A stretch of 64,000 nt of DNA, taken from positions 1,555 through 65,554 of the forward strand of contig JBPOIQ010000002.1 of assembly GCA_052034355.1 (NCBI GenBank), given 5' to 3'. The position numbers and the translations under genes are program-made. Shown in pieces: positions 1 through 64,000 of this stretch. The notes under the pieces were generated by a model. That model was given only the letters and a program-made list of their open reading frames with translations, was not told the DNA's origin and searched no databases. The DNA comes from Minisyncoccota bacterium (GTDB lineage Bacteria; Patescibacteriota; Patescibacteriia; SG8-24; DYFX01). How positions within the stretch are numbered: position 1 is the first letter of the stretch; every line of letters starts with the position of its first letter.

Positions 1-501
1 CAGCATCAGGAAAAGAGCGGCGCCGATTTGCGCTACACTGATCCGGAAACCAACGAAAAATACCTGCCCCACGTCATTGAACCGTCGCTCGGCGTCGACC
101 GTACGCTGCTCGTCGTTATGCTCGAGGCCTATCACGAGGAACAGGCGCGCACCGCCGAGGAAGGGGAGACCGATCTTCGTGTCGTCATGCGTTTCCCGAA
201 AGCGCTCGCGCCTTTCAAGGTCGCGATGCTCCCGCTTTCCAAGAAGGAAGAGCTTTCCGTTCCGGCCCGCGCCCTGGCCGCCAAGCTCCGCCAGAAATGG
301 GCCGTCGACTATGATGAAACGCAGTCCATCGGCAAGCGCTACCGCCGCCAGGATGAAATCGGTACGCCGTACTGCGTCACCTACGACTTTGATTCGCTGA
401 ACGACCAATCGGTCACCGTGCGCGATCGCGACACGATGCAGCAGGAACGCGTGAAGATCGACGAGCTCGAAGGTTACATCACATCCAAGCTCGGCTTCTA
501 G
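1..501 (+). CDS. glyQS: glycine--tRNA ligase (class II alpha2-type), C-terminal anticodon-binding region; the 5' part of the gene lies upstream of the window
   Basis: Frame is open from nt 1 (the ORF track 28..501 starts at an internal TTG). The tail ...FPKALAPFKVAMLPLSKK...RYRRQDEIGTPYCVTYDF...VTVRDRDTMQQERVKIDELEGYI matches the conserved GlyRS C-terminus. Stop codon at 499-501. Confidence 0.7.
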   Translation, partial: QHQEKSGADLRYTDPETNEKYLPHVIEPSLGVDRTLLVVMLEAYHEEQARTAEEGETDLRVVMRFPKALAPFKVAMLPLSKKEELSVPARALAAKLRQKWAVDYDETQSIGKRYRRQDEIGTPYCVTYDFDSLNDQSVTVRDRDTMQQERVKIDELEGYITSKLGF

Positions 502-502
502 C

Positions 503-1783
503 ATGTCCTTGTTTCAAACAGCCAAACTCAAAAACGGCACGAGAGTGATTCTCGTGCCGTCGCGCGATACGCAGGCCGCCACCGTGCTGGTGCTCTTCGA
601 GGTCGGCAGCCGCTACGAGAACGGAAAACTCGCCGGCGCTTCGCATTTTGTCGAGCACATGATGTTCAAGGGTACCGAACGCCGCCCGACGACGATGGAT
701 ATCAGCCGCGACCTCGATTCCGTCGGCGCCGATTACAACGCGTTCACTGGAAAAGACCATACCGGGTATTACGTGAAGCTCAATGCTTCGCATATCGAGC
801 TGGCCGTCGACATGCTTCACGACATGCTTTTCCATTCCACGTATCGCGCCGAAGAAGTCGCGCGCGAACGCGGCGTCATCAAGGAGGAGATCAACATGTA
901 CGACGACAATCCGATCATGCGCGCCGAAGAGCTCTTGGAAGAATTGGTCTATGAAGGCACGCTCGGGCGGCCGATCGCCGGCACGCACGCCACGATGGAC
1001 GGCATCGGGAGAGATGAACTCCTTCGCTGGCGCGACCAGGCCTACGCGCCTTCCCGCATGATCGTCGCGGTCGCCGGCAAATTCGAACCGTCGGTTCTCG
1101 AGCTTCTCGAGAAGACCTTCGGTAGCGTGCAGGAGCCGAAAAAGAAGCTAAAAACTTACCCAGCCTCGCGTTTGCGGAGCGGCGGGGCTCGTCTTGCGCT
1201 ACAATATAAGGAGACCGAGCAGGTCCAGTTCGCTCTGGGCTTCCCGGGTTTGCCGTACGGGCACAAGGACGCCGCGGCGCTGTCGGTGCTGACGACGGTT
1301 TTGGGTGGAGGGATGTCGTCGCGCCTCTTTACGGAAGTGCGCGAACGGCGCGGCTTGGCGTATTCCGTGCACGCGAGCCTGAGCCCGTACCAGGACATCG
1401 GAAACTTCGCGATCCAAGCCGGCCTTATGAAGGCCAAGCTGGACGAAGGCATTACGGTGATCCTCAGGGAGCTCGGTAAGGCGGCGCAAAAGGGCGTGAC
1501 GGCGGAAGAGCTGAAGCGCGCGAAAGAATACATCAAGGGCAAGACGGTTCTCGGCCTCGAAGAATCGAGCGCGCTCGCGGAATTTTTCGCCAAGCAGGAA
1601 CTCTTGCAGAAAAAGATCCAGACGCCGGAAATGCGCTTGGAACGCATCGATAAGGTGACGCGCGAGGACGTGCTCTCTGTCGCCAAGAAGATGTTCCGCA
1701 CATCAGGACTCTCCGCCTCCTTGATCGGACCGTTCAAGGACAAGGCGCGATTCATGAAACTTCTTAAGATTCCGACGCGATAA
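503..1783 (+). CDS. M16 family zinc metallopeptidase (insulinase/PqqL-like)
   Basis: Inverted zincin motif HFVEHMMFKGTERR (HxxEH) near the N-terminus. 426 aa with the two-domain M16 layout. Start is 2 nt after the glyQS stop. Confidence 0.8.
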   Translation: MSLFQTAKLKNGTRVILVPSRDTQAATVLVLFEVGSRYENGKLAGASHFVEHMMFKGTERRPTTMDISRDLDSVGADYNAFTGKDHTGYYVKLNASHIELAVDMLHDMLFHSTYRAEEVARERGVIKEEINMYDDNPIMRAEELLEELVYEGTLGRPIAGTHATMDGIGRDELLRWRDQAYAPSRMIVAVAGKFEPSVLELLEKTFGSVQEPKKKLKTYPASRLRSGGARLALQYKETEQVQFALGFPGLPYGHKDAAALSVLTTVLGGGMSSRLFTEVRERRGLAYSVHASLSPYQDIGNFAIQAGLMKAKLDEGITVILRELGKAAQKGVTAEELKRAKEYIKGKTVLGLEESSALAEFFAKQELLQKKIQTPEMRLERIDKVTREDVLSVAKKMFRTSGLSASLIGPFKDKARFMKLLKIPTR

Positions 1784-1786
1784 CAT

Positions 1787-2539
1787 ATGCGCAAGCTGTT
1801 TTTCGCCAACTGGAAAATGTACCTGAGCGATGCCGATGCGGAAGCGTTGGCTCGCCAGTTTTTGGACGCGGCGCTCGAAGCGCGCGTCGACGTCGCGATC
1901 GCTCCGGGCTTCACAGCTCTCGATCGCGTCGCTCGCGTGCTTCGAGGCTCTCCGGTCTCGCTCGGCGCGCAGAACGTCTTTTGGATGGATGGGGGAGCGT
2001 ATACGGGTGAAGTTTCCCCGCATCAATTGACGGCGCTCGGAACCCGGTACGTGATCCTTGGACACTCCGAACGCCGGGCGTATCTCGGCGAGACGAACGA
2101 CATGATCGCGAAAAAAACCAAGGCGGCTATGGAGGCCGGATTGATCCCGGTCCTGTGCGTCGGCGAGACGAAAGAAGAGCGGGAAGCCGGGCGCCAAGAG
2201 GCGGTCGTCGGCGAGCAGCTTGAGATTGCGCTTGCCGGCGCGCGTATTTCTGCCGAACGGCCGCTTGTCGTTGCCTACGAGCCGCGCTGGGCGATCGGCA
2301 CGGGTACGCCCTGCAAGCCCGAGGATGTCACTGCAATGCACGGCCACATCCGCTCCGTCATCGACGCGCTTTTGGATGGTGATGCGTTGTCGTACGTCCG
2401 CGTGCTGTATGGAGGTTCCGTCGACGCTTCGAACGCCGAGTCGTTTCTCGAGCTTCCGGCGGTTGACGGCATGTTGGTCGGTGGAGCAAGCGCTCGCCCT
2501 GCTGACGTGCGCGCGTTGTTCGATCTTCTTTCTCGCTGA
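1787..2539 (+). CDS. tpiA: triose-phosphate isomerase
   Basis: N-terminal NWKM motif (FFANWKMYLS), ...VILGHSERR..., ...CVGETKEERE..., and the YEPRWAIGTG, YGGSV C-terminal motifs are all TIM hallmarks. Confidence 0.9.
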   Translation: MRKLFFANWKMYLSDADAEALARQFLDAALEARVDVAIAPGFTALDRVARVLRGSPVSLGAQNVFWMDGGAYTGEVSPHQLTALGTRYVILGHSERRAYLGETNDMIAKKTKAAMEAGLIPVLCVGETKEEREAGRQEAVVGEQLEIALAGARISAERPLVVAYEPRWAIGTGTPCKPEDVTAMHGHIRSVIDALLDGDALSYVRVLYGGSVDASNAESFLELPAVDGMLVGGASARPADVRALFDLLSR

Positions 2540-2541
2540 GT

Positions 2542-3444
2542 ATGTGGACCATCGTCGGCATTTTGCTCGTGCTCTCCGGCCTCGCGCTGATTTACGGCGT
2601 GCTGGTGAAAAAATTTCCTCAGCTCAAGCTGATCGATCTTTCCACGCTTGCCAAAGAGCGGCATGAGGCGGTCAAAAAACGCATCATGCAGGATCGTTTC
2701 GAACGTTCGCTCGGAAAAATCCAAGGCAAGACCAACGAAGCAGTCGATGCCGCGTCTTCGCGCGTCAAAAATTGGTTTGAACGCGCACAGGACAAGTTGA
2801 AGGGGATGGAAGCGCGCATGGACGGGCATGTCCGAAAGCCGACGACTGCGGCGGAGCATGCCAAGGCGGCCGCCCGCCTGCCGGATCTTTTAGACCAAGC
2901 CGATCATGCGCGGCTTGAGGAGCGTTACGAAGAGGCAGAGAAGCTCTATATCGAGGCGCTCAAGGCCGACGCGAAGAACGTTGAGGCCTATCGCGGGTTG
3001 GCCGAGCTGTACCTCGCGCAAAAGCAGCCGGATCAGGCGGCGGAAATCCTCGAGTTTTTGCTCCGTTTGCAAAGTGACGACGATCGCGCGTTGGGGCGCT
3101 TGGGGCAGATCGAGGCCGGTCGTGGAAACTTCGAGGAGGCCGAGGCACGCTACCTGCGTTCTATCGAGCTTACGGCCGGTGCGACGGTCTATCGCGCCGA
3201 ATTAGGAAGGGTCTACCTGACCCAGGGAGACGGCCGGAAAGCGGCCGACCAGTTCCGTATGGCGCTCCAGGCCGAACCGCACAATCCCAAGTACCTTGAT
3301 TATTTTTTGGAGGCGAGTATACTCGTAGGCGACGCAGACGCGGCTCGGGAAGCCCTTTCGGCCCTGGAAGAGGTGAACCCTGAAAACGCCAAGCTCGAGG
3401 AGTTCCGAGGTCGGATCTCCGAAATGACCGTAAAAACCTCATAG
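2542..3444 (+). CDS. membrane-anchored TPR-repeat protein
   Basis: N-terminal transmembrane (TM) helix (IVGILLVLSGLALIYGVLV) followed by a helical region with TPR-like repeats (AYRGLAELYLAQKQPDQAAEILEF..., AELGRVYLTQGDGRKAADQF...). Confidence 0.55.
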   Translation: MWTIVGILLVLSGLALIYGVLVKKFPQLKLIDLSTLAKERHEAVKKRIMQDRFERSLGKIQGKTNEAVDAASSRVKNWFERAQDKLKGMEARMDGHVRKPTTAAEHAKAAARLPDLLDQADHARLEERYEEAEKLYIEALKADAKNVEAYRGLAELYLAQKQPDQAAEILEFLLRLQSDDDRALGRLGQIEAGRGNFEEAEARYLRSIELTAGATVYRAELGRVYLTQGDGRKAADQFRMALQAEPHNPKYLDYFLEASILVGDADAAREALSALEEVNPENAKLEEFRGRISEMTVKTS

Positions 3445-3557
3445 AACGACCGATCCTGGCTTGGATCGGCCCGTAAGCGGGCCGAGGAGGATCGGCCGGT
3501 ATGCAGACGCGAGCATGGTTTGACCATGCGCGCGAGGACGTGCCGGACAAGCAGTAA

Positions 3558-3633
3558 GCCGACGTAGCTCAGTTGGTAGAGCGTGTCCATGGTAAGGACA
3601 AGGTCACCGGTTCAATCCCGGTCGTCGGCTCCA
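3558..3633 (+). tRNA. tRNA-Thr (anticodon GGT)
   Basis: Cloverleaf folds by eye: acceptor GCCGACG/CGTCGGC, D-arm GCTC-AGTTGGTA-GAGC, anticodon stem TGTCC/GGACA with loop ATGGTAA, T-loop TTCAATC, CCA encoded. Confidence 0.85.
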
Positions 3634-3734
3634 TCGAAAAACATCCTGCGCGATCGCGCAGGATACGCTAAACCGCCATCAAGGCTGGGTTTGCCCAGCT
3701 GCGAAGGAGGAGCAGCGTGCCCGGCAAGCGACGT

Positions 3735-3821
3735 GGGCAGTTACTCAAGCGGTCAACGAGGGCAGACTGTAAATCTGCTGGCCTTGTGCCTTCCAAGGTT
3801 CGAATCCTTGACTGCCCACCA
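3735..3821 (+). tRNA. tRNA-Tyr (anticodon GTA), type II with long variable arm
   Basis: GGGCAGT...GCAGACTGTAAATCTGC...long variable arm...AAGGTTCGAATCCTTG-ACTGCCC-A-CCA. Anticodon loop CTGTAAA. Confidence 0.85.
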
Positions 3822-3883
3822 GGGCATAGCGTTTCACGGGAGTGGAGCGCTGCGTCCTGCACGAAAAAACGGCGAAAGGCTGC

Positions 3884-3959
3884 GCCACCTTAGCTCAGCT
3901 GGTAGAGCACCAGTTTTGTAAACTGACGGTCCTGGGTTCGAGTCCCAGAGGTGGCTCCA
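3884..3959 (+). tRNA. tRNA-Thr (anticodon TGT)
   Basis: Acceptor GCCACCT/AGGTGGC, D-arm GCTC-AGCTGGTA-GAGC, anticodon loop TTTGTAA, T-arm CTGGG-TTCGAGT-CCCAG, CCA encoded. One A-C mismatch at the base of the anticodon stem. Confidence 0.8.
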
Positions 3960-4054
3960 CCCCCCCAGATCTACCCAAAAACCCGAGAAGTAAGCTACTC
4001 TTGACGTCAGAACCGTCTTCGAGTATCCTTCTCCTATCATTCACCGCAGTTGCT

Positions 4055-4210
4055 ATGTCCCAGGACAACCTCATCAAACTCGAGTGCACCGAGTGCAAGC
4101 GGGCCAATTACCACTCCCACAAGAACAAGAAGAAGCTCAAAGCCCGTATTGAGCTCAAAAAGCACTGCGAGTGGTGCAAAAAGCACACGGTCCACAAGGA
4201 GACCAAGTAA
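4055..4210 (+). CDS. rpmG: 50S ribosomal protein L33
   Basis: 51-aa product [51 protein letters not shown] with the L33 zinc-ribbon Cys pairs. ATG at 4055 is internal to ORF-track 3842..4210. Confidence 0.85.
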
Positions 4211-4217
4211 AAAACAT

Positions 4218-4240
4218 CCCCCGAAAGGGGGTTGTTTTTT
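4218..4240 (+). terminator. intrinsic terminator after rpmG
   Basis: GC stem CCCCCGAAAGGGGG followed by TTGTTTTTT. Confidence 0.75.
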
Positions 4241-4263
4241 ATGGTACTGTAGAGGCTCATCTA

Positions 4264-4661
4264 TGGAGCGCGCGTATTTTGAATCTCTCGCTTCCAAAGC
4301 CTTCAGCTCGATCCCTGAGCGTTTTTTGAAACGGCTCGGCAATGTCGTGATTCTCGTTGAAGATCGTCCGACGCCAGAACAGAATGCGGTCGGTGCGCAC
4401 GAAGGCGAGGAAGACCTCGACATCCTCGGCCTCTATGAAGGCACGCCGCTCACCGAGCTGCCGGGCGACCCGAGCGGCACGCTTCCGGATGTCATCGCCC
4501 TGTTTCAAATACCGATCGAGGAAGAAGCGGAAAGCTCGGGACTCGAACCGTTTGTCGTGATTCGCCAAACGCTCATTCACGAGATCGGCCATCATTTCGG
4601 CCTGGACGACGAAGAGATCGAAAAGATATTTGAGGAGAGGTGGGAGAATGATGACAAATGA
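4264..4661 (+). CDS. small zinc metallopeptidase-family protein (HExxH; DUF1025/MPMin-like)
   Basis: 132 aa from ATG 4264 (internal to ORF-track 4050..4661). Motif LIHEIGHHFGLDDEE. Confidence 0.6.
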
Positions 4662-4729
4662 AAACCGACGGTGCAGTGACCGTCGGTTTTCCATGGCAGG
4701 TGCAACAGAGGAGATTCGGCCACCTGTCC

Positions 4730-5029
4730 TCATGTCGTATATCTCTCATCTAGATTGACTTGTAGTTTGGAAAGCACGGGGTTGGGGATGTTGTCTCGAA
4801 CGCGCTTAATGTCAGCATCTGAGACAACTGAACGGGCAAACTCGCTTATCCAGGTCGAATCTGATCCTGATAGCAGTGCGAATCGGACCGCGTCTCCCGT
4901 TTCCTCATTTTCGACGAGTAAGTTCTGATCGTTTTGATTCGCAAATTTCCTCAACCGTCCACGAAGCATTATGCCATGCAGCGACGAGATCGATCTGATT
5001 TCGTAGATATCCCAATAGAGAAGATTCAT
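4730..5029 (-). CDS. hypothetical protein (low-GC cassette)
   Basis: 99-aa ORF 13 nt downstream of the GIY-YIG gene on the same strand. Local GC is clearly lower than the surroundings. No recognisable motif. Confidence 0.35.
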   Translation of the reverse strand: MNLLYWDIYEIRSISSLHGIMLRGRLRKFANQNDQNLLVENEETGDAVRFALLSGSDSTWISEFARSVVSDADIKRVRDNIPNPVLSKLQVNLDERYTT

Positions 5030-5041
5030 ATCTTTGTCATC

Positions 5042-5311
5042 TTAACACAGAGGTTTATGCAAGCCAGCCTTGATCCGATTCAACAACGGAACCGCTATCG
5101 ACCCGCTTGTCTTCACAGATGCCTCCCGTCGGCGTGCTGCTTCTTCAGTTACGTAGGCTTCGTAATACACCAGCCGGTACGGACGGCGCGGTTTGGTCGA
5201 GGTTACGGAGCCATCGTTGTGTTCTACGAATCTGCGACGCAAGTCTCCGCTTGAGCCTTTGTAGAAATAGGCCGGTTCCTTTTGGCTTTGTAGGATGTAG
5301 AAATACCACAT
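5042..5311 (-). CDS. GIY-YIG nuclease family protein (YhbQ/UPF0213-like, standalone ~90 aa)
   Basis: WYFYILQSQKEPAYFYKGSSGDLRRRFVEHNDG...YRLVYYEAYVTEEAARRREASVK reproduces the GIY..YIG..R..H..E core of standalone GIY-YIG proteins. Confidence 0.7.
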   Translation of the reverse strand: MWYFYILQSQKEPAYFYKGSSGDLRRRFVEHNDGSVTSTKPRRPYRLVYYEAYVTEEAARRREASVKTSGSIAVPLLNRIKAGLHKPLC

Positions 5312-5330
5312 ATGCCAGCTGACCTATAAC

Positions 5331-5363
5331 AAAAGCGTACCGCCATGCAAGGGGTACGCTTTT
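5331..5363. terminator. strong hairpin flanked by an A-run and a T-run (bidirectional-type terminator)
   Basis: AAAAGCGTACC-gccatgcaagg-GGTACGCTTTT. Lies between the tRNA-Trp 3' side and the GIY-YIG start on the minus strand. Confidence 0.6.
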
Positions 5364-5467
5364 GTAGCTGCGTCGGGAGCCAACGAAGCGCGGCCTGCAT
5401 GTTATGGTGGGCTACCCATAGGTAACCCGCCGTACGTGGCAGGCCACGTCGATCGCGAACGACGGGG

Positions 5468-5538
5468 CCGAGGCGGTACGAATCGAACCCACCACAAGGG
5501 TTTTGGAGACCCTTGTGATACCATTTCACCACGCCCCC
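5468..5538 (-). tRNA. tRNA-Trp (anticodon CCA) candidate with imperfect T-stem and acceptor pairing (possibly a low-scoring or pseudo tRNA)
   Basis: Minus strand reads GGGGGCG-TG-GTGA-AATGGTA-TCAC-A-AGGGT-CTCCAAA-ACCCT-TGTG-GTGGG-TTCGATT-CGTAC-CGCCTCG-G. D-arm and anticodon arm are canonical. The T-stem has one G-G mismatch and acceptor pair 1-72 is G-G. Confidence 0.45.
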
Positions 5539-5611
5539 GTGGTTTTTGATCAACGCCAGACTATCATTTTCCCGTTTTTTTGGCAACGATAGGAGGAGGT
5601 TTCGACGCGTT

Positions 5612-5654
5612 GAGGAGGGGTGAGCGAAGCTTTGCTAACGAGGAGGGGTGAGCG
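5612..5654. repeat. two copies of a 15-nt direct repeat GAGGAGGGGTGAGCG (5612-5626 and 5640-5654) in the divergent tRNA-Trp / ung upstream region
   Basis: Exact 15/15 identity with 28-nt spacing. A TTGACG(-35)-like box and TTGTAAT follow before the ung ATG. Confidence 0.5.
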
Positions 5655-5694
5655 GCTTGACGCGAGGCTCTCTTTTCCTTTGTAATGGAGACGT

Positions 5695-6402
5695 ATGGAC
5701 GTGCGACTTGAACCCTCTTGGAAGGAACAGTTGAAGGAGGAGTTTGAGAAGCCGTATTTCACGCGTCTCGCCGATTTCGTGCGTCAGGAATACAAAACGA
5801 AAGCGGTGTATCCGGCCCCGAAGGATATCTTCGCGGCGCTTGAGTCGGTGCCGTTCGATCGGGTACGCGTCGTCGTGCTCGGCCAAGACCCGTATCACGG
5901 TCCTGGGCAGGCGCACGGGCTCTGCTTCTCGGTTCCGGAGGGCGTGCCGAAACCGCCGTCGCTTCAGAACGTCTTCAAAGAAATCAAAAGCGACCTTGAA
6001 TTGCCGGTTCCGGAAAATGGGAATCTGCAGCACTGGGCCGACCAAGGCGTGCTCCTGCTAAATGCGACGCTCACGGTCGTGAGCGGTCAAGCCGCTTCAC
6101 ATCAGGGTAAAGGGTGGGAAGAGTTTACGGACACGATCGTCAAAAAACTGAACGATGGCCGAAAGGAGCTCGTCTTCCTTCTCTGGGGCGCGTATGCCCA
6201 GAAGAAGGGCGCGCATATCGACCGTAAGAAGCACTTGGTTCTCGAAGCGCCGCATCCTTCGCCGCTCTCGGCGCATAATGGATTCTTTGGTTGCCGGCAT
6301 TTCAGCAAGGCGAACGCGTATTTGCTCGAGCGCGACCAAGCGCCGATTCAATGGATAAAAAACGCACCGAATGAAATCGACGTGCAAAGCGTCGGTTGGT
6401 AA
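5695..6402 (+). CDS. ung: uracil-DNA glycosylase (family 1)
   Basis: VVLGQDPYHGPGQAHGLCFSV (water-activating loop), LLLNATLTV, HPSPLSA (the Leu-intercalation loop HPSPLS). Confidence 0.9.
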   Translation: MDVRLEPSWKEQLKEEFEKPYFTRLADFVRQEYKTKAVYPAPKDIFAALESVPFDRVRVVVLGQDPYHGPGQAHGLCFSVPEGVPKPPSLQNVFKEIKSDLELPVPENGNLQHWADQGVLLLNATLTVVSGQAASHQGKGWEEFTDTIVKKLNDGRKELVFLLWGAYAQKKGAHIDRKKHLVLEAPHPSPLSAHNGFFGCRHFSKANAYLLERDQAPIQWIKNAPNEIDVQSVGW

Positions 6403-6926
6403 CGCCTATGTCGCTTGAACTCAATCGATCGGAACTGGAACGCGCCCTCGAACTCGCGGCGCTCGGCGACCGGCTGATCAACGGCCATCGTCCGGAGGAA
6501 GAGCGCTCGGCGATGCATGACGCACCTCTTCAAAAACTCCTCGCACTCGCCGAGGAGGAAGGGTTGGGGTACCTCGTTGCCGTAAACGAACGCACAGGTG
6601 AACTGAAACCGTCCGAAGCGCTCATGGCGCGCTTGGCGCTCGCCGGATACGTCGCCGACTACGACGACTGCGTGTTCTGGGATGAACTTGCGATCCGCCT
6701 TGCGGAGCGCGACGTGCGCGCCGAGCTCGGAGCTGCGGTTTTTGACGCGCTGCCGCCGCATGAACGCCATGAACGCGTCGATGCGCTCGCGGAGACATAC
6801 GATCGCGAGTTCGATGTCCGCGGCGTCGATCGTCTCAGGCTTGAGCGCGCGCGCCGGGCCCGGGCCGTGCGCGACGGGCTCACCGAACGCCTTCTTAAAC
6901 TTTTCGATGACAACGAGAAACAATGA
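6396..6926 (+). CDS. hypothetical protein (charged, helical; Ala/Leu/Arg/Glu-rich)
   Basis: 176-aa ORF overlapping the ung stop by 7 nt and overlapping the next gene start by 4 nt. No recognisable motif. Confidence 0.45.
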   Translation: MVTPMSLELNRSELERALELAALGDRLINGHRPEEERSAMHDAPLQKLLALAEEEGLGYLVAVNERTGELKPSEALMARLALAGYVADYDDCVFWDELAIRLAERDVRAELGAAVFDALPPHERHERVDALAETYDREFDVRGVDRLRLERARRARAVRDGLTERLLKLFDDNEKQ

Positions 6927-7510
6927 AGCTGATTGAATTCGTCGGCATGCCGAGAAGCGGCAAGTCCACGCAAGCGGAATTGCTCAAGAAGGCGCTTGAG
7001 ACGCATGGAAAGTCGGTGCTGCTTTTGACCGACCGCGAGCACATGGCGCGCATGAACGTGCCGCCGCAAGAATCGCTGGCGTTCGCTTTGGGCTATTACG
7101 GTCAGCTGCTCGATTCCTACTATACCTATAAGGACAAGGCCGACGTTATGATCATTGATCGTGGCTGGAGCGACGCGGCGGTTTGGGCGGACGTGTATCG
7201 CGCCACGAAAGTCGTGACGGAGGACGAGGCGCAAGCGCTGATCGGCTGTTTCGGCCGTTTTGCCCGCTTGGCCACGGCCGTTGTCGTCATGCGCCTTGCG
7301 CCGGAGACGTCGCTTGAGCGTCACGGGTCCGCTTTGCATGAACGCGTCGACGAGGTCGCCATGAATCCGGAATGGCTGGCGGCGCTTTTTGAGGCATACG
7401 AAAAGAGAAAGAAGACGTTTACGAATCCGGTCGAAATTGACGGCACGCTTCAGCCGGAAGAAGCGCACGCGCGCATCATGGATTTTTTGGAGTCCACCGA
7501 TTCGATTTGA
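6923..7510 (+). CDS. P-loop nucleoside/nucleotide kinase, thymidylate-kinase-like
   Basis: Walker A GMPRSGKST, DR motif IIDRGWSD, and a LID-like LAPETSLERHGS resembling Tmk DVTPEVGLKRARARG. Divergent, so tmk assignment is tentative. Confidence 0.5.
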   Translation: MKLIEFVGMPRSGKSTQAELLKKALETHGKSVLLLTDREHMARMNVPPQESLAFALGYYGQLLDSYYTYKDKADVMIIDRGWSDAAVWADVYRATKVVTEDEAQALIGCFGRFARLATAVVVMRLAPETSLERHGSALHERVDEVAMNPEWLAALFEAYEKRKKTFTNPVEIDGTLQPEEAHARIMDFLESTDSI

Positions 7511-7529
7511 GAAAAGAAAAAGACCGCGC

Positions 7530-7910
7530 TTAGGCGGCCTGTTGGTAGAACCAAGGCGTTTTGTGGCCGGGAAAGTCGACGTGCACGCACGTCGGAATCT
7601 TCGGCAGGCATTGCTTCTTGTCGAGCTTGCCAGCCATCGCTAGCGTGGCGCGCCAGCCTTCTTGGGCCTCGGCGAGTGTAGCGAACTCCCAGACGCGCGA
7701 GCCGACGTCGTTGAAGTACACGTGGATCACGAACCGTGGCCGGGCGTCAGGCGGGTCATCGATCTCCAGCAGTTCCTGGTAGCCCTGCACGTCGGCTTCG
7801 CAGTTCGTACACGCGTATTGGTGCTGCGTCATCGCAGACAATGCTCGCATGCCGTACCATCCATGCCAGACGATTTCGCCGGCAGGCGTTTTCTTTCCGA
7901 TGGATTGCAA
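7530..7910 (-). CDS. hypothetical Cys-containing small protein
   Basis: 126-aa ORF with Cys pairs (CTNC ... C...C). No known motif recognised. Confidence 0.4.
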   Translation of the reverse strand: MQSIGKKTPAGEIVWHGWYGMRALSAMTQHQYACTNCEADVQGYQELLEIDDPPDARPRFVIHVYFNDVGSRVWEFATLAEAQEGWRATLAMAGKLDKKQCLPKIPTCVHVDFPGHKTPWFYQQAA

Positions 7911-7942
7911 GGTTCACCTCCTTGCCGTGGACCCTACCTCAA

Positions 7943-8734
7943 TTATTTCTTGAGCGCAACTAATGCGAGGAACATCGGGATTTCGTTGCGTGCGATATTC
8001 TCCGCTTTGGCTTTTGGGCCGGAGTCGCTCGTTTTGTGCGACGTCCATTCTTCCAAATTCTCGATCACGAAACCGTGCTTCGCGAGCGCGTGGACGTACG
8101 TTTCGAGTGGGCGGTGATAGGAATGCGTGACGATGCCTGGTTTTGATCCTGGGTGTGCCTGCACCGGCACGTCGTAAGCGCCGAGATATTTATCGACGCG
8201 GCGATATTGCAGCTTGCGGTTTTCGTCCCAGCCCCAGCCGCTTTGGCGGAGCTGGCGGAAGGCCGGGTGGTTCATGACGATGACGAAGCGCGCGCCAGGC
8301 TTCAAAACCTTGGAAGCGTCCCGAAAGACGGGAAAAATATCATCGATGTTTTGAATGGCCAAAATGCAACTAGCGCCGTCAAAAGAGGCGGCGGGATAGC
8401 GCGAGGCAAAATCACGGGCGTCGAGGACGGCATAGTCGGCGTTTTCGGGCGCGCGCGCCTTGGCTCGCTCGATCAACGTCGGGGCGGCGTCAAAACCAGC
8501 GACGTGAACGGAGGGTTTGCGCGCGATCTGGCGCGTGAATGCCCCCTCGCCGCAGGCAATGTCGAGATAGCGTTTTCCGGGAGCGGGGGAGAGGAGGCGT
8601 TCGGTGCCGGGGAAAACCACGGCTTCCTGGACCGTGTCCTCCTTGTCCAAATACGAACCATACCAACGGGAAACGCCTTCCCAGCTGGTTTTCGGGCCTC
8701 GCGGTTTTTGCTGAAACGGTTTGCGGCGCTGCAT
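7943..8734 (-). CDS. class I SAM-dependent methyltransferase
   Basis: Motif I LDIACGEGAF, an acidic motif II (VAGFD), and motif IV-like region. 263 aa. Confidence 0.75.
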   Translation of the reverse strand: MQRRKPFQQKPRGPKTSWEGVSRWYGSYLDKEDTVQEAVVFPGTERLLSPAPGKRYLDIACGEGAFTRQIARKPSVHVAGFDAAPTLIERAKARAPENADYAVLDARDFASRYPAASFDGASCILAIQNIDDIFPVFRDASKVLKPGARFVIVMNHPAFRQLRQSGWGWDENRKLQYRRVDKYLGAYDVPVQAHPGSKPGIVTHSYHRPLETYVHALAKHGFVIENLEEWTSHKTSDSGPKAKAENIARNEIPMFLALVALKK

Positions 8735-8823
8735 AGTGAGTAGCCTAGCGCATTGGAGCGTTGACGTGAAGCGCTGAAACTGCTAGCTTCAAAATACGGT
8801 CGTGATCGACCGAAGGAGGGTTC

Positions 8824-9609
8824 ATGCCCCGCAATCAAGAAAAGACCGACTATATCGACGTTGTCATCGAGGGCATTCACCATGTGTCTGATGCTCCTCT
8901 CACGGTCGAAGTGCGTGTCGATCCTGAGAGCAATGAGAAGGAAGCGCGCGCGAAGCTTGCGAACGCTGAACCGGGGGTCAAGAGGCTGTATCTTCAGTGG
9001 AGGTACAATGCCGGCGATCCAGGTTGGTCCGACGAGATCTTGTCGATCAACCTCGCGACCAAGCGGTTGGACGACCATGGTGCGGGCAATCCGCTCTTGG
9101 GACGCCAACGCGTCGGATCCGGCGCGCTCGGCGTGGTGATCCTCGCGTCGCCAGCACTCCTGTTCCTCTCACCGTATCTGATCGCGCGTTCGCGCGTGCA
9201 TGCCGTGCGTGAAGCGCGCGCCGGCATGTCGCGTCATGCCATCGCTCTTTTGGACAAGCTCCGCGGTCAGCTCGATCAGGAGACTGCTTCGTTGCTCGAA
9301 GAAGTGTTCAAGAACGAGTGGCAGCGCGACAAGAAGCTCGAGCGTCGCCTGACGTTCGAGGAGGCGCACAAGCTGCTCCTCGCGTGTCATCTCGACGTGT
9401 CGCGCTTCGGGGAAGCGAGCGCGCGGCCGTACGGAGAAGCGAGGCACTGGTTCGATGATCAGGGCGACCACGTTGCCGCGTACGAGTACGAAGACGGCCA
9501 AACCGATCCGCCACGCCTGCGCGTGTGCGGGGGGGTCTTCCTCGGCCGCCAAGCGCGGTCGCTGCTCGACGTCTGCAAGACGCGCACCGATCAATCCGAC
9601 GACAAGTAG
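8824..9609 (+). CDS. hypothetical membrane-associated protein
   Basis: 261 aa with a central hydrophobic helix (GALGVVILASPALLFLSPYLIA). No known motif. Confidence 0.45.
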   Translation: MPRNQEKTDYIDVVIEGIHHVSDAPLTVEVRVDPESNEKEARAKLANAEPGVKRLYLQWRYNAGDPGWSDEILSINLATKRLDDHGAGNPLLGRQRVGSGALGVVILASPALLFLSPYLIARSRVHAVREARAGMSRHAIALLDKLRGQLDQETASLLEEVFKNEWQRDKKLERRLTFEEAHKLLLACHLDVSRFGEASARPYGEARHWFDDQGDHVAAYEYEDGQTDPPRLRVCGGVFLGRQARSLLDVCKTRTDQSDDK

Positions 9610-9672
9610 GTCGTCGGTTTTTATATTGACGAAAACGGGTTTTCGGAGTAGACCTGTGACGGGAGGTAACCG

Positions 9673-11799
9673 ATGAAAACGCTCTTTTTGGCCTGGTTGT
9701 GTCTCTTGTTCGTGGCCTGCGGTTCGAGAGAACCGCCCAGGCAGGACAGTGGAAAGACGGACGTTGTGCCCGTCAGTCCGCCCGTCGTTTTGAAGACGGT
9801 GCGCGTGTATGTCGTCCCGTTCTCCGACGTCGATCAGAAGGGGATGGACTACTTCTCTCTCGGTCTGGCGCTGTTTGCAAACGCGCGGCTCGAAGAGCTT
9901 TCCCAGGATGCCGAAGCGTCGAAAGCGCTGGCGGAGAGGGGATACAAGCTCGAAGCTGTCGTTGGTTCGCACGTGCTGCCTGAAGAGTCGGCAAGGCTCG
10001 CGACTGAGCGACCAAACGACATTTCGCTCGCCGCGATCCATGCGGCTGCGAAACGCGCGGGCGCCACGCACGTGCTGACCGGCTACTACAGCGGTCGTGT
10101 CGAGCGTTGGTCGCTCAGCGTCGTGTTGTACGAAGTCGGTGCCGACCGCCTGCGTGAAATCGATCGCGTGACGGAAGAGAAGATGATCTACGCTTCTTCT
10201 CGCGACGTGCCGAAGCCTTCGCACCCCGGCGTGCAGGGTGACATGGCGCACGCCATGCTCGGAAGCGGGATCGTGAAGACGTTCGCCAAGGCGGGCATCG
10301 ATCTGCCTCCCGCGTATGTCGAAGCGCTCTCGCGACCGCAGACGCCGGACATCGTCTCCTTCATCAACCTTTCTCGGGCGTATCGAGCTCTGCTCACGAG
10401 CGACGAGGATGATGCGATGAAGGCGGCGCTGGCGTACGCGGAGAATGCCGTCAGGATCTGGCCGCGCTATCAGATCGCGCGCCGGCTCTATGCCTGGCTG
10501 CTCTGGCAGACCGGTCTCCCGGAGAAGGCGCGGATGCATTACCAGGAAGCGCTCAAGGATGATCCCAAGGACATTCGTTCGCTCCTGGCGTATGGACGCG
10601 TCGAACTCGATACTGGTCAATACGATGAGGCGCGGGCGAGCTTCGAAGCTGCCGTGGCGCTTCGTTCCGAAGATCCGCTTCTTCACTACTGGCTCGGCGA
10701 GGCGTATGCCAAGCTCGGCCGGGTGCAAGACGCGATCGCTCGTTACGAAACGAGTCGTGACTTCGATCCTGGCAATCTCGATGCGCGGCACGCGCTGGTC
10801 GGCTTGTACGCCAGCGAGCGTCGCTATGCGGATGCCGCGAAGGAACTGCGTGTCATCATTTCGGCGGAACCGGACAATGGTGATCCGATCTACCTGCTCG
10901 CTGCCTGCGAGCGCGCGCTCGGCCACTCGGACGAAGCGTTCGCCGCCTACGACCTCGGCCTTTCTCGATTTCCGAACAATGCGAAGCTCCGCAAGATCCG
11001 CAAAGCGGCGGAGAAAGACGGCAACGGAACGTTTGCCGCCGGACTGCATGTGACGGACGCGCTTCGCGGCCGCATGGAAACGATGCGCGCGGAGTTCCAG
11101 GAAGCCGTCAACGACGGCACTTGGCTCCTGGCGCATGAGAAGGAAGCGGCCTGCGCCGACGGTCTGGCCGGAAGCGATTATCTCTTTGCCCGCGAACGCG
11201 GCGGAGAGTACGAAGCGCATGGCAAGGAACTGCAAAGCCGCGTGCACGCCGTGCGGACGCTGCTCAAGGATGATTGGGGACTGCTCCTGACGCCCGACGA
11301 GCTCGCGCTCGCCGAAGACCTCCTGCGCTACGAGCAGGTGTCCTTGCGCGATTACCGCGAAATGCGGACGGCTTACAACGGCACGTTCAAGCGCATGCTC
11401 TCCGAGCGCGGATGCAACCTTGATCCGCAAGCGGTACGAGCGGCGAAGATCGAAGAAGTGCGCGAGCGTAACGGCAAGCGATACGTGACGATGCCTGAGC
11501 CGCCCAAGCGCGACAACTCCGGTATCTCGCCGGTCGTGCCGAACGATGCGGTCGACAACGTCACGTTCTACGTCGAGAACCTCTCGAACGAAGATATCGT
11601 GCTCGTGCTCGACGGCCGCGCTCTCGCGCCGTCCGTACCGCCCTACGTCGGTACCGGAGACCTGCCTCAATACTCGACCCCGATCGGGGAGCATCAGTTG
11701 TGCCATGTCGCAAAGTCGGCCAAGCCGGAATGCGTCGGCACGAATATCCGTACGTTCGTGGTGGACGAGGGTCTCGTCTACCGCGTCCAGGACCAATGA
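9673..11799 (+). CDS. TPR-repeat lipoprotein (708 aa)
   Basis: Signal peptide with lipobox MKTLFLAWLCLLFVAC-G. Multiple TPR-like repeats (HYWLGEAYAKLGRVQDAIARYETSRDFDPGN, ARHALVGLYASERRYADAAKEL...). The long minus-strand ORF 9169..11796 is antisense to it. Confidence 0.65.
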   Translation: MKTLFLAWLCLLFVACGSREPPRQDSGKTDVVPVSPPVVLKTVRVYVVPFSDVDQKGMDYFSLGLALFANARLEELSQDAEASKALAERGYKLEAVVGSHVLPEESARLATERPNDISLAAIHAAAKRAGATHVLTGYYSGRVERWSLSVVLYEVGADRLREIDRVTEEKMIYASSRDVPKPSHPGVQGDMAHAMLGSGIVKTFAKAGIDLPPAYVEALSRPQTPDIVSFINLSRAYRALLTSDEDDAMKAALAYAENAVRIWPRYQIARRLYAWLLWQTGLPEKARMHYQEALKDDPKDIRSLLAYGRVELDTGQYDEARASFEAAVALRSEDPLLHYWLGEAYAKLGRVQDAIARYETSRDFDPGNLDARHALVGLYASERRYADAAKELRVIISAEPDNGDPIYLLAACERALGHSDEAFAAYDLGLSRFPNNAKLRKIRKAAEKDGNGTFAAGLHVTDALRGRMETMRAEFQEAVNDGTWLLAHEKEAACADGLAGSDYLFARERGGEYEAHGKELQSRVHAVRTLLKDDWGLLLTPDELALAEDLLRYEQVSLRDYREMRTAYNGTFKRMLSERGCNLDPQAVRAAKIEEVRERNGKRYVTMPEPPKRDNSGISPVVPNDAVDNVTFYVENLSNEDIVLVLDGRALAPSVPPYVGTGDLPQYSTPIGEHQLCHVAKSAKPECVGTNIRTFVVDEGLVYRVQDQ

Positions 11800-11804
11800 A
11801 TACG

Positions 11805-11834
11805 GCCTCTGTCATCACGACAGGGGTCTTTTTT
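11805..11834 (+). terminator. intrinsic terminator after the lipoprotein gene
   Basis: CCTCTGTC-atcac-GACAGGGG followed by TCTTTTTTCG. Confidence 0.65.
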
Positions 11835-11836
11835 CG

Positions 11837-11865
11837 TTGACATGGGGGGTTGCCAGGTATATATA
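11837..11865 (+). promoter_or_regulatory. sigma70-type promoter for the PBP gene
   Basis: TTGACA (11837-42), a 17-nt spacer, TATAAG (11860-65). About 70 nt upstream of the ATG at 11936. Confidence 0.55.
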
Positions 11866-11935
11866 AGGAGTTTATTCCGGGAACGAGTGTTCCCGGGATA
11901 CCGTACGCAAACGCGTCCTTCACAAGGAGGGCACC

Positions 11936-14900
11936 ATGTGGCAATGGCTCAAGCGGCAGCTCGATCGAGGCTTGTTGGTATTCAAGGTAGCGATCGCTTA
12001 CGTCGTCATCCTGGCGATCCCGTTGACCATCGTGCTCATGCCTGGTCGTCTCGGGGTGCCGGCGCGGTTTGCTTTCCCACTCGCCCTTATCGTCCTTCCG
12101 GCGCTCTACGCGCTTTGGAGAACGTTCAAGGGTATCGCTGCCCTGGTTGCCAGGTCGGCAGTCTTCCTCTGGAAGTTCCGGCTGTTCCGCGGGATGGTCT
12201 TCACGGCGTCAGCCGCGCTGGCCGTCGTGATCGCGCTCATGAACGTTCTGCGTTCCGGCGCGTACATGCGGCTGGGTCTCATGTGCGAAGCGATCGGACT
12301 CTTCGGTATTTTCGCGGCCGCGTTTCTCTCGAATCCGCCCGAGCGCATCCTTGCGCGCATGCGGAGCTGGAGAGTCTCGCCCGCGTATTCCGGCGCGTTC
12401 AACATCTTCCGCATCGCCATGTGGCTCATTGGCATCGCGCTCATCGACTGGTGGCTCTATGCCATGGTTGACGGGCTACTCTGGGGCAACTGGCTCATGT
12501 TGCCGTGGCAGTGGGTCGGCAACCTACCGTACTTCGTCGAGATCTTCTTTGCGCCGTTGGAACATCCGATTGCCCTCGCGACGCTTCCACCGATCGTCTT
12601 CACGTTCTTTGCGCTGCTGGCGCGTCCTCCGTACGTGCGACGCGCTGCACCACGCAAGGTGTTGACGATTCGCAGCGTACCGCCGGGACTGCGTCGTGCC
12701 TTCAAGCGGCTCTACGGTGGAATTCCGATGTATACGATCGAGCGGGAGCCGAAGTTCGTGCAATTCACCGCTCCAGACGGAAGCGTTGGCCAAGCCGGCG
12801 AACGATTCGTCTTCATGCGGATGCTTTGCACGGGATTCGCGCTCGGGACCCTTCTGACTTGCGTGATCCTCACGCGGCTCGCTGAAGGATTCGTTCAAGA
12901 GATGCCCGACGATCTCTCCAGCGTCGAAAGCTATCAGCCGGTCGTCTCGACGATCGTGCTCGATCGCAACAAGAAGCTGATGTGCAGCTTTTCGCTCGAG
13001 AATCGCACGTGGACGGATCTTGAAAACGTTCCGGGCTACGTGCAAGAGGCGTTCATCGCTTCGGAAGACAAGACGTTCTGGACGCATGATGGGCTCGATC
13101 CGAAAGGTATCCTGCGCGCGCTTCTTCACAACTTGAGGGACAAAAACGCGCAGCAAGGCGCCTCGACGATTACTGCCCAAGTGATCAAACAGGTCGTGCT
13201 CAAGGACTCGAGTCCGACGATCGAGCGCAAGCTCAAGCAGTTCTTCTTGGCCGTCCGTCTTGAGAGAGAGATGGCAGAGAAGTACGGGCGCCGCAAAGCC
13301 AAAGAAAAGATTCTCGAGGTCTATCTGAATCACGTGTACCTCGGCAAGAACGCCTACGGCGTCGAGGCTGCAGCGGAAACGTATTTCGGAAAGTCCGTTC
13401 GGAATCTGACGTTGGCCGAAGCGGCGATTCTGGCCGGTTTGCCGAAGGCGCCATCGGATGATTCGCCCGACGGGCATTTCGACCGCGCCAAGGTGCGTCA
13501 GCGCTACGTGCTCGGTCGCATGCGCGAGAATGGCGTGATCACGAAAGCTGAGTATGAAGAAGCACTTCTCGTGCCGATCACGCTCATCAAGCGTGCGCAC
13601 CCGTTCAACATGGCGACGGCGCCGTTCGCTTGCGAGGAAACCCGCAAATTCGTCGAACGCACGTTTGGCTATGACGCGGTGTACAAGCAAGGTTTGATCA
13701 TTCACACAACCTTCGATCTCGTTCGCCAGCGCCAAGCGCAAGTCGATGTACGATTCGGTCTGCGCGAGCTCGAACGTCGCCTGGGTTTTGCCGGTCCGGA
13801 AGGACATGACAATGACGCCGGGTCGACATGCGAGCACCCGATGGGATTGGTTGTCGATAATGCTGTCGAAGCAAACGCACGCGTCGTTGCGCGTAGCGGC
13901 TCGTCGATCACGCTATGCGTGCGCGGTCATGCCTTTCCGCTCGATGCGGAGGACGTAGATCGTGTTGTCAGGTGGGAGCGAGCCAAGTCGGGTCGCAAGC
14001 TCGTTCTTGGGGATCTCCTCACGGTTCGCATTGAGACGAGGGAAAAGGGTGATGGTACGTCCGAACGCTTCGCGTTGACCGCTCGCCGTACCGGCGGGAA
14101 GGATCATCCTGAAGCGTTGCAGGCCGCGATCGTCGCCATCGATCCACAAAGCGGGGAAATCCGCGCGCTGGTCGGAGGCTACGATTGGAACGAGAGCCAG
14201 TTCAACAACGCCACGCAAGCGCGGCGTCAAACGGGCTCCTCGATCAAGCCATACGTTTATCTGACGGCGCTCATGAACGGAAAGACGGTCGTCTCGACCG
14301 TGCTTGATGCGCCGATCTGTCTTCCGACCGCTTCCGGCATGTGGTGCCCGACGAACTATTCGGGCCCCAGAACGACGCGCGTCTTCTATGGCACCGTCGA
14401 TCTGGTCACGGCGCTCGCGAAGTCGCTCAACTCCGTATCTGTCCGGCTTCTCGTCGAAGTTGGTCTCGATAAGGCGATTGCGACGATGCGCGCGCTCGGT
14501 ATCCGCTCGCCGATCGTTCGGGTCTTTCCCTTGGCTGTCGGAACTCCCGAGATCACTCTTTGGGAACACACTGCCGGCTACGCGACGATCCTTTCGAACG
14601 GACGCGCGATGGCGCCGCAGAAAGAAGGCTACGCTCCCGGCATCTTCGTGAAGTCGGTCGAAACCTTCGTTCGGACTCCATCCGGCCATTCCGAGCTAAA
14701 GACGATTTATACCGCGCCGGAACGTCCGGAAACGCAGGCGGTGCCTTCGGGCGACGCCTATGCGATGACGGAGCTCATGCGCGGCGTGGTCGAGTTCGGA
14801 ACCGGTACGCGCGCCAAGAAGTTGCGTCGTCCTGTGGTCGGCAAGACCGGTACGACGAACAACTTCCAGGACGCGTGGTTCATGGGCGGTACATCCGATC

Positions 14901-15202
14901 TCGTCGTTGGTACCTGGGTCGGACGCAGGACGCCTGCTCCGATTGCGAGGGAAGCGACGGGTGGTGTCGTAGCGCTTCCGATCTGGCTCGCCTTCATGGA
15001 ATCGGTCTTTCCGGTCCCTGCGGACGGCCAGCCGTTCTCGACGCCGCCTCGGGATTTCCCGATCCCGAACGACGTCACACTCCTACGTCGAGGTACGACC
15101 GACAATGGCCGCACCGGCCTCCTCCCGTTCCAACGGGGGAAGACGCCGGACGCCTATCTCGAAGCGCCAAACGCCGACTTCGGCCAAGGCGCCTTCGAAT
15201 GA
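11936..15202 (+). CDS. class A penicillin-binding protein (bifunctional glycosyltransferase family 51 (GT51)/transpeptidase) fused to a ~270-aa polytopic N-terminal membrane domain
   Basis: GT51 motifs EDKTFWTHDG and GASTITAQVIKQ. Transpeptidase motifs SGSSIKP (SxxK), SLNS (SxN), KTGTT (KTG). The first ~290 aa carry about six or seven hydrophobic helices before the canonical anchor helix. Confidence 0.85.
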   Translation: MWQWLKRQLDRGLLVFKVAIAYVVILAIPLTIVLMPGRLGVPARFAFPLALIVLPALYALWRTFKGIAALVARSAVFLWKFRLFRGMVFTASAALAVVIALMNVLRSGAYMRLGLMCEAIGLFGIFAAAFLSNPPERILARMRSWRVSPAYSGAFNIFRIAMWLIGIALIDWWLYAMVDGLLWGNWLMLPWQWVGNLPYFVEIFFAPLEHPIALATLPPIVFTFFALLARPPYVRRAAPRKVLTIRSVPPGLRRAFKRLYGGIPMYTIEREPKFVQFTAPDGSVGQAGERFVFMRMLCTGFALGTLLTCVILTRLAEGFVQEMPDDLSSVESYQPVVSTIVLDRNKKLMCSFSLENRTWTDLENVPGYVQEAFIASEDKTFWTHDGLDPKGILRALLHNLRDKNAQQGASTITAQVIKQVVLKDSSPTIERKLKQFFLAVRLEREMAEKYGRRKAKEKILEVYLNHVYLGKNAYGVEAAAETYFGKSVRNLTLAEAAILAGLPKAPSDDSPDGHFDRAKVRQRYVLGRMRENGVITKAEYEEALLVPITLIKRAHPFNMATAPFACEETRKFVERTFGYDAVYKQGLIIHTTFDLVRQRQAQVDVRFGLRELERRLGFAGPEGHDNDAGSTCEHPMGLVVDNAVEANARVVARSGSSITLCVRGHAFPLDAEDVDRVVRWERAKSGRKLVLGDLLTVRIETREKGDGTSERFALTARRTGGKDHPEALQAAIVAIDPQSGEIRALVGGYDWNESQFNNATQARRQTGSSIKPYVYLTALMNGKTVVSTVLDAPICLPTASGMWCPTNYSGPRTTRVFYGTVDLVTALAKSLNSVSVRLLVEVGLDKAIATMRALGIRSPIVRVFPLAVGTPEITLWEHTAGYATILSNGRAMAPQKEGYAPGIFVKSVETFVRTPSGHSELKTIYTAPERPETQAVPSGDAYAMTELMRGVVEFGTGTRAKKLRRPVVGKTGTTNNFQDAWFMGGTSDLVVGTWVGRRTPAPIAREATGGVVALPIWLAFMESVFPVPADGQPFSTPPRDFPIPNDVTLLRRGTTDNGRTGLLPFQRGKTPDAYLEAPNADFGQGAFE

Positions 15203-15208
15203 GCTCAG

Positions 15209-15237
15209 ACCCCCTGCCAAGCGGCAGGGGGTTTTTC
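15209..15237 (+). terminator. intrinsic terminator after the PBP gene
   Basis: CCCCCTGCC-aa-GCGGCAGGGGG followed by TTTTTCTATTTTTT. Confidence 0.75.
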
Positions 15238-15350
15238 TATTTTTTCGGGGGTCAGAAGAGGGTTGACAAAACCCTTGTTTTACGCTAGACTACCTCGGTT
15301 CCGGCGTGTTGCCGGGGCATCAACCTCCACCGCTCTTTCAAGGGAGTGTC

Positions 15351-16505
15351 ATGTCGAAGGAAAGCTCGACGAATCCGGTTCCATTCGTGATCGCGGCGAT
15401 CATCATCGCCGCCGTCGCGTTCGGGCATACGAAGAAGGAGCGGCATGCTGGTGGCGGGCGCGACGCGTCCGTTTCCAACGACAGCTCCGACAACGAAGCC
15501 TCGGAAGGAGAAGAAGAGAGCGGCGCGGCGCCGTCCGACGGTACGGCGCGCGTCGTCCTCGTGTCGCTCGACGGCATGCACGTGAAGTTGATCGACGTCA
15601 TGCCGCACCTGCGGCAGATGTTCGACGAAGGCTCATACACGCTGAAGGCGCGGGTGCCCTGGGCTACGCTCGAGGTGCCCGACGAAAACGGCGTGTCCGC
15701 GAGGATCTCTCGCGGCGCCACGACGGCCGTCTCGCACGCTGCGCTCTTCACGGGCGCGGATCCCGAGGTGAACGGCGTGACGAACGAGCCGATCGACGAC
15801 GCGCATCACACGCGCCACGTCCACGGCGTCGCGTTTCGATGGACTCCGCTTTTGGTGAAAGAAACCATCTTCACCGCGGTGGAGCAGTCGGGACGAGGCG
15901 TCCGTGCCTACGTCGAGAAGGGGAAGCTGGTCGGCCTGCTCCGCGCCGACGGTTCCGAAACCGGGATCGTCACGAGGAACAGTATCGATCGGTTCGCTCT
16001 CCGCGACTGCGAGGCGTTCAAGGACGCTTCGGCCGGCTTGATCGTCTTGCACTTCAAGATGATCGATGGCGCCGGGCATAACGTCGGTTGGCTCACTCCC
16101 GAGCAGTACAAGGAGGCTGAGATCATCGACGGCAAGCTCAAGGTGATCCGGGACTGCATCGCTGTGGCCGACGCGCGCGACGGTCTCTCGACCACGCTGA
16201 TCGTGACCGCCGACCACGGCGGTACGCCCGGCCTGAAGAAGGGCCACAGCGCGAACGATGACGACAATCGTCTCGTTCCATGGGTCATCGTCGGTCCCGG
16301 CATCAAGCGGGGTTACGAGATTGTTGGTCGGAACGACTTGCCGCCTATCCGGAATCCCCGGAACGGTGGTCCGAGCGTGCCAGCCGCGATCAACCTCTAC
16401 GACACCGTGCCGACGATCTTGCGCATCCTGGGCTTGCCCAGGAGCGCGATGCCATCACTCTCGGTTCAAGCAAAGTCCGTCGACGAAGTCTTCGTTACGG
16501 ACTGA
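15351..16505 (+). CDS. alkaline-phosphatase-superfamily enzyme, nucleotide pyrophosphatase/phosphodiesterase (NPP)-like, membrane anchored
   Basis: ATG 15351 (MSKESS...) followed by a TM helix. RVVLVSLDGMH is the NPP metal-site motif, with VTADHGG later. The upstream part of ORF-track 15306..16505 is unlikely to be coding. Confidence 0.6.
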   Translation: MSKESSTNPVPFVIAAIIIAAVAFGHTKKERHAGGGRDASVSNDSSDNEASEGEEESGAAPSDGTARVVLVSLDGMHVKLIDVMPHLRQMFDEGSYTLKARVPWATLEVPDENGVSARISRGATTAVSHAALFTGADPEVNGVTNEPIDDAHHTRHVHGVAFRWTPLLVKETIFTAVEQSGRGVRAYVEKGKLVGLLRADGSETGIVTRNSIDRFALRDCEAFKDASAGLIVLHFKMIDGAGHNVGWLTPEQYKEAEIIDGKLKVIRDCIAVADARDGLSTTLIVTADHGGTPGLKKGHSANDDDNRLVPWVIVGPGIKRGYEIVGRNDLPPIRNPRNGGPSVPAAINLYDTVPTILRILGLPRSAMPSLSVQAKSVDEVFVTD

Positions 16506-16520
16506 CAACTCGCTCAGGTC

Positions 16521-16551
16521 GCGCCTTCATCACACGAAGGCGCGATTTTTT
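16521..16551 (+). terminator. intrinsic terminator
   Basis: GCGCCTTC-atcacac-GAAGGCGC followed by GATTTTTTG. A TATACT -10-like box follows immediately. Confidence 0.7.
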
Positions 16552-16565
16552 GTTATACTGAAACC

Positions 16566-16856
16566 ATGAAACATCCCGAGGATCCCGAAGCGCTGCTCTT
16601 CCTGGCTGAAGCTGGGGGTGACGTGCCCGAAGCCGACCTTCACGGTCTGTATCCTGCACAAGCGCTTGAGAGTGTTGAGCGGCTGCTCAATGCCGCGTTC
16701 GTGCGCGGAGACCGCGTCGTGCGCGTGATCCACGGGAAGGGGGAAGGGCGTTTGCGCGAGGCGCTTCATCGCGCCTGCAGGAGCCATCCGCTCGTGGAAC
16801 GCTTTCGGGAAACTTCTGGTGGGGGAGCGACGGTACTTTTACTTGTCGAACGTTGA
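16566..16856 (+). CDS. Smr (small MutS-related) domain protein
   Basis: DLHGLYPAQALESVERLL...VVRVIHGKGEGRLREALHRAC matches the Smr LHG...IHGKG core. Confidence 0.65.
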   Translation: MKHPEDPEALLFLAEAGGDVPEADLHGLYPAQALESVERLLNAAFVRGDRVVRVIHGKGEGRLREALHRACRSHPLVERFRETSGGGATVLLLVER

Positions 16857-16859
16857 TCT

Positions 16860-18197
16860 ATGGATCGTCATTTTCGCAAAGCTTGGGTCGTGACCGCGGA
16901 CATGGGGTACGGACACGAGCGCGCTTCACACGCGCTGACCGATTTGGCGTACGGGGATCCGATCGTTTCAAATAATTATCCCGGTATCCCTGAGCGCGAC
17001 AAAAAGATGTGGCGCGCGACGCGCTTGCTCTACGAAGCTTTCTCGCGATTCAAATCGGTGCCGATCCTGGGCGAGATCGCTTGGAGCGTTTTCGACAACA
17101 TGCAGGAGATCGAACCGTTTTATCCGCGGCGCGACTTGTCGAAGCCGAGCTTGCAGGTGCTCCAGCAGTATTATCTGATTGAAAAGAAAGGGTTGGGATC
17201 CGACCTTATCGCGACTTTGCGCAAGAAGCGCAACCTCCCGCTCGTTTGTACGTTCCCGCTGCCGGCCTTTGCTGCCGACTATTTCGATTATCCCGAAGAT
17301 ATCTATCTCGTGACGACGGACGCCGACATCAATCGCGCCTGGGTCGCGAAAGATCCCAAGCGCAGCCGCGTGAAATATTTCGCTTCGAACGGTCGCGTTG
17401 TTGAACGCTTAAAGCTGTACGGCGTCCCGTCTGACCGCATTTTCCTGACAGGTTTTCCGTTGTCGAAAGACTTGATCGGAGGACCTTCGGCAGAAACCAT
17501 CAGGAAGGATTTGGGCGAGCGGCTGTGCCATCTCGATCCGAACGGGATTTTCCTGGCAAAGTACGAGGAGACGCTACGTTCGACGATCGGCGCCGGAAAT
17601 TGCCGGATGACGCCGACGCATCCGCTCACGCTTACGTTCAGCGTCGGCGGCGCGGGCGCGCAACGCGAACTCGGTCTTGAAATCGCGGAAAGCCTTCGTG
17701 AAAAAATCCGCCGAGGCAAAATCGTCCTCAACCTGGTTGCCGGCACGAAAAAGGACGTCGCGTTGTATTTCAAGAAGAGACTGGTTGAAATCGGTTTGGG
17801 TAGCGACCTCGGAGAAGGGGTGCGCGTGCAGTACTATGCTGACCGCGCTTCGTACTTTCGGAAATTCGATCAACTGTGCCGGCATTCCGATATCTTGTGG
17901 ACCAAGCCGAGCGAGTTGTCGTTTTACACGGGTGTCGGCCTTCCGATCATTGTCGCGCCCCCGATCGGTTCGCAGGAAGTGTATAACGAGCATTGGCTTC
18001 GCACCGTCGGCGGCGGTACGCCGCAGGGGGATCCGAAGTACACCAACGAATGGCTGTTCGACTGGGTCGAATCCGGCGGTTTGGCGCGTATGGCCTGGAA
18101 CGGCTTCATTGAAGCCCCGACGCACGGCGCTTATCGTATCGAAGAAATCATCACGGGCATGGAAGTCGAACTTCCTCAGCTACCGTTGATCATCTAG
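16860..18197 (+). CDS. UgtP/MGDG-synthase-like glycosyltransferase (GT28 superfamily)
   Basis: N-terminal WVVTADMGYGHERASHAL resembles UgtP ILTANYGNGHVQVAKTL. Later YLVTTDADINRAWVAKDPKRSRVKYFASNG and TGFPLSKDL resemble UgtP [25 protein letters not shown] and TGIPIRPQF. Confidence 0.55.
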   Translation: MDRHFRKAWVVTADMGYGHERASHALTDLAYGDPIVSNNYPGIPERDKKMWRATRLLYEAFSRFKSVPILGEIAWSVFDNMQEIEPFYPRRDLSKPSLQVLQQYYLIEKKGLGSDLIATLRKKRNLPLVCTFPLPAFAADYFDYPEDIYLVTTDADINRAWVAKDPKRSRVKYFASNGRVVERLKLYGVPSDRIFLTGFPLSKDLIGGPSAETIRKDLGERLCHLDPNGIFLAKYEETLRSTIGAGNCRMTPTHPLTLTFSVGGAGAQRELGLEIAESLREKIRRGKIVLNLVAGTKKDVALYFKKRLVEIGLGSDLGEGVRVQYYADRASYFRKFDQLCRHSDILWTKPSELSFYTGVGLPIIVAPPIGSQEVYNEHWLRTVGGGTPQGDPKYTNEWLFDWVESGGLARMAWNGFIEAPTHGAYRIEEIITGMEVELPQLPLII

Positions 18198-18198
18198 C

Positions 18199-19185
18199 AT
18201 GCGAGGTTCGCACGGACGCGTGATCGCCATGCTTCTGATCGGTGTCGCTACGACGGCGTCGCTGTTCTTGTGGTATCGGTCTGCGGCGCCTCGAAAGCAG
18301 GCGGTCGCCTATGGCGTCACTTTCTCGACCTCCTATGCGAAGGAGCTTGGGTTGGATTGGAAGCAGGCGTTTATTGCGACACTCGACGATCTTGGCGTCA
18401 GGCATTTCCGCATCCCTGTCTATTGGAACGCCGTTGAAAAGGAGCAAGGTGCGAGAGACTGGTCGGAAGTCGATTGGATGCTTGAAGAGGCCGAGAAACG
18501 CGGTGCAAGCGTGATTCTGGCGGTGGGTCGGAAAACGCCTCGTTGGCCGGAGTGCCACGTGCCGGAGTGGGCGATGGCGCTTTCGCCCGAAAAGCAAAAC
18601 GAACGCGTGCTTGAATTTTTGGCTGCGGAAATCGAGCATTTTAAAGACGCTCCGGCTGTGAAGCGATGGCAAGTCGAAAACGAACCGATGTTTCGGTTCG
18701 GAAAATGCCCGCCTCCCGACCGTGAAATGCTGAAGAGGGAAATCGCGCTCGTACGCGAGCTGGACACGCGGCCTGTCATGGTGACCGACAGCGGCGAGTT
18801 GTCGAGCTGGCTCCGTGTGGGGCCCTTGGCCGACGTGCTCGGCATCAGTATGTATCGACTCGTGTGGAACTCGACCGTGGGAACGTTGTACTGGCCGGTT
18901 GCGCCGACGTTTTATAAAGATCGGATTCGGTTTCTGAAACCCGTGCTGCGTGACGTCGTTGTGAGCGAATTGCAGGCTGAGCCTTGGTTCCACAAGGCGG
19001 TGGCCGAGACGCCGCTTGAAGAGCAGTTCGAGCAGATGAACCCGGTAAAGCTCAGGTCGAACATACGCTTCGCGGCAGCTTCCGGTGCATCAGAGGTGTA
19101 TCTGTGGGGCGTCGAATGGTGGTATTGGGCCTCGCGTCAGGGTCGTCCGGAACTGTGGGAAGCGGCAAAACCTTTTTATCAATAA
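18199..19185 (+). CDS. membrane-anchored glycoside-hydrolase-like protein (TIM-barrel, GH5-like NEP motif)
   Basis: N-terminal TM helix and a conserved RWQVENEP segment typical of GH clan A acid/base. Assignment is tentative. Confidence 0.4.
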   Translation: MRGSHGRVIAMLLIGVATTASLFLWYRSAAPRKQAVAYGVTFSTSYAKELGLDWKQAFIATLDDLGVRHFRIPVYWNAVEKEQGARDWSEVDWMLEEAEKRGASVILAVGRKTPRWPECHVPEWAMALSPEKQNERVLEFLAAEIEHFKDAPAVKRWQVENEPMFRFGKCPPPDREMLKREIALVRELDTRPVMVTDSGELSSWLRVGPLADVLGISMYRLVWNSTVGTLYWPVAPTFYKDRIRFLKPVLRDVVVSELQAEPWFHKAVAETPLEEQFEQMNPVKLRSNIRFAAASGASEVYLWGVEWWYWASRQGRPELWEAAKPFYQ

Positions 19186-19192
19186 CGCCACT

Positions 19193-20332
19193 ATGAAAGA
19201 AGGCGCGACCGTTTCGCGGGTGCTTGAGGGCGTGAATATCCTGCCTGAGCTTTTGGATGCCACGCCAAACGCCTGCCTTTTCATCTTGGAAGACGGGACG
19301 ATCGAATTTGCGAGCCGTGCGTTCGGGGAGCTCTTCGGCATTGAACCCTCGGCGATCGTCGGTCGCACGTTGAAAGATGTCGAACAGGAGTGGTCCGGAA
19401 AATTTGCCGATATTCTGTCGTATCACGAAACGGTGACACATCCGTTCGAAGATCGGGAGACGCGTTTTTTGCGCGATGTCGAAATCTCTTCCCCGGAACG
19501 GGCGTTTCTTGAGATGAAAAGCAGTCCGGTGCGCAAGGAGGGCTCCTATCTTGGCCGTTTGTGGGTCATTCGCGATATTACGAATGAACGGGAAATCACG
19601 CAGCTCAAAATCCGCTACGGCGGCCAGCGCAACGCCGACGAACTGAAGTCGAAGTTCATGACAGTCGTTTCGCATCAGCTGCGCACGCCGATGAACGTCA
19701 TGCGGTGGAATTTGGACGTGCTGCTCTCCGGCGACGCCGGCGAGATTCCGAAAGAGGCTGCCGATCTGCTGCGCGACGCCTACAAGAGCCTGATCGTCAG
19801 CTTGTCGATCATCGACGACATGCTTCTCGCGGTCGATATCGAGCAGCAGGCGTTCCGTCTGGAAAAAGTCTCGGTCGACGTTTCGGCGATTATCGGAAAA
19901 GTCGTACGCGATTTTTCACGCAGCGTCTCGTTGCGCAAACAGACGCTTGTATTCGATCCACCCAAGAACCTGACGCCGCTCTTCGTCGATCCGGCACGTA
20001 TAGAAAAGGTGTTTATTCGATTGCTCGATAATGCCGTCAAATATACGCCGGACGGCGGACGGATCGCGATCGAAATCCATCCGACGAAAGACTCGCTGGA
20101 CATCGAGTTCCACGATTCGGGTATCGGTATGTCGGATGCCGACCGTGAACGGTTGTTCGAGCGGTTTTATCGCTCCAAACGCGCTATTGAAATGAATCCG
20201 AATGCTTCCGGTCTTGGGCTCTTCATCGCCAAGTTTATCGTCGCGGCTCATGAAGGGCAGCTCCGGTACCGTCCGGCAGACGGCGGCGGTTCCGTTTTTA
20301 CGGTCTCTTTGCCGCGACGCGCTTCTTCGTGA
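19193..20332 (+). CDS. PAS-domain sensor histidine kinase
   Basis: ATG 19193 directly after the previous stop. H-box VSHQLRTPMN, N/G boxes (RLLDNAVKYT, DSGIGM), GLGLFIAKFIVAAHEGQL. The N-terminal ~150 aa are PAS-like. Confidence 0.85.
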   Translation: MKEGATVSRVLEGVNILPELLDATPNACLFILEDGTIEFASRAFGELFGIEPSAIVGRTLKDVEQEWSGKFADILSYHETVTHPFEDRETRFLRDVEISSPERAFLEMKSSPVRKEGSYLGRLWVIRDITNEREITQLKIRYGGQRNADELKSKFMTVVSHQLRTPMNVMRWNLDVLLSGDAGEIPKEAADLLRDAYKSLIVSLSIIDDMLLAVDIEQQAFRLEKVSVDVSAIIGKVVRDFSRSVSLRKQTLVFDPPKNLTPLFVDPARIEKVFIRLLDNAVKYTPDGGRIAIEIHPTKDSLDIEFHDSGIGMSDADRERLFERFYRSKRAIEMNPNASGLGLFIAKFIVAAHEGQLRYRPADGGGSVFTVSLPRRASS

Positions 20333-20392
20333 TGCCGCTTGTTTCGGGATCGTGTTTCGGGTATGATGCCCGCATAAGTCTTGCGTTTTCCC

Positions 20393-20767
20393 ATGGCTAA
20401 AACCGTATTGATCGTCGAGGATGAACCGAGCATGCAGCGAGCGCTCAAAAGCAAGCTCGAGCATGGCGGTTACGACGTGAAAGCCGCTGCCGACGGCGAG
20501 GAAGCAGTGACGATTTTGAAGACGGTGGTGCCGGAGCTGGTGCTGCTCGATCTCATCATGCCGAAAATCGACGGCATTTCCGTCCTGCGTCAGATGAAGG
20601 CGGATGATCGGCTTCGTTCCGTGCCCGTCATCATTCTCACGAACCTCAGCTCAGGCGATAAGGTCGCCGAAGCGATGGCACTCGGCACATTCGACTTCCT
20701 CGTGAAGGCGAACTACTCCCTGGACGACGTCCTTAGAAAAGTCACGGAACGGATCGGAGCACCGTAA
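20393..20767 (+). CDS. single-domain response regulator (CheY-like REC)
   Basis: MAKTVLIVEDEPSMQ..., phospho-acceptor LVLLDLIMPKIDG, T/K positions (ILTNLS, FLVKA). No output domain. Confidence 0.8.
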   Translation: MAKTVLIVEDEPSMQRALKSKLEHGGYDVKAAADGEEAVTILKTVVPELVLLDLIMPKIDGISVLRQMKADDRLRSVPVIILTNLSSGDKVAEAMALGTFDFLVKANYSLDDVLRKVTERIGAP

Positions 20768-20799
20768 GCCCTTGACCGGGCGCGCGGGAAGGAGGACCT

Positions 20800-21930
20800 G
20801 TGCCGATACCACATCACATTTTGAAAGAACCCAAGATCGATGAAGCTGTCGATCTTCTTTTGCGCGACGCGGCGACCTCCGACGTTACGGAGATTTTCTT
20901 GTTGCCGACGGCGAAGGATGCGGTCGTGCGCGTGCGACGCGACGGCATGGTGCACGAATGGTTTCATCAATCGAAAGAATCGCATGCGCGATTCGTTCGT
21001 CATTTGAAAACGCTGGCGCGATTGCGCGACGACGTCGAGTATACCTGCCAGGAACACGCTTTGCGCCGCGTTGTGGGCAACATTGAAATCGAGGGCCAGC
21101 TCGCGGTCGTTCCTGTGCTTGAGGGGGAGAAGGCCGTTCTGCGGCTTCATTCGCAGCGTCCGGGATTGGCCGAACTCGGCCTCTCGACCGCACAGCGTGC
21201 CCAGATCGAACGTTGTTTGAAAAAACCTTCTGGACTGCTCGTGCTTGCCGGACCGCGTCGCTCTGGCCGTACGACGACGCTCTATGCGCTTTTGGAGAGC
21301 GCGCATGCTTTGGGGAGGCAGGTTTCGCTCATCGAGTCCGTCTCGGAAGCCGAACTGCACGGCATCGATCAGGAGACGACGGATCCGGTTTCCGGAAGAA
21401 CGACGTCGGCGCTCTTGCGCGCGGCAATTGCGCGCGGGGCGGACGTACTTGGTCTTGGGGCTGTGCGCGACGAATCGACCGCCGCACTTGCCGTCTCCGC
21501 CGCCGAGCATCGTCTCGTGATTGTCGTTGTCGAAGGTGGGACACTCACGAAGGCTTTGAACAGGCTGTTGGAATTGCGGATCGAACCTCGCGCTTTGGCG
21601 CGCGTCTTGTCGGGAGTGCTTTTGCAGCGCCTTGCGCGGCGCGTTTGTGCTGAGTGTCGCAAACACGTCACGCTCTCCGTCGAGGAGGCTTCGCGCGCTT
21701 GGCCGCGAGCGCTGGTGCAGCGCGTGTTCGGAAAGAATCGCTCGCAGACATTCGTGCGCGGGGCGAAGTGCGCCGCTTGCCGATACACCGGCGATCGAGG
21801 GCAAGTCGGCTTGTTTGAATGGAGGAATTTGCTCGTGCCGGAACGACATCCGGCGACGTTGGTCGACGACGGAGTCAGGAAAGCGCTTTCCGGAGAGATC
21901 GCTCCGGAGGAAATTTTGCGCCTGTCGTAA
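20800..21930 (+). CDS. GspE/PilB-family secretion-ATPase homologue with degenerate catalytic motifs
   Basis: Walker A position reads GPRRSGRTTTLYA (canonical GPTGSGKTTT; Lys replaced by Arg). Asp-box and His-box positions are diverged. The Walker B region GAVRDES and the C-terminal tetracysteine CAEC...CAACRYTGDRGQVGLFE are retained. Confidence 0.7.
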   Translation: MPIPHHILKEPKIDEAVDLLLRDAATSDVTEIFLLPTAKDAVVRVRRDGMVHEWFHQSKESHARFVRHLKTLARLRDDVEYTCQEHALRRVVGNIEIEGQLAVVPVLEGEKAVLRLHSQRPGLAELGLSTAQRAQIERCLKKPSGLLVLAGPRRSGRTTTLYALLESAHALGRQVSLIESVSEAELHGIDQETTDPVSGRTTSALLRAAIARGADVLGLGAVRDESTAALAVSAAEHRLVIVVVEGGTLTKALNRLLELRIEPRALARVLSGVLLQRLARRVCAECRKHVTLSVEEASRAWPRALVQRVFGKNRSQTFVRGAKCAACRYTGDRGQVGLFEWRNLLVPERHPATLVDDGVRKALSGEIAPEEILRLS

Positions 21931-22198
21931 GATCGTTTTCGGCGACCGAAGAATGGCGACAGGGTGCGTTCTTGACGGGCGCGGAAGGGTGTGCTATACA
22001 GGCGTTGATCTGGGCGCCTGTCCCAGGGGTTCCGCGCCACGCCTCCTCACGTGGTGGCAGGATGTACCGACGCGTCGAGACTCGAGGCCGTCGGTTGTGA
22101 GCCGACACGCCGCCATGAATACCGGATTCACGGCGGTTTTTTATTTGCTATACTGTGCCCATCTTCTGAGTATTATCCACACCGGCTGGCCGTACCGT

Positions 22199-22777
22199 AT
22201 GTCCAAAGAAGTCGTCCTCGACATTGAAACGCAAAACAGCTTTGCCGACGTCGGCGGAGCGAACCATGACAAGCTCAAAATTTCGCTGATTGGCGTCTAT
22301 TATTACGAAACCGACGAATACGTCAGTTATCTCGAGCATGAATTGCCGAATCTTTGGCCGCGCCTCGAACACGCCGAACGGATCATCGGGTACAACACCA
22401 AAGGATTCGACTATTTGGTGATGAACGCCTACTACGCGGGCGACGTTTCGGTATTTCCAAGCCTCGACATTCTTGAAGAAATCGCCAAGGCACTCGGTTT
22501 CCGCGTGAAACTTGACGATGTCGCTTCGGCGACGCTCGGGTACGGCAAGTCCGGACACGGTCTTCAAGCGATTGAATTTTTCCGCAAAGGCGAACTCGAC
22601 AAGCTGCGCGACTACTGCTTGATGGACGTCAAAGTCACCAAGGAAGTCTACGAGTACGGCAAGGCGCACGGCGAGGTGTTTTACTTCGACCGCGCCGGCG
22701 TGAAGCGCGCCGTCAAGGTAAATCTCGGCATGCCCAGCGCGAAACCGAATCCGATCAACCTGACGATGCCGTTTTGA
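22199..22777 (+). CDS. DEDDy-type 3'-5' exonuclease (DnaQ/RNase-D-like fold)
   Basis: ATG 22199 (internal to ORF-track 21632..22777). Exo I VLDIETQ, Exo II GYNTKGFDYLV, Exo III YCLMDVKVTKEVY. Confidence 0.55.
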   Translation: MSKEVVLDIETQNSFADVGGANHDKLKISLIGVYYYETDEYVSYLEHELPNLWPRLEHAERIIGYNTKGFDYLVMNAYYAGDVSVFPSLDILEEIAKALGFRVKLDDVASATLGYGKSGHGLQAIEFFRKGELDKLRDYCLMDVKVTKEVYEYGKAHGEVFYFDRAGVKRAVKVNLGMPSAKPNPINLTMPF

Positions 22778-22793
22778 GACGTCGCACGGAGAA

Positions 22794-22819
22794 ATAAAAA
22801 ACTGACCGCAAGCGGTCAG
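22794..22819 (-). terminator. intrinsic terminator for the minus-strand small membrane protein gene
   Basis: CTGACCGC-aa-GCGGTCAG hairpin with the A-run on the plus side, which gives a U-run on the minus strand. Confidence 0.6.
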
Positions 22820-23061
22820 AAGAAGAACGATCCGACAGTGTCGTAGAGGAGCCAGCCCAGGATCAGGGCCGCGATGTAGAGCCCGTAGAGCATGATCGCC
22901 GCACCAGCGATGCGCGCGTACAGCGGCCTCGGGGTGACCATCGTGAGGAAGCCTGCGGCAGCGATGGCGAATGCTCCGATCAGGAGGTGCCCGCTGCGGA
23001 AGGCGAGATAGCCCAGAATCCCCAAGGCGTAGATGGCGATTTTCAACGTTTTTTCGGACAC
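22816..23061 (-). CDS. small membrane protein (81 aa, three predicted helices)
   Basis: Hydrophobic ORF with its own terminator. Not antisense to a better gene over most of its length. Confidence 0.45.
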   Translation of the reverse strand: MSEKTLKIAIYALGILGYLAFRSGHLLIGAFAIAAAGFLTMVTPRPLYARIAGAAIMLYGLYIAALILGWLLYDTVGSFFF

Positions 23062-23203
23062 GACGGCCTCCTTTTGGCGATGTCGCCAGCGTAGGCGAAG
23101 AAGAGGGGAACGTCAATATGGGGGTCTTGATACGTCGGTCGCGACCGACGTATCTTGCCAAAACCGCCCGGGGCATGTAGGATGGCCACGTTCACCAGCC
23201 CGT

Positions 23204-23278
23204 CGGAATGTAGCTCAGCGGTAGAGCGCTCGCTTCGGGTGCGAGAGGCCGCAGGTTCAATCCCTGTCATTCCGACCA
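23204..23278 (+). tRNA. tRNA-Pro (anticodon CGG)
   Basis: Acceptor CGGAATG/CATTCCG, D-arm GCTC-AGCGGTA-GAGC, anticodon stem CTCGC/GCGAG with loop TTCGGGT, T-loop TTCAATC, CCA encoded. Confidence 0.85.
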
Positions 23279-23362
23279 TGGAAAACACTCGGTTACGCCG
23301 GGTGTTTTTCGTACACCACGGTTTCTTGACCCGTTCGCCACGCGTTCGTGTAGAATGCCACC

Positions 23363-24628
23363 ATGGATCTCTTCGACCTCAAAACTGAAAAAACCAAGGA
23401 ATCCCAGACGCCGCTCGCGGAACTTATGCGCCCGCGGATGCTCGACGACCTTGTCGGGCAAGAGGAGCTGGTCGGCGAGGGGTCGTCGTTACGCACGCTT
23501 TTGGAGTTGGATGCGGTCCCTTCGATGATTTTTTGGGGGCCGCCCGGAGTCGGCAAGACGACGCTTGCGAGAATCATCGCCGGCATGACCAAGTCGCGCT
23601 TCGTTTCGCTTTCGGCTACCAGTTCCGGCATTGCCGACTTGAAGCGCGCGGTTGAAGAGGCACGCGAACGCCGGGTGCTTCATGGCGACAAGACGATCGT
23701 CTTCGTCGACGAAATTCATCGCTGGAACAAGGCGCAGCAAGACGCGTTCCTGCCGCACGTCGAGGACGGCACGGTTACCCTGATCGGCGCCACGACGGAG
23801 AATCCTTCGATCGAAGTCAACAGCGCTTTGTTGTCGCGTTCGCGCGTGTTCGTACTCAAGGCGCTGACGGTTGAAGCGATCGAGGCGGTGCTTGATCGCG
23901 CGCTCGCGCTCGTGCAGGAACGAGGTGTGTATCCCTACAAAATTAAGCTCGACAAGGAGGCGGTGAAATACCTGGCGAGGATCGCGAATGGCGACGCGCG
24001 CTCGGCCTTGAACGGCCTGGAACTCGGACTACGCAGCGTTCGGCCGGACGCGAAAAACGTGGTATTCTTGAAGAAGGAAGCGCTGGCCAAAACGCTTCAA
24101 AAAAACCATCTCCTGTACGATCGCCAGGGCGAAGAGCACTACAACATCATCTCGGCGCTGCATAAGTCGATGCGCGGTTCCGATGCCGATGCCGCGCTCT
24201 ACTGGCTCGGCCGCATGCTCGAAGCGGGAGAGGATCCTCTGTATGTCGCACGTCGCATTGTGCGGTTCTCTTCGGAAGATATCGGACTCGCCGATCCGCA
24301 AGCGCTCGTGCAGTGCGTGGCCGCGTACCAGGCATGTCACCAGCTCGGAATGCCGGAGTGCAACGTGATCTTGGCGCAGGCCGTGGCATATTGCGCCCGC
24401 GCGCCGAAATCGAACGCGCTGTATGTCGGATATCAAAAAGTCCAGTCCGACATCCGCGAGTTTCCGAACGAGGGCGTGCCGCTCCATTTGCGGAACGCGC
24501 CGACCGCGCTCATGAAAAACGTCGGGTACGGTAAAGGCTATAAATACAATCCAGATTTCAAGGAGCCGGTCGAACAAGAGTATTTGCCGGCCGCATTGAA
24601 AGGAAGGAAGTATCTCGAAGATGTCTAA
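23363..24628 (+). CDS. rarA: replication-associated recombination protein A (AAA+ ATPase)
   Basis: FWGPPGVGKTTLARIIA Walker A, VFVDEIHRWNK Walker B/sensor, and the MgsA C-terminal helical domain. Confidence 0.85.
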   Translation: MDLFDLKTEKTKESQTPLAELMRPRMLDDLVGQEELVGEGSSLRTLLELDAVPSMIFWGPPGVGKTTLARIIAGMTKSRFVSLSATSSGIADLKRAVEEARERRVLHGDKTIVFVDEIHRWNKAQQDAFLPHVEDGTVTLIGATTENPSIEVNSALLSRSRVFVLKALTVEAIEAVLDRALALVQERGVYPYKIKLDKEAVKYLARIANGDARSALNGLELGLRSVRPDAKNVVFLKKEALAKTLQKNHLLYDRQGEEHYNIISALHKSMRGSDADAALYWLGRMLEAGEDPLYVARRIVRFSSEDIGLADPQALVQCVAAYQACHQLGMPECNVILAQAVAYCARAPKSNALYVGYQKVQSDIREFPNEGVPLHLRNAPTALMKNVGYGKGYKYNPDFKEPVEQEYLPAALKGRKYLEDV

Positions 24629-25802
24629 ACGCGCCATTATTCTCGGAGCGTTCGCGCTGGTCGCTGTCGCGACGGCTTTCTCTTTTTTGCGCGAACCCGA
24701 TCCGCAAGCCGTCCTTCGCCAGGCGGCGAAAAACGTGCTGGCGGAAAAATCGTTTCATCTCGACGTGCGCGGAACGATCGTCGGTTTGCCGAAAGGACTT
24801 GAGGGCGGCGTCGTAGCTGATGCGACGGGGGTCGACATGACCGCGAGTATGGATATCGATCGCACTGATCCGATGCGCCAAGCTTCGGTTTCGACCTTCG
24901 AATTGATGCAAGGCCTTTCGACGGGCGGTCAAGCCAAGCTTGCAGGTGAGGCGCGTCGCAAGAATGGCGTGCATTATCTGCGCCTCAGCGCGTTGGAAGG
25001 TGTTCAAGGTCTTGAAGCAAAGCGCATTGTCGGCACGTGGATGAAAGCTGGGCAGCCGTTTATCGACTTGTTGCTCGCTTCCGGCGCGCCGGAGCCGGAT
25101 ATGGATGCCTCCGAAGTAGAAGCGATGAAGCTTCGCGCGCGTTCGGTTGATCTGTTCACGGTCGTGAAAAAACTCCCGAACGAGACGGTTGCAGGCGCGA
25201 AATCGTTTCACTATGCGGTTGAGTTGAATATGGAGGTCGTTTCGGCGCTTCTTTTGAAGCGTCGGGAAATGCGGTTGGACCGGGAGATGACCTCCGAAGA
25301 CGTGCTGGCCGTCACGGAAGAGCTTCTGCAATGGAACCGGCCAGTTGGCGAAATTTGGGTTGATGCGCGCACGCGGAAGGTGAAACAGCTCACGCTGGGT
25401 ACCGCGCTTGGACAAGATGGTAAAGGAGGCGCTGCCGCCGCGACACTCACGTTTTCCAACGAGGGTAAACCCGTCACTATTCAGGTTCCGGAGGCGGAAG
25501 ACGTCGATAAGGTGCTCGGTCCGCTTTTTGAAAAACGCCTGAGCCTGTCTGGTTCGCGCGCCAAAACGCAAGGCTCCGCTGAAGCCGAGAAAGAAACCGC
25601 AACCGCTCTGCCCGTCCTTCCGGGGACGGCTGCACAAAATACCGACACCGACAACGATGGATTATCCGACGCGCAAGAAGCTTTTTACGGCGCTGATGCT
25701 TGGAATCCCGACACCGACGGCGACGGTTATATGGACGGTCTTGAGGTCGACAAAGGCATGAATCCGCTCGGTCCTGGGCCTTTGTTCGGATTCGGTCTAT
25801 GA
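24621..25802 (+). CDS. membrane-anchored hypothetical protein with C-terminal thrombospondin-type-3-like Ca-binding repeats
   Basis: N-terminal TM helix. C-terminus DTDNDGLSDAQEAFYGADAWNPDTDGDGYMDGLEVDKGMNP (DxDxDG repeats). Confidence 0.55.
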   Translation: MSKRAIILGAFALVAVATAFSFLREPDPQAVLRQAAKNVLAEKSFHLDVRGTIVGLPKGLEGGVVADATGVDMTASMDIDRTDPMRQASVSTFELMQGLSTGGQAKLAGEARRKNGVHYLRLSALEGVQGLEAKRIVGTWMKAGQPFIDLLLASGAPEPDMDASEVEAMKLRARSVDLFTVVKKLPNETVAGAKSFHYAVELNMEVVSALLLKRREMRLDREMTSEDVLAVTEELLQWNRPVGEIWVDARTRKVKQLTLGTALGQDGKGGAAAATLTFSNEGKPVTIQVPEAEDVDKVLGPLFEKRLSLSGSRAKTQGSAEAEKETATALPVLPGTAAQNTDTDNDGLSDAQEAFYGADAWNPDTDGDGYMDGLEVDKGMNPLGPGPLFGFGL

Positions 25803-27502
25803 ACCGCCTGCGGCTTCTGCGTATCGGTTTTTTTGCCGTCGGCCTGCTGCTTATCGGGCAGTTATTTCGCATCCAAGTACTCTCGCACGACTTCTACGCG
25901 GCGTTGGCTGAAGGTCAGCACGACCTTTTTGAGCATTTGTTTCCGGCGCGCGGAAAGATTTATGCGCGGGATCATCAGTCCGGCGACCAGACGTTTCTCT
26001 TGGCGACGAATCGTACCTTGAACTTGCTGTTTGCGGAGCCGTTCCGCATCAAGAATCCCATCAATACCGCCGACGCGCTCGCGCCGATTTTGAATATCGA
26101 CGCTGCGGAACTCAAAAATAAGATCTCGAGCCCGACGGAACGGTATCGCGTGCTGGCGCGCAAGCTTGATGATGAAACGCGGAAGAAGATCGAGGTTTTG
26201 CAGCTCGAAGGGATCGGTTTTACGAAAGAAGATTTTCGTTTTTATCCCGAAGGCGGCACGGGCGCGCAGATGCTCGGCTTCGTCGGGGAGAGCGACAAGG
26301 GGAAAAGCGGGCGCTACGGCATTGAAGGCTGGTTCGACAAGGAGCTCGCGGGCGCACAAGGATATCTGCAATCGGAGAAGGATTCCCGAGGCCGCGTCAT
26401 TGCGGTCGGCAATCGCACGATCCAGCCGGCCAAAGACGGCGATGATATCGTCTTGACGATTGATCGTACGGTGCAGTACGTCGCCTGCAAAAAACTCGAC
26501 GAATGGATCAAAAAATTCAACGCGCAGAAAGGCAGCGTTGTGATTCTTGATCCGCATACGGGCGGCATCATTGCCCTGTGCAACGCGCCGACCTTCGACC
26601 CCAACGAGTACGGGAAAATTGAAAATGTCGACGTCTATAACAATACGGCGATCTTTGAGCCGTACGAATCCGGTTCCGTGTTCAAGACGATCACGATGGC
26701 AGGCGGACTCGATTCCGGAAAAGTGCTGCCTACGACGATCTTCGACGATCCGGGTGAAATCAAAATCGGGCCGTTCACCATTCGCAACTCCGATCTCAAG
26801 GCGCATGGCCGCGTCGATATGACGACCGTGCTGGCTGAATCGCTCAACACAGGCATGGTCGACGTGGTGCATACTCTCGGACCGCAGAAGTTCTTGAGCT
26901 ACGTACGCGACTTCGGCTTCGGCCAAAAAACCGGAATCGAATTGCAGTCGGAGGGCGCAGGCAACATTGAGCCGCTTTCTCGCAAAGGCGATATCTGGTC
27001 GGCAACCGGTTCGTTCGGGCAAGGCATTACGGTTACCGTCTTGCAGCTCGCCTCCGCGTACGGAGCGATCGCCAACGACGGCGTATTGTTGAAACCGTAC
27101 ATCATCGACGAGATCCGTCATGGCGACGGTACGGTCGAGAAGCGGGCGCCGAAAACCGTACGAAACGTCATTTCGAAGCGCGCTGTCGATCTGCTCTCCG
27201 GCATGCTTGTCGCCGTCGTCGAGAAGGGGCATGGTAAGCGTGCCGGCGTTCCGGGGTATTGGATTGCCGGTAAAACCGGCACTGCCCAGATTCCGCGAGC
27301 CGACGGTGGAGGATATGAAGTCGGACCGACGATCGGCTCGTTTGCCGGGTTCGGGCCGGTCGACGATCCGAAGTTCGTGATGGTTGTCCGGGTCGACCGC
27401 CCCGAAGGCGTGCAGTTTGCCGAGTCGACTGCGGCTCCACTCTTCGGCGACATCGCCAAATATCTGCTGGATTATTATCAGGTACCGCCGACGCGCAAAT
27501 AA
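25799..27502 (+). CDS. class B penicillin-binding protein (PBP2/FtsI-type transpeptidase)
   Basis: N-terminal TM, dimerisation domain, SGSVFK (SxxK), SLN, KTGTA motifs. Confidence 0.85.
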   Translation: MNRLRLLRIGFFAVGLLLIGQLFRIQVLSHDFYAALAEGQHDLFEHLFPARGKIYARDHQSGDQTFLLATNRTLNLLFAEPFRIKNPINTADALAPILNIDAAELKNKISSPTERYRVLARKLDDETRKKIEVLQLEGIGFTKEDFRFYPEGGTGAQMLGFVGESDKGKSGRYGIEGWFDKELAGAQGYLQSEKDSRGRVIAVGNRTIQPAKDGDDIVLTIDRTVQYVACKKLDEWIKKFNAQKGSVVILDPHTGGIIALCNAPTFDPNEYGKIENVDVYNNTAIFEPYESGSVFKTITMAGGLDSGKVLPTTIFDDPGEIKIGPFTIRNSDLKAHGRVDMTTVLAESLNTGMVDVVHTLGPQKFLSYVRDFGFGQKTGIELQSEGAGNIEPLSRKGDIWSATGSFGQGITVTVLQLASAYGAIANDGVLLKPYIIDEIRHGDGTVEKRAPKTVRNVISKRAVDLLSGMLVAVVEKGHGKRAGVPGYWIAGKTGTAQIPRADGGGYEVGPTIGSFAGFGPVDDPKFVMVVRVDRPEGVQFAESTAAPLFGDIAKYLLDYYQVPPTRK

Positions 27503-27503
27503 T

Positions 27504-28781
27504 ATGATCAAACATCTTCAGGCCGTTCTCGCGTTTTTGGCGCGCACGACGCTCGCCAGGTACGCGCCCAAGATCGTCGCCGTGGCCGGTTCGGTTGGGA
27601 AAACATCGACGACGCGCGCCGTGACCGCGACCTTGGCCCGCTCGTTTTCCACGCGGGGGAGCGTGAAGAATCACAACAACGAAATTGGCGTGCCGCTCAC
27701 GATTCTCGGCGAGCCGAAGTCGGGCGGACGCTCGCCGTTCGCTTGGGCCGCGATTCTGTGGCGCGGTTTCCGGCTTGCGTTTGGACCGGCGCGGCCGTAT
27801 CCGAGCGTTTTGGTTCTTGAAATGGCGACCGATCATCCGGGGGACTTGGCGTACCTCGCTTCGATCGCGCCGCCCGACGTCTCCGTGCTGACCGCAATCG
27901 CCGAAGAGCATACGGAATTTTTGGGAGACTTGGATGGCGTGGCGAAAGAAGAGGGGACGATCGTGCGCGCGCTTGGCGAGCAGGGAACGGCTGTCTTGAA
28001 CGGGGATGACCCGCGCGTCGCTGCACTGCGGCAAGAATCGTCTCAAGCGATGCTCTTCGGTTTTGGCGAGGCGGCGCATGTGCGCGCCGAACGCGTTCAG
28101 CCGGAGCTTGCACTCGGTACCGTGTTCACGCGCTTCGATTTGGTAATCGGTGGACATCGGTATCCCGTCAATCTTCCGAATGCCCTCGGCGACGGCAATG
28201 TGTATGCCGCGCTCGCGGCTGCGTCGGTCGCACTCGCGTTTCATGTCGATCCGGCGGTCATTCCGTACGGACTCGCCGAGTATCAGCCGCCGCCGGGACG
28301 CTTGCGCGTTTTGCCGGGCATCAAAGAGACGATGTTGGTTGACGATACCTACAACTCTTCACCGCGCGCGGCTGAACTCGCGCTCGCGACGTTTCAGCGC
28401 CTGCCGCTTCGTTCCGGCGGGCGGCGCATTGCCGTTCTCGGCGACATGCTTGAACTCGGAATGTTGACGGAATCGGCGCACGAGCGCATTGGTCGGTTGG
28501 CGGCTGCTTCCGGCGTCGAGTGGTTAATCGGCGTCGGATCCGCTTCCGCGATGTTGTGTCGTGCCGCGCGTGATGTGGGAATGGCTGAGGAACGGGTGTT
28601 TCATTTTCCGAATGCGCAGGAGGCCGGTCGTTTTTTGCAGGAACGGGTAGGCCAAGGAGACATGCTTTTGATAAAAGGCTCACAAGGCGTTCGTTTGGAA
28701 AAAATCGTCAAAGAATTGATGGCGGAGCCGGAGCGGGCGGAAGAGCTCCTGGTACGACAATCCAAGGATTGGCTGAACTAA
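27504..28781 (+). CDS. murF: UDP-N-acetylmuramoyl-tripeptide--D-alanyl-D-alanine ligase
   Basis: ATG 27504, 1 nt after the PBP stop. Mur ligase P-loop VAGSVGKTSTT and Mur-ligase central/C-terminal domains. Confidence 0.8.
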   Translation: MIKHLQAVLAFLARTTLARYAPKIVAVAGSVGKTSTTRAVTATLARSFSTRGSVKNHNNEIGVPLTILGEPKSGGRSPFAWAAILWRGFRLAFGPARPYPSVLVLEMATDHPGDLAYLASIAPPDVSVLTAIAEEHTEFLGDLDGVAKEEGTIVRALGEQGTAVLNGDDPRVAALRQESSQAMLFGFGEAAHVRAERVQPELALGTVFTRFDLVIGGHRYPVNLPNALGDGNVYAALAAASVALAFHVDPAVIPYGLAEYQPPPGRLRVLPGIKETMLVDDTYNSSPRAAELALATFQRLPLRSGGRRIAVLGDMLELGMLTESAHERIGRLAAASGVEWLIGVGSASAMLCRAARDVGMAEERVFHFPNAQEAGRFLQERVGQGDMLLIKGSQGVRLEKIVKELMAEPERAEELLVRQSKDWLN

Positions 28782-28801
28782 GCGAAAAAAGCCAGCGCCT
28801 C

Positions 28802-28830
28802 TTGACAGAATCGGCTTTTTGGGCTAAATT
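28802..28830 (+). promoter_or_regulatory. candidate sigma70 promoter for the kinase gene
   Basis: TTGACA, 17-nt spacer, TAAATT. Confidence 0.35.
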
Positions 28831-28859
28831 CAGCCGTTTCCTGGGCGTTCGCCTCTGGA

Positions 28860-30497
28860 ATGTCCTTTGACCAAACTGGTCACCAAACACACAGCCTACC
28901 TCGAGAAAAGGAGGTCCCCTTGGCCAAGCTCTCTGATACCGACCGCGAGTTGGGCGAGAAGCTCACTCGTGGGCGACGGGGGGCGGACATCGCTCCGCCG
29001 TCACAGCGAAAGATCGGCAAGTACGAGATCGCGCGGAAGCTCGGCTCCGGTGGTATGGGGGACGTGTTCCTCGCCATCGATCCGGATCTCGGGCGTGAGG
29101 TCGCCATCAAGGTGATCAATCTCCCGATCTCCATCTCCACGCCGGAGGCGATGCGCACGCTGAGCGATCGTTTTCGTCTCGAAGCGCGATCGGCCGCCAA
29201 GGTCGCACATCCCAACGTGGTGACGATCTACGAGTTCTCCGAGATGGCAGGCAAGCACCTGCTCGTCATGGAGTACATCCACGGTCGTACCCTCAAGGAG
29301 TTGATCGAGGGTGGCAAGGCGTTGCCCCCGGTGCAAGCCGCGCGCCTCGCGATTGATGTCTTGGATGGACTCGCCGCTATTCACAAGGCGGGCATGATCC
29401 ACCGCGACGTGAAGCCGATGAACCTCATGCTGACCTCCCAAGGTCGCGTGAAGATTCTCGACTTCGGACTCGTGAAGGACACTTTGCAACCCAGCGACCT
29501 GACCCAAGTGGGCATCGTCGCCGGTTCGCCGTCCTACATGGCGCCCGAACAGACCGGTCTTGTCACGGGCAAGGTTGATGCGCGGTCGGATCTCTACGCA
29601 CTTGGCGTCGTGCTCTTCCAGCTTCTCACGGGTCATCTGCCGTTCAGTGGCAACAACCTGATCGAGACTCTGAGACAGCATTGCCAGGTGCCGGTTCCGC
29701 CCGTCGCGACTCCCTGGGGTCCGGCTCCATTCGAGATGGTCGAGATCGTCCGCAAGGCGATGTCGAAAAAGCCCGATGAACGGTTCGCCTCGGCCGAGGA
29801 TATGCGAGAAGCACTTCTGCGGTTCACCGAGTCGAAACCGGCGATCAGCGGCTTGTCGAAGACGCTGCCGGCTCATGAAGCCACGCCTCCGGCGGTGTCG
29901 CGCACGATGACGCCTTCGGGTGTCGGGACGCCTCGTCGCCTTGCGCCGGTCGCGGCCAATGCGACGTCGAGCCAACGCCCGCGTTCCCCAAGCGTTCCAC
30001 CGCCGATCCCGGCCCGTGCTCCCAAGCCGAGCGTTCCGCCGCCCAGCCCTCCTGCGATGCCTGTCCAGGCCTCAAAGAGGAGCTGGTCGTGGACACTGCT
30101 CGGCTTCGTCTCGGCGATCGGGTTTCTCGTCGTCTGGCTGTACGTCACCGGGCGTACCCCGTGGAGCGCACGCGCTTCTCAGGCACGCATGGGGCTTGCG
30201 GGTTCGGCGGCTGCTACTTTGGCGCCCGACGCGTCCGTGCCTGTTGTCGTGCCGACGGCCGATGATGGGTGCAAGGCGTACGAAGAGATGAAGCTCGGTC
30301 GCGCGATCGAGATTCTGAAGCCGCTCGATGTCGGCGCGCTGAGTGCCGAGCAGCTCTTCTGCCTCTGCGCTTCCGAGCACGCGCTCGGACACGCCGATGA
30401 ACAGAAGGACTGTCGGCTCTACCTGAAACATCCCCTCCGCGATCGCGGCAAGGCGCGACAGGTCGAGCACTGGCTCTCCAAGCCCGGCACGCACTAG
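28860..30497 (+). CDS. Hanks-type Ser/Thr protein kinase with Pro-rich linker, TM helix and extracytoplasmic C-terminal domain
   Basis: LGSGGMGDVFLA (Gly loop), AIKVI (VAIK), HRDVKPMN, DFGL, SPSYMAPE. Pro-rich segment, then TM WTLLGFVSAIGFLVVWLYV. Confidence 0.85.
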   Translation: MSFDQTGHQTHSLPREKEVPLAKLSDTDRELGEKLTRGRRGADIAPPSQRKIGKYEIARKLGSGGMGDVFLAIDPDLGREVAIKVINLPISISTPEAMRTLSDRFRLEARSAAKVAHPNVVTIYEFSEMAGKHLLVMEYIHGRTLKELIEGGKALPPVQAARLAIDVLDGLAAIHKAGMIHRDVKPMNLMLTSQGRVKILDFGLVKDTLQPSDLTQVGIVAGSPSYMAPEQTGLVTGKVDARSDLYALGVVLFQLLTGHLPFSGNNLIETLRQHCQVPVPPVATPWGPAPFEMVEIVRKAMSKKPDERFASAEDMREALLRFTESKPAISGLSKTLPAHEATPPAVSRTMTPSGVGTPRRLAPVAANATSSQRPRSPSVPPPIPARAPKPSVPPPSPPAMPVQASKRSWSWTLLGFVSAIGFLVVWLYVTGRTPWSARASQARMGLAGSAAATLAPDASVPVVVPTADDGCKAYEEMKLGRAIEILKPLDVGALSAEQLFCLCASEHALGHADEQKDCRLYLKHPLRDRGKARQVEHWLSKPGTH

Positions 30498-30564
30498 CAC
30501 ATTTCTCTGAGAGGTACGCCACGCGTGCCTCTTTTCTTATTGACAAAAATGTTTTTTTCGGGGA

Positions 30565-31263
30565 ATGTGGCGGTTGCCAGACAAGGAGTCTGCGATGTTC
30601 TTTTCAATTCCTGTCGTTATCATGTTCTTCGCATGGGCGCTCGTGTCCGCATCTCTCGAAGTTCATATCGAGGGCGCGCACGGTTGGGCGAGGAATTTGC
30701 CGACGTGGCGCCGCACCCATGGCGGACCAGCCTTTCGCGTCGCGCAAGTCGTATTCATGGGCGGACGTCCCGTCACCGGGTACCATCTCAACATGTTCTC
30801 GCTGCAGCTCGTGGCGCTGCATCTCTGCTACGCGCAAGGCGTACCGATCACCTGGAGAAACGAATGGGCGATCTTGTCTATCTTTTTCCTGGTCTGCCCG
30901 ACGTGGGACTTCCTGTGGTTCGTCTTGAATCCGGCCTACGGCACGAAGAAGTTCACGAAGGAACACGTCGACTGGCATGGCGGTCGTCCGTGGCTGTTCG
31001 GCAAATTCCCCGTGGATTATGCCGTAGGCGCGCTTCTGTCGCTCGTGTTCGCGGTGCTTGCCGCCGAGCCGCAGAAAGATCCTCTGAACCTGATCAACAT
31101 GGCAGGAGGATATTTCACCTGGGCGCTGCTTACGTATCTCACGAAAGACCTTGTCGGCCCGTGGTATCGCCGCCGCCGCGTGCGTCTTCTTGCGGGCAAC
31201 GATCAGCCGATCATTGAAGTCAACATGGATAGCGATAAGGTGGACTCATCCGACGAAGGATGA
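30565..31263 (+). CDS. integral membrane protein of unknown function
   Basis: About five hydrophobic helices. The likely start is an internal Met (MFFSIPVVIMFF...). Confidence 0.45.
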   Translation: MWRLPDKESAMFFSIPVVIMFFAWALVSASLEVHIEGAHGWARNLPTWRRTHGGPAFRVAQVVFMGGRPVTGYHLNMFSLQLVALHLCYAQGVPITWRNEWAILSIFFLVCPTWDFLWFVLNPAYGTKKFTKEHVDWHGGRPWLFGKFPVDYAVGALLSLVFAVLAAEPQKDPLNLINMAGGYFTWALLTYLTKDLVGPWYRRRRVRLLAGNDQPIIEVNMDSDKVDSSDEG

Positions 31264-31503
31264 GTTTTTTGTTCCAGCGAAGGTGCTCCGTATTTTGGAT
31301 GAGTGAGCGTCATAAGGGTAAGAGAAGCGTCGCAACGACCTGGGCTTTTGAAGCTCGTCGTGTTCACCATCGTTTTCTCAGGATGACGAGCGTTGTGTGC
31401 AGCCTGTAATTGTAGAGGTATTTAAAACACGGTACACTGCTCTTCAGCGTGTTGAAAACGTGCTTTTGGTCAATAAAATGGTCGAAATACCTCACTGGAC
31501 ATT

Positions 31504-34338
31504 ATGAGTAAAAACAAGTTTGAGAAATCGATAAGTTCGGACGAGCATATCCAGTCTGACCTGCAAGATGCTGGGATAAGCCGTCCAGACGAATGGAAGG
31601 AGGCGACGGATGTAGAAATAAAAGGGATGGAATTTGCGGGTGATGAGCTTTTTGAGGAGAGACGGGCAAATATTGCAGATATGATGGCACGTATCGTTGA
31701 GGGTGATCTTCAGTCAGGCGAAATCATCCGCGCTTCTCCTAATTTCCAGCGCGAGATTGCGACACAGTTCATCGAGAATTATCGGGGGTATGAAGTCGCC
31801 AAACATCTCGAAGTGTTCCCATGCCTCGACCACGGACAGCTAGCCCAGCGGCTCATTGCTGCCGGTCAAGGCGGCGTTGTCGCACGGTATCTCGACAAGT
31901 TCCAAGTCTCCGACCAGTCCATTGCCTGGCAGCTCATTGATGCTGGTTTTAGTAGGGAAGTCACTCAGCATCTCGACAAGTTCGACAACCTCAATCTTGC
32001 GCAGCTCGTCCTGCGGCTCATCGCTGAAAACAGTGCTGAGGATGATGATCACCGCCTAGACCTGCACCTCGACAATTTCCCGGGCCTCGACCGCCTGCAG
32101 CTAGCCCAGATGCTCATTGTTGACAGAAACGGCTGGTACGTTGTCCGACATCTCGACGAATTCCCAAGCCTCGACCACGGACAGCTCGCCCAGCAGCTCT
32201 TTGCTGCCGGAGAAGGTGCTGTTGTCGCCGGATACCTCGACAAGTTCCAAGGCCTCGGTCGTGAAAAGCTTGTCGAGCTCTTCCTGCTCGACTTGCCAGA
32301 AGGAATGCGTACGTCCGTCGCACCGTATTTCGGAGACTGGTTCGATGGTACGCGCCCAACCTTCGCGAATTTTTTCGCACAACTGAAAAAAATGGACGCT
32401 CTTGTTACAGAGCGTCCGGAGCTCGTGAAGGACCTCCTCGACCCCGCCATCAAAGCCCAGGGTATCGGAGCTTTTCGCGTCCTTGAATCCATCACTACAC
32501 TAGCCCAAGCTGGAGCCGTCGCTTCGCGCGAAGACAGCGCCATCCTCGCCCATATCGTAACCACCAAAGGTGTGCGTGCCAATGATGGCCTTCTTTTCCT
32601 CGTGGGTGGTCTTCGTGGTTCCGAAGGCGGCGGGTTTGTAGACGAAGAAGGGCAAGACATCGGTTGGCAGGCAGATCAGGCCTTTGCGGCGTCAAAAGAA
32701 TCGAGCAAACCTTTTTTCAAGACGCCTCTTTCTCAGAATCCCCACCTCGGCTCTTTCCTCGATTCCGGCATGCCCTTGATTGACACACTGTATAAAAAGC
32801 ATGAGGCAGTCATGACAGACGCCTCGCTCAATCCTACCGAAAGGAATCAAGCCCTGTCCGCGCTTCAAGAGCACATTCGCGTGTTGATCGAGCGAGTACG
32901 TGATGGCAAGATCGAAGAGGCTGATCTCCGCGACGACTCTTTCGTTGGCATCGTCTACCACGTCTTCCCGCCCGCCACGACGCTCGACCGCGGACAATAC
33001 CGGAACTTGCTTTCGTGTCGCCAAGACCGCAGTGCTGATCTGCCGGAAGCCTGGGGCTCGCTCAACGAGGCCTCCGAAGCGCGTCTTGAAGTCGCTCGCG
33101 GCGCCTGGGTTCTTAGGGAAGGTGAGCGAACGGACACGAACGCCTGGCGGTCATTGTCCGAAGCCATTCGCGACGTGAACACGAAGCCAATTGATCAGTG
33201 GAATGATGCTGCCGCGGCTCTCTCAGGCAAACGCCTCGTAGAGGCGCTTGGGAATCAGAAGGCTATGAACAAGGATCGCACCGACCTCCTCAAGGCGATC
33301 TACGCCTTCCACCGCTCAGCCAACGGCGCGACGCTCACGACCGACACATCCTCGCGGGAAGGGCTTCTCGAGATCAAGGAATACGCCGGCGATCGCATGA
33401 AGGATACCATTGACCTCCTTCTCAAGGCCTATGCCAACGCAGACCCGTCCGGTTACGAAAAAACTGTAAAAGAAGCGACGACGGTTTCCATTCAGGAGAA
33501 AGCCAAGAAGGGTATCTTCAAGCAGTTGCTGAACATCCTGGGTACGCTCTCTATGGACGCTGAAGAGACCAACATTCGCTTCAAAGCGGTCCTCGACCGC
33601 TATGGGATCCATGTGGAGGGCGACGCGCTTTCGGAGGTTCTCAAGGTTGTCGAAGGCATTCCCAACAATGACGACACAGCGCAAAGGAAAGCCGTCGAAC
33701 AATTCCTGAAAGGTCTTCTCGATGGCGCAGCGATGAGCCGCAACGCCGGCAAACTCTCCGTCGATATCACGAACCGTCTCATCGGCGACGACTACGCATC
33801 CATGCAGGAGGAGATGGGCCGGTATGAGTTTCAAGAGGACGCCGAGGGTAGCAAAGGCGACATCTTCCACTTAGAAGTCTCGAAGAAACGCGCCCACGCC
33901 GTCGCTGGCCTCAACATGGGTGTCTGCGTGGCTGTTGATGAGCAACTTTGGCAGAAGGAAACCTTTTCGAACGTCATCCTGTGGGATGCCGAAGGCACTG
34001 CTCGTGGTGGTATGCATTTCGAGATCGTCGAGGACGACAACAAGACTTATTTATCCCTGCCGGGCATCAACCCGTCGGGTTCCGCTATTGGCCAAGCTGG
34101 AGCCGAGAAGCTCTTCGATGGCATGCTTTCGTATGCCAAGGAAGCCGCACGCCGCATCGGAGCGGAGGCCGTCCTGATTCCGACTGCTTCGGTCATCCAC
34201 TCGAATCGTGCCGAGATGCAGTCCGTGCTTGCCTCGAAAGGGTACAAGACCCTCTCGCTTAAAAAAGGATCGCATGAGTTCTCATACGCGCCGCATCACT
34301 ACTCATGGAACGATGCATTCGTCGTTGAATTGGAGTGA
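31504..34338 (+). CDS. large hypothetical protein (944 aa) with N-proximal tandem ~28-aa repeats; low-GC gene
   Basis: Single long ORF preceded by a ~240-nt AT-richer gap. Six repeats of consensus HLDxFPxLDxxQLAQxLIxAGxGxVV. C-terminal ~150 aa have a GNAT-like pattern (LSLPGINPSGSAIGQAGAEKLFDGMLSYAKEAARRIGAEAVLI), which is only an inference. Confidence 0.6.
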   Translation: MSKNKFEKSISSDEHIQSDLQDAGISRPDEWKEATDVEIKGMEFAGDELFEERRANIADMMARIVEGDLQSGEIIRASPNFQREIATQFIENYRGYEVAKHLEVFPCLDHGQLAQRLIAAGQGGVVARYLDKFQVSDQSIAWQLIDAGFSREVTQHLDKFDNLNLAQLVLRLIAENSAEDDDHRLDLHLDNFPGLDRLQLAQMLIVDRNGWYVVRHLDEFPSLDHGQLAQQLFAAGEGAVVAGYLDKFQGLGREKLVELFLLDLPEGMRTSVAPYFGDWFDGTRPTFANFFAQLKKMDALVTERPELVKDLLDPAIKAQGIGAFRVLESITTLAQAGAVASREDSAILAHIVTTKGVRANDGLLFLVGGLRGSEGGGFVDEEGQDIGWQADQAFAASKESSKPFFKTPLSQNPHLGSFLDSGMPLIDTLYKKHEAVMTDASLNPTERNQALSALQEHIRVLIERVRDGKIEEADLRDDSFVGIVYHVFPPATTLDRGQYRNLLSCRQDRSADLPEAWGSLNEASEARLEVARGAWVLREGERTDTNAWRSLSEAIRDVNTKPIDQWNDAAAALSGKRLVEALGNQKAMNKDRTDLLKAIYAFHRSANGATLTTDTSSREGLLEIKEYAGDRMKDTIDLLLKAYANADPSGYEKTVKEATTVSIQEKAKKGIFKQLLNILGTLSMDAEETNIRFKAVLDRYGIHVEGDALSEVLKVVEGIPNNDDTAQRKAVEQFLKGLLDGAAMSRNAGKLSVDITNRLIGDDYASMQEEMGRYEFQEDAEGSKGDIFHLEVSKKRAHAVAGLNMGVCVAVDEQLWQKETFSNVILWDAEGTARGGMHFEIVEDDNKTYLSLPGINPSGSAIGQAGAEKLFDGMLSYAKEAARRIGAEAVLIPTASVIHSNRAEMQSVLASKGYKTLSLKKGSHEFSYAPHHYSWNDAFVVELE
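31801..32295 (+). repeat. degenerate tandem repeat array (~84-105 nt units) inside the 944-aa gene
   Basis: Visible at DNA level (e.g. cacggacagctagcccagcggctcattgctgccgg... / cacggacagctcgcccagcagctctttgctgccgg...) and as protein repeats. Confidence 0.7.
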
Positions 34339-34392
34339 GTGTACCGGCGGATGGATGTGATAGTCGGAAAAGAAAAAACCGACAATGTCGGT

Positions 34393-35253
34393 TTAGGGAG
34401 TCATATCGGGTGTGGGGATCGAAGATCGCTGCGCGGCGAGCGCGAGCAGCTCGTCGTTGGTAAGACGCTTGCGCGCGATCGACTTCCAGCCCGTGTCTTG
34501 CACGGAAGCGCTTTCGTGGACGCGCACGCGGCGCATCCAGTCGAACGTCGCTGAGAGTGCGTTGGTGTCGGGGTCACGGCGGCTGTAATGAAACAGCTCG
34601 CAGTTCCAGATCCGGTGCTCAGGCGCTCTTGAGCGATACATGGCCTCGAATTCGTCCTTCGAGAGGTGCTCGAAGATCGTACGGATCGCCCAGAGCGCTT
34701 CGCGGTGCGTGATGCAGAGCATCGTACCTTCTTCGTGTCGTAGGCCGCTCAGCATGAACCGGATCCGCTTGGCGACATCCCGGATGCTTTCGCCTTCGGG
34801 TGGCACCCACGTGTACGGGGCATCGAGCTGTGCCTGCTCGTGCAAGCGCCATTCAGAAATGCCTTCCTGCGTTTCCGGCAACGCGACCGTTCCGAGACTG
34901 CGCTCCACGAGATGCGGTTCGATGATCCATTCGGCGTCCGGAAGTTGGAGGCAGCCAGAGGTTTCGGCCGTACGGGGGAGTGGCGACGTGCGATAGTGAT
35001 CGATGTGGAAGCCCAGAGCATTCCTCAGCCAGTCGCCGAGCAAACGGGCCTGGTTTCGACCGTGGTCAATGAGCGGGACGTGATCCGGGTGCCGACCAGC
35101 CAGCAGGCGCCGAGCCTCTTCAGGTCTTCCTTGCTTCATGATCTGCGTCGCGAGGTTCGCGACGGATTTTCCGTGGCGTCCGAAAAGAATGTCGGTGAGT
35201 GCGAGCATCGGTTCCTCCCAGCTTTTCCTATTATGGCAGCCACAAACGGACAA
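34393..35253 (-). CDS. histidine phosphatase family protein (phosphoglycerate-mutase-like)
   Basis: RHG catalytic motif LFGRHGKS near the N-terminus (true start probably the internal Met before it) and a downstream conserved His region. ~270 aa. Confidence 0.65.
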   Translation of the reverse strand: MSVCGCHNRKSWEEPMLALTDILFGRHGKSVANLATQIMKQGRPEEARRLLAGRHPDHVPLIDHGRNQARLLGDWLRNALGFHIDHYRTSPLPRTAETSGCLQLPDAEWIIEPHLVERSLGTVALPETQEGISEWRLHEQAQLDAPYTWVPPEGESIRDVAKRIRFMLSGLRHEEGTMLCITHREALWAIRTIFEHLSKDEFEAMYRSRAPEHRIWNCELFHYSRRDPDTNALSATFDWMRRVRVHESASVQDTGWKSIARKRLTNDELLALAAQRSSIPTPDMTP

Positions 35254-35300
35254 GATCGATGGGCAGGGTCATGAGCGTTCTCCTCGCCGGCTGTTTAACA

Positions 35301-35333
35301 AAAAAAGCCCCCACCGTCAAGGTGAGGGCTTTT
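35301..35333 (-). terminator. terminator hairpin immediately 3' of tRNA-Glu on the minus strand
   Basis: AAAAAAA-GCCCCCACCGTCAAGGTGAGGGC-TTTTT, with A- and T-runs on both sides. Confidence 0.55.
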
Positions 35334-35412
35334 TGGTACCGCGTAGGGGATTCGAACCCCTGATTTTCGCCGTGAGAAGGCGACGTCCTGGACCGGGCTA
35401 GACGAACGCGGC
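35334..35412 (-). tRNA. tRNA-Glu (anticodon CTC)
   Basis: Minus strand GCCGCGT-TC-GTC-TAGCCCGGTCCAG-GAC-G-TCGCC-TTCTCAC-GGCGA-...-AGGGG-TTCGAAT-CCCCT-ACGCGGT-A-CCA. Closely resembles bacterial tRNA-Glu. Confidence 0.8.
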
Positions 35413-35437
35413 GGGCGCTTAGGAAGATAGCACGCAA

Positions 35438-35971
35438 GTGGAAGGCTGTCCAGTGATGTGCTATATTCCTAAGGATTTAATTTCAACGTTTTTTATGTTT
35501 CACAAGCTCATGCACAATCCGCTCATGATGCACCTGCGAAAGCCTTGCAACGCCGATGTGGCCAAGCTTCTTTTGCGCGTTGCGGTCGGCGCGATTTTTG
35601 TCTTCCATGGAAAGATGAAGCTCTTCGGCGGATTGGCCATGACGGCCGGTTTCTTCGGCAAAATTGGCGTGCCGATGCCTGCGCTCATGGCGCCGTTCAT
35701 CGGCGGCGTCGAGTTCTTCGGCGGCATTCTCCTGATTCTCGGCTTGGCCGTGCGCCCTGTCGCGCTCTTGCATGCCGCGACGATGGTTGTTGCCATCTTG
35801 GCCGCCAAGGGTCTCTCCTCCTGGGCCAAGATCGAGTTCGAAGTGGTCCTCTTGGCCGCATCTCTCAATCTCTTTTTCTCCGGCGCCGGCGCCTACGGTC
35901 TCGATGCGCTGCTCATGAAGAAAAGCGCGAGCGAGCACGATGCCGCCATGCCGATGGCACCCAAGGCCTAA
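35438..35971 (+). CDS. DoxX family membrane protein
   Basis: Hydrophobic four-helix pattern LLLRVAVGAIFVFHGKMKLFG...GGVEFFGGILLILGLAVRP typical of DoxX. Confidence 0.65.
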   Translation: MEGCPVMCYIPKDLISTFFMFHKLMHNPLMMHLRKPCNADVAKLLLRVAVGAIFVFHGKMKLFGGLAMTAGFFGKIGVPMPALMAPFIGGVEFFGGILLILGLAVRPVALLHAATMVVAILAAKGLSSWAKIEFEVVLLAASLNLFFSGAGAYGLDALLMKKSASEHDAAMPMAPKA

Positions 35972-35989
35972 CATTGACGCGAAGCCGAA

Positions 35990-36982
<993 letters not shown>

Positions 36983-36989
36983 GACGTTT

Positions 36990-37652
36990 ATGGTTGACCT
37001 GTGGCGGAGTTTCTTAGTCGCGCCGCTTCTCGATCTCCTCATCTTTTTCTACGAGACGATCGCTTTCGGTAACCTCGGATTGGCGGTTATCGAGATGACG
37101 TTTCTTTTGCGTCTCGCCTTGATTCCTCTCACAATCAAGGCGGAACGGGACGCGGCGCGGTACGAACATCTCGAGGCGCAAGTCGCCGACATCCAAGAGC
37201 GTTTCAAGTACGACGAGGTATTGGCGGGGGAGCACATCCGCGCGTTCCTCAAGGAACACAAAGTGAGCCATTGGGCCAAAGCGATGATTCTGTTTCTGCA
37301 GCTCATCGTCATGATCGTGCTCTACCAGGTGTTTCAGCGCGGCATCTACGGCGGGTTCAATCGCCCGATCAATACCACGTTTTTCGGCGCTGAGCTCGGC
37401 GCGCGCAACTTTTATTGGTCGCTGGCCGTCGGTCTCCTGCTTCTTGTCGAGATCACGTTCGAACAGCGTAAGGTCGCGCACCTGCTGCAGAAGAAGGATG
37501 CCGTCTATCGCTACGCTTTCCCGGCTTTTACCGTCGTGGTATTGTCGATCTTGCCGATGGCCAAGAGCCTGTTTGTCCTGACCTCGATGGTATTTTCTTT
37601 GACCGTCTCTAACCTTCGCCGCGCACTATGGCCGACCGACTCGACCAAATGA
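36990..37652 (+). CDS. yidC: YidC/Oxa1-family membrane protein insertase (short form)
   Basis: GLAVIEMTFLLRLALIPLTIKAERDAARYEHLEAQVADIQERFK matches the conserved YidC TM2/amphipathic region. ~5 TM helices, 220 aa. Confidence 0.6.
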   Translation: MVDLWRSFLVAPLLDLLIFFYETIAFGNLGLAVIEMTFLLRLALIPLTIKAERDAARYEHLEAQVADIQERFKYDEVLAGEHIRAFLKEHKVSHWAKAMILFLQLIVMIVLYQVFQRGIYGGFNRPINTTFFGAELGARNFYWSLAVGLLLLVEITFEQRKVAHLLQKKDAVYRYAFPAFTVVVLSILPMAKSLFVLTSMVFSLTVSNLRRALWPTDSTK

Positions 37653-38209
37653 TGTATTCGTTCGTGGTGGAAGATGTCCTCAAAGGGCTCTTCATTCACG
37701 TTCCGCCCGGGTATGTCGCCTGTGTGTACGATTTGGGTCGCGGCGTTTTGAAAAAAGTGATGATGCCGGGGCTGCATCTCAAGATCCCGTTTTGGCAGAA
37801 AGCCAAGCTCTTCAACACGCAAACGCTCGAATATTCGATTTCCAAGGAGTTTGATCCGTCGCATGCCAGGGCATTGGGCGATGAGCCCGTGCTGGCGCAA
37901 ACGGTCGACGGCAAGCGTGTCTCGGTCGAAGGAACGGTGCTGCTTCGTCTCGATATCGAGCAGATTCCGACGATCTGGCAGACGATCGGCGACGACTTCG
38001 TGCAAAAAATCGTCCGGCCGACGATCCGAAGCCGCATGCGCATGATCGCGGCCCGTTTCACGTTCGCCGACGCCATTTCGGCCAAGCGCGACCAGATCGA
38101 AATCGAAACGAAGCAGGAGCTCGAGCGCATCTTCTTCCCGCGCGGCATCCGCGTCGAGAATGTGCTGCTCTCCGAAATTCGCGAAACACACGATGAAGAA
38201 AAACAGTGA
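37649..38209 (+). CDS. SPFH/band-7 domain protein
   Basis: ATGA overlap with the yidC stop. Sequence is consistent with a prohibitin/stomatin-like beta-alpha core. No strong TM. Confidence 0.5.
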   Translation: MMYSFVVEDVLKGLFIHVPPGYVACVYDLGRGVLKKVMMPGLHLKIPFWQKAKLFNTQTLEYSISKEFDPSHARALGDEPVLAQTVDGKRVSVEGTVLLRLDIEQIPTIWQTIGDDFVQKIVRPTIRSRMRMIAARFTFADAISAKRDQIEIETKQELERIFFPRGIRVENVLLSEIRETHDEEKQ

Positions 38210-40922
38210 CCGCGCCTGGCATGCGCTCGATGCCGATGAAGCGCTCAAGGAGCTGGCTTCTTCGGTGGAGGGGCTGACGGATGAAGAAGCGGCCTCGCGG
38301 CTTGCAACCTACGGTCCGAACGAACTTCCCGCAGAAGCTTCGACTTCGCGGCTTTTCCTGTTTCTGAAGCAATTCAAAAGCGCGCTTGTGTACGTGCTTT
38401 TTGTGGCTGCCGCGGTTTCATTTTTTTCGGGCCATGCGCTCGATGCCGCGGCGATCGGCTTGATCGTTTTCGCGAACGCGCTTATCGGATATGCGCAAGA
38501 ACGCAAGGCGGAAGCCGCGATCGCCAAGCTCAAGGCGATGGTCGTGCCGACCGTGACGGTGAAGCGTAATGATCACACCGTACGTATCGAATCTTCAAAG
38601 CTCGTACCGGGAGACATCGTGCTGATCGCGCAAGGCGATCGCATCGCGGCGGATCTGCGGCTCGTGAGCTCGCGCGATCTTGAAATCGACGAAGCGGCGC
38701 TGACCGGAGAATCGCTCCCTTCTTCCAAGAAGACCGCTTCGGTCGCGCAAGACGCCGTACTCGGCGATCGATCTTCGATGGCGTTCATGGGCACGCTCGT
38801 GGTTTCCGGCGAGGGGGCGGGTGTCGTCATCGCAACGGGCCGCGCCACGGCCTTTGGGCAGATTGCCCAATCGTTGTCCGTCATCAAACGCGAGCAGACG
38901 CCGCTTGAGCGGCGTGTGAATAGACTGGGTGGTGGTTTAGCGATCGCTGCCGTCGTATCCGCCGGCATCATCTTCTTTATCGGCGTTCGGCAGGGACTTG
39001 AACCGCTCGACATGTTCCTGGTCGCGATTGCGATGGCCGTGTCGAGTATTCCGGAAGGCTTGCCGGCCGTCCTCGCCGTCGTGCTCGCGATTGGCGTCCA
39101 ACGTATGGCGCGGCGCAGCGCGATTACGCGCCGTTTGCCGGCGGTTGAAACCCTCGGGACGGTCGATATTATTTGCACTGACAAGACGGGTACGCTGACG
39201 GAAAACCAAATGACCGTGCGCACGGTTTTCACCTTGACGCACGAGATCGCGGTGACGGGCGAAGGATGGGCGCCAAAAGGCGAGTTCTTGATCGCGGGCG
39301 CGAGAGCCACTCCGGCGGAGCATCCTTCGTTTTTGCATCTTCTGCGCGTGGCGGCGTTGTGTAACCATGCGGCGGTTGAAGAGCGTGATATGCGTTGGGC
39401 GGCCTCCGGCGATCCGACGGAAGCTGCGCTGGTCGTCTTGGCCGGCAAGGGCGGTTACGAAAAAAACGACTTGCTGCGCGCAGAGCGTACGCTCGATGAA
39501 ATTTTGTTCACGTCGGAGCGGAAGTATCGGGCAATTTTGCATGAGTACGTCGCTCCAGGCGATCAACCGACGCGCGAGATCATGATCATCGGAGCCGCTG
39601 AAGTCATTCTCAATATGGCGGCCTCGGCGGCAGAACAAGGGACATCGCATCCGCTGACGCCGGCGACGCGCGCGAAATTGGAAGCCGGCGCGCGCTCCAT
39701 GGCCGACGGCGCGCTTCGCGTGCTCGCGGTCGCGTACAAGCGCGTCGATGCGGTAAAGGCGGAATTGCATGAAAAAGACCTGCACGGACTGACGGTTCTC
39801 GGTCTTGTAGGCATGATCGATCCTCCGCGCAAAGACGTGCGCGAAGCGATCATGTCCTGCAAACGCGCGGGGATCAGAGTAATCATGAACACGGGGGATC
39901 ATCGCGATACGGCCGTCGCGATTGCGCGCGAAGTCGGAATTTTGGAGCGCGCCGAAGATCTCAACGGGAAGGTTTTTACGGATGATGACGTCGTGGCGAT
40001 GTCCGACGCGCGCCTGCGTGAGGCGCTGGGGCACGCTGCAGTCTTCGCCCGTGTTTCGCCGCAAACCAAGCTTCGTATCGTAAGCGCCCTTCAGGCGCTT
40101 GGACATACGGTGGCCATGACCGGCGACGGCATCAACGACGCGCCGGCGCTCAAACGGGCCGATATTGGCGTCGCGATGGGGATCACAGGCACGGACGTGA
40201 CGAAAGAAGTCGCGGAAATGGTGCTGACCGACGATAATTTCGTTTCCATTGTCGCGGCGGTTGAAGAAGGTCGTATCGTGTACCGCAACGTCAAGCAAAC
40301 CGTGGCGTATCTTGTCATGACGAACGTCGGAGAAGTCGTGACGATTCTTGCCGCGCTCGTGCTGGCCTTGCCGATCCCGCTCCTGCCCGCGCAGATTTTA
40401 TGGCTCAATCTCGTGACGGACGGCTTTACGGGCGTCGCGCTCGCCGCCGAACGTCAGCACGGCGACGAGTTGTCGCAGCCTCCGCGGCGCAAAGACGCGC
40501 GCATGCTTTCTCGCAGCGTTTTCGTACTGACGGCATTTACGTCCACGCTTATGGCGGCGGGCACGTTGCTCATGTTCGGTTGGGCCGATCAGCGCGATGG
40601 TGAAGCCTATGCCCGCACCGTAGCGTTCCTTGCGATGACGTTCTTCCAGCTCTGGAACGTGTTCAGCTTGAGGTCCGTCACGGCTTCTGTATTCACGCTC
40701 GGTTTCAGGGCGAACCGGTGGGTTCCGGTCGGCGTTTCCGTTTCGATCGCGCTAGCCGCGCTCATCATCTATGTGCCGGCTCTGCAGAAAGTTTTTGGTC
40801 TCGCTGCCGTCGGTTGGAAGGAATGGGCGCTTGCGGTCGTTGTCAGTTCCTCCGTGCTTTGGCTTGTCGAAGGATGGAAAATCTTGATCCGTCTCGGCGT
40901 CATTCCGAAGCGCTGGCTCTAG
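38193..40922 (+). CDS. P-type cation-transporting ATPase (type IIA/Ca2+- or Mg2+-ATPase-like)
   Basis: DKTGTLT phosphorylation motif, TGES actuator-like region, GDGINDAPALKRADIGVAMG hinge motif, ~10 TM helices. Start chosen as ATG 38193 (ORF-track 38160). Confidence 0.85.
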   Translation: MKKNSDRAWHALDADEALKELASSVEGLTDEEAASRLATYGPNELPAEASTSRLFLFLKQFKSALVYVLFVAAAVSFFSGHALDAAAIGLIVFANALIGYAQERKAEAAIAKLKAMVVPTVTVKRNDHTVRIESSKLVPGDIVLIAQGDRIAADLRLVSSRDLEIDEAALTGESLPSSKKTASVAQDAVLGDRSSMAFMGTLVVSGEGAGVVIATGRATAFGQIAQSLSVIKREQTPLERRVNRLGGGLAIAAVVSAGIIFFIGVRQGLEPLDMFLVAIAMAVSSIPEGLPAVLAVVLAIGVQRMARRSAITRRLPAVETLGTVDIICTDKTGTLTENQMTVRTVFTLTHEIAVTGEGWAPKGEFLIAGARATPAEHPSFLHLLRVAALCNHAAVEERDMRWAASGDPTEAALVVLAGKGGYEKNDLLRAERTLDEILFTSERKYRAILHEYVAPGDQPTREIMIIGAAEVILNMAASAAEQGTSHPLTPATRAKLEAGARSMADGALRVLAVAYKRVDAVKAELHEKDLHGLTVLGLVGMIDPPRKDVREAIMSCKRAGIRVIMNTGDHRDTAVAIAREVGILERAEDLNGKVFTDDDVVAMSDARLREALGHAAVFARVSPQTKLRIVSALQALGHTVAMTGDGINDAPALKRADIGVAMGITGTDVTKEVAEMVLTDDNFVSIVAAVEEGRIVYRNVKQTVAYLVMTNVGEVVTILAALVLALPIPLLPAQILWLNLVTDGFTGVALAAERQHGDELSQPPRRKDARMLSRSVFVLTAFTSTLMAAGTLLMFGWADQRDGEAYARTVAFLAMTFFQLWNVFSLRSVTASVFTLGFRANRWVPVGVSVSIALAALIIYVPALQKVFGLAAVGWKEWALAVVVSSSVLWLVEGWKILIRLGVIPKRWL

Positions 40923-41065
40923 ATTGACGCGAGAGTGTTTCCGTGCAATCCTGCACGGGAGGAGGATCGTATGAGCATTGCCGCTCCCGAAGGAAAAAAC
41001 GCGCTGACGCGCTCGATTGATCTCGTCTTCGTTGCGAAGAAGGCATGTGAGCGTCTCCGCACGTC

Positions 41066-41500
41066 GTGGCTCGGATTCTGGCTGGGCTCGTTTCGGAGGA
41101 AGTCGTGAATCGATCGCGGCTGCGCGGTCTGAACCTTTCGCTTCTCGCCGCCTCGATCGCTCTCACGGTCGAAGAAGCTTCCGCGCGCGGCGAGCCGGTT
41201 GCGATCATGGACATCGATCGGCCCGAACCGCGCCAAGGCGCGACGGGCAAGACGGTACCGATCGTGATCATCCTGCGAACCGTCCCCGAGGAGACGGAGC
41301 CGTTCATGGCGATCGAAGATCTGATCCGGAACGGAAACGGTTTCCGCGCTTCCCTCGCGCACTTGCAGGTTCGTCGTTCGCCGATGCCGACGCGCGCCGC
41401 GCTGTCGCCCAAAGCGCGGCGCAAGATCGATCCGACCAAACCCCTCAAACCCAAGCCGCCAGCGCGCAAACCGCCGCTGCGCCGCAAACGCAGGCCCTGA
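41066..41500 (+). CDS. hypothetical small protein with Lys/Arg/Pro-rich tail
   Basis: ORF ending exactly at the terminator hairpin. The competing frame 41017..41637 runs into the next minus-strand gene. Weak support only. Confidence 0.3.
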   Translation: MARILAGLVSEEVVNRSRLRGLNLSLLAASIALTVEEASARGEPVAIMDIDRPEPRQGATGKTVPIVIILRTVPEETEPFMAIEDLIRNGNGFRASLAHLQVRRSPMPTRAALSPKARRKIDPTKPLKPKPPARKPPLRRKRRP

Positions 41501-41518
41501 GACTCAGGGCTTTTTTTT
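41494..41518 (+). terminator. intrinsic terminator
   Basis: GCCCTGAG-actc-AGGGC followed by TTTTTTTT. Confidence 0.75.
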
Positions 41519-41561
41519 ACAGCCTTCGTTTCCGCTATGTGTTTCGCGAGGCCGTGCGGCA

Positions 41562-42476
41562 CTATTTAAACAGCTTGTCGGCGTCGGACATGAAGGTGTC
41601 TGGTGTCGAAGTGATGAGACTTTCGCCTCTGCGTTGAGCCTCCTTGTAAAGCTCGTTCATGACGCCTATTTGCTGAAACATCGATTTACCGGCGAATTTT
41701 TCAGGAAACAGATTGAACGGCGTTAATTGATTGGTGTCCATATAGTATTGCGTCGGATCGGTTCGATCGACATACACCGGTACGGTCTTCGCTCCGAGGC
41801 GTAGGGGATTGATCGCTCCGGGCTTTGATCCAATCAGTTTTCCGTTGTAGGTGCGCGAAGCGCCGGAAAGAGGGTCGATCGCCGTGGCGCTGATATTCCA
41901 GCCCGCTCGCGATTGAAGCTCTTGGGGCATGACCGTCGTTTCCTGAATGCTCTTGATGGCGCTTACCTCCGTGATCGTTGCGTCCACGCGCGCTCCGTCG
42001 CGCAGGAAACGTTTCCTCTTCTGTACGGCGAGACGGCCTGCGAAACCGATCATCAAAAAGACAAGAAAACCGACGAAGGATCCGATCGGGGCGAGCCATA
42101 GCGCGGAGAATGAATTGATCTCGGCGCTTTCAGGTCGTTTGGGGTTGTAGAGCACGTCAACGCGCTGACCGATTTTAGGAAATTCCCCCATACTGAGACC
42201 AGACGTGAAGGTGTATGTCTTTCTGTCCGGAGTCGCGAACGTGACAATGGGCGCATAGGTCACGGAATAATGGCTCCTTGTACCACTGACGCGGCCGCGG
42301 CGCTCCTCAATGCCGGTGATCTGTCCATTCGCCTTCTCTCCGCTAACCGTATAGAAAGCACCTCCTGTAAAGACAAGGAAGCCAAAAAGAAAAAATACGG
42401 CACCGCCGAGACCGAAGATCATGGCTTGCATGTTGGGGTCGCGATTGAGCTTACTCTCCAGTGTTTTCATAGTCAC
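41562..42476 (-). CDS. DUF3592-like membrane protein
   Basis: N-terminal TM, a beta-rich middle, a second TM pair (WLAPIGSFVGFLVFLMIGFAG) and the RxxG..V.A.I pattern typical of DUF3592. GTG start. Confidence 0.5.
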   Translation of the reverse strand: MTMKTLESKLNRDPNMQAMIFGLGGAVFFLFGFLVFTGGAFYTVSGEKANGQITGIEERRGRVSGTRSHYSVTYAPIVTFATPDRKTYTFTSGLSMGEFPKIGQRVDVLYNPKRPESAEINSFSALWLAPIGSFVGFLVFLMIGFAGRLAVQKRKRFLRDGARVDATITEVSAIKSIQETTVMPQELQSRAGWNISATAIDPLSGASRTYNGKLIGSKPGAINPLRLGAKTVPVYVDRTDPTQYYMDTNQLTPFNLFPEKFAGKSMFQQIGVMNELYKEAQRRGESLITSTPDTFMSDADKLFK

Positions 42477-42600
42477 TTCAGTTTATCAAAAAAGAGGACT
42501 CGTGACGAGTCCACCGAGAAATACCGATCCTGCATCGAGGTTCCCGTTACACGAGCGAACCTCAAGCAAGTACTGCGCACTGTTGAAGGTTTGTTGCGGC

Positions 42601-42635
42601 AAAAAAATAAAACGGACTTCGCACGGGAAGTCCGT
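42601..42635 (-). terminator. minus-strand intrinsic terminator inside the 42477-42908 intergenic region
   Basis: Minus strand reads ACGGACTTCCCGTGCGAAGTCCGT followed by TTTATTTTTTT. Confidence 0.6.
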
Positions 42636-42908
42636 CAGAGACAGGCCCGAAGGCCCCTGTTCTTGGCGTCGAAGGCCTTGCGACGAGCGTCGCTGTGGCC
42701 CGGACGGAAGCGGTTCTCGACCATTGCAACGGCAGAAAGCCATTGCAGGGAGGGCACGCTTGCGTACGCCGCTCATTGGTTCGCCGTGGCCGTGCTCTTG
42801 AGGGGGAGGCAGAGCACAACACTTCGGCGTTCCATGAGAGAGAACAGTCGCCTGGCCGACACGCGGCCTTCTTTGATAGGTACGTTCTAGCAGATCGCCG
42901 CCGGGCTG

Positions 42909-43412
42909 TCAAGAGAGGCCGGCGAGGGCGATCGGCAGGGCTCGAAGATGGATCCATTCGAGCGCGAAGCCGAAGAGGAACCAGAGGCCGACGTATTCCG
43001 GCTTGATGTACCGCCAGATCCGCCAGGACGACTTGCGGTAGCGCCACGGGCATTCGCCGACGGTCTCTTCCAGGATGAAACCCCACGAGAATTCGAACAG
43101 GTAGGTGCAGAAGGCGTAGAACACGCCGCGCTGCCACCAGGCATAGCCGTAGAAGTTCGGCCACGCCTCGTCCATGATGTTGAACGCGAAGGTCGCCGAG
43201 ACGGCGTACACTGGGAAACTCCACAGGTTGGTGCAGCAGGGGAGCTTCCAGTCGACCTTCTCCTTTCGCCAGAGGCTGCGGACGACGTTGCCGATGCCGA
43301 TGAAGATGTCTTCGGCCGAGAAGGCCAGGACGGTGTAGAGAACGAGTTCGATGAGATGTGAACGCACGTGGACCTCCGCCTGCACCATTGCGGATTTTGC
43401 CTGAAATGTCAA
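42909..43412 (-). CDS. polytopic membrane protein of unknown function
   Basis: 167 aa, Trp/Phe-rich helices. No motif recognised. Confidence 0.45.
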   Translation of the reverse strand: MTFQAKSAMVQAEVHVRSHLIELVLYTVLAFSAEDIFIGIGNVVRSLWRKEKVDWKLPCCTNLWSFPVYAVSATFAFNIMDEAWPNFYGYAWWQRGVFYAFCTYLFEFSWGFILEETVGECPWRYRKSSWRIWRYIKPEYVGLWFLFGFALEWIHLRALPIALAGLS

Positions 43413-43425
43413 GCTTGGAACCCTT

Positions 43426-43465
43426 CTTGACGACTCGTTAGCACTCGTATATTCTGAGTGCTAGA
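43426..43465 (+). promoter_or_regulatory. sigma70-like promoter overlapped by a CIRCE operator (HrcA binding site)
   Basis: CTTGACG (-35-like), then TTAGCACTC-gtatattct-GAGTGCTAG, which matches the CIRCE consensus TTAGCACTC-N9-GAGTGCTAA at 17/18 positions. The TATATT -10 lies in the spacer. Confidence 0.8.
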
Positions 43466-43469
43466 AACT

Positions 43470-44159
43470 ATGGAACAGCTTGATTCTCGCCAGGAAATCC
43501 TGCTGAAACTCACCGTCCGACGCTTCATCCAAAGCGCCGAGCTGGTCGGTTCGGCGTGGCTGGCCGATGAATCCGGCCTGGACGTCTCCTCGGCGACGAT
43601 CCGAAACGAACTCGCGGCGCTCGAAGAACAAGGATTCCTGCTCCAGCCACATACGTCAGCCGGACGCGCGCCCAGCGAAAAAGGCTACCGCTATTACGTC
43701 GACCGCTTCCTCGAAAGGAAAAAGCCCGGTCCTGCCGCGATGCACGCGCTTGTCGAAGCGGTGAAAGCCGCCGAAGAGGAAGATGACAAGCTGCGCCGCG
43801 TCGCCAAGGCGCTCGCCGAACTCGCGAACGAATCGGCGCTCGCCGCCTTCGCTCCGCGCGACGTCTACTACACCGGCCTCTCCAATTTGTTCGCGAAGCC
43901 CGAGTTCAAACAACTCTCGCTCGTTGCCTCGATGTCGCGCGTGCTCGATCATCTCGACGAGACGATGGAAAAGATGTTCCCGGAAGTCGGCTCCGACGCG
44001 CGCATCCTGATCGGTTCGGAAAATCCCTTCGGCGCCGAATGCGGGCTTCTCGTCGTGCGCTCGCCGATCGGCCTGCTCGGCCTCCTTGGCCCGATGCGCA
44101 TGGACTACGACACCGATCTCGCCCTTCTTGAAACAGCCGTTGAAACGCTCAAAAACTGA
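43470..44159 (+). CDS. hrcA: heat-inducible transcription repressor HrcA
   Basis: MEQLDSRQEILLKLTVRRFIQSAELVGS...SSATIRNELAALEEQGFL...SEKGYRYYVDRFL matches the HrcA winged-helix region. The ORF-track GTG start (43458) lies inside the CIRCE right arm, so the ATG ~12 nt later is preferred. Confidence 0.85.
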   Translation: MEQLDSRQEILLKLTVRRFIQSAELVGSAWLADESGLDVSSATIRNELAALEEQGFLLQPHTSAGRAPSEKGYRYYVDRFLERKKPGPAAMHALVEAVKAAEEEDDKLRRVAKALAELANESALAAFAPRDVYYTGLSNLFAKPEFKQLSLVASMSRVLDHLDETMEKMFPEVGSDARILIGSENPFGAECGLLVVRSPIGLLGLLGPMRMDYDTDLALLETAVETLKN

Positions 44160-44170
44160 ACCCACCCAAT

Positions 44171-44247
44171 GTCATTCTGAGCGAAGCGAAGAATCTGCTT
44201 TCTTCCCCGGAAGAATAAAACAGATCCTTCACTGCGTTCAGGATGAC
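44171..44247. repeat. 77-nt imperfect palindromic element (27-nt arms GTCATTCTGAGCGAAGCGAAGAATCTG / CAGATCCTTCACTGCGTTCAGGATGAC around a TCTTCCCCGGAAGA mini-hairpin) in the hrcA-grpE spacer
   Basis: Arms are reverse complements at 21/27 positions, and the centre is itself palindromic. Confidence 0.6.
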
Positions 44248-44258
44248 ATAACAAATAT

Positions 44259-44765
44259 ATGTCTGACGAAGAAAAGAAAACTGAAGAACAGACGCAAGAC
44301 GACTTCGTTGAAAAAACTCCCGTCACGTCGGCAGAAGAAAAATGCGTCGAGTTGGAACTCAACTGGAAGCGCGCGCTCGCCGACTACCAGAACCTGAAAA
44401 AAGACGTCGCGCGCGAACGCGCCGAGATGGGGCAGTACGCCACCCTCCGCGTCGTCGAACGCTTCCTGCCCGTCTTCGACAACTTCAATACCGCCATGGA
44501 GCACATGCCGAAGTCCGACGACAAGACGGTCGTGAACTGGGCGGTCGGTGTCGGCTTTATCCAAAAGCAGCTCGAAGAAGCGCTCCGCGACCTCGGCCTC
44601 ACGATGATCAAGACGATCGGAGAAGCCTTCGATGCCACCAAGCACGAAGCGGTCGGCGAAGAAGAAAGCGACAAGACGCACGGCACGATCCTGAAAGAGG
44701 TTCAAGCCGGCTACGAGATCAACGGGAAGACGGTGCGGCCGGCGAAAGTGATCGTCGCGAAATAA
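44259..44765 (+). CDS. grpE: nucleotide exchange factor GrpE
   Basis: Coiled-coil N-terminus, then LPVFDNF...AMEH...GFIQKQLEEALRDLGLTMI...EAVGEEES...GYEINGKTVRPAKVIVAK, the GrpE C-terminal beta-domain signature. Confidence 0.85.
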   Translation: MSDEEKKTEEQTQDDFVEKTPVTSAEEKCVELELNWKRALADYQNLKKDVARERAEMGQYATLRVVERFLPVFDNFNTAMEHMPKSDDKTVVNWAVGVGFIQKQLEEALRDLGLTMIKTIGEAFDATKHEAVGEEESDKTHGTILKEVQAGYEINGKTVRPAKVIVAK

Positions 44766-44788
44766 AAGGGCGCGACCTTGCGCGACGA

Positions 44789-44823
44789 TCATCCTGAGCG
44801 AGCCGCGCGAGTCGAAGGATCCG
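44789..44823. repeat. second copy of the TCATYCTGAGCGAR...CGAAGRATCYG element, downstream of grpE
   Basis: TCATCCTGAGCGAGCCGCGCGAGTCGAAGGATCCG shares its 5' 17 nt and 3' 11 nt with the 44171 copy. Confidence 0.5.
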
Positions 44824-44844
44824 TGGTTCTAAAACGATAAACAA

Positions 44845-45144
44845 ATGCATATGTTGCTCAAAAGCGATCTTGAATGGGACGAAGAATACGAAAAGCACAG
44901 CTTCTCTTTCAAAGAGTGGCCGAAGTTCCTGATGTTTTTCCGCTTGAGCGGCGACTCGCTCGTGACCGTCCCGACCCGCGTCGTCGGCGACAAAGGCACC
45001 GAAATGCGCGACCAAAAAATCCGCCTGGCAGACCTCCCGAAGCACAAAGCGGGACTCAACAGCATCAAGCTGAGCGTGCAGACGCAGAATAAACTAGTGA
45101 AGTTTGATACGGTCGGGGCTAGCTTCAAGGCGTTGGCGAAGTGA
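44845..45144 (+). CDS. hypothetical small protein (99 aa)
   Basis: ORF between grpE and hsp20. No motif. Confidence 0.35.
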   Translation: MHMLLKSDLEWDEEYEKHSFSFKEWPKFLMFFRLSGDSLVTVPTRVVGDKGTEMRDQKIRLADLPKHKAGLNSIKLSVQTQNKLVKFDTVGASFKALAK

Positions 45145-45166
45145 TTGCGAATTAGCTCAGATCACT

Positions 45167-45445
45167 ATGTATAAGGTTATCGTTTTTTCTGAGACCATTC
45201 ATAAGCCAGAAAGTCGCAAAGGCGGCAGTTTTGCTGTTGAGGTAAGTGAGGATTTTGGAGATGAGAGTAATATCGATGCCAAAATCAAAGAAACAGCTGC
45301 CAAGGTTAGCTTCACATCCAACGAAGGAACATTCTGGGTTGTACTAGAAGGTAACGGTCTGATCTTGCAGGGTACTGTTCAGGACGTTAACCACGATGCG
45401 GAACATTTTGAGATTTTGGAGAAAGTGTCGGTGAGAACTTTGTAA
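45167..45445 (+). CDS. hypothetical small protein (92 aa), markedly low GC
   Basis: ATG 45167 (MYKVIVFSE...). GC is about 42% by eye against ~60% elsewhere. Ends 1 nt before the hsp20 start. Confidence 0.4.
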   Translation: MYKVIVFSETIHKPESRKGGSFAVEVSEDFGDESNIDAKIKETAAKVSFTSNEGTFWVVLEGNGLILQGTVQDVNHDAEHFEILEKVSVRTL

Positions 45446-45446
45446 T

Positions 45447-45851
45447 ATGTCCCTCCTCCCAAAAAACCAGAACCCTCTCGAAGACTTGGATCGAGGTCTC
45501 ATGGATCTCTCCAAAGGCTTCATCCCAGCGGTCGACGTCTATGAAAACGGCAACGATATCGTTGTCGAGACGGCGCTTGCGGGCGTTGATCCGAAAGACG
45601 TCGAAGTCACGGTCGAAGGCGGCGTGCTGACGCTTCGCGGCAAAACAGAGCACCGCAAGGAAGTCGACGAGAAGGATTATCTCTATAAGGAAGTCCGCTA
45701 CGGCGCCTTCCAGCGCAAGATCGCCCTGCCCGCGCCGGTCATCGGTGAGAAAGCGGAAGCGACCTCCGAGCACGGACTCCTGCGCATCACCATTCCGAAA
45801 GCCGACGAAGGGGAGAAGAAAGAAATTAAGATTGAAGTGAAGGGGAAATAA
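45447..45851 (+). CDS. Hsp20/alpha-crystallin family small heat-shock protein
   Basis: [40 protein letters not shown]...[25 protein letters not shown], the alpha-crystallin domain pattern. Confidence 0.85.
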
Positions 45852-45862
45852 CCAATAACCAC

Positions 45863-45933
45863 CCCGGCGGAGGCCGGGGTCCACGCTCTAACGATTCAAA
45901 CACCTCTAGTGCTGGATCCCGGCCTCCGCCGGG
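45863..45933 (+). other. 16-bp perfect GC-rich inverted repeat (CCCGGCGGAGGCCGGG ... CCCGGCCTCCGCCGGG) with a 39-nt loop between hsp20 and dnaK
   Basis: Exact reverse complements. No U-run follows, so it is not a canonical terminator. Confidence 0.6.
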
Positions 45934-45958
45934 ATGGAATGACATCAACTACACACAT

Positions 45959-47845
45959 ATGCCTAAAATTCTCGGTATCGACCTCGGTACGACAAACTCC
46001 TGCATGGCCGTCATCGAAGGCGGTCAGCCGAAGGTGCTCGAAAACAAAGAAGGCGCGCGCACGACGCCGTCGATGCTGGCGATCTCCAAAGCGGGGGAGC
46101 GCCTCGTTGGACTTCTCGCCAAGCGCCAGGCCGTCGTCAACCCGACCAACACCATCTACTCCGTGAAACGTTTGATCGGACGCCGTTGGGAAGATCCGGA
46201 AGTGCAGCGCGACGCCAAGCTCTTCCCGTTCAAACTGACGAAGTCGGGCGAAGGCGCGAAGATCGTCATGGGCGATAAGGAATACTCGCCGCAAGAAATC
46301 TCGGCGATGATTCTTCAAAAACTCAAAGCGGACGCCGAAGAAAAAATCGGCGAGAAGATCGAGGAAGCCGTCATCACCGTGCCGGCCTACTTCGACGACG
46401 CCCAGCGCCAAGCCACGAAAGACGCGGGCGAAATCGCCGGCCTCAAAGTGCGCCGCATCATCAACGAACCGACGGCTGCCGCACTCGCCTACGGTTTCGA
46501 CAAGAAGAAAGATGAAAAGATCGTCGTCTACGACCTGGGTGGCGGCACGTTCGACGTCTCGGTACTCGAAGTTTCCGCCGACACCGTTGAAGTGAAAGCC
46601 ACGAATGGCGACACGCATCTCGGCGGCGACGACTTCGATCAGCGCCTCATCACCTGGATCGTCGAAGAATTCAAGAAAGCCGAAGGCGTCGATCTCTCCA
46701 AGGATCCGCTCGCTTTGCAGCGCATCAAGGAGGCCGCCGAAAAAGCCAAGATCGAACTCTCGACCGCGGCCACGTCCGAAATCAACCAGCCGTTCATCGC
46801 CTCCGACCCGGCCACCGGCCCCAAGCATCTCGTCATGACGCTCTCGCGCTCCAAGCTCGAAGAGCTCGTCGGCGACCTCGTCGAAAAGACGCTCGAACCG
46901 ACGAAGAAAGCCTTGGCCGACGCCAAACTTTCCGTCTCCGACATCAACGAGATCGTGATGGTTGGTGGTATGACGCGCATGCCGCTCGTCCTCGCCACCG
47001 TCGAAAAATTCTTCGGCAAGAAGCCGAACGTTTCGGTGAACCCGGACGAAGTCGTCGCGATCGGCGCGGCAGTCCAAGGTGGCGTCTTCCAAGGCGACGT
47101 CAAAGACGTCTTGCTTCTCGACGTCACTCCGCTGTCGCTCGGTCTTGAAACGATGGGTGGTGTCTCGACAAAACTGATCGAGCGCAACACCACGATCCCG
47201 ACGGCCAAAACGCAGGTCTTCTCGACCGCGGCCGACAACCAGCCGGGCGTCGAAATCCACGTCCTCCAGGGCGAGCGCGAAATGGCGGCCGACAACAAGT
47301 CACTCGGACGCTTCATGCTCGACGGCATCCCGCCGGCACCGCGCGGTGTGCCGCAAATCGAAGTCACTTTCGATATCGACGCCAACGGTATCCTGAACGT
47401 GAAGGCGAAGGATAAAGCTTCGGGCAAGGAACAGAAAATCACCATCACCGCCTCGACCGGCCTCTCCAAGGAAGAAGTCGAGCGCATGAAGAAGGACGCC
47501 GAGATTCACGCTTCGGAGGACAAAGCCAAGCGCGAGATGGCCGACCTCAAGAACAACGCCGAGACGATGGTGCACACCACCGAAAAGATGCTCAAGGACA
47601 TGGGCGAGAAGATGAAACCGGAAGACAAGAAAGCACTCGAAGAAAAACTCTCCGCGCTCAAAGCGGTAAAGGACGGCGCCGACCAGGAAGCAATCAAGAA
47701 AGCCGCGAATGAACTCACCGACCTCGCGCAAAAAATCGGTGGAGAAATGTACAAAGAAAATCCTCCAGCGGGCGAGGCTTCGAACGCCGACAAGAAAGAA
47801 GGCGACGGACCGATCGAAGGCGAAGTCGTCGATAAGAAGGAATAA
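45959..47845 (+). CDS. dnaK: molecular chaperone DnaK (Hsp70)
   Basis: [35 protein letters not shown], full-length 628 aa with EEVD-less acidic tail. Confidence 0.95.
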
Positions 47846-47855
47846 AAAAGCGCCT

Positions 47856-48515
47856 CTATCGTGTAGAGGCGCGACAGAACGCGCACTCGCCGTGATGCAC
47901 GGCGCAGGGGAGGCACCACGCGGCTGCTTCCCCGGCGGTCCAATGACCGCACCGAGCGGCGCGGGTCATGGCCGGATGCCAGCGTGAGGGCCGCGGACAG
48001 TTCGCGCATCGGGCGGGAGGCGTGTCTCTCAGTATTTGGCCGAAGACCCTGCTCCAGATCGGTCGCTTGTGGCGGTAGTGGTAGATCTGGTGCGGCTGCA
48101 TGGAGTCGACGAGATCGAGCGGAATCGCCGCGATCTTCTCGGCCACGGCAGCCTCCGCCGGCGAGAAGCCGTCCTTGCTCGAGGCGAGCTTCTCGCGCAT
48201 GAGCTGCGCGGCCGACGTGATGCCGTAGGATTTCACCAGAGTCACGAAGGCGTCAAAGAGCGTCTCGAAGACGTCTTGGCGCTCCAGTTCCGTCTCCGAG
48301 AGCGTTGAAGCTCCGCAGGCCTGACATTCATTCTTGGACGCGGCGCATCTCTCGCACATCGAGTGCGTGTAGTAGACCAATTCGACGCGCGCGCCTCCGA
48401 TATGCGTGCAATACGGACAGTACACTCGCGGCGATCCGTCGCCCGGCGGTCGCGTCTTGTACTGCGCGATGCGCGCGTCCCAGTCGACCGACTTGCATGG
48501 GTTGCAGAGATGCAT
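47856..48515 (-). CDS. Cys-rich hypothetical protein (four CxxC pairs; zinc-ribbon-like) encoded antisense between dnaK and dnaJ
   Basis: N-terminal CNPC...CPYC...CERC...CQAC. The C-terminal third looks low-complexity, so the true 3' end may be shorter. Could still be a GC-driven artefact. Confidence 0.4.
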   Translation of the reverse strand: MHLCNPCKSVDWDARIAQYKTRPPGDGSPRVYCPYCTHIGGARVELVYYTHSMCERCAASKNECQACGASTLSETELERQDVFETLFDAFVTLVKSYGITSAAQLMREKLASSKDGFSPAEAAVAEKIAAIPLDLVDSMQPHQIYHYRHKRPIWSRVFGQILRDTPPARCANCPRPSRWHPAMTRAARCGHWTAGEAAAWCLPCAVHHGECAFCRASTR

Positions 48516-48592
48516 TACGCCCTCCTGTAGAATGAACGTTGATACACCAGGACTATCCTAATACCGCTTCGCCGTCAAGGCGCTTGCCTCGC

Positions 48593-49657
48593 ATGAGCAA
48601 AGACTACTACAAGATACTCGGCGTAGAAAAAAACGCCTCCGACGAGGAGATTAAAAAAGCGTTCCGAGTTTTGGCACATAAGCATCATCCGGACAAGGAA
48701 GGTGGGGACGAAGCGAAGTTCAAAGAAATCAACGAAGCGTACCAGGTCCTGTCGGATTCCAAGAAGCGCGCGCAGTACGACCAATTCGGTTCGGCCGGTC
48801 CAGGCTTCGGCGGCTTCGGTGGCCAGGGGTTTGGCGGCCAAGGCGCCAATTTCGACATGGGCGATTTGGGCGAGATGTTCGGCGACATGTTCGGCTTCGG
48901 CGGCCAGCGTGGGGGTCGACGCCAAGCGCGCGGCGGAGATATCGAAGTGAACGTGACGATTTCGTTCCACGACGCGGCGTTTGGCACGGAAAAAACGCTT
49001 GAGCTCTACAAGCCCGTTGCCTGCGGCGCGTGTTCCGGTACCGGTATCCCGCCAGGTTCGAAAATGATCACTTGCAAGACGTGCGGCGGCCAAGGCCGTG
49101 TGCGTCAGATGCAGCGCACGATCTTGGGCAGCTTCGAGGCGGTCACGACATGTGGCCAGTGCCGCGGTTCCGGCAATGTTCCGGAGAAAGAGTGCAAGGA
49201 GTGCGGTGGCGCGGGCGTGAAACGCGAGAAGACCTCGATGACGGTCAAAATTCCGGCCGGCATCGATCACGGAGAGACGATTCGCGTGCAGGGCGGCGGC
49301 GAAGCCGGTCCGCATGGTGCGCAGAACGGCGACTTGTATCTGCACATCCGCATCCAACCCGACACGCGTTTCGAACGCGATGGTTTTGACGTCTATTCGA
49401 ATCTTGAAATCGGCTTCGCCGACGCGGCGCTCGGTGCGGAGAAGGAAATTGAAACCCTCGACGGCGCGCTCACGATCAAGATCCCAGCAGGCGTCCAAGC
49501 GGGCGAAGAGATCCGCCTCAAGAATCGCGGCGTGACCCGTCTCCAGGCCTCCGGCCGCGGCGACCACTACGTCCGCGTGCGCATCCGCACGCCCAAGCAC
49601 CTTTCCAAAAAGGCAAAACAGCTCCTGGAAGATTTTCAGAGGGAAGAGAACGTCTAG
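48593..49657 (+). CDS. dnaJ: molecular chaperone DnaJ
   Basis: ATG 48593 ([11 protein letters not shown]...). J-domain HPD (HKHHPDK), Gly/Phe-rich region, four CxxCxGxG zinc-finger repeats ([32 protein letters not shown]), C-terminal domains. Confidence 0.9.
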
Positions 49658-49758
49658 CCCTCTTCATCCAGACGTAGGGCTGGCCGAACGCCCAACTTAT
49701 CCCCAAGCCCGAAGATAAGCGAAATAAGGTATACTGGCTTCATCAACCATTACGCCTT

Positions 49759-52700
49759 ATGCGCATCGCCACGACCGACCGCAAGCTTTTCGTTTCGCTC
49801 GTTGCTTTTGTTGCGTTGGCTTTCGGTGCGGGCGCCGCTCACGCGCAATTCGCCGCGCCGACCTGCACGCCGCCGAACTGCAGTCCGGCTGTCATTCAGA
49901 ATATTCCGATTGCAAGCGGAGCGCAGAACGCGAGCATTAATATTACGGGCGACGCCAAAGTCGGCGCCACGTTTCAAGCGGGTGGAAGTACGCCTGTCTT
50001 GAACGCGTCTGGTCAAAATCTTTATTACGGAAACGTTGCGGGCACCTCTTCGGCTGGCAGTCTTTTGTTGCTCCAGTTCGGAGCCGCGGATCGTTTCCGT
50101 ATCGGCCTTACCGGTGACGTTACTTCGCAGGGTGTGTACTCTAGCGCGGCCGGAAGCGTCGGCGTGCCTTCGTATACGTTCAACGGTGATTCGAACACGG
50201 GTCTCTATTCGCTCGGCGCGGATGCGATTGGTGTTACGACTGGCGGCGTCAACCGTCTCATGATTAACAATGGCGGTGTATCGATTGGTACCGGTGTTTT
50301 GTATGCACCGGCCGGCACGGTGAGTGCGCCTGGCCTCTCCTTTAACGGTGATCCTGATACCGGCCTGTACAGGACTGCAGACAACGTCATGAACGTGGCA
50401 ACGAACGGTGTGCGCACGATGGTGTTCTCCGCCACGAACAGCGTTGTTGTTCCGGGCATGCTTCATGTGCAAGGAGGCTTGGATGCGAACCTTGGCGGCA
50501 ATGGAAGCGGCATCACCAACATCAATGCGAATAATATCACCTCCGGCACGTTGAATGATGCGCGCTTGTCTTCGAACGTCGCGTTGTTGAACCGCACGGG
50601 TCAGACCTTCACGGGTACAAATACGTTCAGCAGTCTGACAACGTTCGGTGCAAGCGCTGGACCGGTTATCTCGATCAACAACTCGGTTGGCGGCGTTGAA
50701 ATCGGCGGTATCAGCGAGAATGCTTTCAACTTTTATACGCAGGGTTCCATTTATAACCAGATCGACAGCAACAACAACTCGACCAACTCGTACTACTGGC
50801 TCAACGGAGCCGGTGCGAACGTCATGACGTTGGATGAAAGCGGCAACTTTGATGTCGAGGGTATGGTGACCTTGGGAAGCCCTGACATGCGGCTTTTGAA
50901 CCCAGGAGAGAATCTGATTTATGGAAACGTCGATCAATTCGCTGCTGGAAATATTCTGCTTTTGCAAGCGGAGTCCGTAGATCGTTTCAGTGTTGATGCT
51001 GATGGTAACGTTGTCGCAGCCGGCACGATAACGTCGTCCGGGCAAGCGGTCTGTCTCCAGAACGGCGCCAACTGCCCGCAGAGCGTCGGTGGATTTGGTA
51101 CTCCGAACGCACTTGCAAAATTCGATGCTTCAGGTTACGCGCTGACAAGTTCGTCAATTACGGATGACGGAGCCACGATCGGTGTCGGCGGCGCACCGAG
51201 CGCTAGCTATGCCATGACGGTGTACGGTGTCATCTATGCCAACGCGCTCTCGACGCCGAGAATTGATGCATATGCGCCTGGTGCTGGCGCTACGGCCATT
51301 TATGGTACAGCGGATGGTGCCGGATCGACGGGTATTTATGGTTCAGGTGCTTCAACCGGTATCTACGGAAGCTCGGCGGCAACGGGTGTCTATGGCCGCT
51401 CCACTGGAGCCGGCGCTGGTGTCTACGGTAGTTCGAGTTCGGGTTATGGTGGTGATTTCTCCTCGTTGCGTGTTGCGGGCGTTACCTTGTTTCAAGGCGG
51501 TGTGACGCTTGCGAACAGCACGACGCTGCAGCTGGGTCTTTCCGCGGTTGACGTCGGCGGCACGAACGGTCGCATGTATTACAACAGCACCACGAACAAG
51601 TTCCGCTGCTATGAAAACGGTTCGTGGCAGGACTGCCGCGACGGCGGCATGGGCGGAAGCGGTACGGTGAACACGATTCCGAAATTCACGGCCGCTTCAA
51701 CGATCGGAAACTCGACGTTGACCGACGATGGCGTAACTGTTACGGCTGCGCAAAACTTTGCGGTCAACGGCAATACAACGATCGGTAACGCGGCAGCGGA
51801 CACGTTGACGCTGACGGGAACTGCAGTTGCGACGCCGAACAACCTCAACATCGACGCGAACACACTGTATGTCGACGCGCTCAACAACCGCGTCGGCGTG
51901 GGCACTAACGCTCCAGGTACGACCTTGGCAGTGGCCGGAACGCTGGCCGTGACCGGGAACACGACGCTTGGCGATGCGGCGGCTGACCGCACGACGATCA
52001 ATGGCGAACTGGTTCTTGGAAGCCAGGCGACAAACCCTGCGGGCGTGAACGGTATGATGTTCTACAACTCGCTCAACAACAAGTTCCGCTGCTACGAAAA
52101 CGGAACTTGGATTAACTGCGGTGGAGAGGAGGATACGCTCGATACGGTTGCGGTGCGCGGCGCGATTGCCTACAGAAGCCTCGCGATTGATACGAATGGT
52201 GGCGGAACGTTCCTTGGAGGCGAGGCTCTGACGATCGAAGGAACCGGAACAGGCATCTATTCGAGCGCCACCGACTACGGCGTGCGCGGTAACACGACCG
52301 GCGTGAACGGTATCGGTGTCTGGGGTGGTGGCCAATTGTACGGAGGTTACTTCGGAGCGACGTCTGCTGCGGGGTATGCGGTTCGTGCGGATGCCTTCTC
52401 GGCGAACAACATTGCTGTCTATGCGCAAGGTCGCCTTCAAGTCACGCAGACCGCAGGTTTCGGCGGTGCTGCGCCTTCCGCCGCGTATGGTATCCAAACG
52501 CAGGGTAACTACGGCATTGTGAGCTACGGGCAAGGTGCCAATAACGCGAACTACGGCGGTTACCTCTATGGTAGCGGCGCCACAACGGCCAACTACGGTG
52601 TGGCGGCCTACGGTATCGGCGGCACGACGGCCTATGGTGTCCTCGCGTACGCACAAGGCGGCACGAACAACTACGCGTTGTACGCGACACTTGGTTCCAT

Positions 52701-53286
52701 CCGTACCACTTGCGCCACGAACGACTCTGAAACGGACAGCATCGTTTGCGAAGACATCGCCGAAGTCTACGAGACGGGCGAGCATACCGAACCCGGCGAC
52801 GTGATCGTGTGGAGGCCGGACGTCGACAACAAAGTCTACAAGTCGCGAAAACCGTACGAAGACGGCATCGCCGGCATCTACTCGACTTCCCCGGGCGTGC
52901 TCATGGGTAACCAGGATGTCAACGGCAAGTACGGCGTCGAATTAGGTAACGCGAACACGGCTGAGACGATCAAGAAACTCGGCTCGACGCATGCGGCGGT
53001 CGCTTTGGCCGGGCGCGTACCCGTCAAAGTCACGCTCGAAGGCGGCGCGATCAAACCCGGAGATCTTCTCACCAGCTCTTCGAAAGCCGGTTATGCGATG
53101 AAGGCAAGCAAAACAGGTCGCGTCGTCTGCATGGCGATGGAGTCGTTCGATGAGTATTCGAAGGGCGACAAGGTCATGTGCTATGTCAATCCACACCAGT
53201 GGGTTGATCCGCGCGAGTACGACGGCCTCAAGTCAGACTTGGAGAGCATGAAGGCCGATATCGAAGCGCTGAAAGCGAAAAAGTAA
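49759..53286 (+). CDS. giant secreted repeat protein (1175 aa) with phage-tail-fibre-type repeats and Gly/Thr/Asn-rich beta-rich body
   Basis: Signal peptide MRIATTDRKLFVSLVAFVALAFGAGAAHA. Repeats ...GVPSYTFNGDSNTGLYSLGADAIGVTTGGVNRLMI... / ...APGLSFNGDPDTGLYRTADNVMNVATNGVRTMVF.... Long G-Y-G-rich repeats (YGGYLYGSGATTANYGVAAYGIGGTTAYG). C-terminal coiled-coil-like tail. The minus-strand ORFs 49750..51045 and 51697..52785 are antisense to it. Confidence 0.75.
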   Translation: MRIATTDRKLFVSLVAFVALAFGAGAAHAQFAAPTCTPPNCSPAVIQNIPIASGAQNASINITGDAKVGATFQAGGSTPVLNASGQNLYYGNVAGTSSAGSLLLLQFGAADRFRIGLTGDVTSQGVYSSAAGSVGVPSYTFNGDSNTGLYSLGADAIGVTTGGVNRLMINNGGVSIGTGVLYAPAGTVSAPGLSFNGDPDTGLYRTADNVMNVATNGVRTMVFSATNSVVVPGMLHVQGGLDANLGGNGSGITNINANNITSGTLNDARLSSNVALLNRTGQTFTGTNTFSSLTTFGASAGPVISINNSVGGVEIGGISENAFNFYTQGSIYNQIDSNNNSTNSYYWLNGAGANVMTLDESGNFDVEGMVTLGSPDMRLLNPGENLIYGNVDQFAAGNILLLQAESVDRFSVDADGNVVAAGTITSSGQAVCLQNGANCPQSVGGFGTPNALAKFDASGYALTSSSITDDGATIGVGGAPSASYAMTVYGVIYANALSTPRIDAYAPGAGATAIYGTADGAGSTGIYGSGASTGIYGSSAATGVYGRSTGAGAGVYGSSSSGYGGDFSSLRVAGVTLFQGGVTLANSTTLQLGLSAVDVGGTNGRMYYNSTTNKFRCYENGSWQDCRDGGMGGSGTVNTIPKFTAASTIGNSTLTDDGVTVTAAQNFAVNGNTTIGNAAADTLTLTGTAVATPNNLNIDANTLYVDALNNRVGVGTNAPGTTLAVAGTLAVTGNTTLGDAAADRTTINGELVLGSQATNPAGVNGMMFYNSLNNKFRCYENGTWINCGGEEDTLDTVAVRGAIAYRSLAIDTNGGGTFLGGEALTIEGTGTGIYSSATDYGVRGNTTGVNGIGVWGGGQLYGGYFGATSAAGYAVRADAFSANNIAVYAQGRLQVTQTAGFGGAAPSAAYGIQTQGNYGIVSYGQGANNANYGGYLYGSGATTANYGVAAYGIGGTTAYGVLAYAQGGTNNYALYATLGSIRTTCATNDSETDSIVCEDIAEVYETGEHTEPGDVIVWRPDVDNKVYKSRKPYEDGIAGIYSTSPGVLMGNQDVNGKYGVELGNANTAETIKKLGSTHAAVALAGRVPVKVTLEGGAIKPGDLLTSSSKAGYAMKASKTGRVVCMAMESFDEYSKGDKVMCYVNPHQWVDPREYDGLKSDLESMKADIEALKAKK

Positions 53287-53300
53287 TCTCATGAGGCAAA

Positions 53301-53332
53301 CAAAAATCGCTCCTGTTTGGGAGCGATTTTTG
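53301..53332. terminator. bidirectional intrinsic terminator
   Basis: AAAAATCGCTCC-tgtttg-GGAGCGATTTTT, symmetric. Serves the converging genes ending at 53286 (+) and 53335 (-). Confidence 0.75.
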
Positions 53333-53334
53333 TG

Positions 53335-53940
53335 TTACGGATTGGTCGGCGGGGCCGTAGGGGGCGTGAATGCCGACGTGGGTTCCGGGAAGGCGACGGC
53401 GACTTCCGTCGCTTCGAAGGAGGTCGCGCGGAGGATGTCCGCTCCTGCCGTCACGGTGATGAGTTCTCCGACTTTGATATCCGCGAGCGCGATGGTTTGC
53501 TGCTGCATGAGCGATGGCGGCGGAAGCGGGCGGCCGCTTTCGTCTGCGCGCGGTCGGGACGTCTCTTCGTCGATCTCTGCCTGAGTTTTTGGCACCAGGC
53601 GGTACACTTTCGTTCCAGAGGCGATCGTTACGTTTCTTTCTTTCGGCGCATTGATCGTCTCAAGCGGGTTCGAAGTGGTAAGATCCGCTTCGAAGGTGAG
53701 TGTGTTTCCCGAGATGTCTTTGACTCGTCCGGTCAGGACGCGTGTTTCAGTCAGTGCCGGCGGGAGAAGCCCGGAATCGGCCAGTTTTTTCTGGGCGGCG
53801 GCGTACCCTTCCTCATAACTTCCTTTGCCCAAGGAAAGGGGATTGATGGGCGTACCGGTCGAGACGCGTCCGGTTCCGTAGCCGGCCACGAAACCCACGG
53901 CCAAGCCGGCAAGGGCCAGAGCCGCTTTCTTCATGTCCAT
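53335..53940 (-). CDS. secreted hypothetical protein
   Basis: Signal peptide MDMKKAALALAGLAVGFVAGYG. Pro-rich C-terminus. Confidence 0.5.
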   Translation of the reverse strand: MDMKKAALALAGLAVGFVAGYGTGRVSTGTPINPLSLGKGSYEEGYAAAQKKLADSGLLPPALTETRVLTGRVKDISGNTLTFEADLTTSNPLETINAPKERNVTIASGTKVYRLVPKTQAEIDEETSRPRADESGRPLPPPSLMQQQTIALADIKVGELITVTAGADILRATSFEATEVAVAFPEPTSAFTPPTAPPTNP

Positions 53941-53985
53941 ACGTCATTGTGAATAGGACTAAGCTGGTGCTAGTATACCATAACT

Positions 53986-55359
53986 ATGCAGCTCTACGAT
54001 TCTCTGAGCAAAAAAACGAAGCAGTTTCCCGAAGAAAGCGTCGGTCCAGTGACGATCTACGCCTGCGGCCCCACGGTCTACCACTATGCTTCGATCGGAA
54101 ACCTCAGGACCTTTTTGACGACGGATACGCTTCGCCGGTATTTGGAATATCGAGGCCGCGAAGTGCGACTGGTGATGAATATCACCGACGTCGGGCATAT
54201 GCTGAACGACGCCGATGTCGGCGAAGATAAATTGGAGGTCGCGGCGGCGAAGGAAGGGAAAACGCCCGAGGAGATCGCGCGGTTCTACGAGGAAATTTTT
54301 TTCCGCGACATGGACGCGCTCGGATTCAAGCGCGCATGGAAGCACCCGCGCGCCACGGAACATATTCCGCAAATGGTGGCGCTGGTCGAAAAACTTCTCG
54401 AAGAGGGTCATGCCTACGTCACGGAAAAAGGCGACGTGTATTTCGACGTCGCTTCGTTTGCTGGATACGGAAAGCTCTCCGGTAACTCCGTCGAGGATCT
54501 TGTTGCTGGTGCGCGCGTCGAGGTGAAAGACGATAAAAAGCATCCGGCGGACTTCGCGCTTTGGATCCAGAATCCGAATCACGTCATGCAATGGAAAGGC
54601 CCGCGCGGCATTCAGGGTTACCCCGGTTGGCACCTCGAGTGCTCGGCGATGGCAAAAGAGTATCTTGGCGACACGCTGAGCTTGCATGTCGGCGGCGAAG
54701 ATTTGAAATTTCCGCACCACGAATGCGAAATCGCCCAGTCCGAAAGCGCCAATCATGCGCCTTTTTCGCGCCACTGGCTACACGTCTCATTTCTCCTGGT
54801 CGAAGGAGAAAAAATGTCGAAGTCGAAAGGGAACACCTACACGCTCTCCGACCTTGTCGCGAAAGGCTACTCGCCCGAAGCGGTGCGTTTCCTGCTGCTT
54901 TCCTCCCACTATCGCACGCAATTTAACTTCACGTTCGACGGTCTCAAGGCTGCCGAGCGGACGCTTGCCCAGATGAGAGCCGTTGCGGAAACCTTCGCAT
55001 CCGCGGAGTCCGTGAAGGGTTCATATGAGGAACGGTTGATCGAGGCGATGGATACCGACCTGAACGTCTCGGCGGTCTTGGCGCTCGCGCATGAATTCAT
55101 GACGGAAGCGAACAAGGGTATGATCGATCAAAAGGAGGGTGCTTCCTTCCTGCGCGCTTTCGACACGATCTTCGGTCTCAAACTTTTTGAAGTACGGGCT
55201 CAGGAAATTCCCGAAACCGTGCAGGCGCTTGCTCAAATGCGTATTGAAGCGCGCGTAAACAAGGACTGGACCGCCTCCGATCGTTTGCGTGACGAGATCG
55301 CCGCCAAAGGTTGGGTCGTTGAAGATACGCCGCAAGGACAAAAATTGAAAAAGGCGTAG
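53986..55359 (+). CDS. cysS: cysteine--tRNA ligase
   Basis: HIGN-type motif region ([19 protein letters not shown]), KMSKS motif (KMSKSKGN), WHLECS zinc site. Confidence 0.9.
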
Positions 55360-55393
55360 AAAGAAAAACTCCGCGATGATCGCGGAGAACCGT

Positions 55394-56065
55394 TCATTTC
55401 CGCAAAGCGTTGGCTCTAGCCAACTCTTTGATCGGGATATGACCGAAGTCTGTAGTGAAGAGCGTGTAGGCTCCGATATCGTCGCCGAGGTGGTCACGGT
55501 AGATCTCTTCCATGATCGCCAGGCCGATTTCCGAGTCCGGGATGTTGACGATCCCGACGTACTCTTCCTCTTGTTCCGGCCTCTGAGGTGTTTCGGCGGC
55601 CGACGGCGTTGACGTGCGCGCCGACGGATGGATGAAGGCATTCGCTCTCGACGCTTGGGGTGCCGAGAGGTATCTGCCCGTCCGTACGCGGATGTGGCGA
55701 TAACTGCCGGAAGGGGACGGAGTCTCCTTTTTCGCGTCCGCCGTATCGACCCACCCATCATTCGGGTTGGGGCACCCGATGTGTAGGATGTCCCCGAAGC
55801 GGATATGCGGCTGCTGCTCTCGAGTCACGCCCCAGGCGTCGGGATGGGTGGCAATCAAGAACAGGACAAGATCGATCCCCGAGTCGTTGCAGGGGATGTT
55901 GAGCAGTATAGCCTCGCGGTTATCGGGCGCTAGACGCACGCGCAGCGAGGGAATGTCCGTCAATCTCGGCGGAGTCCGCGTCTTGCCAGACAAAGGGGCG
56001 GCTCCTTTCTTGCCGCCTTTGGTGCTGCCTAGAACAGGAATACTGCCTTTGCTGTTTCCAGCCAC
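55394..56065 (-). CDS. hypothetical protein (basic N-terminus; possible small hydrolase-like core around HIGCPNPNDGW)
   Basis: 223-aa ORF. L,D-transpeptidase or metallo-phosphoesterase affinity considered but not supportable. Confidence 0.4.
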   Translation of the reverse strand: MAGNSKGSIPVLGSTKGGKKGAAPLSGKTRTPPRLTDIPSLRVRLAPDNREAILLNIPCNDSGIDLVLFLIATHPDAWGVTREQQPHIRFGDILHIGCPNPNDGWVDTADAKKETPSPSGSYRHIRVRTGRYLSAPQASRANAFIHPSARTSTPSAAETPQRPEQEEEYVGIVNIPDSEIGLAIMEEIYRDHLGDDIGAYTLFTTDFGHIPIKELARANALRK

Positions 56066-56080
56066 GGGTTTTCTCTCCGT

Positions 56081-56593
56081 TTGGAAGGTTCAGTGACGCA
56101 CTGCTCGCAGTATAGGTATGCTATACTAAAGAAGTCAACGCCTATGCCGCCAGGAGCGCCTACGCCCGGTTTTGAAGAGGTTCCGGCGATTCCGGAGCAA
56201 CGCAACGAGGTTCCCGAAACCGGGGCCTCATTTGAGTCTTCTCAACCCGCTGTTGAACAACCTCCGGAAACCGTACCGGTCGTGCAAGATGTGCCGGTAT
56301 CGGCACCGGTTGCGCCGGCTCCGAAAGATCCATCCGTGCGCGCCGTCGAGCATATTCTTGAAGAAGACTTGGGCGACGCATTTCACAAGATGACGCCGGA
56401 GTTGCAAATCAAGTTCCGAAAAGAGGGCGAGCGCATCACGTCGATCATTGTGACGATGGTGCGCAATGCCAAAGTGAACGCGCGCGTCGTTTTGAAACTG
56501 ATCGCGACGTGGCTCAAGATGATTCCCGGCGTCAATCATTTTTTTCTGGCGCAAGAAGCCAAGATCAAGACCGATAAGATCTTGAAGCTATGA
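56081..56593 (+). CDS. hypothetical protein with Pro/Glu/Val-rich N-terminus; translationally coupled to the downstream ATPase
   Basis: Stop overlaps the start of the 56590 gene (ATGA). The likely start is the internal Met (MPPGAPTPGF...). Confidence 0.4.
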   Translation: MEGSVTHCSQYRYAILKKSTPMPPGAPTPGFEEVPAIPEQRNEVPETGASFESSQPAVEQPPETVPVVQDVPVSAPVAPAPKDPSVRAVEHILEEDLGDAFHKMTPELQIKFRKEGERITSIIVTMVRNAKVNARVVLKLIATWLKMIPGVNHFFLAQEAKIKTDKILKL

Positions 56594-59043
56594 ACCCGTT
56601 CCAGTTTCCCGATCTTTTCCCGTTCCTTCTGCCGGTCGTACCGTTCGTGATCGGCGTCTTCGCGTTCCTGATCGTGCTCAGAATCGTCCGTCGTGTGCTC
56701 ACGGCGCGGGCCGAAATCGCGCGCGGCTTCGACAACGTCGTCATGTTGGTCACGGTACCGAAAGAGTCCGGGGAAAAGGATGGTGGACAGCGCGACAAGT
56801 CGCTTCAGGAAATCCAGGCCGCGATCGCCGTGGCCGAAGGCGTTTTCAAGAGCGTCGGCGGATTGAAAGCCGAGCACGGATTCCGCGCCTGGCTCGCGGG
56901 ACGCGGCGACGTGATCGCTTTTGAAATCGTCGCGACTGGCGGCCTCGTTTCGTTTTACATTTCCGCACCGAGGCGCTTCCGGGAATTCGTCGAGCAGCAG
57001 GTGCACGCCCAGTATCCTCTCGCTCAAATCGAAGAAGTTTCCGATTACAACGTTTTTCAGCCGAAAGGCACGATCGCGAGTGCGCACCTCGTGTTTGGTC
57101 GCGAGAATTTCTTTCCGCTGCATACCTACAAGAAGCTTGAAACCGATCCGCTCAACGCGCTGACGAACGCTCTGGCGAAAGTCGAAGCGGGGGATGGCGC
57201 CGCGATCCAGATTTTGGTTCGTTCGGCGCCGAAGGTCTGGCGCGAAAAAGGCGTGAAGATCGCTTCGCTCATGCAGCAAGGGCGTTCGTACGATCAGGCG
57301 CGCAAGGGTTCGAGCCTCATTAAGCACGGAACCCAGGAAGAAAAGACGGGGGAGAAGGCCAAGGAATACCGTCTGTCGCCGCTTGAGGAGCAGATGGTGA
57401 AGTCTATCGAGGAGAAAGTCGGACAGCTCGGTCTCGACGCCAATATCAACCTAGTCGCTTCGTCTCCGACCCCCGGGCGTGCGGAACTTGTCTTGGGGAA
57501 CCTGATCGGTGCTTTCAATCAGTTTTCGAGCCCTCAGTACGGCAACGCATTTAAGCGCGTGAGCGAAGGGAAGAGCCGTATCGTCAGCGATTTTATCTTG
57601 CGCGTCTTTCATGATAAGCGCCGCATGGTGCTGACCCCGGACGAGCTCGCGAGCCTCTGGCATCTCCCGCTGACATCGACGGAAACGCCGAACATCCGCT
57701 GGCTCACCGCGCGCAAAGCGCCGCCGCCGTCGAACCTTCCGAAGGAAGGAACGCTTTTGGGTATCATCAAATACCGAGGACAAGAGCATCCGGTACGCAT
57801 CAAGGCGGCGGATCGTCGACGCCACATGTACATCATCGGTAAATCCGGCTCCGGTAAATCCGAGTTCATCAAGGCGATGGTGCGTCAGGATATCGAGGCG
57901 GGACGCGGCGTCTGCGTCATCGATCCACATGGCGACTTGGCGCAGGATTGCCTCGCGTTCGTGCCTAAACAGCGCGCGGACGACGTTATTTATTTCTCGC
58001 CGGCCGATTCCGAGCGGCCGATGGGTTTGAACCTGCTTGAGTACGACGAGCGCTATCCTGAGCAGAAGACGTTCGTGATCAACGAGATGCTCAAGATTTT
58101 TGACAAGCTCTACGACCTCAAGTCGACGGGCGGTCCGATGTTCGAGCAGTACATGAGAAACGCCATGATTCTCGTCATGGACGATCCGGCTTCCGGATCG
58201 ACGCTCATGGAAATTCCGAGAGTCCTGTCCGACGAGCGTTTCCGCGCGTACAAACTGTCGAAGTGCAAGACGCAGGTCGTGAAGGATTTCTGGCTGAAGG
58301 AAGCGTCGAAGGCCGGCGGCGAGGCCTCGCTCGCGAACATGGTGCCGTACATCACCTCGAAGCTCACGCCATTCATCACGAACGATATCGTCAGGCCGAT
58401 CATCGGTCAGCAGAAGAGCGCGATTAACGTGCGCGAGGCGATGGATCAGCAGAAGATCTTGTTACTCGATCTGTCGAAGGGTAAGCTTGGCGACCTGAAT
58501 GCCTACCTGATCGGCATGGTCTTGGTCGGAAAGATTCTTATGGCTGCGCTCTCGCGCACCGACCTTTCCGCCGAAGAGCGCAAGGACTTCTACCTCTACA
58601 TCGACGAGTTCCAGAACTTCATCACGGATTCGATCGCCACGATTCTTTCGGAAGCGCGCAAGTACGGACTCGATCTCACGATCGCGCACCAATACATCGG
58701 ACAAATCTCGCAAAAGGGGGATACGGCGATTCGCGATGCGGTCTTCGGCAACGTCGGTACGATGATCGCGTTCCGCGTCGGTCCGGAAGACGCAGACTTC
58801 CTCGGCAAAGAATTCGCGCCGGTCTTCACGCCGTTCGATCTCGTGAACGTCGAGGCATATACCGCGAATGCCAAGCTCTTGATCGACAATACGGCGTCTC
58901 GTCCGTTCAATATGGCGATGGCGCCCATTCGGAAGCCGGACACCCGCCTCACAGCGGCTATCAAGCAGCTCTCGCGTCTCAAATACGGACGCGACCGCGA
59001 GATCGTCGAAGCGGAAATTCGCGAACGCTTGAGATTTATTTAA
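56590..59043 (+). CDS. VirD4/TraD/TraG-like type IV coupling-protein-family ATPase (DUF87/HerA-like P-loop), membrane anchored
   Basis: N-terminal TM helices. Walker A YIIGKSGSGKSEF, CVIDPHGDL, Walker B-like LYIDEFQNF, TIAHQYIGQ. 817 aa. Confidence 0.6.
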   Translation: MNPFQFPDLFPFLLPVVPFVIGVFAFLIVLRIVRRVLTARAEIARGFDNVVMLVTVPKESGEKDGGQRDKSLQEIQAAIAVAEGVFKSVGGLKAEHGFRAWLAGRGDVIAFEIVATGGLVSFYISAPRRFREFVEQQVHAQYPLAQIEEVSDYNVFQPKGTIASAHLVFGRENFFPLHTYKKLETDPLNALTNALAKVEAGDGAAIQILVRSAPKVWREKGVKIASLMQQGRSYDQARKGSSLIKHGTQEEKTGEKAKEYRLSPLEEQMVKSIEEKVGQLGLDANINLVASSPTPGRAELVLGNLIGAFNQFSSPQYGNAFKRVSEGKSRIVSDFILRVFHDKRRMVLTPDELASLWHLPLTSTETPNIRWLTARKAPPPSNLPKEGTLLGIIKYRGQEHPVRIKAADRRRHMYIIGKSGSGKSEFIKAMVRQDIEAGRGVCVIDPHGDLAQDCLAFVPKQRADDVIYFSPADSERPMGLNLLEYDERYPEQKTFVINEMLKIFDKLYDLKSTGGPMFEQYMRNAMILVMDDPASGSTLMEIPRVLSDERFRAYKLSKCKTQVVKDFWLKEASKAGGEASLANMVPYITSKLTPFITNDIVRPIIGQQKSAINVREAMDQQKILLLDLSKGKLGDLNAYLIGMVLVGKILMAALSRTDLSAEERKDFYLYIDEFQNFITDSIATILSEARKYGLDLTIAHQYIGQISQKGDTAIRDAVFGNVGTMIAFRVGPEDADFLGKEFAPVFTPFDLVNVEAYTANAKLLIDNTASRPFNMAMAPIRKPDTRLTAAIKQLSRLKYGRDREIVEAEIRERLRFI

Positions 59044-59120
59044 CTATCCACATGCGCCTCGATAGCGCGGCGGCACGCCGTATGCTATAGAGAACGGGAA
59101 GAATCAAACAAAAGCTCACT

Positions 59121-59831
59121 ATGGAATGGCTTACCGAAGAAATTGATCACGAAGCACAATCGTCCGGTTCCGAAGCTGTGGCGACTAAAGACATGCCGGA
59201 TCGCTTGGATGCCCTTGTCGATGCGGTCGTTCGTGCGGACATGGCTCCGAGCAAGGCAGCGACGCTTCGTTCTATCCTCAAAAACGTACGCGACTCGATC
59301 GACAACGCCCTGAAACTTCTTGAAGAATCGGGGCCTGAAACGAGAAGGGTGCAGCCGGGACTCGTCCAGGAGACGCAAACTTGGAACGTGACCGCCATTC
59401 CGCTCGTGCCGCCTTCGCAGAACCCTGCCGACACTTTTTCATCCAGCGAACGCGTGGTGGAAGGCGTCTTTGACGGCCAAGAAATGGTCGGCGACGACGG
59501 CAAGGGCTACGCCGTACCTCCGAACTACGCTTCGAAATCGAAGCTGGTGGAAGGGGACATGTTGAAGCTCACGATCGGTGGCCGCGGGAACTTCATCTAC
59601 AAGCAGATCGGACCGATCGAGCGCCAGCGTTTGATCGGCACGCTCGCGTTCGATCAGGAGACGAGTCAGTATCTCGTCGTTGCGGGCGGACGCTCTTGGA
59701 AGGTGATCAAAGCGTCCGTAACGTACTATAAAGCCGAAGCCGGCGACGAAGCCGTTATTCTCGTTCCGAAGAACGCACCGTCCAAGTGGGCGGCCGTCGA
59801 AAACATCATCCGCAAGAAGCCGCAGCTCTAA
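59121..59831 (+). CDS. hypothetical protein
   Basis: 236-aa ORF with an acidic N-terminus and a beta-rich C-terminal half. No motif recognised. Confidence 0.4.
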   Translation: MEWLTEEIDHEAQSSGSEAVATKDMPDRLDALVDAVVRADMAPSKAATLRSILKNVRDSIDNALKLLEESGPETRRVQPGLVQETQTWNVTAIPLVPPSQNPADTFSSSERVVEGVFDGQEMVGDDGKGYAVPPNYASKSKLVEGDMLKLTIGGRGNFIYKQIGPIERQRLIGTLAFDQETSQYLVVAGGRSWKVIKASVTYYKAEAGDEAVILVPKNAPSKWAAVENIIRKKPQL

Positions 59832-59849
59832 GAAACTCATTGGCCTGTC

Positions 59850-61403
59850 ATGACCGTACTGTATAGAAAATACAGGCCCAAGACGTTCGCGGAAGTCGCG
59901 GGGCAGGAGCATGTCAAAGCGGCACTCGCGAACGAAGTTGCCACCGATCGCGTCGCGCACAGCTACCTGTTTTCCGGACCGCGCGGCGTGGGTAAAACGA
60001 GCCTTGCGCGTATTTTCGCCAAGGCCCTGAATTGCCGCGAGCGTTCCAAGGAAGGCGAGCCATGCGGCGCCTGTGAAGCGTGTCTTGAAATCGCCGAAGG
60101 GCGCGCGCTCGACGTTGTTGAAATCGATGCTGCCTCGCATACAGGTGTCGATAATGTCCGCGAGCAGGTCATTGAGAACGCGCGTTTCGCTCCGTCGAAG
60201 CTCGCCTACAAGGTCTTCATCATCGATGAAGTCCACATGCTTTCGACATCGGCGTTCAATGCGCTTCTCAAGACGTTGGAAGAGCCGCCAGCGCGCGTCG
60301 TCTTTATTTTGGCCACGACGGAACTCCACAAGCTTCCGGCCACGGTGATTTCGCGCTGCCAGCGTTTTGATTTCCGAAAGATCCCGGCAGCGGAACTTAC
60401 GGCGCGTCTCGAAGGCCTGGCAAAAAAGGAAGGGTTCTCCGTCGAGGAGAGCGTTCTTTCGGCCGTTGCACGCTTGAGCGAGGGGTGTTTGCGCGACGCT
60501 GAGAGCTTGCTCAGCCAAATCTTTTCCTTAGGCGAGAAAAAAATTACGGCCGAAACGGCGGCGCTTGTTTTGCCTATCGTTTCTTCCGAAGCTGTCGACG
60601 GACTCATGCAGGCGCTCGTCGCCCGCGATGCGGGCGCGACCTTGGCGGCCTGGGAAAAGCTGCTTGCCTCCGGCGCCGATCCCGTCCGCATTGTCGCGGA
60701 ATTGATCGAGCGCGGCCGCGAGACCGCACTGGCTTCCATGAAAGACGCCGGGAACGGCTTGGCGCACGCGTCGGCCCTGCTTGAACGCCTCGTGCGCGCG
60801 CATGCCGAGATGAAACGATTGGATCCTCCGGAATTGGGTTTTGAATTGCTGCTCGCGGAGTGGTGCGCTGAACCGGCACGCGCAGCGGAACCGCCGAGAC
60901 GTGACCCTCCGCCACCCGCACCACCCGCCTCGAATCCTCCAAAAGCTGAAGCGCCGAAGCCCGCCGCAGCCGAACCGTCCGCGCCCGAGCCGCTCAATAC
61001 CGAACGCGCTGAAACACTTCCTTCTGGAGACGGTGTCGCAATCAGTCAGGTGAAAGAAAAGTGGACGGAGATCCTGGTTGCCGCCCAGAAGCGGAACCAT
61101 GGGCTTCCGTATATGCTCGGCGCGGCCGAGCTTTTGGATTGCGAAGGCGGTCTTCTGACGATCGGATTTCAATATGCCATGTATCGCGACCGTTTGAACG
61201 ACAAGCGTCATCGCGATTCTTTTGAAGCGGCGCTCGGCGAAGTGCTTGGCGCGTCCGTGCGCGTCAAAGCGATTCTCGTCGCGCAGCGCACGGACGGTCT
61301 AGTCGAACCTTCGCCGCACATTCAGGTTGAAGCCTCGGCGAATCTTCCGGAAGGATTCGCGGATTTGGTCAAAGAATTCGGAGGTACTGTCGCTGCCGGA
61401 TAA
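59850..61403 (+). CDS. dnaX: DNA polymerase III subunit gamma/tau
   Basis: YRPKTFAEVAGQEHV, Walker A GPRGVGKTS, zinc module CGACEAC, FIIDEVHML Walker B, SRC motif (VISRCQRF). Confidence 0.85.
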   Translation: MTVLYRKYRPKTFAEVAGQEHVKAALANEVATDRVAHSYLFSGPRGVGKTSLARIFAKALNCRERSKEGEPCGACEACLEIAEGRALDVVEIDAASHTGVDNVREQVIENARFAPSKLAYKVFIIDEVHMLSTSAFNALLKTLEEPPARVVFILATTELHKLPATVISRCQRFDFRKIPAAELTARLEGLAKKEGFSVEESVLSAVARLSEGCLRDAESLLSQIFSLGEKKITAETAALVLPIVSSEAVDGLMQALVARDAGATLAAWEKLLASGADPVRIVAELIERGRETALASMKDAGNGLAHASALLERLVRAHAEMKRLDPPELGFELLLAEWCAEPARAAEPPRRDPPPPAPPASNPPKAEAPKPAAAEPSAPEPLNTERAETLPSGDGVAISQVKEKWTEILVAAQKRNHGLPYMLGAAELLDCEGGLLTIGFQYAMYRDRLNDKRHRDSFEAALGEVLGASVRVKAILVAQRTDGLVEPSPHIQVEASANLPEGFADLVKEFGGTVAAG

Positions 61404-61445
61404 ACGCAATACGAAAATCCCTCTCCGTACGGAGAGGGATTTTTC

Positions 61446-62921
61446 TTATTCGGCGTAGTAGAACTTCTTCGGAGGCATGCGGCGCTTGCCACCCTTCTTA
61501 CCGCCGAAGCTGCTGGAACGGCTCTGGGAACCGCCTTGGCTCTGTCCTTGATAGGACGGCGAGCTCGAGGCTTGGCTGTGTCCGCTGGAATGGCTCGGAG
61601 AGCTTCCTTGGCGCGGTGCGTAGCCGCTGTGACCGCCAGAGCGGCCTTGGTAGCCGCCACGGCTTCCGCCTTGGCTGCTCGTGGAGTGCGGTCGGCTGTG
61701 GTAGCCGCCGCGCCCGCCTTGCGGGCGAGGCTGCCAGACACCGAGGTCGGGGCGCTCAGCTTCGTGGTGCATGGGGCGCTCCGGGGGCAGTTCCTTCGGC
61801 AGAGGCGTAATCGGCAGCATCTTGCGCGTCAGGCGCTCGATATCGCGAACCTCGCTGCCCTGGTCGGGCTGGGCGAAGGTGATGGCCTTGCCGAGGCGTC
61901 CTGCGCGGCCGGTGCGGCCGATGCGGTGAACGTAGTCGTCCGGATTTTCCGGAACGTCGAAGTTGATGACGAGTTCGATGCCCGTCACGTCGATGCCGCG
62001 AGCGGCAATATCGGTGGCGACGAGGACGCGATGCTTGCCGGTCTTGAAGCCTTCAAGAGCGGCTTTGCGCTGGTTCAAGCTGCGGTTGGAGTGGATCTCG
62101 TCGGCGCCATGACCCATGCCGCGAACGGCGCGAGCAACTTTCTTGGCGGAGAACTTCGTGCGCGTGAACACCAGGACGGAACCTTTGTGCTCGTCGAGCA
62201 CCTTGTCGAGCAAGCGGAGTTTCTGATCCTTGCGCACGACGTACATTTCTTGCGCCACCGTTTCGGCGAGCGAACCCTGGCGGGCGATCTCGACGCGGAC
62301 GGGCGTCTTCATGTGGTTTGCGGCGATCGAGACGATATCTTCCGGCATGGTGGCGGAGAAGAGCATCGTTTGGCGCTCCTTCGGCACGGTGCGAAGAATG
62401 CGGTTGATCTGCGGCAGGAATCCCATGTCGAGCATGCGGTCGGCTTCGTCGAGGACGAGGATCTTGATATCCGAGAGATCGACGGTTTTCTGTTGCAAGT
62501 GATCGATCAAGCGACCCGGGGTCGCCACGATGACGTGGGGGTTGCGGCGTAGCGTGTCGATCTGCTGGCGCATGGAAGCGCCGCCGATCAAAACCGCGGT
62601 GCGGATGCCCATGTCTTTTCCGAGCTTGTGCAGCGTTTCATCGACTTGGAGCGCGAGCTCGCGGGTCGGCAAAAGCGCCAAACCGCGTCCTTTGTGGATC
62701 GCGAGGCGTTGAAGCATCGGAACGCCGAAGGCCAGCGTTTTGCCGGTACCGGTTTGGGCGATACCGATCATGTCCTTGCCCTCAATGGAGACGGGGATGG
62801 ACTTGTGTTGGATCGGGGTCGGCACGGTGTAATTGTGCTTGCCCAGGATTTCCAACAATTTAGGGGCGATGCCAAGGCCATGGAAGGCCAGGCCGTCGCC
62901 GGACGGGAGCGGTTGCGACAT
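61446..62921 (-). CDS. DEAD-box ATP-dependent RNA helicase with Gly/Ser/Arg-rich C-terminal tail
   Basis: Q-motif/PTPIQ, AQTGTGKT (motif I), DEAD (VLDEADRM), SAT, HRIGRTGR (motif VI). The tail is GGRGGYHSRP...GGSRGGYQGRSGG. Confidence 0.85.
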   Translation of the reverse strand: MSQPLPSGDGLAFHGLGIAPKLLEILGKHNYTVPTPIQHKSIPVSIEGKDMIGIAQTGTGKTLAFGVPMLQRLAIHKGRGLALLPTRELALQVDETLHKLGKDMGIRTAVLIGGASMRQQIDTLRRNPHVIVATPGRLIDHLQQKTVDLSDIKILVLDEADRMLDMGFLPQINRILRTVPKERQTMLFSATMPEDIVSIAANHMKTPVRVEIARQGSLAETVAQEMYVVRKDQKLRLLDKVLDEHKGSVLVFTRTKFSAKKVARAVRGMGHGADEIHSNRSLNQRKAALEGFKTGKHRVLVATDIAARGIDVTGIELVINFDVPENPDDYVHRIGRTGRAGRLGKAITFAQPDQGSEVRDIERLTRKMLPITPLPKELPPERPMHHEAERPDLGVWQPRPQGGRGGYHSRPHSTSSQGGSRGGYQGRSGGHSGYAPRQGSSPSHSSGHSQASSSPSYQGQSQGGSQSRSSSFGGKKGGKRRMPPKKFYYAE

Positions 62922-63059
62922 GTAGAGAGATAGTGTCAGTGACCCGAGGCCCCTAGGTCACGACAACTGCCGCTACGGGATCGAGTCCAGCCCTGTTAAC
63001 AGGGCTCCTGATTAAGGTTGTACGATAGCACGTCCCGGCAAAAACGTCAATGTTTGAGC

Positions 63060-63833
63060 TTATTCGCCGAACAAGCCGAGGGCGTTTCCATGAAAAACCT
63101 TGGCAGCGTTTCGTCCTGCCAGTTTCTTCACGACGCTAACATAGGAACGCATGTCGCTGATCGGCCAATCGCTGCCGTAGAGGATTTTTCCGGAAGACTC
63201 AGTAATCAAGTCGAACTTACGCCAAAGCTCTGCAAAGTGAGCGCGCTGGGTCTGGTTGAATGACCCATAGACGAAACCTGAGCAGTCAGCAAAGACGTTT
63301 TTGTTCTTGTAGCAGACCTGTGCAGCGTCGATAACCCAAGGGCTTCCGAGGTGAGCGATGACGATCTTCAAATTCGGCATTTCCGAAGCAAGATCGTCGA
63401 TATGAAGCGGGTGGGCGAATTTCAGTTTTGCACCGCCAATCGCGTCATAGGTATCTCCCATATGGAAAATTGCCGGCCGGCCATGCTTCTCAAGCAGTTT
63501 CATGTATGGTCGTAGGCGGCGGTCGTTCGGATAGAAGTGTTCGTAACCGGTATAAAATTTAATGCCGCGGATATCGCCTTTGGCGAGCCATCGCTCAACT
63601 CTGGGAAGCGATGGTTGAAATGCCTTGAGGGTGGGGGAGACCGTGCCGATGCCGAAGAGCGCTTTTGGATGCGGCGCGATCTCTTGAAGAAGGTGCTCGG
63701 TCGTAAGGCCGTTAATCGTAGCAGCAAAGACGGCTGCGCGGTCAACGCGCGCACGCCGCATTTCTGCAAGCAGCGACGAAACGGTTTTTTGGCCGCTGCG
63801 GAGGCCGATGTGTGCGTGCGCGTCGATAATCAT
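63060..63833 (-). CDS. amidohydrolase-2 family metal-dependent hydrolase (TIM barrel)
   Basis: MIIDAHAHIG start motif (HxH), a conserved His region (IAHLG) and Asp (DWP) near the C-terminus. Confidence 0.6.
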   Translation of the reverse strand: MIIDAHAHIGLRSGQKTVSSLLAEMRRARVDRAAVFAATINGLTTEHLLQEIAPHPKALFGIGTVSPTLKAFQPSLPRVERWLAKGDIRGIKFYTGYEHFYPNDRRLRPYMKLLEKHGRPAIFHMGDTYDAIGGAKLKFAHPLHIDDLASEMPNLKIVIAHLGSPWVIDAAQVCYKNKNVFADCSGFVYGSFNQTQRAHFAELWRKFDLITESSGKILYGSDWPISDMRSYVSVVKKLAGRNAAKVFHGNALGLFGE

Positions 63834-63867
63834 GTTAGAATTGTATCAGCATTGTAAAAAAAAATCC

Positions 63868-64000
63868 ATGCAAGAAATTCAACCTCCGCATGCAATTCCG
63901 AACGAAGGGCACAAGTTGTTCTTGGCCGGCAGTATCGAAATGAATAGCGCCGAAGAATGGCAGAAAAACGTGTTGGATCGCCTGGCGGAAACGGACTGGA
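63868..64000 (+). CDS. 5' fragment of a gene (possibly nucleoside 2-deoxyribosyltransferase-like Rossmann protein); continues beyond window
   Basis: ATG 63868, MQEIQPPHAIPNEGHKLFLAGSIEMNSAEEW... runs open to the window end. Not in the ORF track because it is truncated. Confidence 0.3.
   Translation, partial: MQEIQPPHAIPNEGHKLFLAGSIEMNSAEEWQKNVLDRLAETDW

Follow-up and report, generated by a model that had tools for sequence, protein, structure and literature searches.

A class A penicillin-binding protein with a conserved N-terminal module of six predicted membrane helices in a Minisyncoccota bacterium

The window (a 64,000-nucleotide stretch of contig JBPOIQ010000002.1, from a Minisyncoccota bacterium) contains a gene for a class A penicillin-binding protein (aPBP) that appears to carry six membrane helices in addition to its anchor, raising the questions of whether this fusion is genuine, how the added segment arose and what it could do for the enzyme. 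Canonical aPBPs are bitopic: a short cytoplasmic tail leads into a single helix (PMC7205459). The gene considered here (11936..15202, + strand; complete CDS, from the ORF list with Pfam and NCBIfam matches) encodes a protein of 1088 aa with seven predicted transmembrane (TM) helices.

The catalytic part is conventional in its layout. A GT51 peptidoglycan glycosyltransferase domain (Transgly; residues 352-529, 12989..13522, + strand; Pfam PF00912, 4.7e-57) precedes a transpeptidase (penicillin-binding) domain (residues 731-984, 14126..14887, + strand; Pfam PF00905, 2.1e-17) that includes SSIKP at 768 (S768-xx-K), SLN at 830 (S830-x-N) and KTGT at 970 (K970-TG). Homology to the PBP1A family model TIGR02074 is clear from the sequence match (NCBIfam; E = 3.7e-149), despite a score of 497.9 bits that falls marginally below the curated cut-off of 508.75. 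These domain and family matches, together with the SxxK, SxN and KTG motifs, confirm the class A assignment made in the first-pass annotation. GT51 motif 1 is EDKTFWTHDG (pattern EDxxFxxHxG), with E377 as the catalytic Glu. Motif 3 reads RKLKQ, Q435 replacing the second conserved Glu of RKxxE; this form is common to the window protein and P0002-P0008, while RKxxE is kept in P0009-P0033. No Pfam match was obtained within residues 1-321.

The gene is bounded by its own expression signals. The upstream neighbour (9673..11799, + strand) encodes a 708-aa TPR-repeat protein with multiple TPR Pfam matches and a lipoprotein-type N-terminus (MKTLFLAWLCLLFVAC); a TPR gene lies immediately upstream of the PBP gene in L001/L002, L010/L011, L012 and L013; in L014 and L015, which are distant relatives, it is likewise upstream, at a distance of one gene or more. 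Judging from this gene order, the TPR protein may be a partner of the seven-TM PBP. The neighbour ends at an intrinsic terminator (11804..11838, + strand; terminator scan and RNA fold) with a 10-bp stem, 5-nt loop and T-run, which bears out the first-pass annotation: the hairpin (11804-11828) folds at -19.9 kcal/mol (z = -5.3; 0/200 shuffles as stable) and is conserved in orthologues. A putative sigma-70-type promoter, read from the sequence at 11837..11865 (+ strand), consists of TTGACA (11837-11842), a 17-nt spacer and TATATA (11860-11865). The two hexamers do not vary among five orthologous loci and the -35 is perfect, but the label 'near-consensus' needs softening as the -10 matches at 4/6 positions; the scanner did not call this promoter because the -10 hexamer ends in A. 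A conserved 5′ UTR hairpin follows (11877..11896, + strand; CCGGGAAC-GAGT-GTTCCCGG), its arms conserved in the orthologue alignment; substitutions in L003, L004 and L010 (A->G, C->T) preserve base pairing only in G.U form, which points to an RNA-level element. The strong ribosome-binding site AAGGAGG (11924..11930, + strand), 5 nt before the ATG, is kept in orthologues as a purine-rich GGAGG-like tract. A second intrinsic terminator (15207..15244, + strand; terminator scan) with a 12-bp stem (15207-15234; 8 G-C pairs) and T-run follows the PBP gene, and the presence of terminators on both sides indicates a monocistronic unit. A gene for a PknB-like Ser/Thr kinase is located at 28860-30497, 14 kb downstream of the PBP gene.

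A gene of this kind could be an artefact, in which a frameshift, an assembly join or an over-extended start joins an ordinary PBP1A to an unrelated gene for a membrane protein that lies upstream. Two observations point that way: the gene is broken by several frame changes on L009, a low-quality metagenome contig, and split products (P0123 and P0125) occur within one cluster. However, what L009 carries is the same fused gene, riddled with errors, and the P0123/P0125 break falls in the transpeptidase domain, away from the junction. The same uninterrupted ORF (1070-1097 aa) was recovered in at least 25 protein clusters and at least 10 independently assembled loci, answering the earlier suggestion that the fusion be sought in related genomes. 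It is single and unbroken in L001-L008 and L010-L012, including the closed 1.17-Mb chromosome CP129476.1, in assemblies from four independent sources (NCBI, ENA, JGI and Logan), and no frameshift splits off an upstream ORF in these loci. The module is present in all 24 full-length clusters (54-100% identity), in the partial P0026 and in the fragment P0121; family members share the start M-x-x-L-K-R, the RBS, the promoter and the upstream terminator, and none of those found has reverted to a single anchor. Neither the window nor 15 loci contain a stand-alone copy or paralogue of the module. Production of a normal-length PBP from an internal start at M294/M296 is unlikely, as no SD-like sequence lies upstream of these codons in the window gene. 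With independent unbroken loci effectively refuting it, an artefact has a next to negligible probability, and the protein is a genuine, conserved single-polypeptide bifunctional aPBP in which a module of ~290 aa precedes a normal one-helix anchor, much as the first-pass annotation had held in arguing against an assembly join. The fusion was found only in a rare lineage of uncultured small-genome bacteria, represented by three species-level genomes plus a handful of contigs from metagenomes.

Hydropathy and structure prediction agree on the organization of the module. Kyte-Doolittle 19-residue peaks occur at 18-36, 41-61, 87-105, 113-131, 157-178 and 211-229, and the anchor gives a further peak at 294-316; a second scale (Hessa) backs TM1, TM3, TM4, TM5, TM6 and the anchor and is marginal for the proline-rich TM2. 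AlphaFold2 (AF2), run with a 26-sequence alignment, places helices over the same segments, with pLDDT 72 overall, 79-90 for TM5, TM6, the predicted mini-domain described below and the anchor, and pTM 0.44; the single-sequence model is poor (pLDDT 51). All six helices quoted in the first-pass annotation, which had described about 270-290 extra residues ahead of the usual anchor, are thus found by both approaches, giving seven predicted helices rather than one or two. TM1-TM4 (residues 18-36, 44-62, 87-105 and 113-131; 11987..12328, + strand; hydropathy, AF2 helices and segment conservation) form the less conserved outer part. TM5 (157-178), periplasmic loop 3 (179-210) and TM6 (211-229) form a core hairpin (12404..12622, + strand; conservation and AF2) with pLDDT 79-89. 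TM7 (residues 294-316; 12815..12883, + strand; hydropathy, and an AF2 helix over 293-322 with pLDDT ~90) is the canonical aPBP anchor and aligns with the one helix that anchors ordinary relatives (group g36). Loops assigned to the cytoplasm contain 26 Lys+Arg versus 3 in periplasmic loops, which fits an N-in, seven-TM topology with the catalytic domains outside. The predicted arrangement is therefore a cytoplasmic N-terminus, six TM helices, a basic linker, the anchor TM7, and GT51 and transpeptidase domains outside the membrane. An internal duplication of hairpins was considered for the module, and hhalign comparison of TM1-2, TM3-4 and TM5-6 gave a weak 13-column similarity only ('AAFLSNPP' versus 'FALLARPP', P = 0.01), too little for such a claim.

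Searches for a known identity of the module were negative. Across 15 members and at E values up to 5, no FtsW/RodA (SEDS) or other Pfam/NCBIfam match was obtained; the absence of a FTSW_RODA_SPOVE (PF01098) match in the window protein (E up to 1) and the 15 members (E up to 5), and the presence of six helices, support the earlier statement that the extension is not SEDS-like. MurJ (MVIN), Amj, UppP/BacA, PAP2, DedA, DUF368 and GtrA likewise gave no match (Pfam/NCBIfam, 15 members), nor did CofA/DUF3566, CozE, MreD or other known aPBP partners (Pfam), and there is no fold match in PDB. A weak NCBIfam match to BcsB (E = 0.045) lies in a hydrophobic stretch and is spurious. Literature on multi-TM aPBPs, CPR peptidoglycan synthases and E290/E233 mutants yielded nothing specific except the CofA paper, and the lipocone/VanZ paper describes no such PBP fusion. 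By sequence comparison the module is lineage-specific, about 290 aa long and matches nothing known in Pfam, NCBIfam or PDB.

Conservation within the module is uneven and is concentrated beside the anchor and on the side facing the cytoplasm. Maxima coincide with TM5, periplasmic loop 3, TM6, the PPYLRRAAPR motif and the predicted mini-domain; segment by segment, TM6 is the best conserved helix and TM1-4 are weakly conserved, with an invariant cytoplasmic motif, LWKxRxFR (78-85), and a conserved membrane-embedded E118 (TM4) in this outer region. Conserved residues of the core hairpin include W163, D171 and W173 in TM5 and N185, W186 and P190 in loop 3. TM3 and TM6 display one-sided helical periodicity of conservation (p about 0.009), which together with the AF2 pLDDT values suggests a packed bundle rather than loose anchors. 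Estimates of dN/dS are 0.30-0.45 for residues 1-232, 0.11-0.45 for the linker and 0.06-0.13 for the transpeptidase domain. With values well below 1, the module is under purifying selection, while evolving 3-6 times faster than the catalytic domains. The syntenic orthologue P0029, whose gene order (methyltransferase, TPR protein, PBP, phosphodiesterase, DUF6938) is that of the family, matches residues 77-336 and is without TM1-2, while P0027/28 match residues 152-336 only and are without TM1-4; the core hairpin is shared in both cases (hhalign 98.9% and 85%, respectively). These shorter versions suggest stepwise accretion of helices, and the module appears, on these alignments, to have originated by successive N-terminal additions within one orthologous gene lineage.

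The module could nonetheless be evolutionary baggage: hydrophobic hairpins that accreted onto the anchor under near neutrality and provide anchoring alone, with no specific activity or partner. Its relaxed dN/dS relative to the transpeptidase domain, the lack of any detectable known domain and a helix number that varies among orthologues (seven, about five to six, or four) are all in keeping with this, and fast evolution combined with varying helix number would likewise fit an appendage under weak constraint. Among non-family relatives retrieved, 76/94 have one predicted helix, and the ordinary relatives closest to the family carry either no extra hairpin or a two-helix one unrelated to the module, such a hairpin having arisen independently in a neighbouring PBP clade. 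Against mere baggage, about 25 invariant and 15 near-invariant module positions persist despite 35-40% identity and include charged intrahelical residues and the cytoplasmic motif with its mini-domain; every family member found retains the module, none being back to a single anchor, and dN/dS remains well below 1. A purely passive anchor thus seems unlikely.

Between TM6 and the anchor lies a basic cytoplasmic linker (residues 230-293; 12623..12814, + strand; conservation and AF2; 13 K+R versus 4 D+E) comprising PPY-x-RRA-x-PR, a predicted beta-alpha-beta-beta mini-domain (240-288) and a (P)DG...GERFVF end. The motif is PPYLRRAAPR in the window protein and PPYxRRAxPR across the family (231-240). 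Y233, R235, R236, A237, P239, R240, D281, G288, R290 and F291 are invariant, with further conservation at K273, G282 and GERFVF (288-293). The AF2 mini-domain (pLDDT ~82) runs from a strand (240-247) through a helix (250-260) to two more strands (266-278, 284-288); it has no Pfam match and, with the family profile, no PDB match. A single-sequence PDB hit (9x0w_O, E = 0.0047) comprised two sub-threshold fragments, disappeared with the family profile and is considered spurious.

The position of this linker would suit a cytoplasmic signal receiver, with residues 230-293 acting as a regulatory input (a PilZ-type second-messenger pocket or a Ser/Thr kinase target) that switches peptidoglycan synthesis from inside. 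R235-R236-x-x-x-R240 directly follows the last helix of the module and precedes a beta-rich segment, and the RxxxR motif of the BcsA PilZ domain has a similar position. The PilZ version was rejected: although the protein has RRAAPR, it has no D/NxSxxG, the second PilZ motif, and instead conserves DG(R)xxxxGERF, the segment of ~50 residues with three strands is too small for a six-stranded PilZ barrel, and no PF07238 match was found at E up to 10 (three mini-domain sequences) or up to 5 (15 members). For the kinase version, the window does encode a PknB-like kinase (28860-30497), and some aPBPs or their cofactors are under phosphorylation control (MacP, PonA1 and Mtb CofA; PMC7205459). However, the kinase gene is not adjacent to the PBP gene and the linker is without a conserved Ser or Thr, making a receiver of either kind decidedly improbable.

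The reading that we prefer, at a probability of roughly 0.4 and by analogy with known aPBP partners, is that the module serves the synthase as a membrane cofactor or scaffold within its own chain. In this model the conserved TM5-TM6 hairpin, together with the mini-domain, would lie packed alongside the anchor; for TM5/6 against TM7 this packing is a proposal, the AF2 pTM being only 0.44. The extracellular enzyme would thereby have a broader, specific contact area in the membrane and present a conserved, arginine-rich face to the cytoplasm, and through these, partners in the cytoplasm or membrane could influence its stability, its activity or where it is placed. For other aPBPs this role falls to separate membrane proteins acting in trans; the module would fill it in cis.

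One feature fits less comfortably. Invariant or near-invariant S107, E118, W163, D171, W173, N185, W186 and P190 cluster at the predicted outer-leaflet/periplasmic interface, and E118, D171, W173, N185 and W186 are not explained by purely cytoplasmic docking and fit ligand binding better. Lipid II and C55-PP head groups sit near the outer leaflet, and buried acidic residues with tryptophans are typical of sugar-pyrophosphate-lipid binding sites. The six helices might accordingly handle substrate, binding or translocating lipid II or undecaprenyl pyrophosphate at the outer leaflet and so feeding GT51 or clearing its product. The very small host genome (1.17 Mb closed), in which a domain fusion could replace separate factors, is in keeping with this, as is the change of the second GT51 glutamate to Gln in the window's subclade, with which leaving-group handling might differ. 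Yet MurJ, Amj, SEDS, UppP/BacA, PAP2, DedA, DUF368 and GtrA models and PDB folds are all unmatched, TM1-4 are weakly conserved, the loss of TM1-2 or TM1-4 from syntenic orthologues would hardly be tolerable for a transporter, and E118 lies within the part missing from P0027/28. Substrate handling is therefore rather unlikely, and its boldest form, a new domain binding or translocating lipid-linked precursors that couples lipid II delivery or undecaprenyl pyrophosphate removal to polymerization and cross-linking on one chain, is improbable.

Textbook aPBPs are bitopic, and current work asks how LpoA/B, CofA, CozE, MacP and GpsB control them. A conserved polytopic module and mini-domain welded to an aPBP anchor is proposed as a cis-encoded example of such control, and the window protein could reveal which surface of the anchor helix matters. 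The module also defines an uncharacterized membrane domain family. Were it to bind lipid II or carrier lipid, it would represent a new way for a reduced genome to secure substrate supply, and a domain that binds or translocates such precursors would place the work of a flippase or carrier-lipid handler in one protein with a polymerase and a transpeptidase. As the lineage is rare and uncultured, immediate impact is limited to comparative and structural work and heterologous experiments.

Compared with canonical aPBPs (TIGR02074; E. coli PBP1A/PBP1B, C. glutamicum PBP1a), the window protein has the same anchor-GT51-transpeptidase order, the same placement on the outer face and the same GT51 motif 1, SxxK, SxN and KTG motifs, and differs by six extra helices and a cytoplasmic segment of ~60 aa before the anchor, and by RKLKQ in its subclade in place of RKxxE in GT51 motif 3. 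Amj is about 270 aa long with six predicted helices, so that its size and helix number resemble those of the module. Conserved acidic and aromatic residues near the outer leaflet recall lipid II flippases and carrier-lipid enzymes more broadly (MurJ, Amj, UppP/BacA, PAP2/PgpB, DedA/UptA, DUF368/PopT), but the module is without sequence or fold match to these, is without PAP2 or UppP catalytic motifs, and half of its helices are dispensable in orthologues. SEDS-bPBP pairs (RodA-PBP2, FtsW-FtsI) and natural SEDS-PBP fusions likewise combine a polytopic domain with a periplasmic penicillin-binding transpeptidase. SEDS proteins have ten helices and a large extracytoplasmic loop, whereas the module has six, is without the loop and has no FTSW_RODA_SPOVE match; unlike these systems, the window protein also brings a GT51 polymerase of its own.

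GpsB binds its PBP at a cytoplasmic motif that is rich in Arg and close to the membrane, and the invariant PPYxRRAxPR of the window protein is likewise Arg-rich and membrane-proximal, although the GpsB-docking motif precedes a single anchor and the window motif follows TM6. CozE and MacP are membrane factors that direct or activate aPBPs in Streptococcus (PMC7205459). All three (Streptococcus, Bacillus), which act from the cytoplasmic or membrane side, are separate proteins without homology to the module. A parallel in arrangement is CofA (DUF3566, Corynebacterineae), which has two TM helices in an N-in/C-in topology, binds the PBP1a TM anchor in Corynebacterium and is required for PBP1a stability or accumulation and polar placement (PMC7205459). 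CofA is a protein in its own right, of 114 aa and two helices, whereas the window module has six and a folded cytoplasmic segment (both predicted), and in the absence of a DUF3566 match the two would be analogous, not homologous. The even number of helices before the anchor and the 26 versus 3 K+R nevertheless predict the same N-in/C-in hairpin topology for the module, which in the window protein is joined covalently upstream of the anchor itself.

The class A PBP (aPBP) gene (11936..15202, + strand; ATG start, 1088 aa) is a self-contained transcription unit, bounded by terminators at 11804-11828 (-19.9 kcal/mol, z = -5.3) and 15207-15234, with promoter-like hexamers (TTGACA, 17 nt, TATATA; 11837-11865), a 5′ UTR hairpin (11877-11896) and AAGGAGG 5 nt 5′ of the ATG. 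Pfam assigns residues 352-529 to GT51 (4.7e-57) and 731-984 to the transpeptidase domain (2.1e-17), and the NCBIfam PBP1A family model covers 356-1024 (3.7e-149); residues 1-321 have no match in either database. The leader (11800-11935), which holds the upstream terminator, the -35 and -10 hexamers and the hairpin, is 84% identical over five orthologous loci (coding dS 0.1-1.8). Hairpin substitutions leave the arms paired, but only through G.U, and this suggests a regulatory or stabilising element acting at the RNA level.

A full-length search recovered 24 clusters (1070-1097 aa, 54-100% identity, 100% query coverage) and a partial sequence (P0026), all with the N-terminal region, so that the fusion, for which the first-pass annotation proposed a search in related genomes, is indeed present there. 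Its claim that the fusion is not a join of two genes is borne out by independent NCBI, ENA, JGI and Logan assemblies: in each of loci L001-L008 and L010-L012, including the closed 1,167,441-bp chromosome CP129476.1, a single unbroken ORF runs from a conserved M-x-x-L-K-R start into GT51. Breaks occur in just two copies, one on an error-ridden 3-kb contig (L009) and one in another assembly (P0123/P0125), where the break falls within the transpeptidase domain, and M294 has no SD-like sequence ahead of it; an artefact is extremely improbable. In five pairwise comparisons dN/dS of residues 1-232 is 0.30-0.45, which means that this stretch is translated and evolves under purifying selection. For the transpeptidase domain, the four closest pairs give 0.06-0.13 and the most distant 0.24, so that in those four the constraint on residues 1-232 is ~3-6 times weaker than on the catalytic core. 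Separately, dS measured against L010, the closest orthologue, varies along the gene: it is 0.45 for the TM module (11936-12631) and 1.24 for the anchor, against 0.13 for the transpeptidase domain (14111-15025). Past recombination or differing codon constraints may account for this.

Kyte-Doolittle peaks at 18-36, 41-61, 87-105, 113-131, 157-178 and 211-229 (TM1-TM6), followed by the anchor at 294-316 (TM7), are exactly the hydrophobic segments that the first-pass annotation had picked out, and the Hessa scale agrees for every helix except the second, which is proline-rich. Keeping GT51 and transpeptidase domains outside requires an even number of helices ahead of the anchor, which six satisfies; Lys+Arg total 26 in the loops assigned as cytoplasmic and 3 in the periplasmic ones. 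Helices predicted by AlphaFold2 (26-sequence alignment; pLDDT 72, pTM 0.44) coincide with the hydropathy segments, with an anchor helix at 293-322 and a small beta-alpha-beta-beta unit between it and TM6 (240-288). Conservation in TM3 and TM6 has helical periodicity (p about 0.009), which a packed helix bundle would be expected to show.

By every available test the module is an orphan. Fifteen members searched against Pfam and NCBIfam with permissive thresholds hit no family, and the family profile matches no PDB sequence. When 1.84 billion representatives (50% identity) were scanned exhaustively with phmmer, the sole hits were P0008, which represents this family itself, and P0121, a fragment that likewise continues into GT51. 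Foldseek, suggested at first pass and run with the module, gave no matches below E = 1, and no stand-alone copy is present in the window or any fetched locus.

Among the best 120 PBP hits, 76 of the 94 non-family sequences have a single predicted helix before GT51, and the 10 with two or more are all the module family's closest relatives. The gene order around P0029 (PBP part 46% identical) matches that of the window: methyltransferase, TPR protein, PBP, PF01663 phosphodiesterase, DUF6938. Because the N-terminus of P0029 aligns with residues 77-336, without TM1-2 (hhalign probability 98.9%), and P0027/28 match residues 152-336 only (TM5-TM6, PPY motif, anchor; 85%), the module looks like the end-point of stepwise N-terminal accretion of helices on one orthologous aPBP. 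The next clade, with some members labelled Kofleriaceae, has an unrelated two-helix hairpin. Carriers comprise only three species-level genomes (GTDB r232) and four JGI metagenome contigs, mostly deposited as 'Patescibacteria group bacterium'; the window's short YidC (220 aa) and housekeeping context would suit a bacterium with a small genome.

Within the module, conservation is lowest in TM1-TM4, although this part holds an invariant cytoplasmic motif, LWKxRxFR (78-85), and, within TM4, E118. The conserved core spans TM5 (W163, D171, W173), periplasmic loop 3 (N185, W186, P190), TM6 over almost its full length, an invariant PPY-x-RRA-x-PR straight after TM6, the linker (K273, D281, G282) and GERFVF, abutting the anchor on its N-terminal side. 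Since conservation peaks in the hairpin and cytoplasmic segment beside the anchor, and on the cytoplasmic face, the module is best, if tentatively, read as a built-in membrane cofactor or scaffold of the synthase (probability roughly 0.4). Invariant acidic and aromatic residues clustered at the outer-leaflet interface (E118, D171, W173, N185, W186) suggest the main rival, handling of lipid II or undecaprenyl pyrophosphate, but this is unlikely given that TM1-4 are dispensable in orthologues and the module has no similarity to known flippases or phosphatases. Near-neutral elaboration of the anchor is likewise doubtful, as the module is universally retained and contains invariant charged residues. 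A PilZ-like or kinase-regulated input site is improbable: the second PilZ motif is missing, Pfam support is nil and there is no conserved Ser/Thr. Under the cofactor or scaffold reading, N-in/C-in hairpins followed by the anchor would be the covalent equivalent of the CofA arrangement, and the Arg-rich membrane-proximal motif and mini-domain could offer a docking or regulatory surface.

Two GT51 motifs are altered, and only in the window protein and in P0002-P0008, which are closely related to it: motif 2 reads GASTITAQ instead of ...TQQ (residues 408-415; 13157-13180) and motif 3 RKLKQ instead of RKxxE, replacing the second conserved glutamate with Gln (codon 435; 13238-13240). P0009-P0033 retain the canonical residues, and judging from these motifs the subclade's polymerase may be weakened or follow an altered mechanism.

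In every orthologue the gene directly upstream encodes a TPR protein (9673-11799, +; 708 aa, lipoprotein-like signal LLFVAC), and this gene also lies upstream in the distant relatives P0027, P0029 and P0030. The TPR protein is a possible partner of the synthase, similar in kind to LpoA or CpoB, and has no LpoA family matches. An 875-aa antisense ORF overlapping this whole gene (9169-11796, -) was rejected as a high-GC shadow ORF: its frame composition matches that of a strand lying opposite a coding region. Immediately 3′ of the aPBP, a TM-anchored alkaline-phosphatase superfamily enzyme (PF01663, Phosphodiest; 15306-16505, +), with its own promoter-like site (15263-15291), is conserved, followed in conserved order by Smr, DUF6938 and a GH-like gene. 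A second peptidoglycan cluster (25799-30497, +) encodes a SpoVD/PBP2-like class B PBP (567 aa), a Mur ligase (27384-28781, +) and a PknB-like Ser/Thr kinase (28860-30497, +), with no adjacent SEDS gene. ORFs at 31504-34338 (944 aa) and 49759-53286 (1175 aa), both +, have no Pfam/NCBIfam matches at 1e-4/1e-5. An 817-aa protein with a TraD/VirD4-type coupling-protein ATPase segment (56590-59043, +) hints at a conjugative or DNA-translocation element in a small genome.

No description of such an aPBP architecture was found in the searchable literature. The architecture is genuine and conserved, unusual in structure for an enzyme class that has been studied extensively, and open to experiment; it is confined to a rare uncultured lineage, and its role is a predicted one. 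The catalytic domains place the protein among class A PBPs, but it departs from their bitopic topology and its subclade lacks the motif 3 Glu. The module belongs to none of DUF3566, SEDS (as the first-pass annotation held), MurJ, Amj or PilZ. In C. glutamicum, PBP1a depends for its stability and polar placement on CofA, a two-helix protein that binds the synthase's TM anchor (PMC7205459); the window protein is proposed to function as would an aPBP to which a CofA-type partner had been fused in cis.

Follow-up and report, generated by a model that had tools for sequence, protein, structure and literature searches.

A degenerate, probably non-catalytic PilB-like protein retained beside a two-component system at a reduced pilus locus of Patescibacteria

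Positions 19193–22777 of the 64-kb stretch of DNA from an uncultured Patescibacterium analysed here (the window) carry four genes on the forward strand, specifying a PAS histidine kinase, a response regulator made up of a receiver (REC) domain only, a PilB/GspE-type protein henceforth referred to as psi-PilB, and an exonuclease. This inventory, including the 376-aa length of the GspE-family protein, is the one proposed in the initial annotation, and Pfam domains confirm it. The kinase (19193..20332; 379 aa) is cytoplasmic, with PAS/PAS_4, HisKA and HATPase_c domains, and is 92% identical to that of the closest relative (dN/dS 0.05–0.07). The CheY-like regulator, RR1 (20393..20767; 124 aa), matches Response_reg with 89 bits, and residues D10, D53 (the phospho-acceptor), T83 and K105, read by eye, are all present. 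We set its start at 20393, though the open reading frame opens at 20381, because orthologues begin MAKTV. The gene for psi-PilB (20800..21930; 376 aa) begins with GTG, 4 nt downstream of the end of a Shine-Dalgarno site, GGAAGGAGG (20787..20795), and the relative L002 has an identical site and start codon. The protein is confined to the N2D and CTD core known from ATPases of the PilB/GspE type, scoring 154 bits with Pfam T2SSE (cut-off 24.9), and lacks an N1D/MshEN domain. Following a non-coding junction of 268 nt (21931..22198), where relatives carry a 3.8-kb cassette, lies the 3'-5' exonuclease of the PolB-exo/RNase H-like superfamily (22199..22777; 192 aa), which scores above the cut-offs of both RNase_H_2 and DNA_pol_B_exo2; DIET, FD and Y-x3-D, seen by eye, make its assignment to the DEDDy type reasonable.

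We tabulated the catalytic motifs of 12 psi-PilB orthologues and 108 other PilB-like proteins, and the comparison shows all four nucleotide-hydrolysis motifs of psi-PilB to have lost their predicted catalytic residues. The Walker A motif reads GPRRSGRTTT (residues 151–160; 21250..21279), with Lys157 replaced by Arg as initially described; at this position 101 of the 108 other proteins have Lys, and the orthologues have Leu (five), Arg (four), Val (two) or Cys (one). The motif aligns without gaps to GPTGSGKS of Thermus PilF and to the 108 other proteins, which rules out an intact P-loop whose Lys has been shifted by a local indel. Two bulky arginines also replace the canonical Thr-Gly of the P-loop, where Gly is found in 105/108 of the other proteins. 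In the Asp box, IESVSEA (residues 178–184; 21331..21351) stands in place of (A/I/V)EDPVEY; Asp-Pro is gone, and Pro is absent from 12/12 orthologues. Both histidines of the His box, EHRLVIVVVEG (residues 236–246; 21505..21537), have likewise been replaced, the first by Arg238 (Arg in 12/12) and the second by Glu245 (Glu in 11/12). The initial annotation had recognized the divergence of these two boxes, but the Walker B-like GAVRDES that it took to be preserved corresponds to canonical GEIRD in which Ala has taken the place of the catalytic Glu: in DVLGLGAVRD (residues 215–224; 21442..21471) Glu221 has become Ala, and all 12 orthologues have Ala, Ser, Thr or Gly where 104/108 of the other proteins have Glu. 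Scores against the NCBIfam equivalog models fall far below the cut-offs for both GspE (166 versus 630) and PilB (155 versus 676).

Could psi-PilB nonetheless act as an NTPase, or at least bind nucleotide as a switch, by means of non-canonical residues? It retains Thr158, R223-D224 and the P-loop backbone G-P-x-x-S-G-x-T-T-T; the Arg found at the Lys position in 4/12 orthologues, including that of the window, has a counterpart in six full-length PilB-like proteins elsewhere that also carry GSGRTTT; and in the basal syntenic orthologue P0136 the Walker A, Asp-box and Walker B motifs are still present. However, Leu, Val or Cys occupies the Lys position in 8/12 orthologues, the catalytic Glu and the Asp-box Pro have been lost from all 12 along with the His-box histidines, and the P-loop contains the two bulky arginines, making residual activity of this kind very improbable.

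An AlphaFold2 model (pLDDT 90.4, pTM 0.84) shows a PilB-core fold that is predicted to be retained, with PilF/PilB cores as its best Foldseek matches (TM 0.84–0.86). Like the PilB/PilF/GspE extension ATPases with which we compared it (Pfam PF00437; structures 5oiu, 5it5, 5tsh and 1p9r), psi-PilB has an N2D + CTD core, intact N2D arginines (R-x-R-x-D-G), a C-terminal helix and a tetracysteine zinc motif, CAEC...CAAC (21646..21780), whose residues C283, C286, C324 and C327 fall in invariant alignment columns, in agreement with the initial annotation. Unlike them, it lacks N1D/MshEN as well as the Walker A Lys, Asp-box Asp-Pro, Walker B Glu and His-box histidines, has lost ~19 residues after the zinc motif, and has no PilC gene adjoining it.

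The conserved unit at this locus is the trio of kinase, RR1 and PilB-like gene, and its linkage is constant. The three genes are contiguous, and in the same chromosomal place, in 13/13 distinct lineages of high-GC Patescibacteria (L001–L007, L011, L013, L014 and L112–L114); the short contig of L115 carries RR1, RR2 and the PilB-like gene without a kinase. This linkage persists with the PilB-like protein down to 31% identity, whereas RR1 stays at 75–96% identity throughout the clade. A kinase and a REC-only regulator also precede a canonical PilB in two unrelated Patescibacteria-like pilus clusters. In that of the distant L025, kinase and regulator are followed by canonical PilB and PilC, then by homologues of the three genes that form the cassette of the close relatives (30%, 29% and 38% identical; lowest E 1e-87), and then by PilM, PilN and PilO; that of L092 has kinase, regulator, PilB, PilC and pilins in this order. 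Gene order is thus shared up to the pilin-like genes, but L025 and L092 have a full-length canonical PilB, PilC and PilM/N/O where the window has only kinase, regulator and a dead PilB core. These comparisons show the locus to be the probable descendant of a pilus cluster that was coupled to a two-component system. Gene neighbourhood, in the 13 lineages and the two unrelated clusters, is also what supports the initial proposal that the CheY-like regulator is the partner of psi-PilB. In a neighbour-joining tree (a distance tree without support values), the syntenic PilB-like proteins form one clade beside the canonical Patescibacterial PilBs, which are the nearest to psi-PilB. Motif states along this tree run from KDEEQR through RDEERE/TEDDPH and LDEDRR to x-x-x-[ASTG]-R-E (11/12) in the 12 orthologues, so that loss appears to have been stepwise: first the His box, then the Walker A Lys, the Walker B Glu and finally the Asp box.

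The slot 3' of the PilB-like gene is variable. In six distinct relatives psi-PilB and the exonuclease are separated by three pilin-like genes (593, 202 and 479 aa; ~3.8 kb), a cassette that is absent from the window, from at least two other non-sister lineages of the close family, and from L112; the independent assembly L008 has the same cassette-free junction as the window. In sister lineages the slot holds a PilM fusion (L113) or a pilin (L115), and in L114 a 330-aa protein that matches no family. Every identifiable occupant, whether the three pilin-like genes, the PilM fusion or the pilin, is a pilus component. As psi-PilB is kept without the cassette in at least three non-sister lineages and in L112, its role does not seem tied to those pilins. 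PilC and PilMNO are missing at the locus throughout the psi-PilB clade, and the window represents its most reduced state, with PilC, PilMNO and the three minor-pilin-like genes all gone. A search of the window for PilC, PilM, PilD, PilT and any prepilin signal found none, and none of the genomes of the psi-PilB clade could be linked to a canonical PilB. The only candidate from the same sample was rejected, since its GC content (42% versus 57%) assigns it to another organism.

Such reduction raises the possibility that psi-PilB is a decaying relic of the dismantled cluster, with little or no function and merely undeleted so far. In every pair compared it evolves faster than any other gene of the neighbourhood, its Walker A Lys position is free to drift, and the progressive loss of catalytic motifs has been accompanied by that of N1D, PilC, PilMNO, RR2 and the pilin cassette. 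Several lines of evidence nevertheless make a relic improbable and show what is best read as purifying selection on psi-PilB. All 13 distinct lineages examined have the open reading frame intact and at full length; its Shine-Dalgarno site is strong and conserved, and it has survived at least three separate deletions ending at or next to its stop codon. Pairwise dN/dS is 0.10–0.19 in five pairs (rough values, because dS is near saturation at about 1–2), similar to that of PBP1A of the same locus, and in a three-taxon comparison dN was 0.057 on the window branch and 0.078 on its sister, indicating that the former is not accelerated. The family alignment contains 82 invariant columns, including those of the four cysteines and of residues newly fixed in the family (R47, R153/R154, R238 and E245). 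The window copy is one of the least deviant, departing as a singleton only once at near-invariant columns. The preserved pseudo-ATPase of the initial annotation is thus borne out by the four lost motifs taken together with the intact reading frame, dN/dS, ribosome-binding site and AlphaFold2 model.

The same annotation extended the interpretation to the exonuclease, which would work with psi-PilB in DNA uptake or DNA processing. The two genes do adjoin in the window, L007, L011 and L112, and the exonuclease is the first gene beyond the variable slot in every lineage compared. However, the ~3.8 kb of pilin-like genes intervene in the six relatives, and other genes keep exonuclease and PilB-like gene apart in L113 (the PilM fusion) and L114; adjacency in the window is explained by absence of the cassette through deletion. 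The exonuclease has an extended -10 promoter-like element of its own, TGCTATACT (22146..22154), kept in 7/7 loci compared, and in the window and L002 the two genes are further separated by a terminator-like hairpin. Its tree conflicts with that of psi-PilB, with different groupings (both are distance trees without support values), the window exonuclease being 96% identical to that of L003 and 77% to that of L001. Moreover, the backbone of exonuclease, MgsA, TSP3, FtsI and MurF is collinear, which leaves the adjacency without a specific signal. The exonuclease is a backbone neighbour outside the kinase-RR1-psi-PilB module, and joint action with psi-PilB is hardly probable at all. Of the four-gene block whose synteny the initial annotation proposed to check, the trio is conserved as a unit, and the exonuclease is separated from it in most close relatives.

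The genes upstream bear on a different alternative, in which psi-PilB has been co-opted outside pilus biology as a two-component output acting on another target, a candidate being the envelope/glycan functions of the co-oriented upstream genes or the nearby cell-wall genes (PBP1A, FtsI, MurF). An intrinsic-terminator-like hairpin (16516..16548, forward strand; a 13-bp stem followed by a T run) precedes a tight run of genes with spacings of 1–60 nt, namely Smr, a glycosyltransferase-like DUF6938 protein (Pfam; 16860..18197, forward strand), a membrane-anchored, glycoside hydrolase-like TIM-barrel protein (GH-like; 18199..19185, forward strand), kinase, regulator and psi-PilB, and is likely to be the upstream boundary of the transcription unit. 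The DUF6938 and GH-like genes adjoin the kinase in every lineage of the clade with enough upstream sequence, and their PDB matches are to a processive diacylglycerol glucosyltransferase and to endoglucanases, respectively. In addition, psi-PilB is kept with no pilus gene nearby in the window, L007, L011 and L112, and none was found within the 64 kb. Yet the PDB matches are weak (E = 0.002 and 7e-5), unrelated genes are packed closely in compact Patescibacterial genomes, and the occupants of the slot, apart from the one in L114 that matches no family, are always pilus components. We consider a role of this kind possible but unlikely.

We lean towards psi-PilB being a non-catalytic PilB derivative that has been selected as the output partner of the regulator in a three-gene signalling module. 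Under this model, psi-PilB would derive from PilB, the extension ATPase of type IV pili (T4P), having lost N1D as well as catalysis, and would be kept by purifying selection within the module. The cytoplasmic PAS kinase would phosphorylate RR1, which, having no output domain of its own, is expected to act through psi-PilB, presumably by binding it. psi-PilB may then serve pilus-type machinery as an adaptor or gate that works independently of nucleotide, and could either sit at the docking site of PilC/PilM or pair with an active PilB whose gene lies elsewhere.

Parts of this model have parallels. Archaeal FlaH partners the archaellum ATPase FlaI. FimX, with degenerate GGDEF/EAL domains, is a PilB cofactor (PMC11656802) and thus, like psi-PilB in our model, a catalytically impaired enzyme relative regulating a filament-assembly motor; unlike psi-PilB, FimX and FlaH belong to other protein families, neither having the PilB/GspE fold. 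A second PilB/PilT-family protein can act as primer or adaptor, and a hydrolysis-dead hexamer can support an active paralogue: Acinetobacter baylyi TfpB, working with PilB, is proposed to prime assembly, and Walker-box-dead PilT of Vibrio cholerae still supports function through PilU (PMC11656802). TfpB, however, has ATPase activity and the dead forms of PilT were made by mutation in the laboratory, whereas psi-PilB became fixed in its dead form naturally and has long been evolving. Its degenerate Walker boxes also set it apart from PilB and PilT of the Saccharibacteria TM7x pilus loci, in which these boxes are conserved (PMC11623550). As for the regulator, Xanthomonas DrdR, a REC-only protein, modulates the activity of PilB and PilT, to which it binds (PMC13507683), and PilG and PilH of the Pil-Chp system are likewise REC-only regulators acting directly on pilus motors (PMC11656802). 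RR1 resembles them as a receiver without an output domain coupled to a PilB-type protein, but their target is an active ATPase and they are orphan or chemosensory regulators, whereas the presumed target of RR1, with which its interaction is deduced, is dead and encoded immediately downstream. The last that remains of a shrinking pilus cluster, this intact but dead PilB lies beside a kinase and a CheY-like regulator and is probably a non-enzymatic signalling partner.

The genes from Smr to psi-PilB, the catalytically degenerate 376-aa protein with a PilB/GspE core, all lie on the plus strand with intergenic gaps of 1–60 nt, following a terminator-like hairpin at 16516–16548 (+). In order, they encode Smr (16566–16856), a DUF6938 protein (16860–18197), a membrane-anchored, glycoside hydrolase-like (GH-like) TIM-barrel protein (18199–19185), a PAS-HisKA-HATPase_c kinase (19193–20332), the REC-only regulator RR1 (20393–20767) and psi-PilB itself, of the T2SSE family (20800–21930). 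A non-coding junction of 268 nt separates psi-PilB from a 192-aa exonuclease (22199–22777, plus strand), beyond which lie tRNA-Pro, MgsA/RarA, a TSP3-repeat protein, FtsI and MurF. Our ORF and Pfam reading of the window agrees with the gene list and coordinates of the initial annotation. The region lies in a genome with a GC content of 58%, and its relatives carry the label 'Patescibacteria group bacterium'. Immediately 5′ of the kinase, Smr, DUF6938 and the GH-like gene follow one another at gaps of 1–7 nt and may be co-transcribed with the signalling module. DUF6938, which has a weak match to processive diacylglycerol glucosyltransferase, is 96–97% identical among the four nearest relatives and 91% identical to its counterpart in the related locus L002; together with the GH-like gene and the kinase it is contiguous throughout the clade.

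The kinase and RR1 have the domains and residues of a two-component system. Pfam identifies HisKA and HATPase_c in the kinase, and by inspection we found the H-box SHQLRTP and, in RR1, the phospho-acceptor D53 along with D10, T83 and K105; the pair is apparently functional. Both sequence and fold make psi-PilB a member of the T2SSE superfamily. It matches Pfam T2SSE (PF00437) with 154.3 bits (cut-off 24.9) over residues 13–342, aligns in HMMER to Thermus PilF, Geobacter PilB and Vibrio GspE over residues 14–341, and yields an AlphaFold2 model (pLDDT 90.4) with a two-domain N2D/CTD fold, for which the best Foldseek matches are the PilF/PilB cores 5oiu, 5tsh and 5zfr (TM 0.84–0.86). Features that have been kept include the arginines of the N2D R-x-R-x-D-G motif, Thr158, R223-D224 and, in the CTD, the tetracysteine zinc motif, whose retention had been remarked on in the initial annotation and whose residues C283, C286, C324 and C327 are invariant. 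The protein starts with N2D, and no match to the N1D/MshEN domain (T2SSE_N, PF05157) carried by canonical homologues was found in it. It also scores below the NCBIfam equivalog cut-offs for GspE (166.5 against 630), PilB (154.7 against 676) and ComGA (119 against 300).

We compared the catalytic motifs of psi-PilB and 11 orthologues (52–100% identity; nine of the 11 full length, at about 375 aa) with those of 108 other PilB-like proteins. The Walker A motif of psi-PilB reads GPRRSGRTTT, in which the invariant Lys of the consensus G-x-x-G-x-G-K-[ST] is replaced; the change of Lys to Arg that had been read from the sequence is borne out by alignment, with GPRRSGRT standing opposite GPTGSGKS of Thermus PilF. 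Displacement of the Lys by a local indel was considered and rejected, the P-loop being ungapped in both HMMER and MAFFT alignments. Lys occupies this position in 101 of the 108 other proteins, whereas the 12 orthologues have Leu (five), Arg (four), Val (two) or Cys (one), and the two P-loop residues before Ser-Gly, T-G in the others (Gly in 105/108), are R-R in most orthologues. The Asp box is E-S-V-S-E rather than E-D-P-[VI]-E; its Pro, present in 107/108 others, is gone from all 12 orthologues, and its Asp, present in 102/108, from 10 of them. Likewise, Walker B is G-A-V-R-D rather than G-E-[IT]-R-D. The catalytic Glu found in 104/108 others is Ala in eight orthologues, Ser in two, and Thr and Gly in one each, so that GAVRDES, earlier taken as a retained Walker B-like motif, is the motif minus its catalytic residue. 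psi-PilB also lacks the two histidines of the His box (T-G-H-L-V-x-S-T-L-H-T): the first, His in 100/108 others, is Arg in 12/12 orthologues, and the second, His in 106/108, is Glu in 11/12. Newly fixed charged residues of the family, R47, R153, R154, R238 and E245, lie at or near the former ATP site. These motifs predict that psi-PilB is catalytically dead and that this is a property of the whole family. psi-PilB fails at every catalytic motif and at the NCBIfam equivalog cut-offs, and to class it among the PilB or GspE ATPases would be a mistake.

Changes of the Walker A Lys to Arg (e.g. GPAGSGRTTT) also occur in six full-length PilB-like proteins from short contigs of unknown origin (P0018, P0088, P0102, P0114, P0116 and P0118). 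These are 556–614 aa long, N1D/MshEN is recorded for all except P0088, and the first His-box His is also gone in four of the six, which suggests that partly degenerate PilB paralogues reach beyond the clade studied here.

Several lines of evidence indicate that psi-PilB is maintained, in keeping with its earlier description as a preserved paralogue. The ORF retains its full length in all lineages, the family alignment contains 82 invariant columns, and pairwise dN/dS is 0.10–0.19, similar to that of PBP1A of the same locus, although these values are rough because dS is about 1–2 and thus near saturation. The ribosome-binding site GGAAGGAGG and the GTG start are likewise found in a relative at 52% identity. 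psi-PilB evolves fastest among the genes of the neighbourhood in every pair compared (in one pair, 78% identity against 92% for the kinase and 96% for the regulator), and neither dN/dS nor column deviations revealed relaxed selection in the window lineage after loss of the downstream genes described below. By these measures psi-PilB is not a pseudogene. Public calls of the gene are 5′-truncated in L002 (9902–11029, 342 aa) and in the more distant locus L112 (7869–8993, 330 aa); in both, the frame runs upstream to a GTG start, preceded in L002 by the ribosome-binding site also seen in the window, giving full proteins of about 375 aa.

The psi-PilB family is small and known solely from metagenome-assembled genomes, with five members among GTDB species representatives and one extra member from metagenomes. 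In the close family the gene order is TPR, PBP1A, phosphodiesterase, Smr, DUF6938, GH-like, kinase, RR1 and psi-PilB, then genes for proteins of 593, 202 and 479 aa, and then the exonuclease, a small minus-strand gene, MgsA, TSP3, FtsI and MurF; this full order is found in L001/L010, L002, L003–L005, L006, L013 and L014. The three genes after psi-PilB, the first of which has a 4-nt overlap with the stop codon of psi-PilB, behave as a single cassette. Two of their products open with prepilin-type signals (MRHPRG|ITLVETIV and MRRPA|FTLLEALV), the third has a similar N-terminus without the +5 Glu, and the 202-aa protein of L002 passes the N_methyl and TIGR02532 cut-offs. All three genes are absent from the whole 64-kb window. 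This is not an assembly artefact, since the junction recurs in L008, an independent JGI assembly that shows 100% identity across 11.4 kb. The cassette is also missing from L007/L012 and L011 (junctions of 268, 130 and 56 nt in the window, L007/L012 and L011, respectively). Because these three cassette-less lineages are not sisters on the psi-PilB tree and the outgroup locus L025 has a homologous cassette, the cassette was lost rather than gained. The 41 nt 3′ of the psi-PilB stop hold no detectable remnant: aligned locally with the 3′ termini of the 479-aa gene, they scored 10–14, whereas random windows averaged 13.6, with their 95th percentile at 18. As for the four-gene block of the initial annotation, the kinase, RR1 and PilB-like genes are contiguous throughout, but the exonuclease is separated from them by the cassette in most close relatives. 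Third-party-annotated metagenome-assembled genomes with the Patescibacterial locus (L011–L014 and L020) are titled 'uncultured Gammaproteobacteria bacterium'; these titles, and the Bdellovibrionales title of L025, are probably wrong.

No PilC, PilM/N/O, prepilin peptidase or pilin with a class III signal was found anywhere in the 64-kb window. The only PilB candidate from the same JGI sample as L001, P0017, was considered as a canonical PilB of the same genome, but the GC content of its contig (42%) and a tetranucleotide correlation of −0.27 place it in another organism. Because the window holds no pilus component and this sole candidate belongs elsewhere, the main rival to a pilus-related function is a role for psi-PilB outside pilus biology, which might be connected with the co-oriented glycosyltransferase-like and glycosidase-like genes. 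Descent from a pilus cluster is indicated by two distant loci. L025, labelled Bdellovibrionales, has 35% GC and Patescibacteria-like gene content, and encodes in order a kinase, a REC-only regulator (41% identity to RR1), PilB, PilC (T2SSF, 198 bits), three cassette homologues, PilM (147 bits) and PilN-like and PilO-like proteins, a full pilus set apart from prepilin peptidase. Its 581-aa PilB is canonical (GPTGSGKTTT, VEDPVEY, GEIRD and GHLVLSTLHTN), and its homologues of the 593-, 202- and 479-aa genes are in unchanged order, the last at 38% identity (E = 1e-87). L092 has the order kinase, regulator, regulator, PilB, PilC, pilins. Because of these two gene orders, we take the window module to be a reduced derivative of a two-component-linked pilus cluster.

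When 1.84 billion representative proteins were searched exhaustively with a profile, the close family was recovered as only two cluster representatives (P0009 and P0011), along with four more distant single-core proteins. The latter share one chromosomal place, in which PBP1A, DUF6938 and GH-like lie upstream of kinase(s), RR1, a second regulator (RR2), the PilB-like gene, a variable slot and the exonuclease, followed by MgsA, TSP3 and FtsI; the short contig L115 is without the kinase. RR1 of these loci (L112–L115) is 75–84% identical to RR1 of L003, and RR2 is missing from the psi-PilB family. P0136 (L114; 31% identity to the window protein) has lost both His-box histidines but keeps an intact Asp box and intact Walker A and B motifs, and is followed by a 330-aa membrane protein. 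P0135 (L113; 39%) has in addition to the loss of both histidines a change of Lys to Arg, and its neighbour is a 688-aa PilM fusion (PilM_2, 130 bits). In P0138 (L115; 32%), followed by a pilin (GFNVIELLIV), Lys has become Thr and the Walker B Glu Asp; in P0123 (L112; 45%), followed directly by the exonuclease, Lys has become Leu and the Walker B Glu Asp, with the Asp box intact. In a neighbour-joining tree without support values, these proteins and the psi-PilB family form one clade beside canonical Patescibacterial PilBs, implying that losses would have proceeded from the His box to the Walker A Lys, the Walker B Glu and finally the Asp box. The kinase, RR1 and PilB-like core are the constant unit, as they are common to close and distant syntenic loci, and the slot that separates this core from the exonuclease is a hot spot at which genes turn over; its identifiable occupants are all pilus components.

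The top matches of the profile search, of about 1000 aa (P0121–P0134 and P0137), contain two complete PilB cores in tandem. We considered them as fusions of a psi-PilB with an active PilB and rejected this reading; both sampled halves are canonical, the Walker A motifs being so in all four closely inspected sequences, and the high score reflects two domains summed. P0131 (1047 aa), in which Lys is Thr in the first core and the second core is canonical, possibly joins a dead core to an active one.

The exonuclease matches PF10108 (29.6 bits, cut-off 24) and PF13482 (28.4, cut-off 22), and inspection identified Exo I (DIET), Exo II (GFD) and Exo III (YCLMD, Y-x3-D), predicting a DEDDy 3′–5′ enzyme (RNase H-like, PolB-exo-related); no homologue with a solved structure was found. 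An extended −10 element, TGCTATACT (22146–22154), lies directly 5′ of the gene in 7/7 loci compared, and in the window and L002 a terminator-like hairpin stands between psi-PilB and this promoter-like element. In addition, exonuclease identities group the genomes differently from psi-PilB. The suggestion that the exonuclease is a DNA-processing partner of psi-PilB therefore fails, since its own −10 element, the separate terminator and the conflicting groupings leave no functional link; the exonuclease is a backbone gene, adjacent to psi-PilB in the window because the cassette is missing.

The junction contains two further elements. A perfect DnaA-box 9-mer, TTATCCACA (22173–22181), lies 18 nt 5′ of the exonuclease ATG and just 3′ of its −10 element; invariant in 7/7 loci compared, it could serve as a DnaA site in regulation or be an element of the 5′ UTR conserved by coincidence. 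A candidate small RNA gene of ~138 nt (22006–22143; 21972–22143 including its promoter-like element) is preceded by a promoter-like TTGACG, a 17-nt spacer and TGCTATACA (21972–22000) and ends with a terminator-like hairpin and T run (22108–22143). The predicted multi-stem fold has one hairpin with a CCUCCU (anti-Shine-Dalgarno-like) loop. The element is 79% identical to L002 14864–15053 despite near-saturated synonymous sites between these genomes, and the L002 copy has a clean 17-nt hairpin insertion and keeps its outer stem pairing through four changed pairs. Its distribution is patchy (it is missing from L001, L003, L006, L007, L011 and L112–L114), and it matched neither Rfam, at the gathering threshold or E up to 10, nor viral contigs.

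Elsewhere in the window, an ORF at 45896–47260 (minus strand) matches Pfam 'NAD-GH' (PF10712) with 415 bits and is almost certainly not a gene, because it lies antisense inside dnaK (45959–47845; HSP70, 848 bits). A VirD4/TraG-like coupling ATPase (56590–59043) is encoded downstream of a 1175-aa ORF without a Pfam match (49759–53286), and a second large ORF, of 944 aa (31504–34338), also has none; this region and the large unmatched ORFs may specify Patescibacteria-specific surface or transfer proteins.

To our knowledge, there are only a few cases in which the route from a receiver-only regulator to the pilus motor has been established. DrdR, a REC-only regulator, binds PilB and PilT and alters their activity (PMC13507683). 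PilT with dead Walker boxes remains able to support function by way of PilU, a role in priming assembly together with PilB has been proposed for TfpB, and multiple PilB homologues are common in bacteria, the role of the extra copies being an open question in the field (PMC11656802). The Walker boxes of Saccharibacterial PilB and PilT are reported to be conserved, whereas those of psi-PilB are degenerate, and no account of a natural pseudo-ATPase of the PilB/GspE type turned up in full-text literature searches. We propose a pathway from the kinase through RR1 to psi-PilB. As RR1 has no output domain, it would signal by binding psi-PilB, a contact that, like every protein–protein interaction considered here, we infer. 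psi-PilB would then act on pilus-type machinery independently of nucleotide, whether by gating it, by serving as an adaptor or by partnering an active ATPase, and R47, R153, R154, R238 and E245 might, speculatively, lock the N2D–CTD interface or form a new ligand site. In its fullest form this proposal is tentative and on balance doubtful: within the PilB/GspE motor family, psi-PilB would be the first natural case of a dead member that serves as a signalling device, its nucleotide-free core, with those five residues filling the ATP site, would be bound by the phosphorylated REC-only regulator, the complex would gate or prime the pilus platform or co-assemble with active PilB, and the syntenic orthologues would be a stepwise record of the conversion of a hexameric motor to a pseudoenzyme.

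The idea of a pseudoenzyme is by itself unsurprising; the tight two-component linkage, graded orthologues and repeated loss of neighbours make this a clean and testable case. The locus provides a PilB core, predicted to be incapable of hydrolysis and fixed in this state in nature, with genetic linkage to both a kinase and a REC-only regulator, and the present labels 'GspE/PilB ATPase' and 'ATPase, T2SS/T4P/T4SS family' overstate the capacity of these proteins. With syntenic intermediates in which the His box is lost with Walker motifs intact, Lys is changed to Arg or Thr, the Walker B Glu is changed to Asp, or all four motifs are lost, the orthologue series is a ready set for asking which properties of the motor (hexamer formation, platform docking or partner binding) outlast catalysis. 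Type IV pili are central to the episymbiotic lifestyle of Patescibacteria, and in this lineage a pilus cluster has been dismantled piecewise while its signalling core was retained.

Follow-up and report, generated by a model that had tools for sequence, protein, structure and literature searches.

A minus-strand gene for a structured non-coding RNA of ~277 nt, here termed RNA-1, is predicted at 42601..42877 of the window, the whole 64-kb stretch of DNA that was analysed. The prediction is supported by a covariance model (CM R1), by covariation and by the MFE z-score, and RNA-1 appears to found a previously undescribed RNA family, which has so far been seen only in a small group of Patescibacteria. 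RNA-1 would be transcribed from its own sigma-70-type promoter and end at an intrinsic terminator, and its folded core would act in trans, most likely with a protein partner or as part of a ribonucleoprotein, with the C-rich loop as a likely contact site. Patescibacteria (the candidate phyla radiation) have tiny genomes in which non-coding DNA is scarce, and to our knowledge their regulatory or structural RNAs are almost unexplored apart from the universal ones. An elaborate RNA that is kept in such genomes, and in some lineages duplicated, is therefore likely to matter to the cell. A literature search on the non-coding RNAs of Patescibacteria or Parcubacteria yielded no description of RNA-1, and we know of no earlier RNA of this kind linked to the patescibacterial hrcA locus.

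The gap and its transcription signals

The first-pass annotation had pointed to a non-coding gap packed with stems, and this gap is confirmed. It separates the stop codon of a minus-strand gene (42909-43412), which encodes a 167-aa membrane protein, from the start of a minus-strand DUF3592 gene (ATG 42470; GTG 42476 is the mechanical ORF start), which is preceded by a conserved TGnTAAACT element of its own, 9 nt 5' of its ATG. The gap folds better than shuffled sequence: the z-score of the whole gap is -4.1 for the minus strand and -2.6 for the plus strand, and the MFE z-score of RNA-1 proper is -4.2. Its description as GC-rich is not borne out relative to the flanks (0.51-0.61 in the gap versus 0.48-0.66 nearby).

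The putative RNA-1 promoter (42884..42912, minus strand) was read from the sequence, and its arrangement is kept in every relative. It is of the sigma-70 type and consists of a -35 element TTGACA (42912-42907), which overlaps the TGA stop codon of the upstream gene (42911-42909), a 17-nt spacer with the TG of an extended -10 near its end (42892-42891), and the -10 element TAGAAC (42889-42884). The TTGACA-17-TAGAAC arrangement is shared by the window clade and the relatives L001, L012 and L014, and the other lineages carry TTGACA-17-TAGAAA (L016, 35 nt past its stop codon), TTGACG-17-TAGGAA (L022), TTGACG-18-TAGGTT (L018) and TTGACA-17-TATAAA (L043). The eight distinct sequence variants thus conform to the consensus TTGACR, 17-18 nt, (TGn)TAKnnn, while their flanks diverge. 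The promoter scan requires a T at position 6 of the -10 element, and consequently it does not list this promoter. The 5' end of RNA-1 is placed 7 nt past the -10, a position deduced from the promoter alone, and the 3' end falls in the U-tract of the terminator.

The intrinsic terminator (42601..42635, minus strand) was returned by the terminator scan with the stem ACGGACUUC/GAAGUCCGU, the loop CCGUGC and the tract UUUAUUUUUUU. Its stem occupies 42636-42611 with 10 pairs and is followed by TTATTTTTTT to 42601; pairing in the stem reaches 94%, 5 of its pairs covary, and the loop letters vary even between near-identical population variants. This is the minus-strand terminator that had been noticed ~270 nt beyond the upstream stop codon, and the scan lists a second hairpin with a U-run at 42512-42496 on the same strand. 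At the level of sequence, both the promoter and the terminator are conserved across lineages, as expected of an independent non-coding RNA gene. The first-pass annotation had named a long structured 3' UTR and an independent RNA as alternatives; the independent RNA, and not a 3' UTR only, is upheld by the conserved promoter and by the fact that the upstream genes differ or are absent in relatives.

Fold and covariation of RNA-1

All relatives share a fold with helices P1 to P8, two stacked three-way junctions and a C-rich apical loop, and separate MFE folds of the window and L022 sequences gave the same architecture. P1 and the unpaired AGGCGA are followed by P2, the closing helix of a three-way junction that also contains P3 and P4; P4 opens the second three-way junction with P5-P6 and P7, in which the linkers CC and UCG are invariant, and P8 and the terminator complete the molecule. 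All of these elements lie on the minus strand.

The P1 hairpin GGCCG-CGUGU-CGGCC (42854..42868) is supported by the covariants GGUCA/UGACC, GGUCU/AGACC and GGUUC/GAACC, and 100% of its cells are paired versus 83% when the strands are swapped among sequences. A plus-strand 'terminator-like' site of the scan is the same palindromic hairpin. The unpaired AGGCGA of J1/2 (42848..42853) is conserved: all seven complete RNA-1 variants carry it unchanged, as do two of the three full-length copies of the tandem paralogue, RNA-2, and the next base (C or U) starts P2. The corresponding segment of L043 is UGGCGA, and the paralogue of L012 keeps AGGCGA followed by a G, which leaves position 1 of P2 unpaired. 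P2 is the long-range helix that closes the core, and it is also recovered in single-sequence MFE folds. Its 5' strand CUGUUCU (42841..42847) pairs with AGAACAG (42657-42663) in the window, and the equivalent pairings are CUAUCCC/GGGAUAG in L022, UCAUCCC/GGGAUGG in L018, CCGUCCC/GGGGCGG in L043 and CGAUCC/GGAUCG in RNA-2; the helix is 91% paired versus 74% with swapped strands.

The P3 domain (42772..42838) is made up of a closing helix CUCAU(GG)/(CC-A)AUGAG, which covaries in every lineage (98% paired versus 49% with strands swapped), the helix P3a (GCCG/CGGC) and the hairpin P3b (GUGCUCU/AGAGCAC, 42817-42792) that bears the C-rich loop GCCUCCCCCUCA at 42810-42799. All RNA-1 members have 4-6 consecutive C in the apical loop (two C triplets in L018), on a hairpin that is itself variable in sequence and length. 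In RNA-2, a UUCG hairpin replaces the C-rich loop. P4 pairs GGCGU (42766..42770) with ACGCC (42665-42669); four of its five pairs are compensatory (GGCGC/GCGCC, GUGC/GCAC, GACAC/GUGUC) and 98% of its cells are paired.

Covariation also supports the P5-P6 arm (42704..42765). P5 is formed by ACG-C-AAGCG-U-G (42765-42755) and C-CGCUU-C-CGU (42713-42704) with compensatory changes in 9/9 pairs, and in L014 an AA has been lost from one of its strands together with UU from the other. P6 is formed by CUCCC (42752-42748) and GG-UC-GAG (42722-42716), and a conserved GAGAAC is found at the P6/P5 junction. An optional extension hairpin (42747-42723) is missing in L014, L022 and L018, in which P6 ends in a short loop. 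The next segment (42673..42703) holds the J5/7 linker CC (42703-42702), invariant in 11/11 aligned sequences, and the P7 arm, in which GGGCC (42701-42697) pairs with GGCCU (42677-42673; 92% paired) around an inner hairpin GCGAC-GCUC-GUCGC (42693-42680) that is 100% paired with 3 covarying pairs, its stem being kept and its loop varying. The return strands (42657..42672) comprise J7/4 UCG (42672-42670), invariant in 11/11 aligned sequences with the paralogues included, the 3' strand of P4 (42669-42665), a linker A and the 3' strand of P2 (AGAACAG, 42663-42657). The P8 hairpin GGGCC-UUCG-GGCCU (42643..42656) has all lettered cells paired and 2 covarying pairs, and is missing in L022 and in RNA-2. 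The peripheral parts are variable in general, as the 5' extension, the P3 interior, the P6 and P7 extensions and P8 come and go. Conserved alternative pairings were sought by eye, including J1/2 GGCG with the 3' strand of P4 and a pseudoknot of the C-loop with the G-run after P2, and none is kept across lineages.

The covariation check on homologous loci, which the first-pass annotation had suggested, gave a strong signal. In a MAFFT alignment of the 3' core (A4), 94.9% of the cells are paired and 10 pairs have changed on both sides, compared to 3.2 in shuffles (0/500) and 1-4 in slid controls. The CM alignment of 11 sequences, which was fitted to the model and is therefore biased toward the structure in its pair counts, is 95.4% paired, with 28/50 pairs compensatory versus 10.7 in shuffles (0/500) and 3-9 in slid controls. 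P1, P2 and P3 were checked by hand, and the strand-swap control among sequences reached the observed pairing in 0/2000 cases. The structure is thus kept by compensatory substitutions at levels far above the controls, and the candidate stands because this covariation is strong despite the absence of an Rfam match. Furthermore, numerous paired positions switch between G·U and either G-C or A-U when read on the minus strand. The plus strand would show A·C mismatches there, so that these changes identify the minus strand as the RNA strand.

RNA-1 also behaves as non-coding sequence. A protein-coding reading is rejected by 1-nt indels in the core and by stop codons in every RNA-strand frame of L018 and L022; no consistent peptide similarity was found over the RNA-1 region, and the tested ORFs of the gap had no Pfam match. 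The spurious ORFs of 194-242 aa in public gene calls over RNA-1 can now be corrected.

Relatives, tandem paralogue and the hrcA neighbourhood

CM R1, which was built on the 3' core, scores 192 bits at RNA-1 in the window and 99-190 bits in six other lineages. In total, seven further distinct Patescibacteria sequence variants were found, one of them partly assembled, and the sample of eight is a narrow one, which covers a single Patescibacteria group (HrcA identity at least 72%) and includes five close relatives. In the lineages that have the RNA it always adjoins the hrcA-grpE-dnaK heat-shock operon, an association that may be functional or merely ancestral. The gene upstream of RNA-1 varies: in L018 it encodes a 153-aa DUF3592 protein, and in L022 and L043 the RNA is transcribed divergently from hrcA with no upstream gene on its strand. 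In L014, L018 and L022, a convergent gene comes after the RNA. No gene for an RNA-binding protein is linked to the RNA-1 locus.

Among close relatives, in which HrcA is 93-96% identical, the nucleotide identity of the RNA core is 85-88% (77% in L014, with deletions), about the level of the hrcA coding DNA (88%). The flanking membrane protein is only 45-50% identical in amino acids and indels abound in the rest of the gap, and the conservation of the core against these diverging flanks points to selection on the RNA.

Directly downstream of RNA-1, L001, L012 and L014 carry a full-length RNA-2 (~230-330 nt) with its own -35 and -10 elements. The RNA-1 core model matches these copies with 22-25 bits (E 6e-5 to 5e-4); the helices are the same, and RNA-2 retains the junction nucleotides AGGCGA, CC and UCG, the loops not being kept. 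Comparison with the full-length copies identifies a remnant of this diverged tandem paralogue in the window (42488..42600, minus strand), of which only the 3' part is left: the 3' strand of P7, UCG, the 3' strands of P4 and P2 (GGAUCG), and the terminator hairpin at 42512-42496 with its U-tract. Both the window and L003 carry nested deletions in RNA-2.

The family is patchy in its distribution. Near hrcA in L024/L025, L026/L027, L028 and L029, no member was found even by CM R2 with filters off. This patchiness and the decayed paralogue argue against an essential housekeeping role, and would fit an accessory regulator too. A scan of GTDB genomes with the flanking protein returned a single relative, L001. 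A metagenome scan with the invariant core string TTCGACGCCAAGAACNGGGGCC gave a lone match (L017), which lies inside a coding region and is attributed to chance; the RNA-bearing JGI contigs L002 and L004 were not returned by it and are apparently outside that collection. Similarly, none of the 13 matches of a gapped core pattern in viral contigs was confirmed by CM. A further CM match in the window (47840-47969, minus strand, 19 bits) and its syntenic twin in L026 (9883-9982) were treated as false positives; both sit at the 3' end and terminator of a conserved 219-aa Cys-rich ORF (tblastn identity 28-33% across 176-242 aa).

Function and rival explanations

All Rfam 15 families were searched, and only tRNAs reached the gathering score in the whole 64-kb window; at E <= 10 in the gap and the L001 gap, and at E <= 0.5 in L018, L022 and L043, only tRNAs or noise were returned. 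It is scarcely credible that RNA-1 is a divergent universal RNA (SRP RNA, RNase P, 6S or tmRNA) overlooked by the Rfam models. Patescibacteria are known for unusual RNAs, short similarities had been noted (plus-strand GGACGGAAGCGG, minus-strand GUCCGGGCC), and none of these RNAs was found elsewhere in the 64-kb window, so that none is excluded by its presence there. However, the Rfam check that had been proposed for the four RNAs gave no model at E <= 10 on either strand of 42350-43050, and none at the cut-offs given above in four relatives. The proposed SRP-like motif GTGGCCCGGACGGAAGCGG does lie at 42695-42713, but its reading on the plus strand falls because the RNA strand is minus and there is no match to the SRP models (RF00169 / RF01854), in the window or in L001, L018, L022 and L043. 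On the minus strand, the look-alike of the domain IV hairpin is made up of the 3' strand of P5, the CC junction and the 5' strand of P7, with no hairpin tip. The plus-strand GGCCCGGACGGAAGCGG loosely recalls the domain IV tip of SRP RNA (4.5S or Bacillus type), but RNA-1 has no GNRA-capped terminal hairpin with internal loops and no 5'/3' closing helix. RNase P (RF00010 / RF00011) had already been judged unlikely, which agrees with the lack of a CM match; the 3' P4 strand is absent, and the RNase P-like GUCCGGGCC is J5/7 plus the 5' strand of P7, which pairs locally with GGCCU. For tmRNA (RF00023), ARAGORN found none in L001, L003, L012 and L014 and Rfam gave no match in the window; RNA-1 has no tag reading frame, and its 3' end is a terminator hairpin with no CCA acceptor. 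The 6S model (RF00013) likewise gave no match, and the supported fold has two three-way junctions and unpaired ends, unlike SRP RNA, 6S, RNase P and tmRNA. In addition, a duplicated gene with a decayed paralogue, missing beside hrcA in related genomes, is unexpected for an essential single-copy RNA.

The position of RNA-1 between two genes of the same strand raises two readings in cis. If RNA-1 were an extended, structured 3' UTR belonging to the upstream membrane-protein gene, its hairpins would stabilise the mRNA and its terminator would be that of the gene. No terminator occurs between the stop codon and 42636 and read-through from the upstream gene is likely as well, but this reading is highly improbable given that every lineage has a near-consensus promoter directly before the RNA (in L016, 35 nt past the stop codon), that L022 and L043 lack a same-strand upstream gene, and that the upstream gene of L018 is of a different family. 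It is also very unlikely that RNA-1 is a cis leader, a single or tandem riboswitch-like element in which a P2-closed aptamer and the terminator control the downstream DUF3592 gene for a membrane protein. The layout does resemble an aptamer followed by a terminator, and the window, L001, L003 and L012 have two related elements with terminators in series upstream of the DUF3592 gene. Like transcription-terminating riboswitches, tandem ones included, RNA-1 is a compact junction-rich domain closed by one helix with a terminator within ~20 nt, and in some lineages it forms a series with a related unit. However, a leader position before a controlled gene is not found in all members: L014, L018 and L022 have a convergent gene after the RNA and nothing downstream to regulate, and in L018 the DUF3592 gene lies upstream. 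Moreover, RNA-2 has its own -35 and -10 in three lineages and the DUF3592 gene its own TGnTAAACT; no conserved antiterminator was found by eye (the core GUCCG with the terminator included), and no known riboswitch aptamer of Rfam matched. A base-pairing sRNA is a more serious rival, though still an unlikely one. In this reading, translation would be blocked by pairing of the P3b C-loop (CCUCCCCCUC here) to G-rich Shine-Dalgarno or start regions of target mRNAs, as it is by RsaE/RoxS-type sRNAs, and the remaining fold would serve stability. The C-run is kept in every RNA-1 member despite the changing hairpin, an exposed conserved C-rich loop is the type of feature that base-pairing sRNAs use, and the patchy distribution and dispensable paralogue would suit an accessory regulator; like the RsaE/RoxS type, RNA-1 has a Rho-independent terminator and a predicted promoter of its own. 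However, RsaE/RoxS-type sRNAs are ~100 nt long, form two or three simple hairpins and bear several C-rich motifs, whereas RNA-1 members have 230 to ~555 nt, two three-way junctions of many helices with invariant junction nucleotides, a single C-rich loop and no Rfam match, which is far beyond known seed-type sRNAs. The loop is C-rich but has no fixed seed, CCUCC being present only in the window and L022, and at least two neighbouring genes seem to have very short or no leaders with no obvious Shine-Dalgarno sequence.

On balance, RNA-1 is probably a stand-alone minus-strand gene for a structured non-coding RNA that acts in trans through its folded core, likely with a protein or in a ribonucleoprotein. 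It is presumably neither the leader of a neighbouring gene, since no gene follows the RNA in three lineages, nor a simple antisense regulator. The conservation resides in the junction nucleotides and the helix geometry while the periphery is variable, which favours a trans-acting fold over a linear seed. The specific reading that we favour, if tentatively, is a trans-acting folded RNA that binds a protein. A doubtful further possibility is that RNA-1 founds a new class of complex-folded bacterial RNA confined to a Patescibacteria clade, the double three-way-junction core of which would perform catalysis, sense a ligand or temperature, or scaffold a protein complex that feeds HrcA/DnaK proteostasis.

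The nearest known counterparts of RNA-1 are orphan structured RNAs of restricted lineages that came from comparative genomics, such as OLE, raiA, ROOL/GOLLD, Chloroflexi-1 and Acido-1, with which it shares a stand-alone gene with its own predicted promoter and terminator and a covarying multi-helix fold. Conserved junction nucleotides, variable peripheral helices and a narrow phylogenetic range likewise recall these orphan RNAs, and, as in OLE, small membrane-protein genes often adjoin RNA-1. Unlike these orphan RNAs, RNA-1 has no sequence or structure match in Rfam 15 and is also found as a tandem paralogue pair, and it is smaller than OLE, ROOL and GOLLD. The covariance models R1 and R2, together with the anatomy described here, make the family searchable across the genomes and metatranscriptomes of the phylum, and such searches could examine how widely it occurs, whether it is expressed and whether it is linked to the heat-shock locus.

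Regulation of the RNA-1 promoter by HrcA was considered and rejected, as the window has a single CIRCE element, which overlaps the -10 of hrcA and is a whole gene away. In L022 and L043, CIRCE lies 22-46 bp from the -35 of the RNA promoter, without overlap.

Predicted transcription unit and relatives of RNA-1

The gap at 42477-42908 lies between two minus-strand genes, an upstream one encoding a 159-167-aa membrane protein with a weak PF06541 match (42909-43412) and a downstream one encoding a DUF3592 protein (ATG at 42470, the GTG at 42476 being a mechanical ORF start). The minus-strand terminator claimed in the first-pass annotation is present as a stem of 10 pairs (42636-42611) followed by TTATTTTTTT, and a second hairpin with a U-run is found at 42512-42496. 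The gap had also been described as packed with stems and as GC-rich. It folds more stably than shuffled controls, with z-scores of -4.1 (minus strand) and -2.6 (plus strand); its GC content is not above that of the flanks.

The promoter of the proposed structured RNA gene, RNA-1, occupies 42912-42884 on the minus strand (TTGACA and TAGAAC, separated by 17 nt that end in TG-C), directly past the upstream stop codon. This layout is kept in every RNA-bearing lineage despite differences in the flanking sequence and in the upstream gene itself. Among the Patescibacteria contigs carrying relatives (L numbers), TTGACA-17-TAGAAC follows the membrane-protein gene in the window clade, L001, L012 and L014, and TTGACA-17-TAGAAA stands 35 nt beyond a stop codon in L016. 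No upstream gene is present in L022 (TTGACG-17-TAGGAA, divergent from hrcA) or L043 (TTGACA-17-TATAAA), and L018 has TTGACG-18-TAGGTT, overlapping the stop codon at the end of a DUF3592 gene of 153 aa. All RNA-1 promoters compared carry a TG one base ahead of the -10 element, and the promoter scan misses them because it demands a T at the final -10 position. In the window (42907-42912, minus) and L018 (7452-7457, minus), the -35 TTGACR overlaps the TGA stop of upstream genes that differ from each other. Promoter and terminator thus bound RNA-1 at ~42877 to 42601 (277 nt); its homologues span 230-398 nt, and ~555 nt in L043. These signals show a predicted transcription unit with an independent minus-strand promoter and terminator.

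When the flanking protein was searched against GTDB species genomes, a single relative was found, contig JBAZZB010000001.1 of a Patescibacteria MAG (L001; 87% amino-acid identity). Look-ups at the protein level found the identical flanking protein encoded on ten contigs from different samples (L002-L011), L003 among them with a divergent gap. They also turned up three lineages that are further removed: L012/13, L014/15 and L016, which is partial. HrcA-guided look-ups added L018, L022 and L043 (HrcA 72-77% identical), and the element was not found near hrcA in four relatives (L024/L025, L026/L027, L028 and L029; HrcA 63-74% identity), so its distribution is patchy. Among close relatives, in which HrcA is 93-96% identical (~88% at the nucleotide level), the 3' 170 nt of RNA-1 are 85-88% identical, or 77% in L014 with its deletions. 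These genomes retain only 45-50% amino-acid identity in the flanking membrane protein, and the remainder of their gap has many indels. Where L005, L009 and L003, population variants within the window lineage, differ by single nucleotides, the changes are mainly in hairpin loops.

A protein-coding reading was rejected, as 1-nt indels occur in the core between close relatives and all three RNA-strand frames of L018 and L022 contain stop codons. Six-frame comparison yielded no coherent peptide, and the tested gap ORFs had no Pfam match. At the level of sequence comparison, RNA-1 is shown to be non-coding. Public gene calls place 194-242-aa ORFs without a Pfam match across the RNA genes of L003 (2379-2966) and L014 (3503-4231), opposite the RNA, and of L043 (753-1337), on the RNA strand; such calls are probably artefacts in non-coding sequence that is GC-rich.

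Predicted fold and covariation

RNAalifold, analysis by hand and MFE folding of single sequences give a consistent fold for RNA-1. The 5' extension is variable and missing from the window; next come the hairpin P1, an unpaired, conserved AGGCGA and P2, a long-range helix of 6-7 bp that closes a three-way junction with P3 and P4. In the variable P3 domain, the loop of the apical hairpin P3b is C-rich in every case (GCCUCCCCCUCA in the window), and P4 leads into the second of the three-way junctions, formed with P5-P6 and P7. P6 (CUCCC / GG-UC-GAG) ends in either a short loop or an additional hairpin. The joiners CC (J5/7) and UCG (J7/4) are invariant in all 11 aligned sequences, and the hairpin P8 and the terminator complete the 3' end. 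The plus-strand GTGGCCCGGACGGAAGCGG, correctly placed at 42695-42713 in the first-pass annotation and likened there to SRP RNA, is the complement of the P5 3' strand, the CC junction and the P7 5' strand.

In line with the suspected non-coding RNA, compensatory changes at homologous loci stand far above shuffled controls. With the 3' core of 7 sequences aligned by MAFFT, 94.9% of positions are paired and 10 pairs are changed on both sides, compared with 3.2 after shuffling (0/500 reach the observed value) and 1-4 when slid. The model-guided alignment of 11 sequences gives 95.4% pairing and 28/50 pairs changed on both sides (10.7 shuffled, 0/500; slid 3-9), figures somewhat inflated because this alignment was fitted to the structure. 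By hand on real sequences, P1, P2 and P3 are 100%, 91% and 98% paired, and swapping 3' strands among sequences gives 83%, 74% and 49% (0/2000). P2 is the clearest case of covariation among the three, reading CUGUUCU/AGAACAG in the window, CUAUCCC/GGGAUAG in L022, UCAUCCC/GGGAUGG in L018 and CCGUCCC/GGGGCGG in L043. P5 of L014 has jointly lost two A from one strand and two U from the other. Numerous positions switch between a G·U pair and a G-C or A-U pair when read on the minus strand; read on the plus strand, they would be A·C mismatches. The comparison shows a conserved predicted fold, with the minus strand as the putative RNA strand.

In some lineages the 5' extension has a hairpin loop that reads AGGAGGUG (ACGAGGUG in L001), with an AUG 7-8 nt further on, a Shine-Dalgarno-like layout (L012 1535-1570, L016 770-798, L001 4590-4625); no conserved reading frame follows it, the frame in L001 being Met-Asn-His-stop. 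Between promoter and core, the most divergent member (L043 1425-1752, minus) carries ~330 additional nt of 5' sequence, which include two GGUCAGCG repeats.

A tandem paralogue

R1, a covariance model of the RNA-1 core, also matches between the RNA-1 terminator and a second terminator in L012, L001 and L014 (22-25 bits, E 6e-5 to 5e-4). This paralogue, RNA-2, is ~230-330 nt at full length (L001 4934-5263, L012 1887-2124, L014 3923-4249) and has its own -35/-10 in all three. It shares the RNA-1 plan, with P1, AGGCGAC, P2 (CGAUCC/GGAUCG), a P3 shrunk to a UUCG hairpin, P4 (GCAC/GUGC), P5, P6 (CUCC/GGGAG), the CC joiner, P7, the UCG joiner and the terminator. Nested deletions have reduced it to its 3' end in L003 and in the window, where the last ~90 nt, from the P7 3' strand to the terminator, are left within 42600-42488 (minus). 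The second hairpin and U-run of the gap are therefore the terminator of a decayed RNA-2, and their reading as an attenuator of the DUF3592 gene was rejected.

Possible roles and neighbouring genes

RNA-1 may act in trans through its folded core, because conservation centres on the nucleotides of the junctions and the geometry of the helices, the peripheral helices are free to vary and the paralogue retains the junctions but not the loops. Protein- or ligand-binding RNAs typically show such a pattern, unlike antisense regulators of the seed type. A protein-binding or ribonucleoprotein role is the favoured reading, though a tentative one. Base pairing through the C-rich loop seems rather unlikely, and a ribozyme, ligand sensor or temperature sensor is unlikely.

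A riboswitch or leader, suggested by the DUF3592 gene that follows RNA-1 in the window, is improbable: the gene after the RNA is convergent in L014, L018 and L022, the DUF3592 gene is upstream of the RNA in L018, and in the window a conserved TGnTAAACT belonging to this gene stands 9 nt ahead of the ATG. Sequence context thus shows no apparent cis target for RNA-1. A mere 3' UTR, which would fit the position behind a stop codon, is very improbable next to a promoter kept where no upstream gene exists. A divergent universal RNA is scarcely credible: at gathering score, Rfam 15 gave six tRNAs and nothing else in the 64-kb window, and a permissive search of 42350-43050 on both strands gave no SRP, RNase P, tmRNA or 6S match at E <= 10. 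No Rfam 15 family matches RNA-1, and no description of it was found in the searchable literature. Like OLE, raiA and Chloroflexi-1, it is a lineage-restricted orphan structured non-coding RNA, and it is a new family within that known kind. It adds a well-supported complex RNA to a phylum with scarce non-coding DNA and an almost unexplored RNA biology, a significance weighed against its narrow known range.

In every RNA-bearing lineage, the RNA lies ~0-600 nt upstream of the divergently transcribed hrcA-grpE-(hsp20)-dnaK, with or without an intervening small membrane-protein gene. The single CIRCE operator of the window (43438-43464, plus; TTAGCACTC-N9-GAGTGCTAG, 1 mismatch) overlaps the hrcA -10, and the same element precedes hrcA in L022 and L043. 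CIRCE is clear of the RNA promoter in all lineages, and the heat-shock link is therefore positional only.

Both neighbouring genes seemingly have very short leaders or none (42470-42488, minus; 43427-43470, plus), neither with an obvious Shine-Dalgarno sequence. A conserved TGATAAACT (extended -10) ends 9 nt before the DUF3592 ATG at 42470, and TTGACG-17-TATTCT ends 14 nt before the hrcA ATG at 43470. Weak matches to the RNA models (19-21 bits), judged false positives, fall in the window and L026 at the same syntenic spot, the 3' end and terminator of a Cys-rich ORF. This conserved ORF (~219 aa; 28-33% identity among lineages) lies antisense between dnaK and dnaJ (window 47856-48515, minus; L026 9905-10546, L018 12667-13311, L028 5095-5565).
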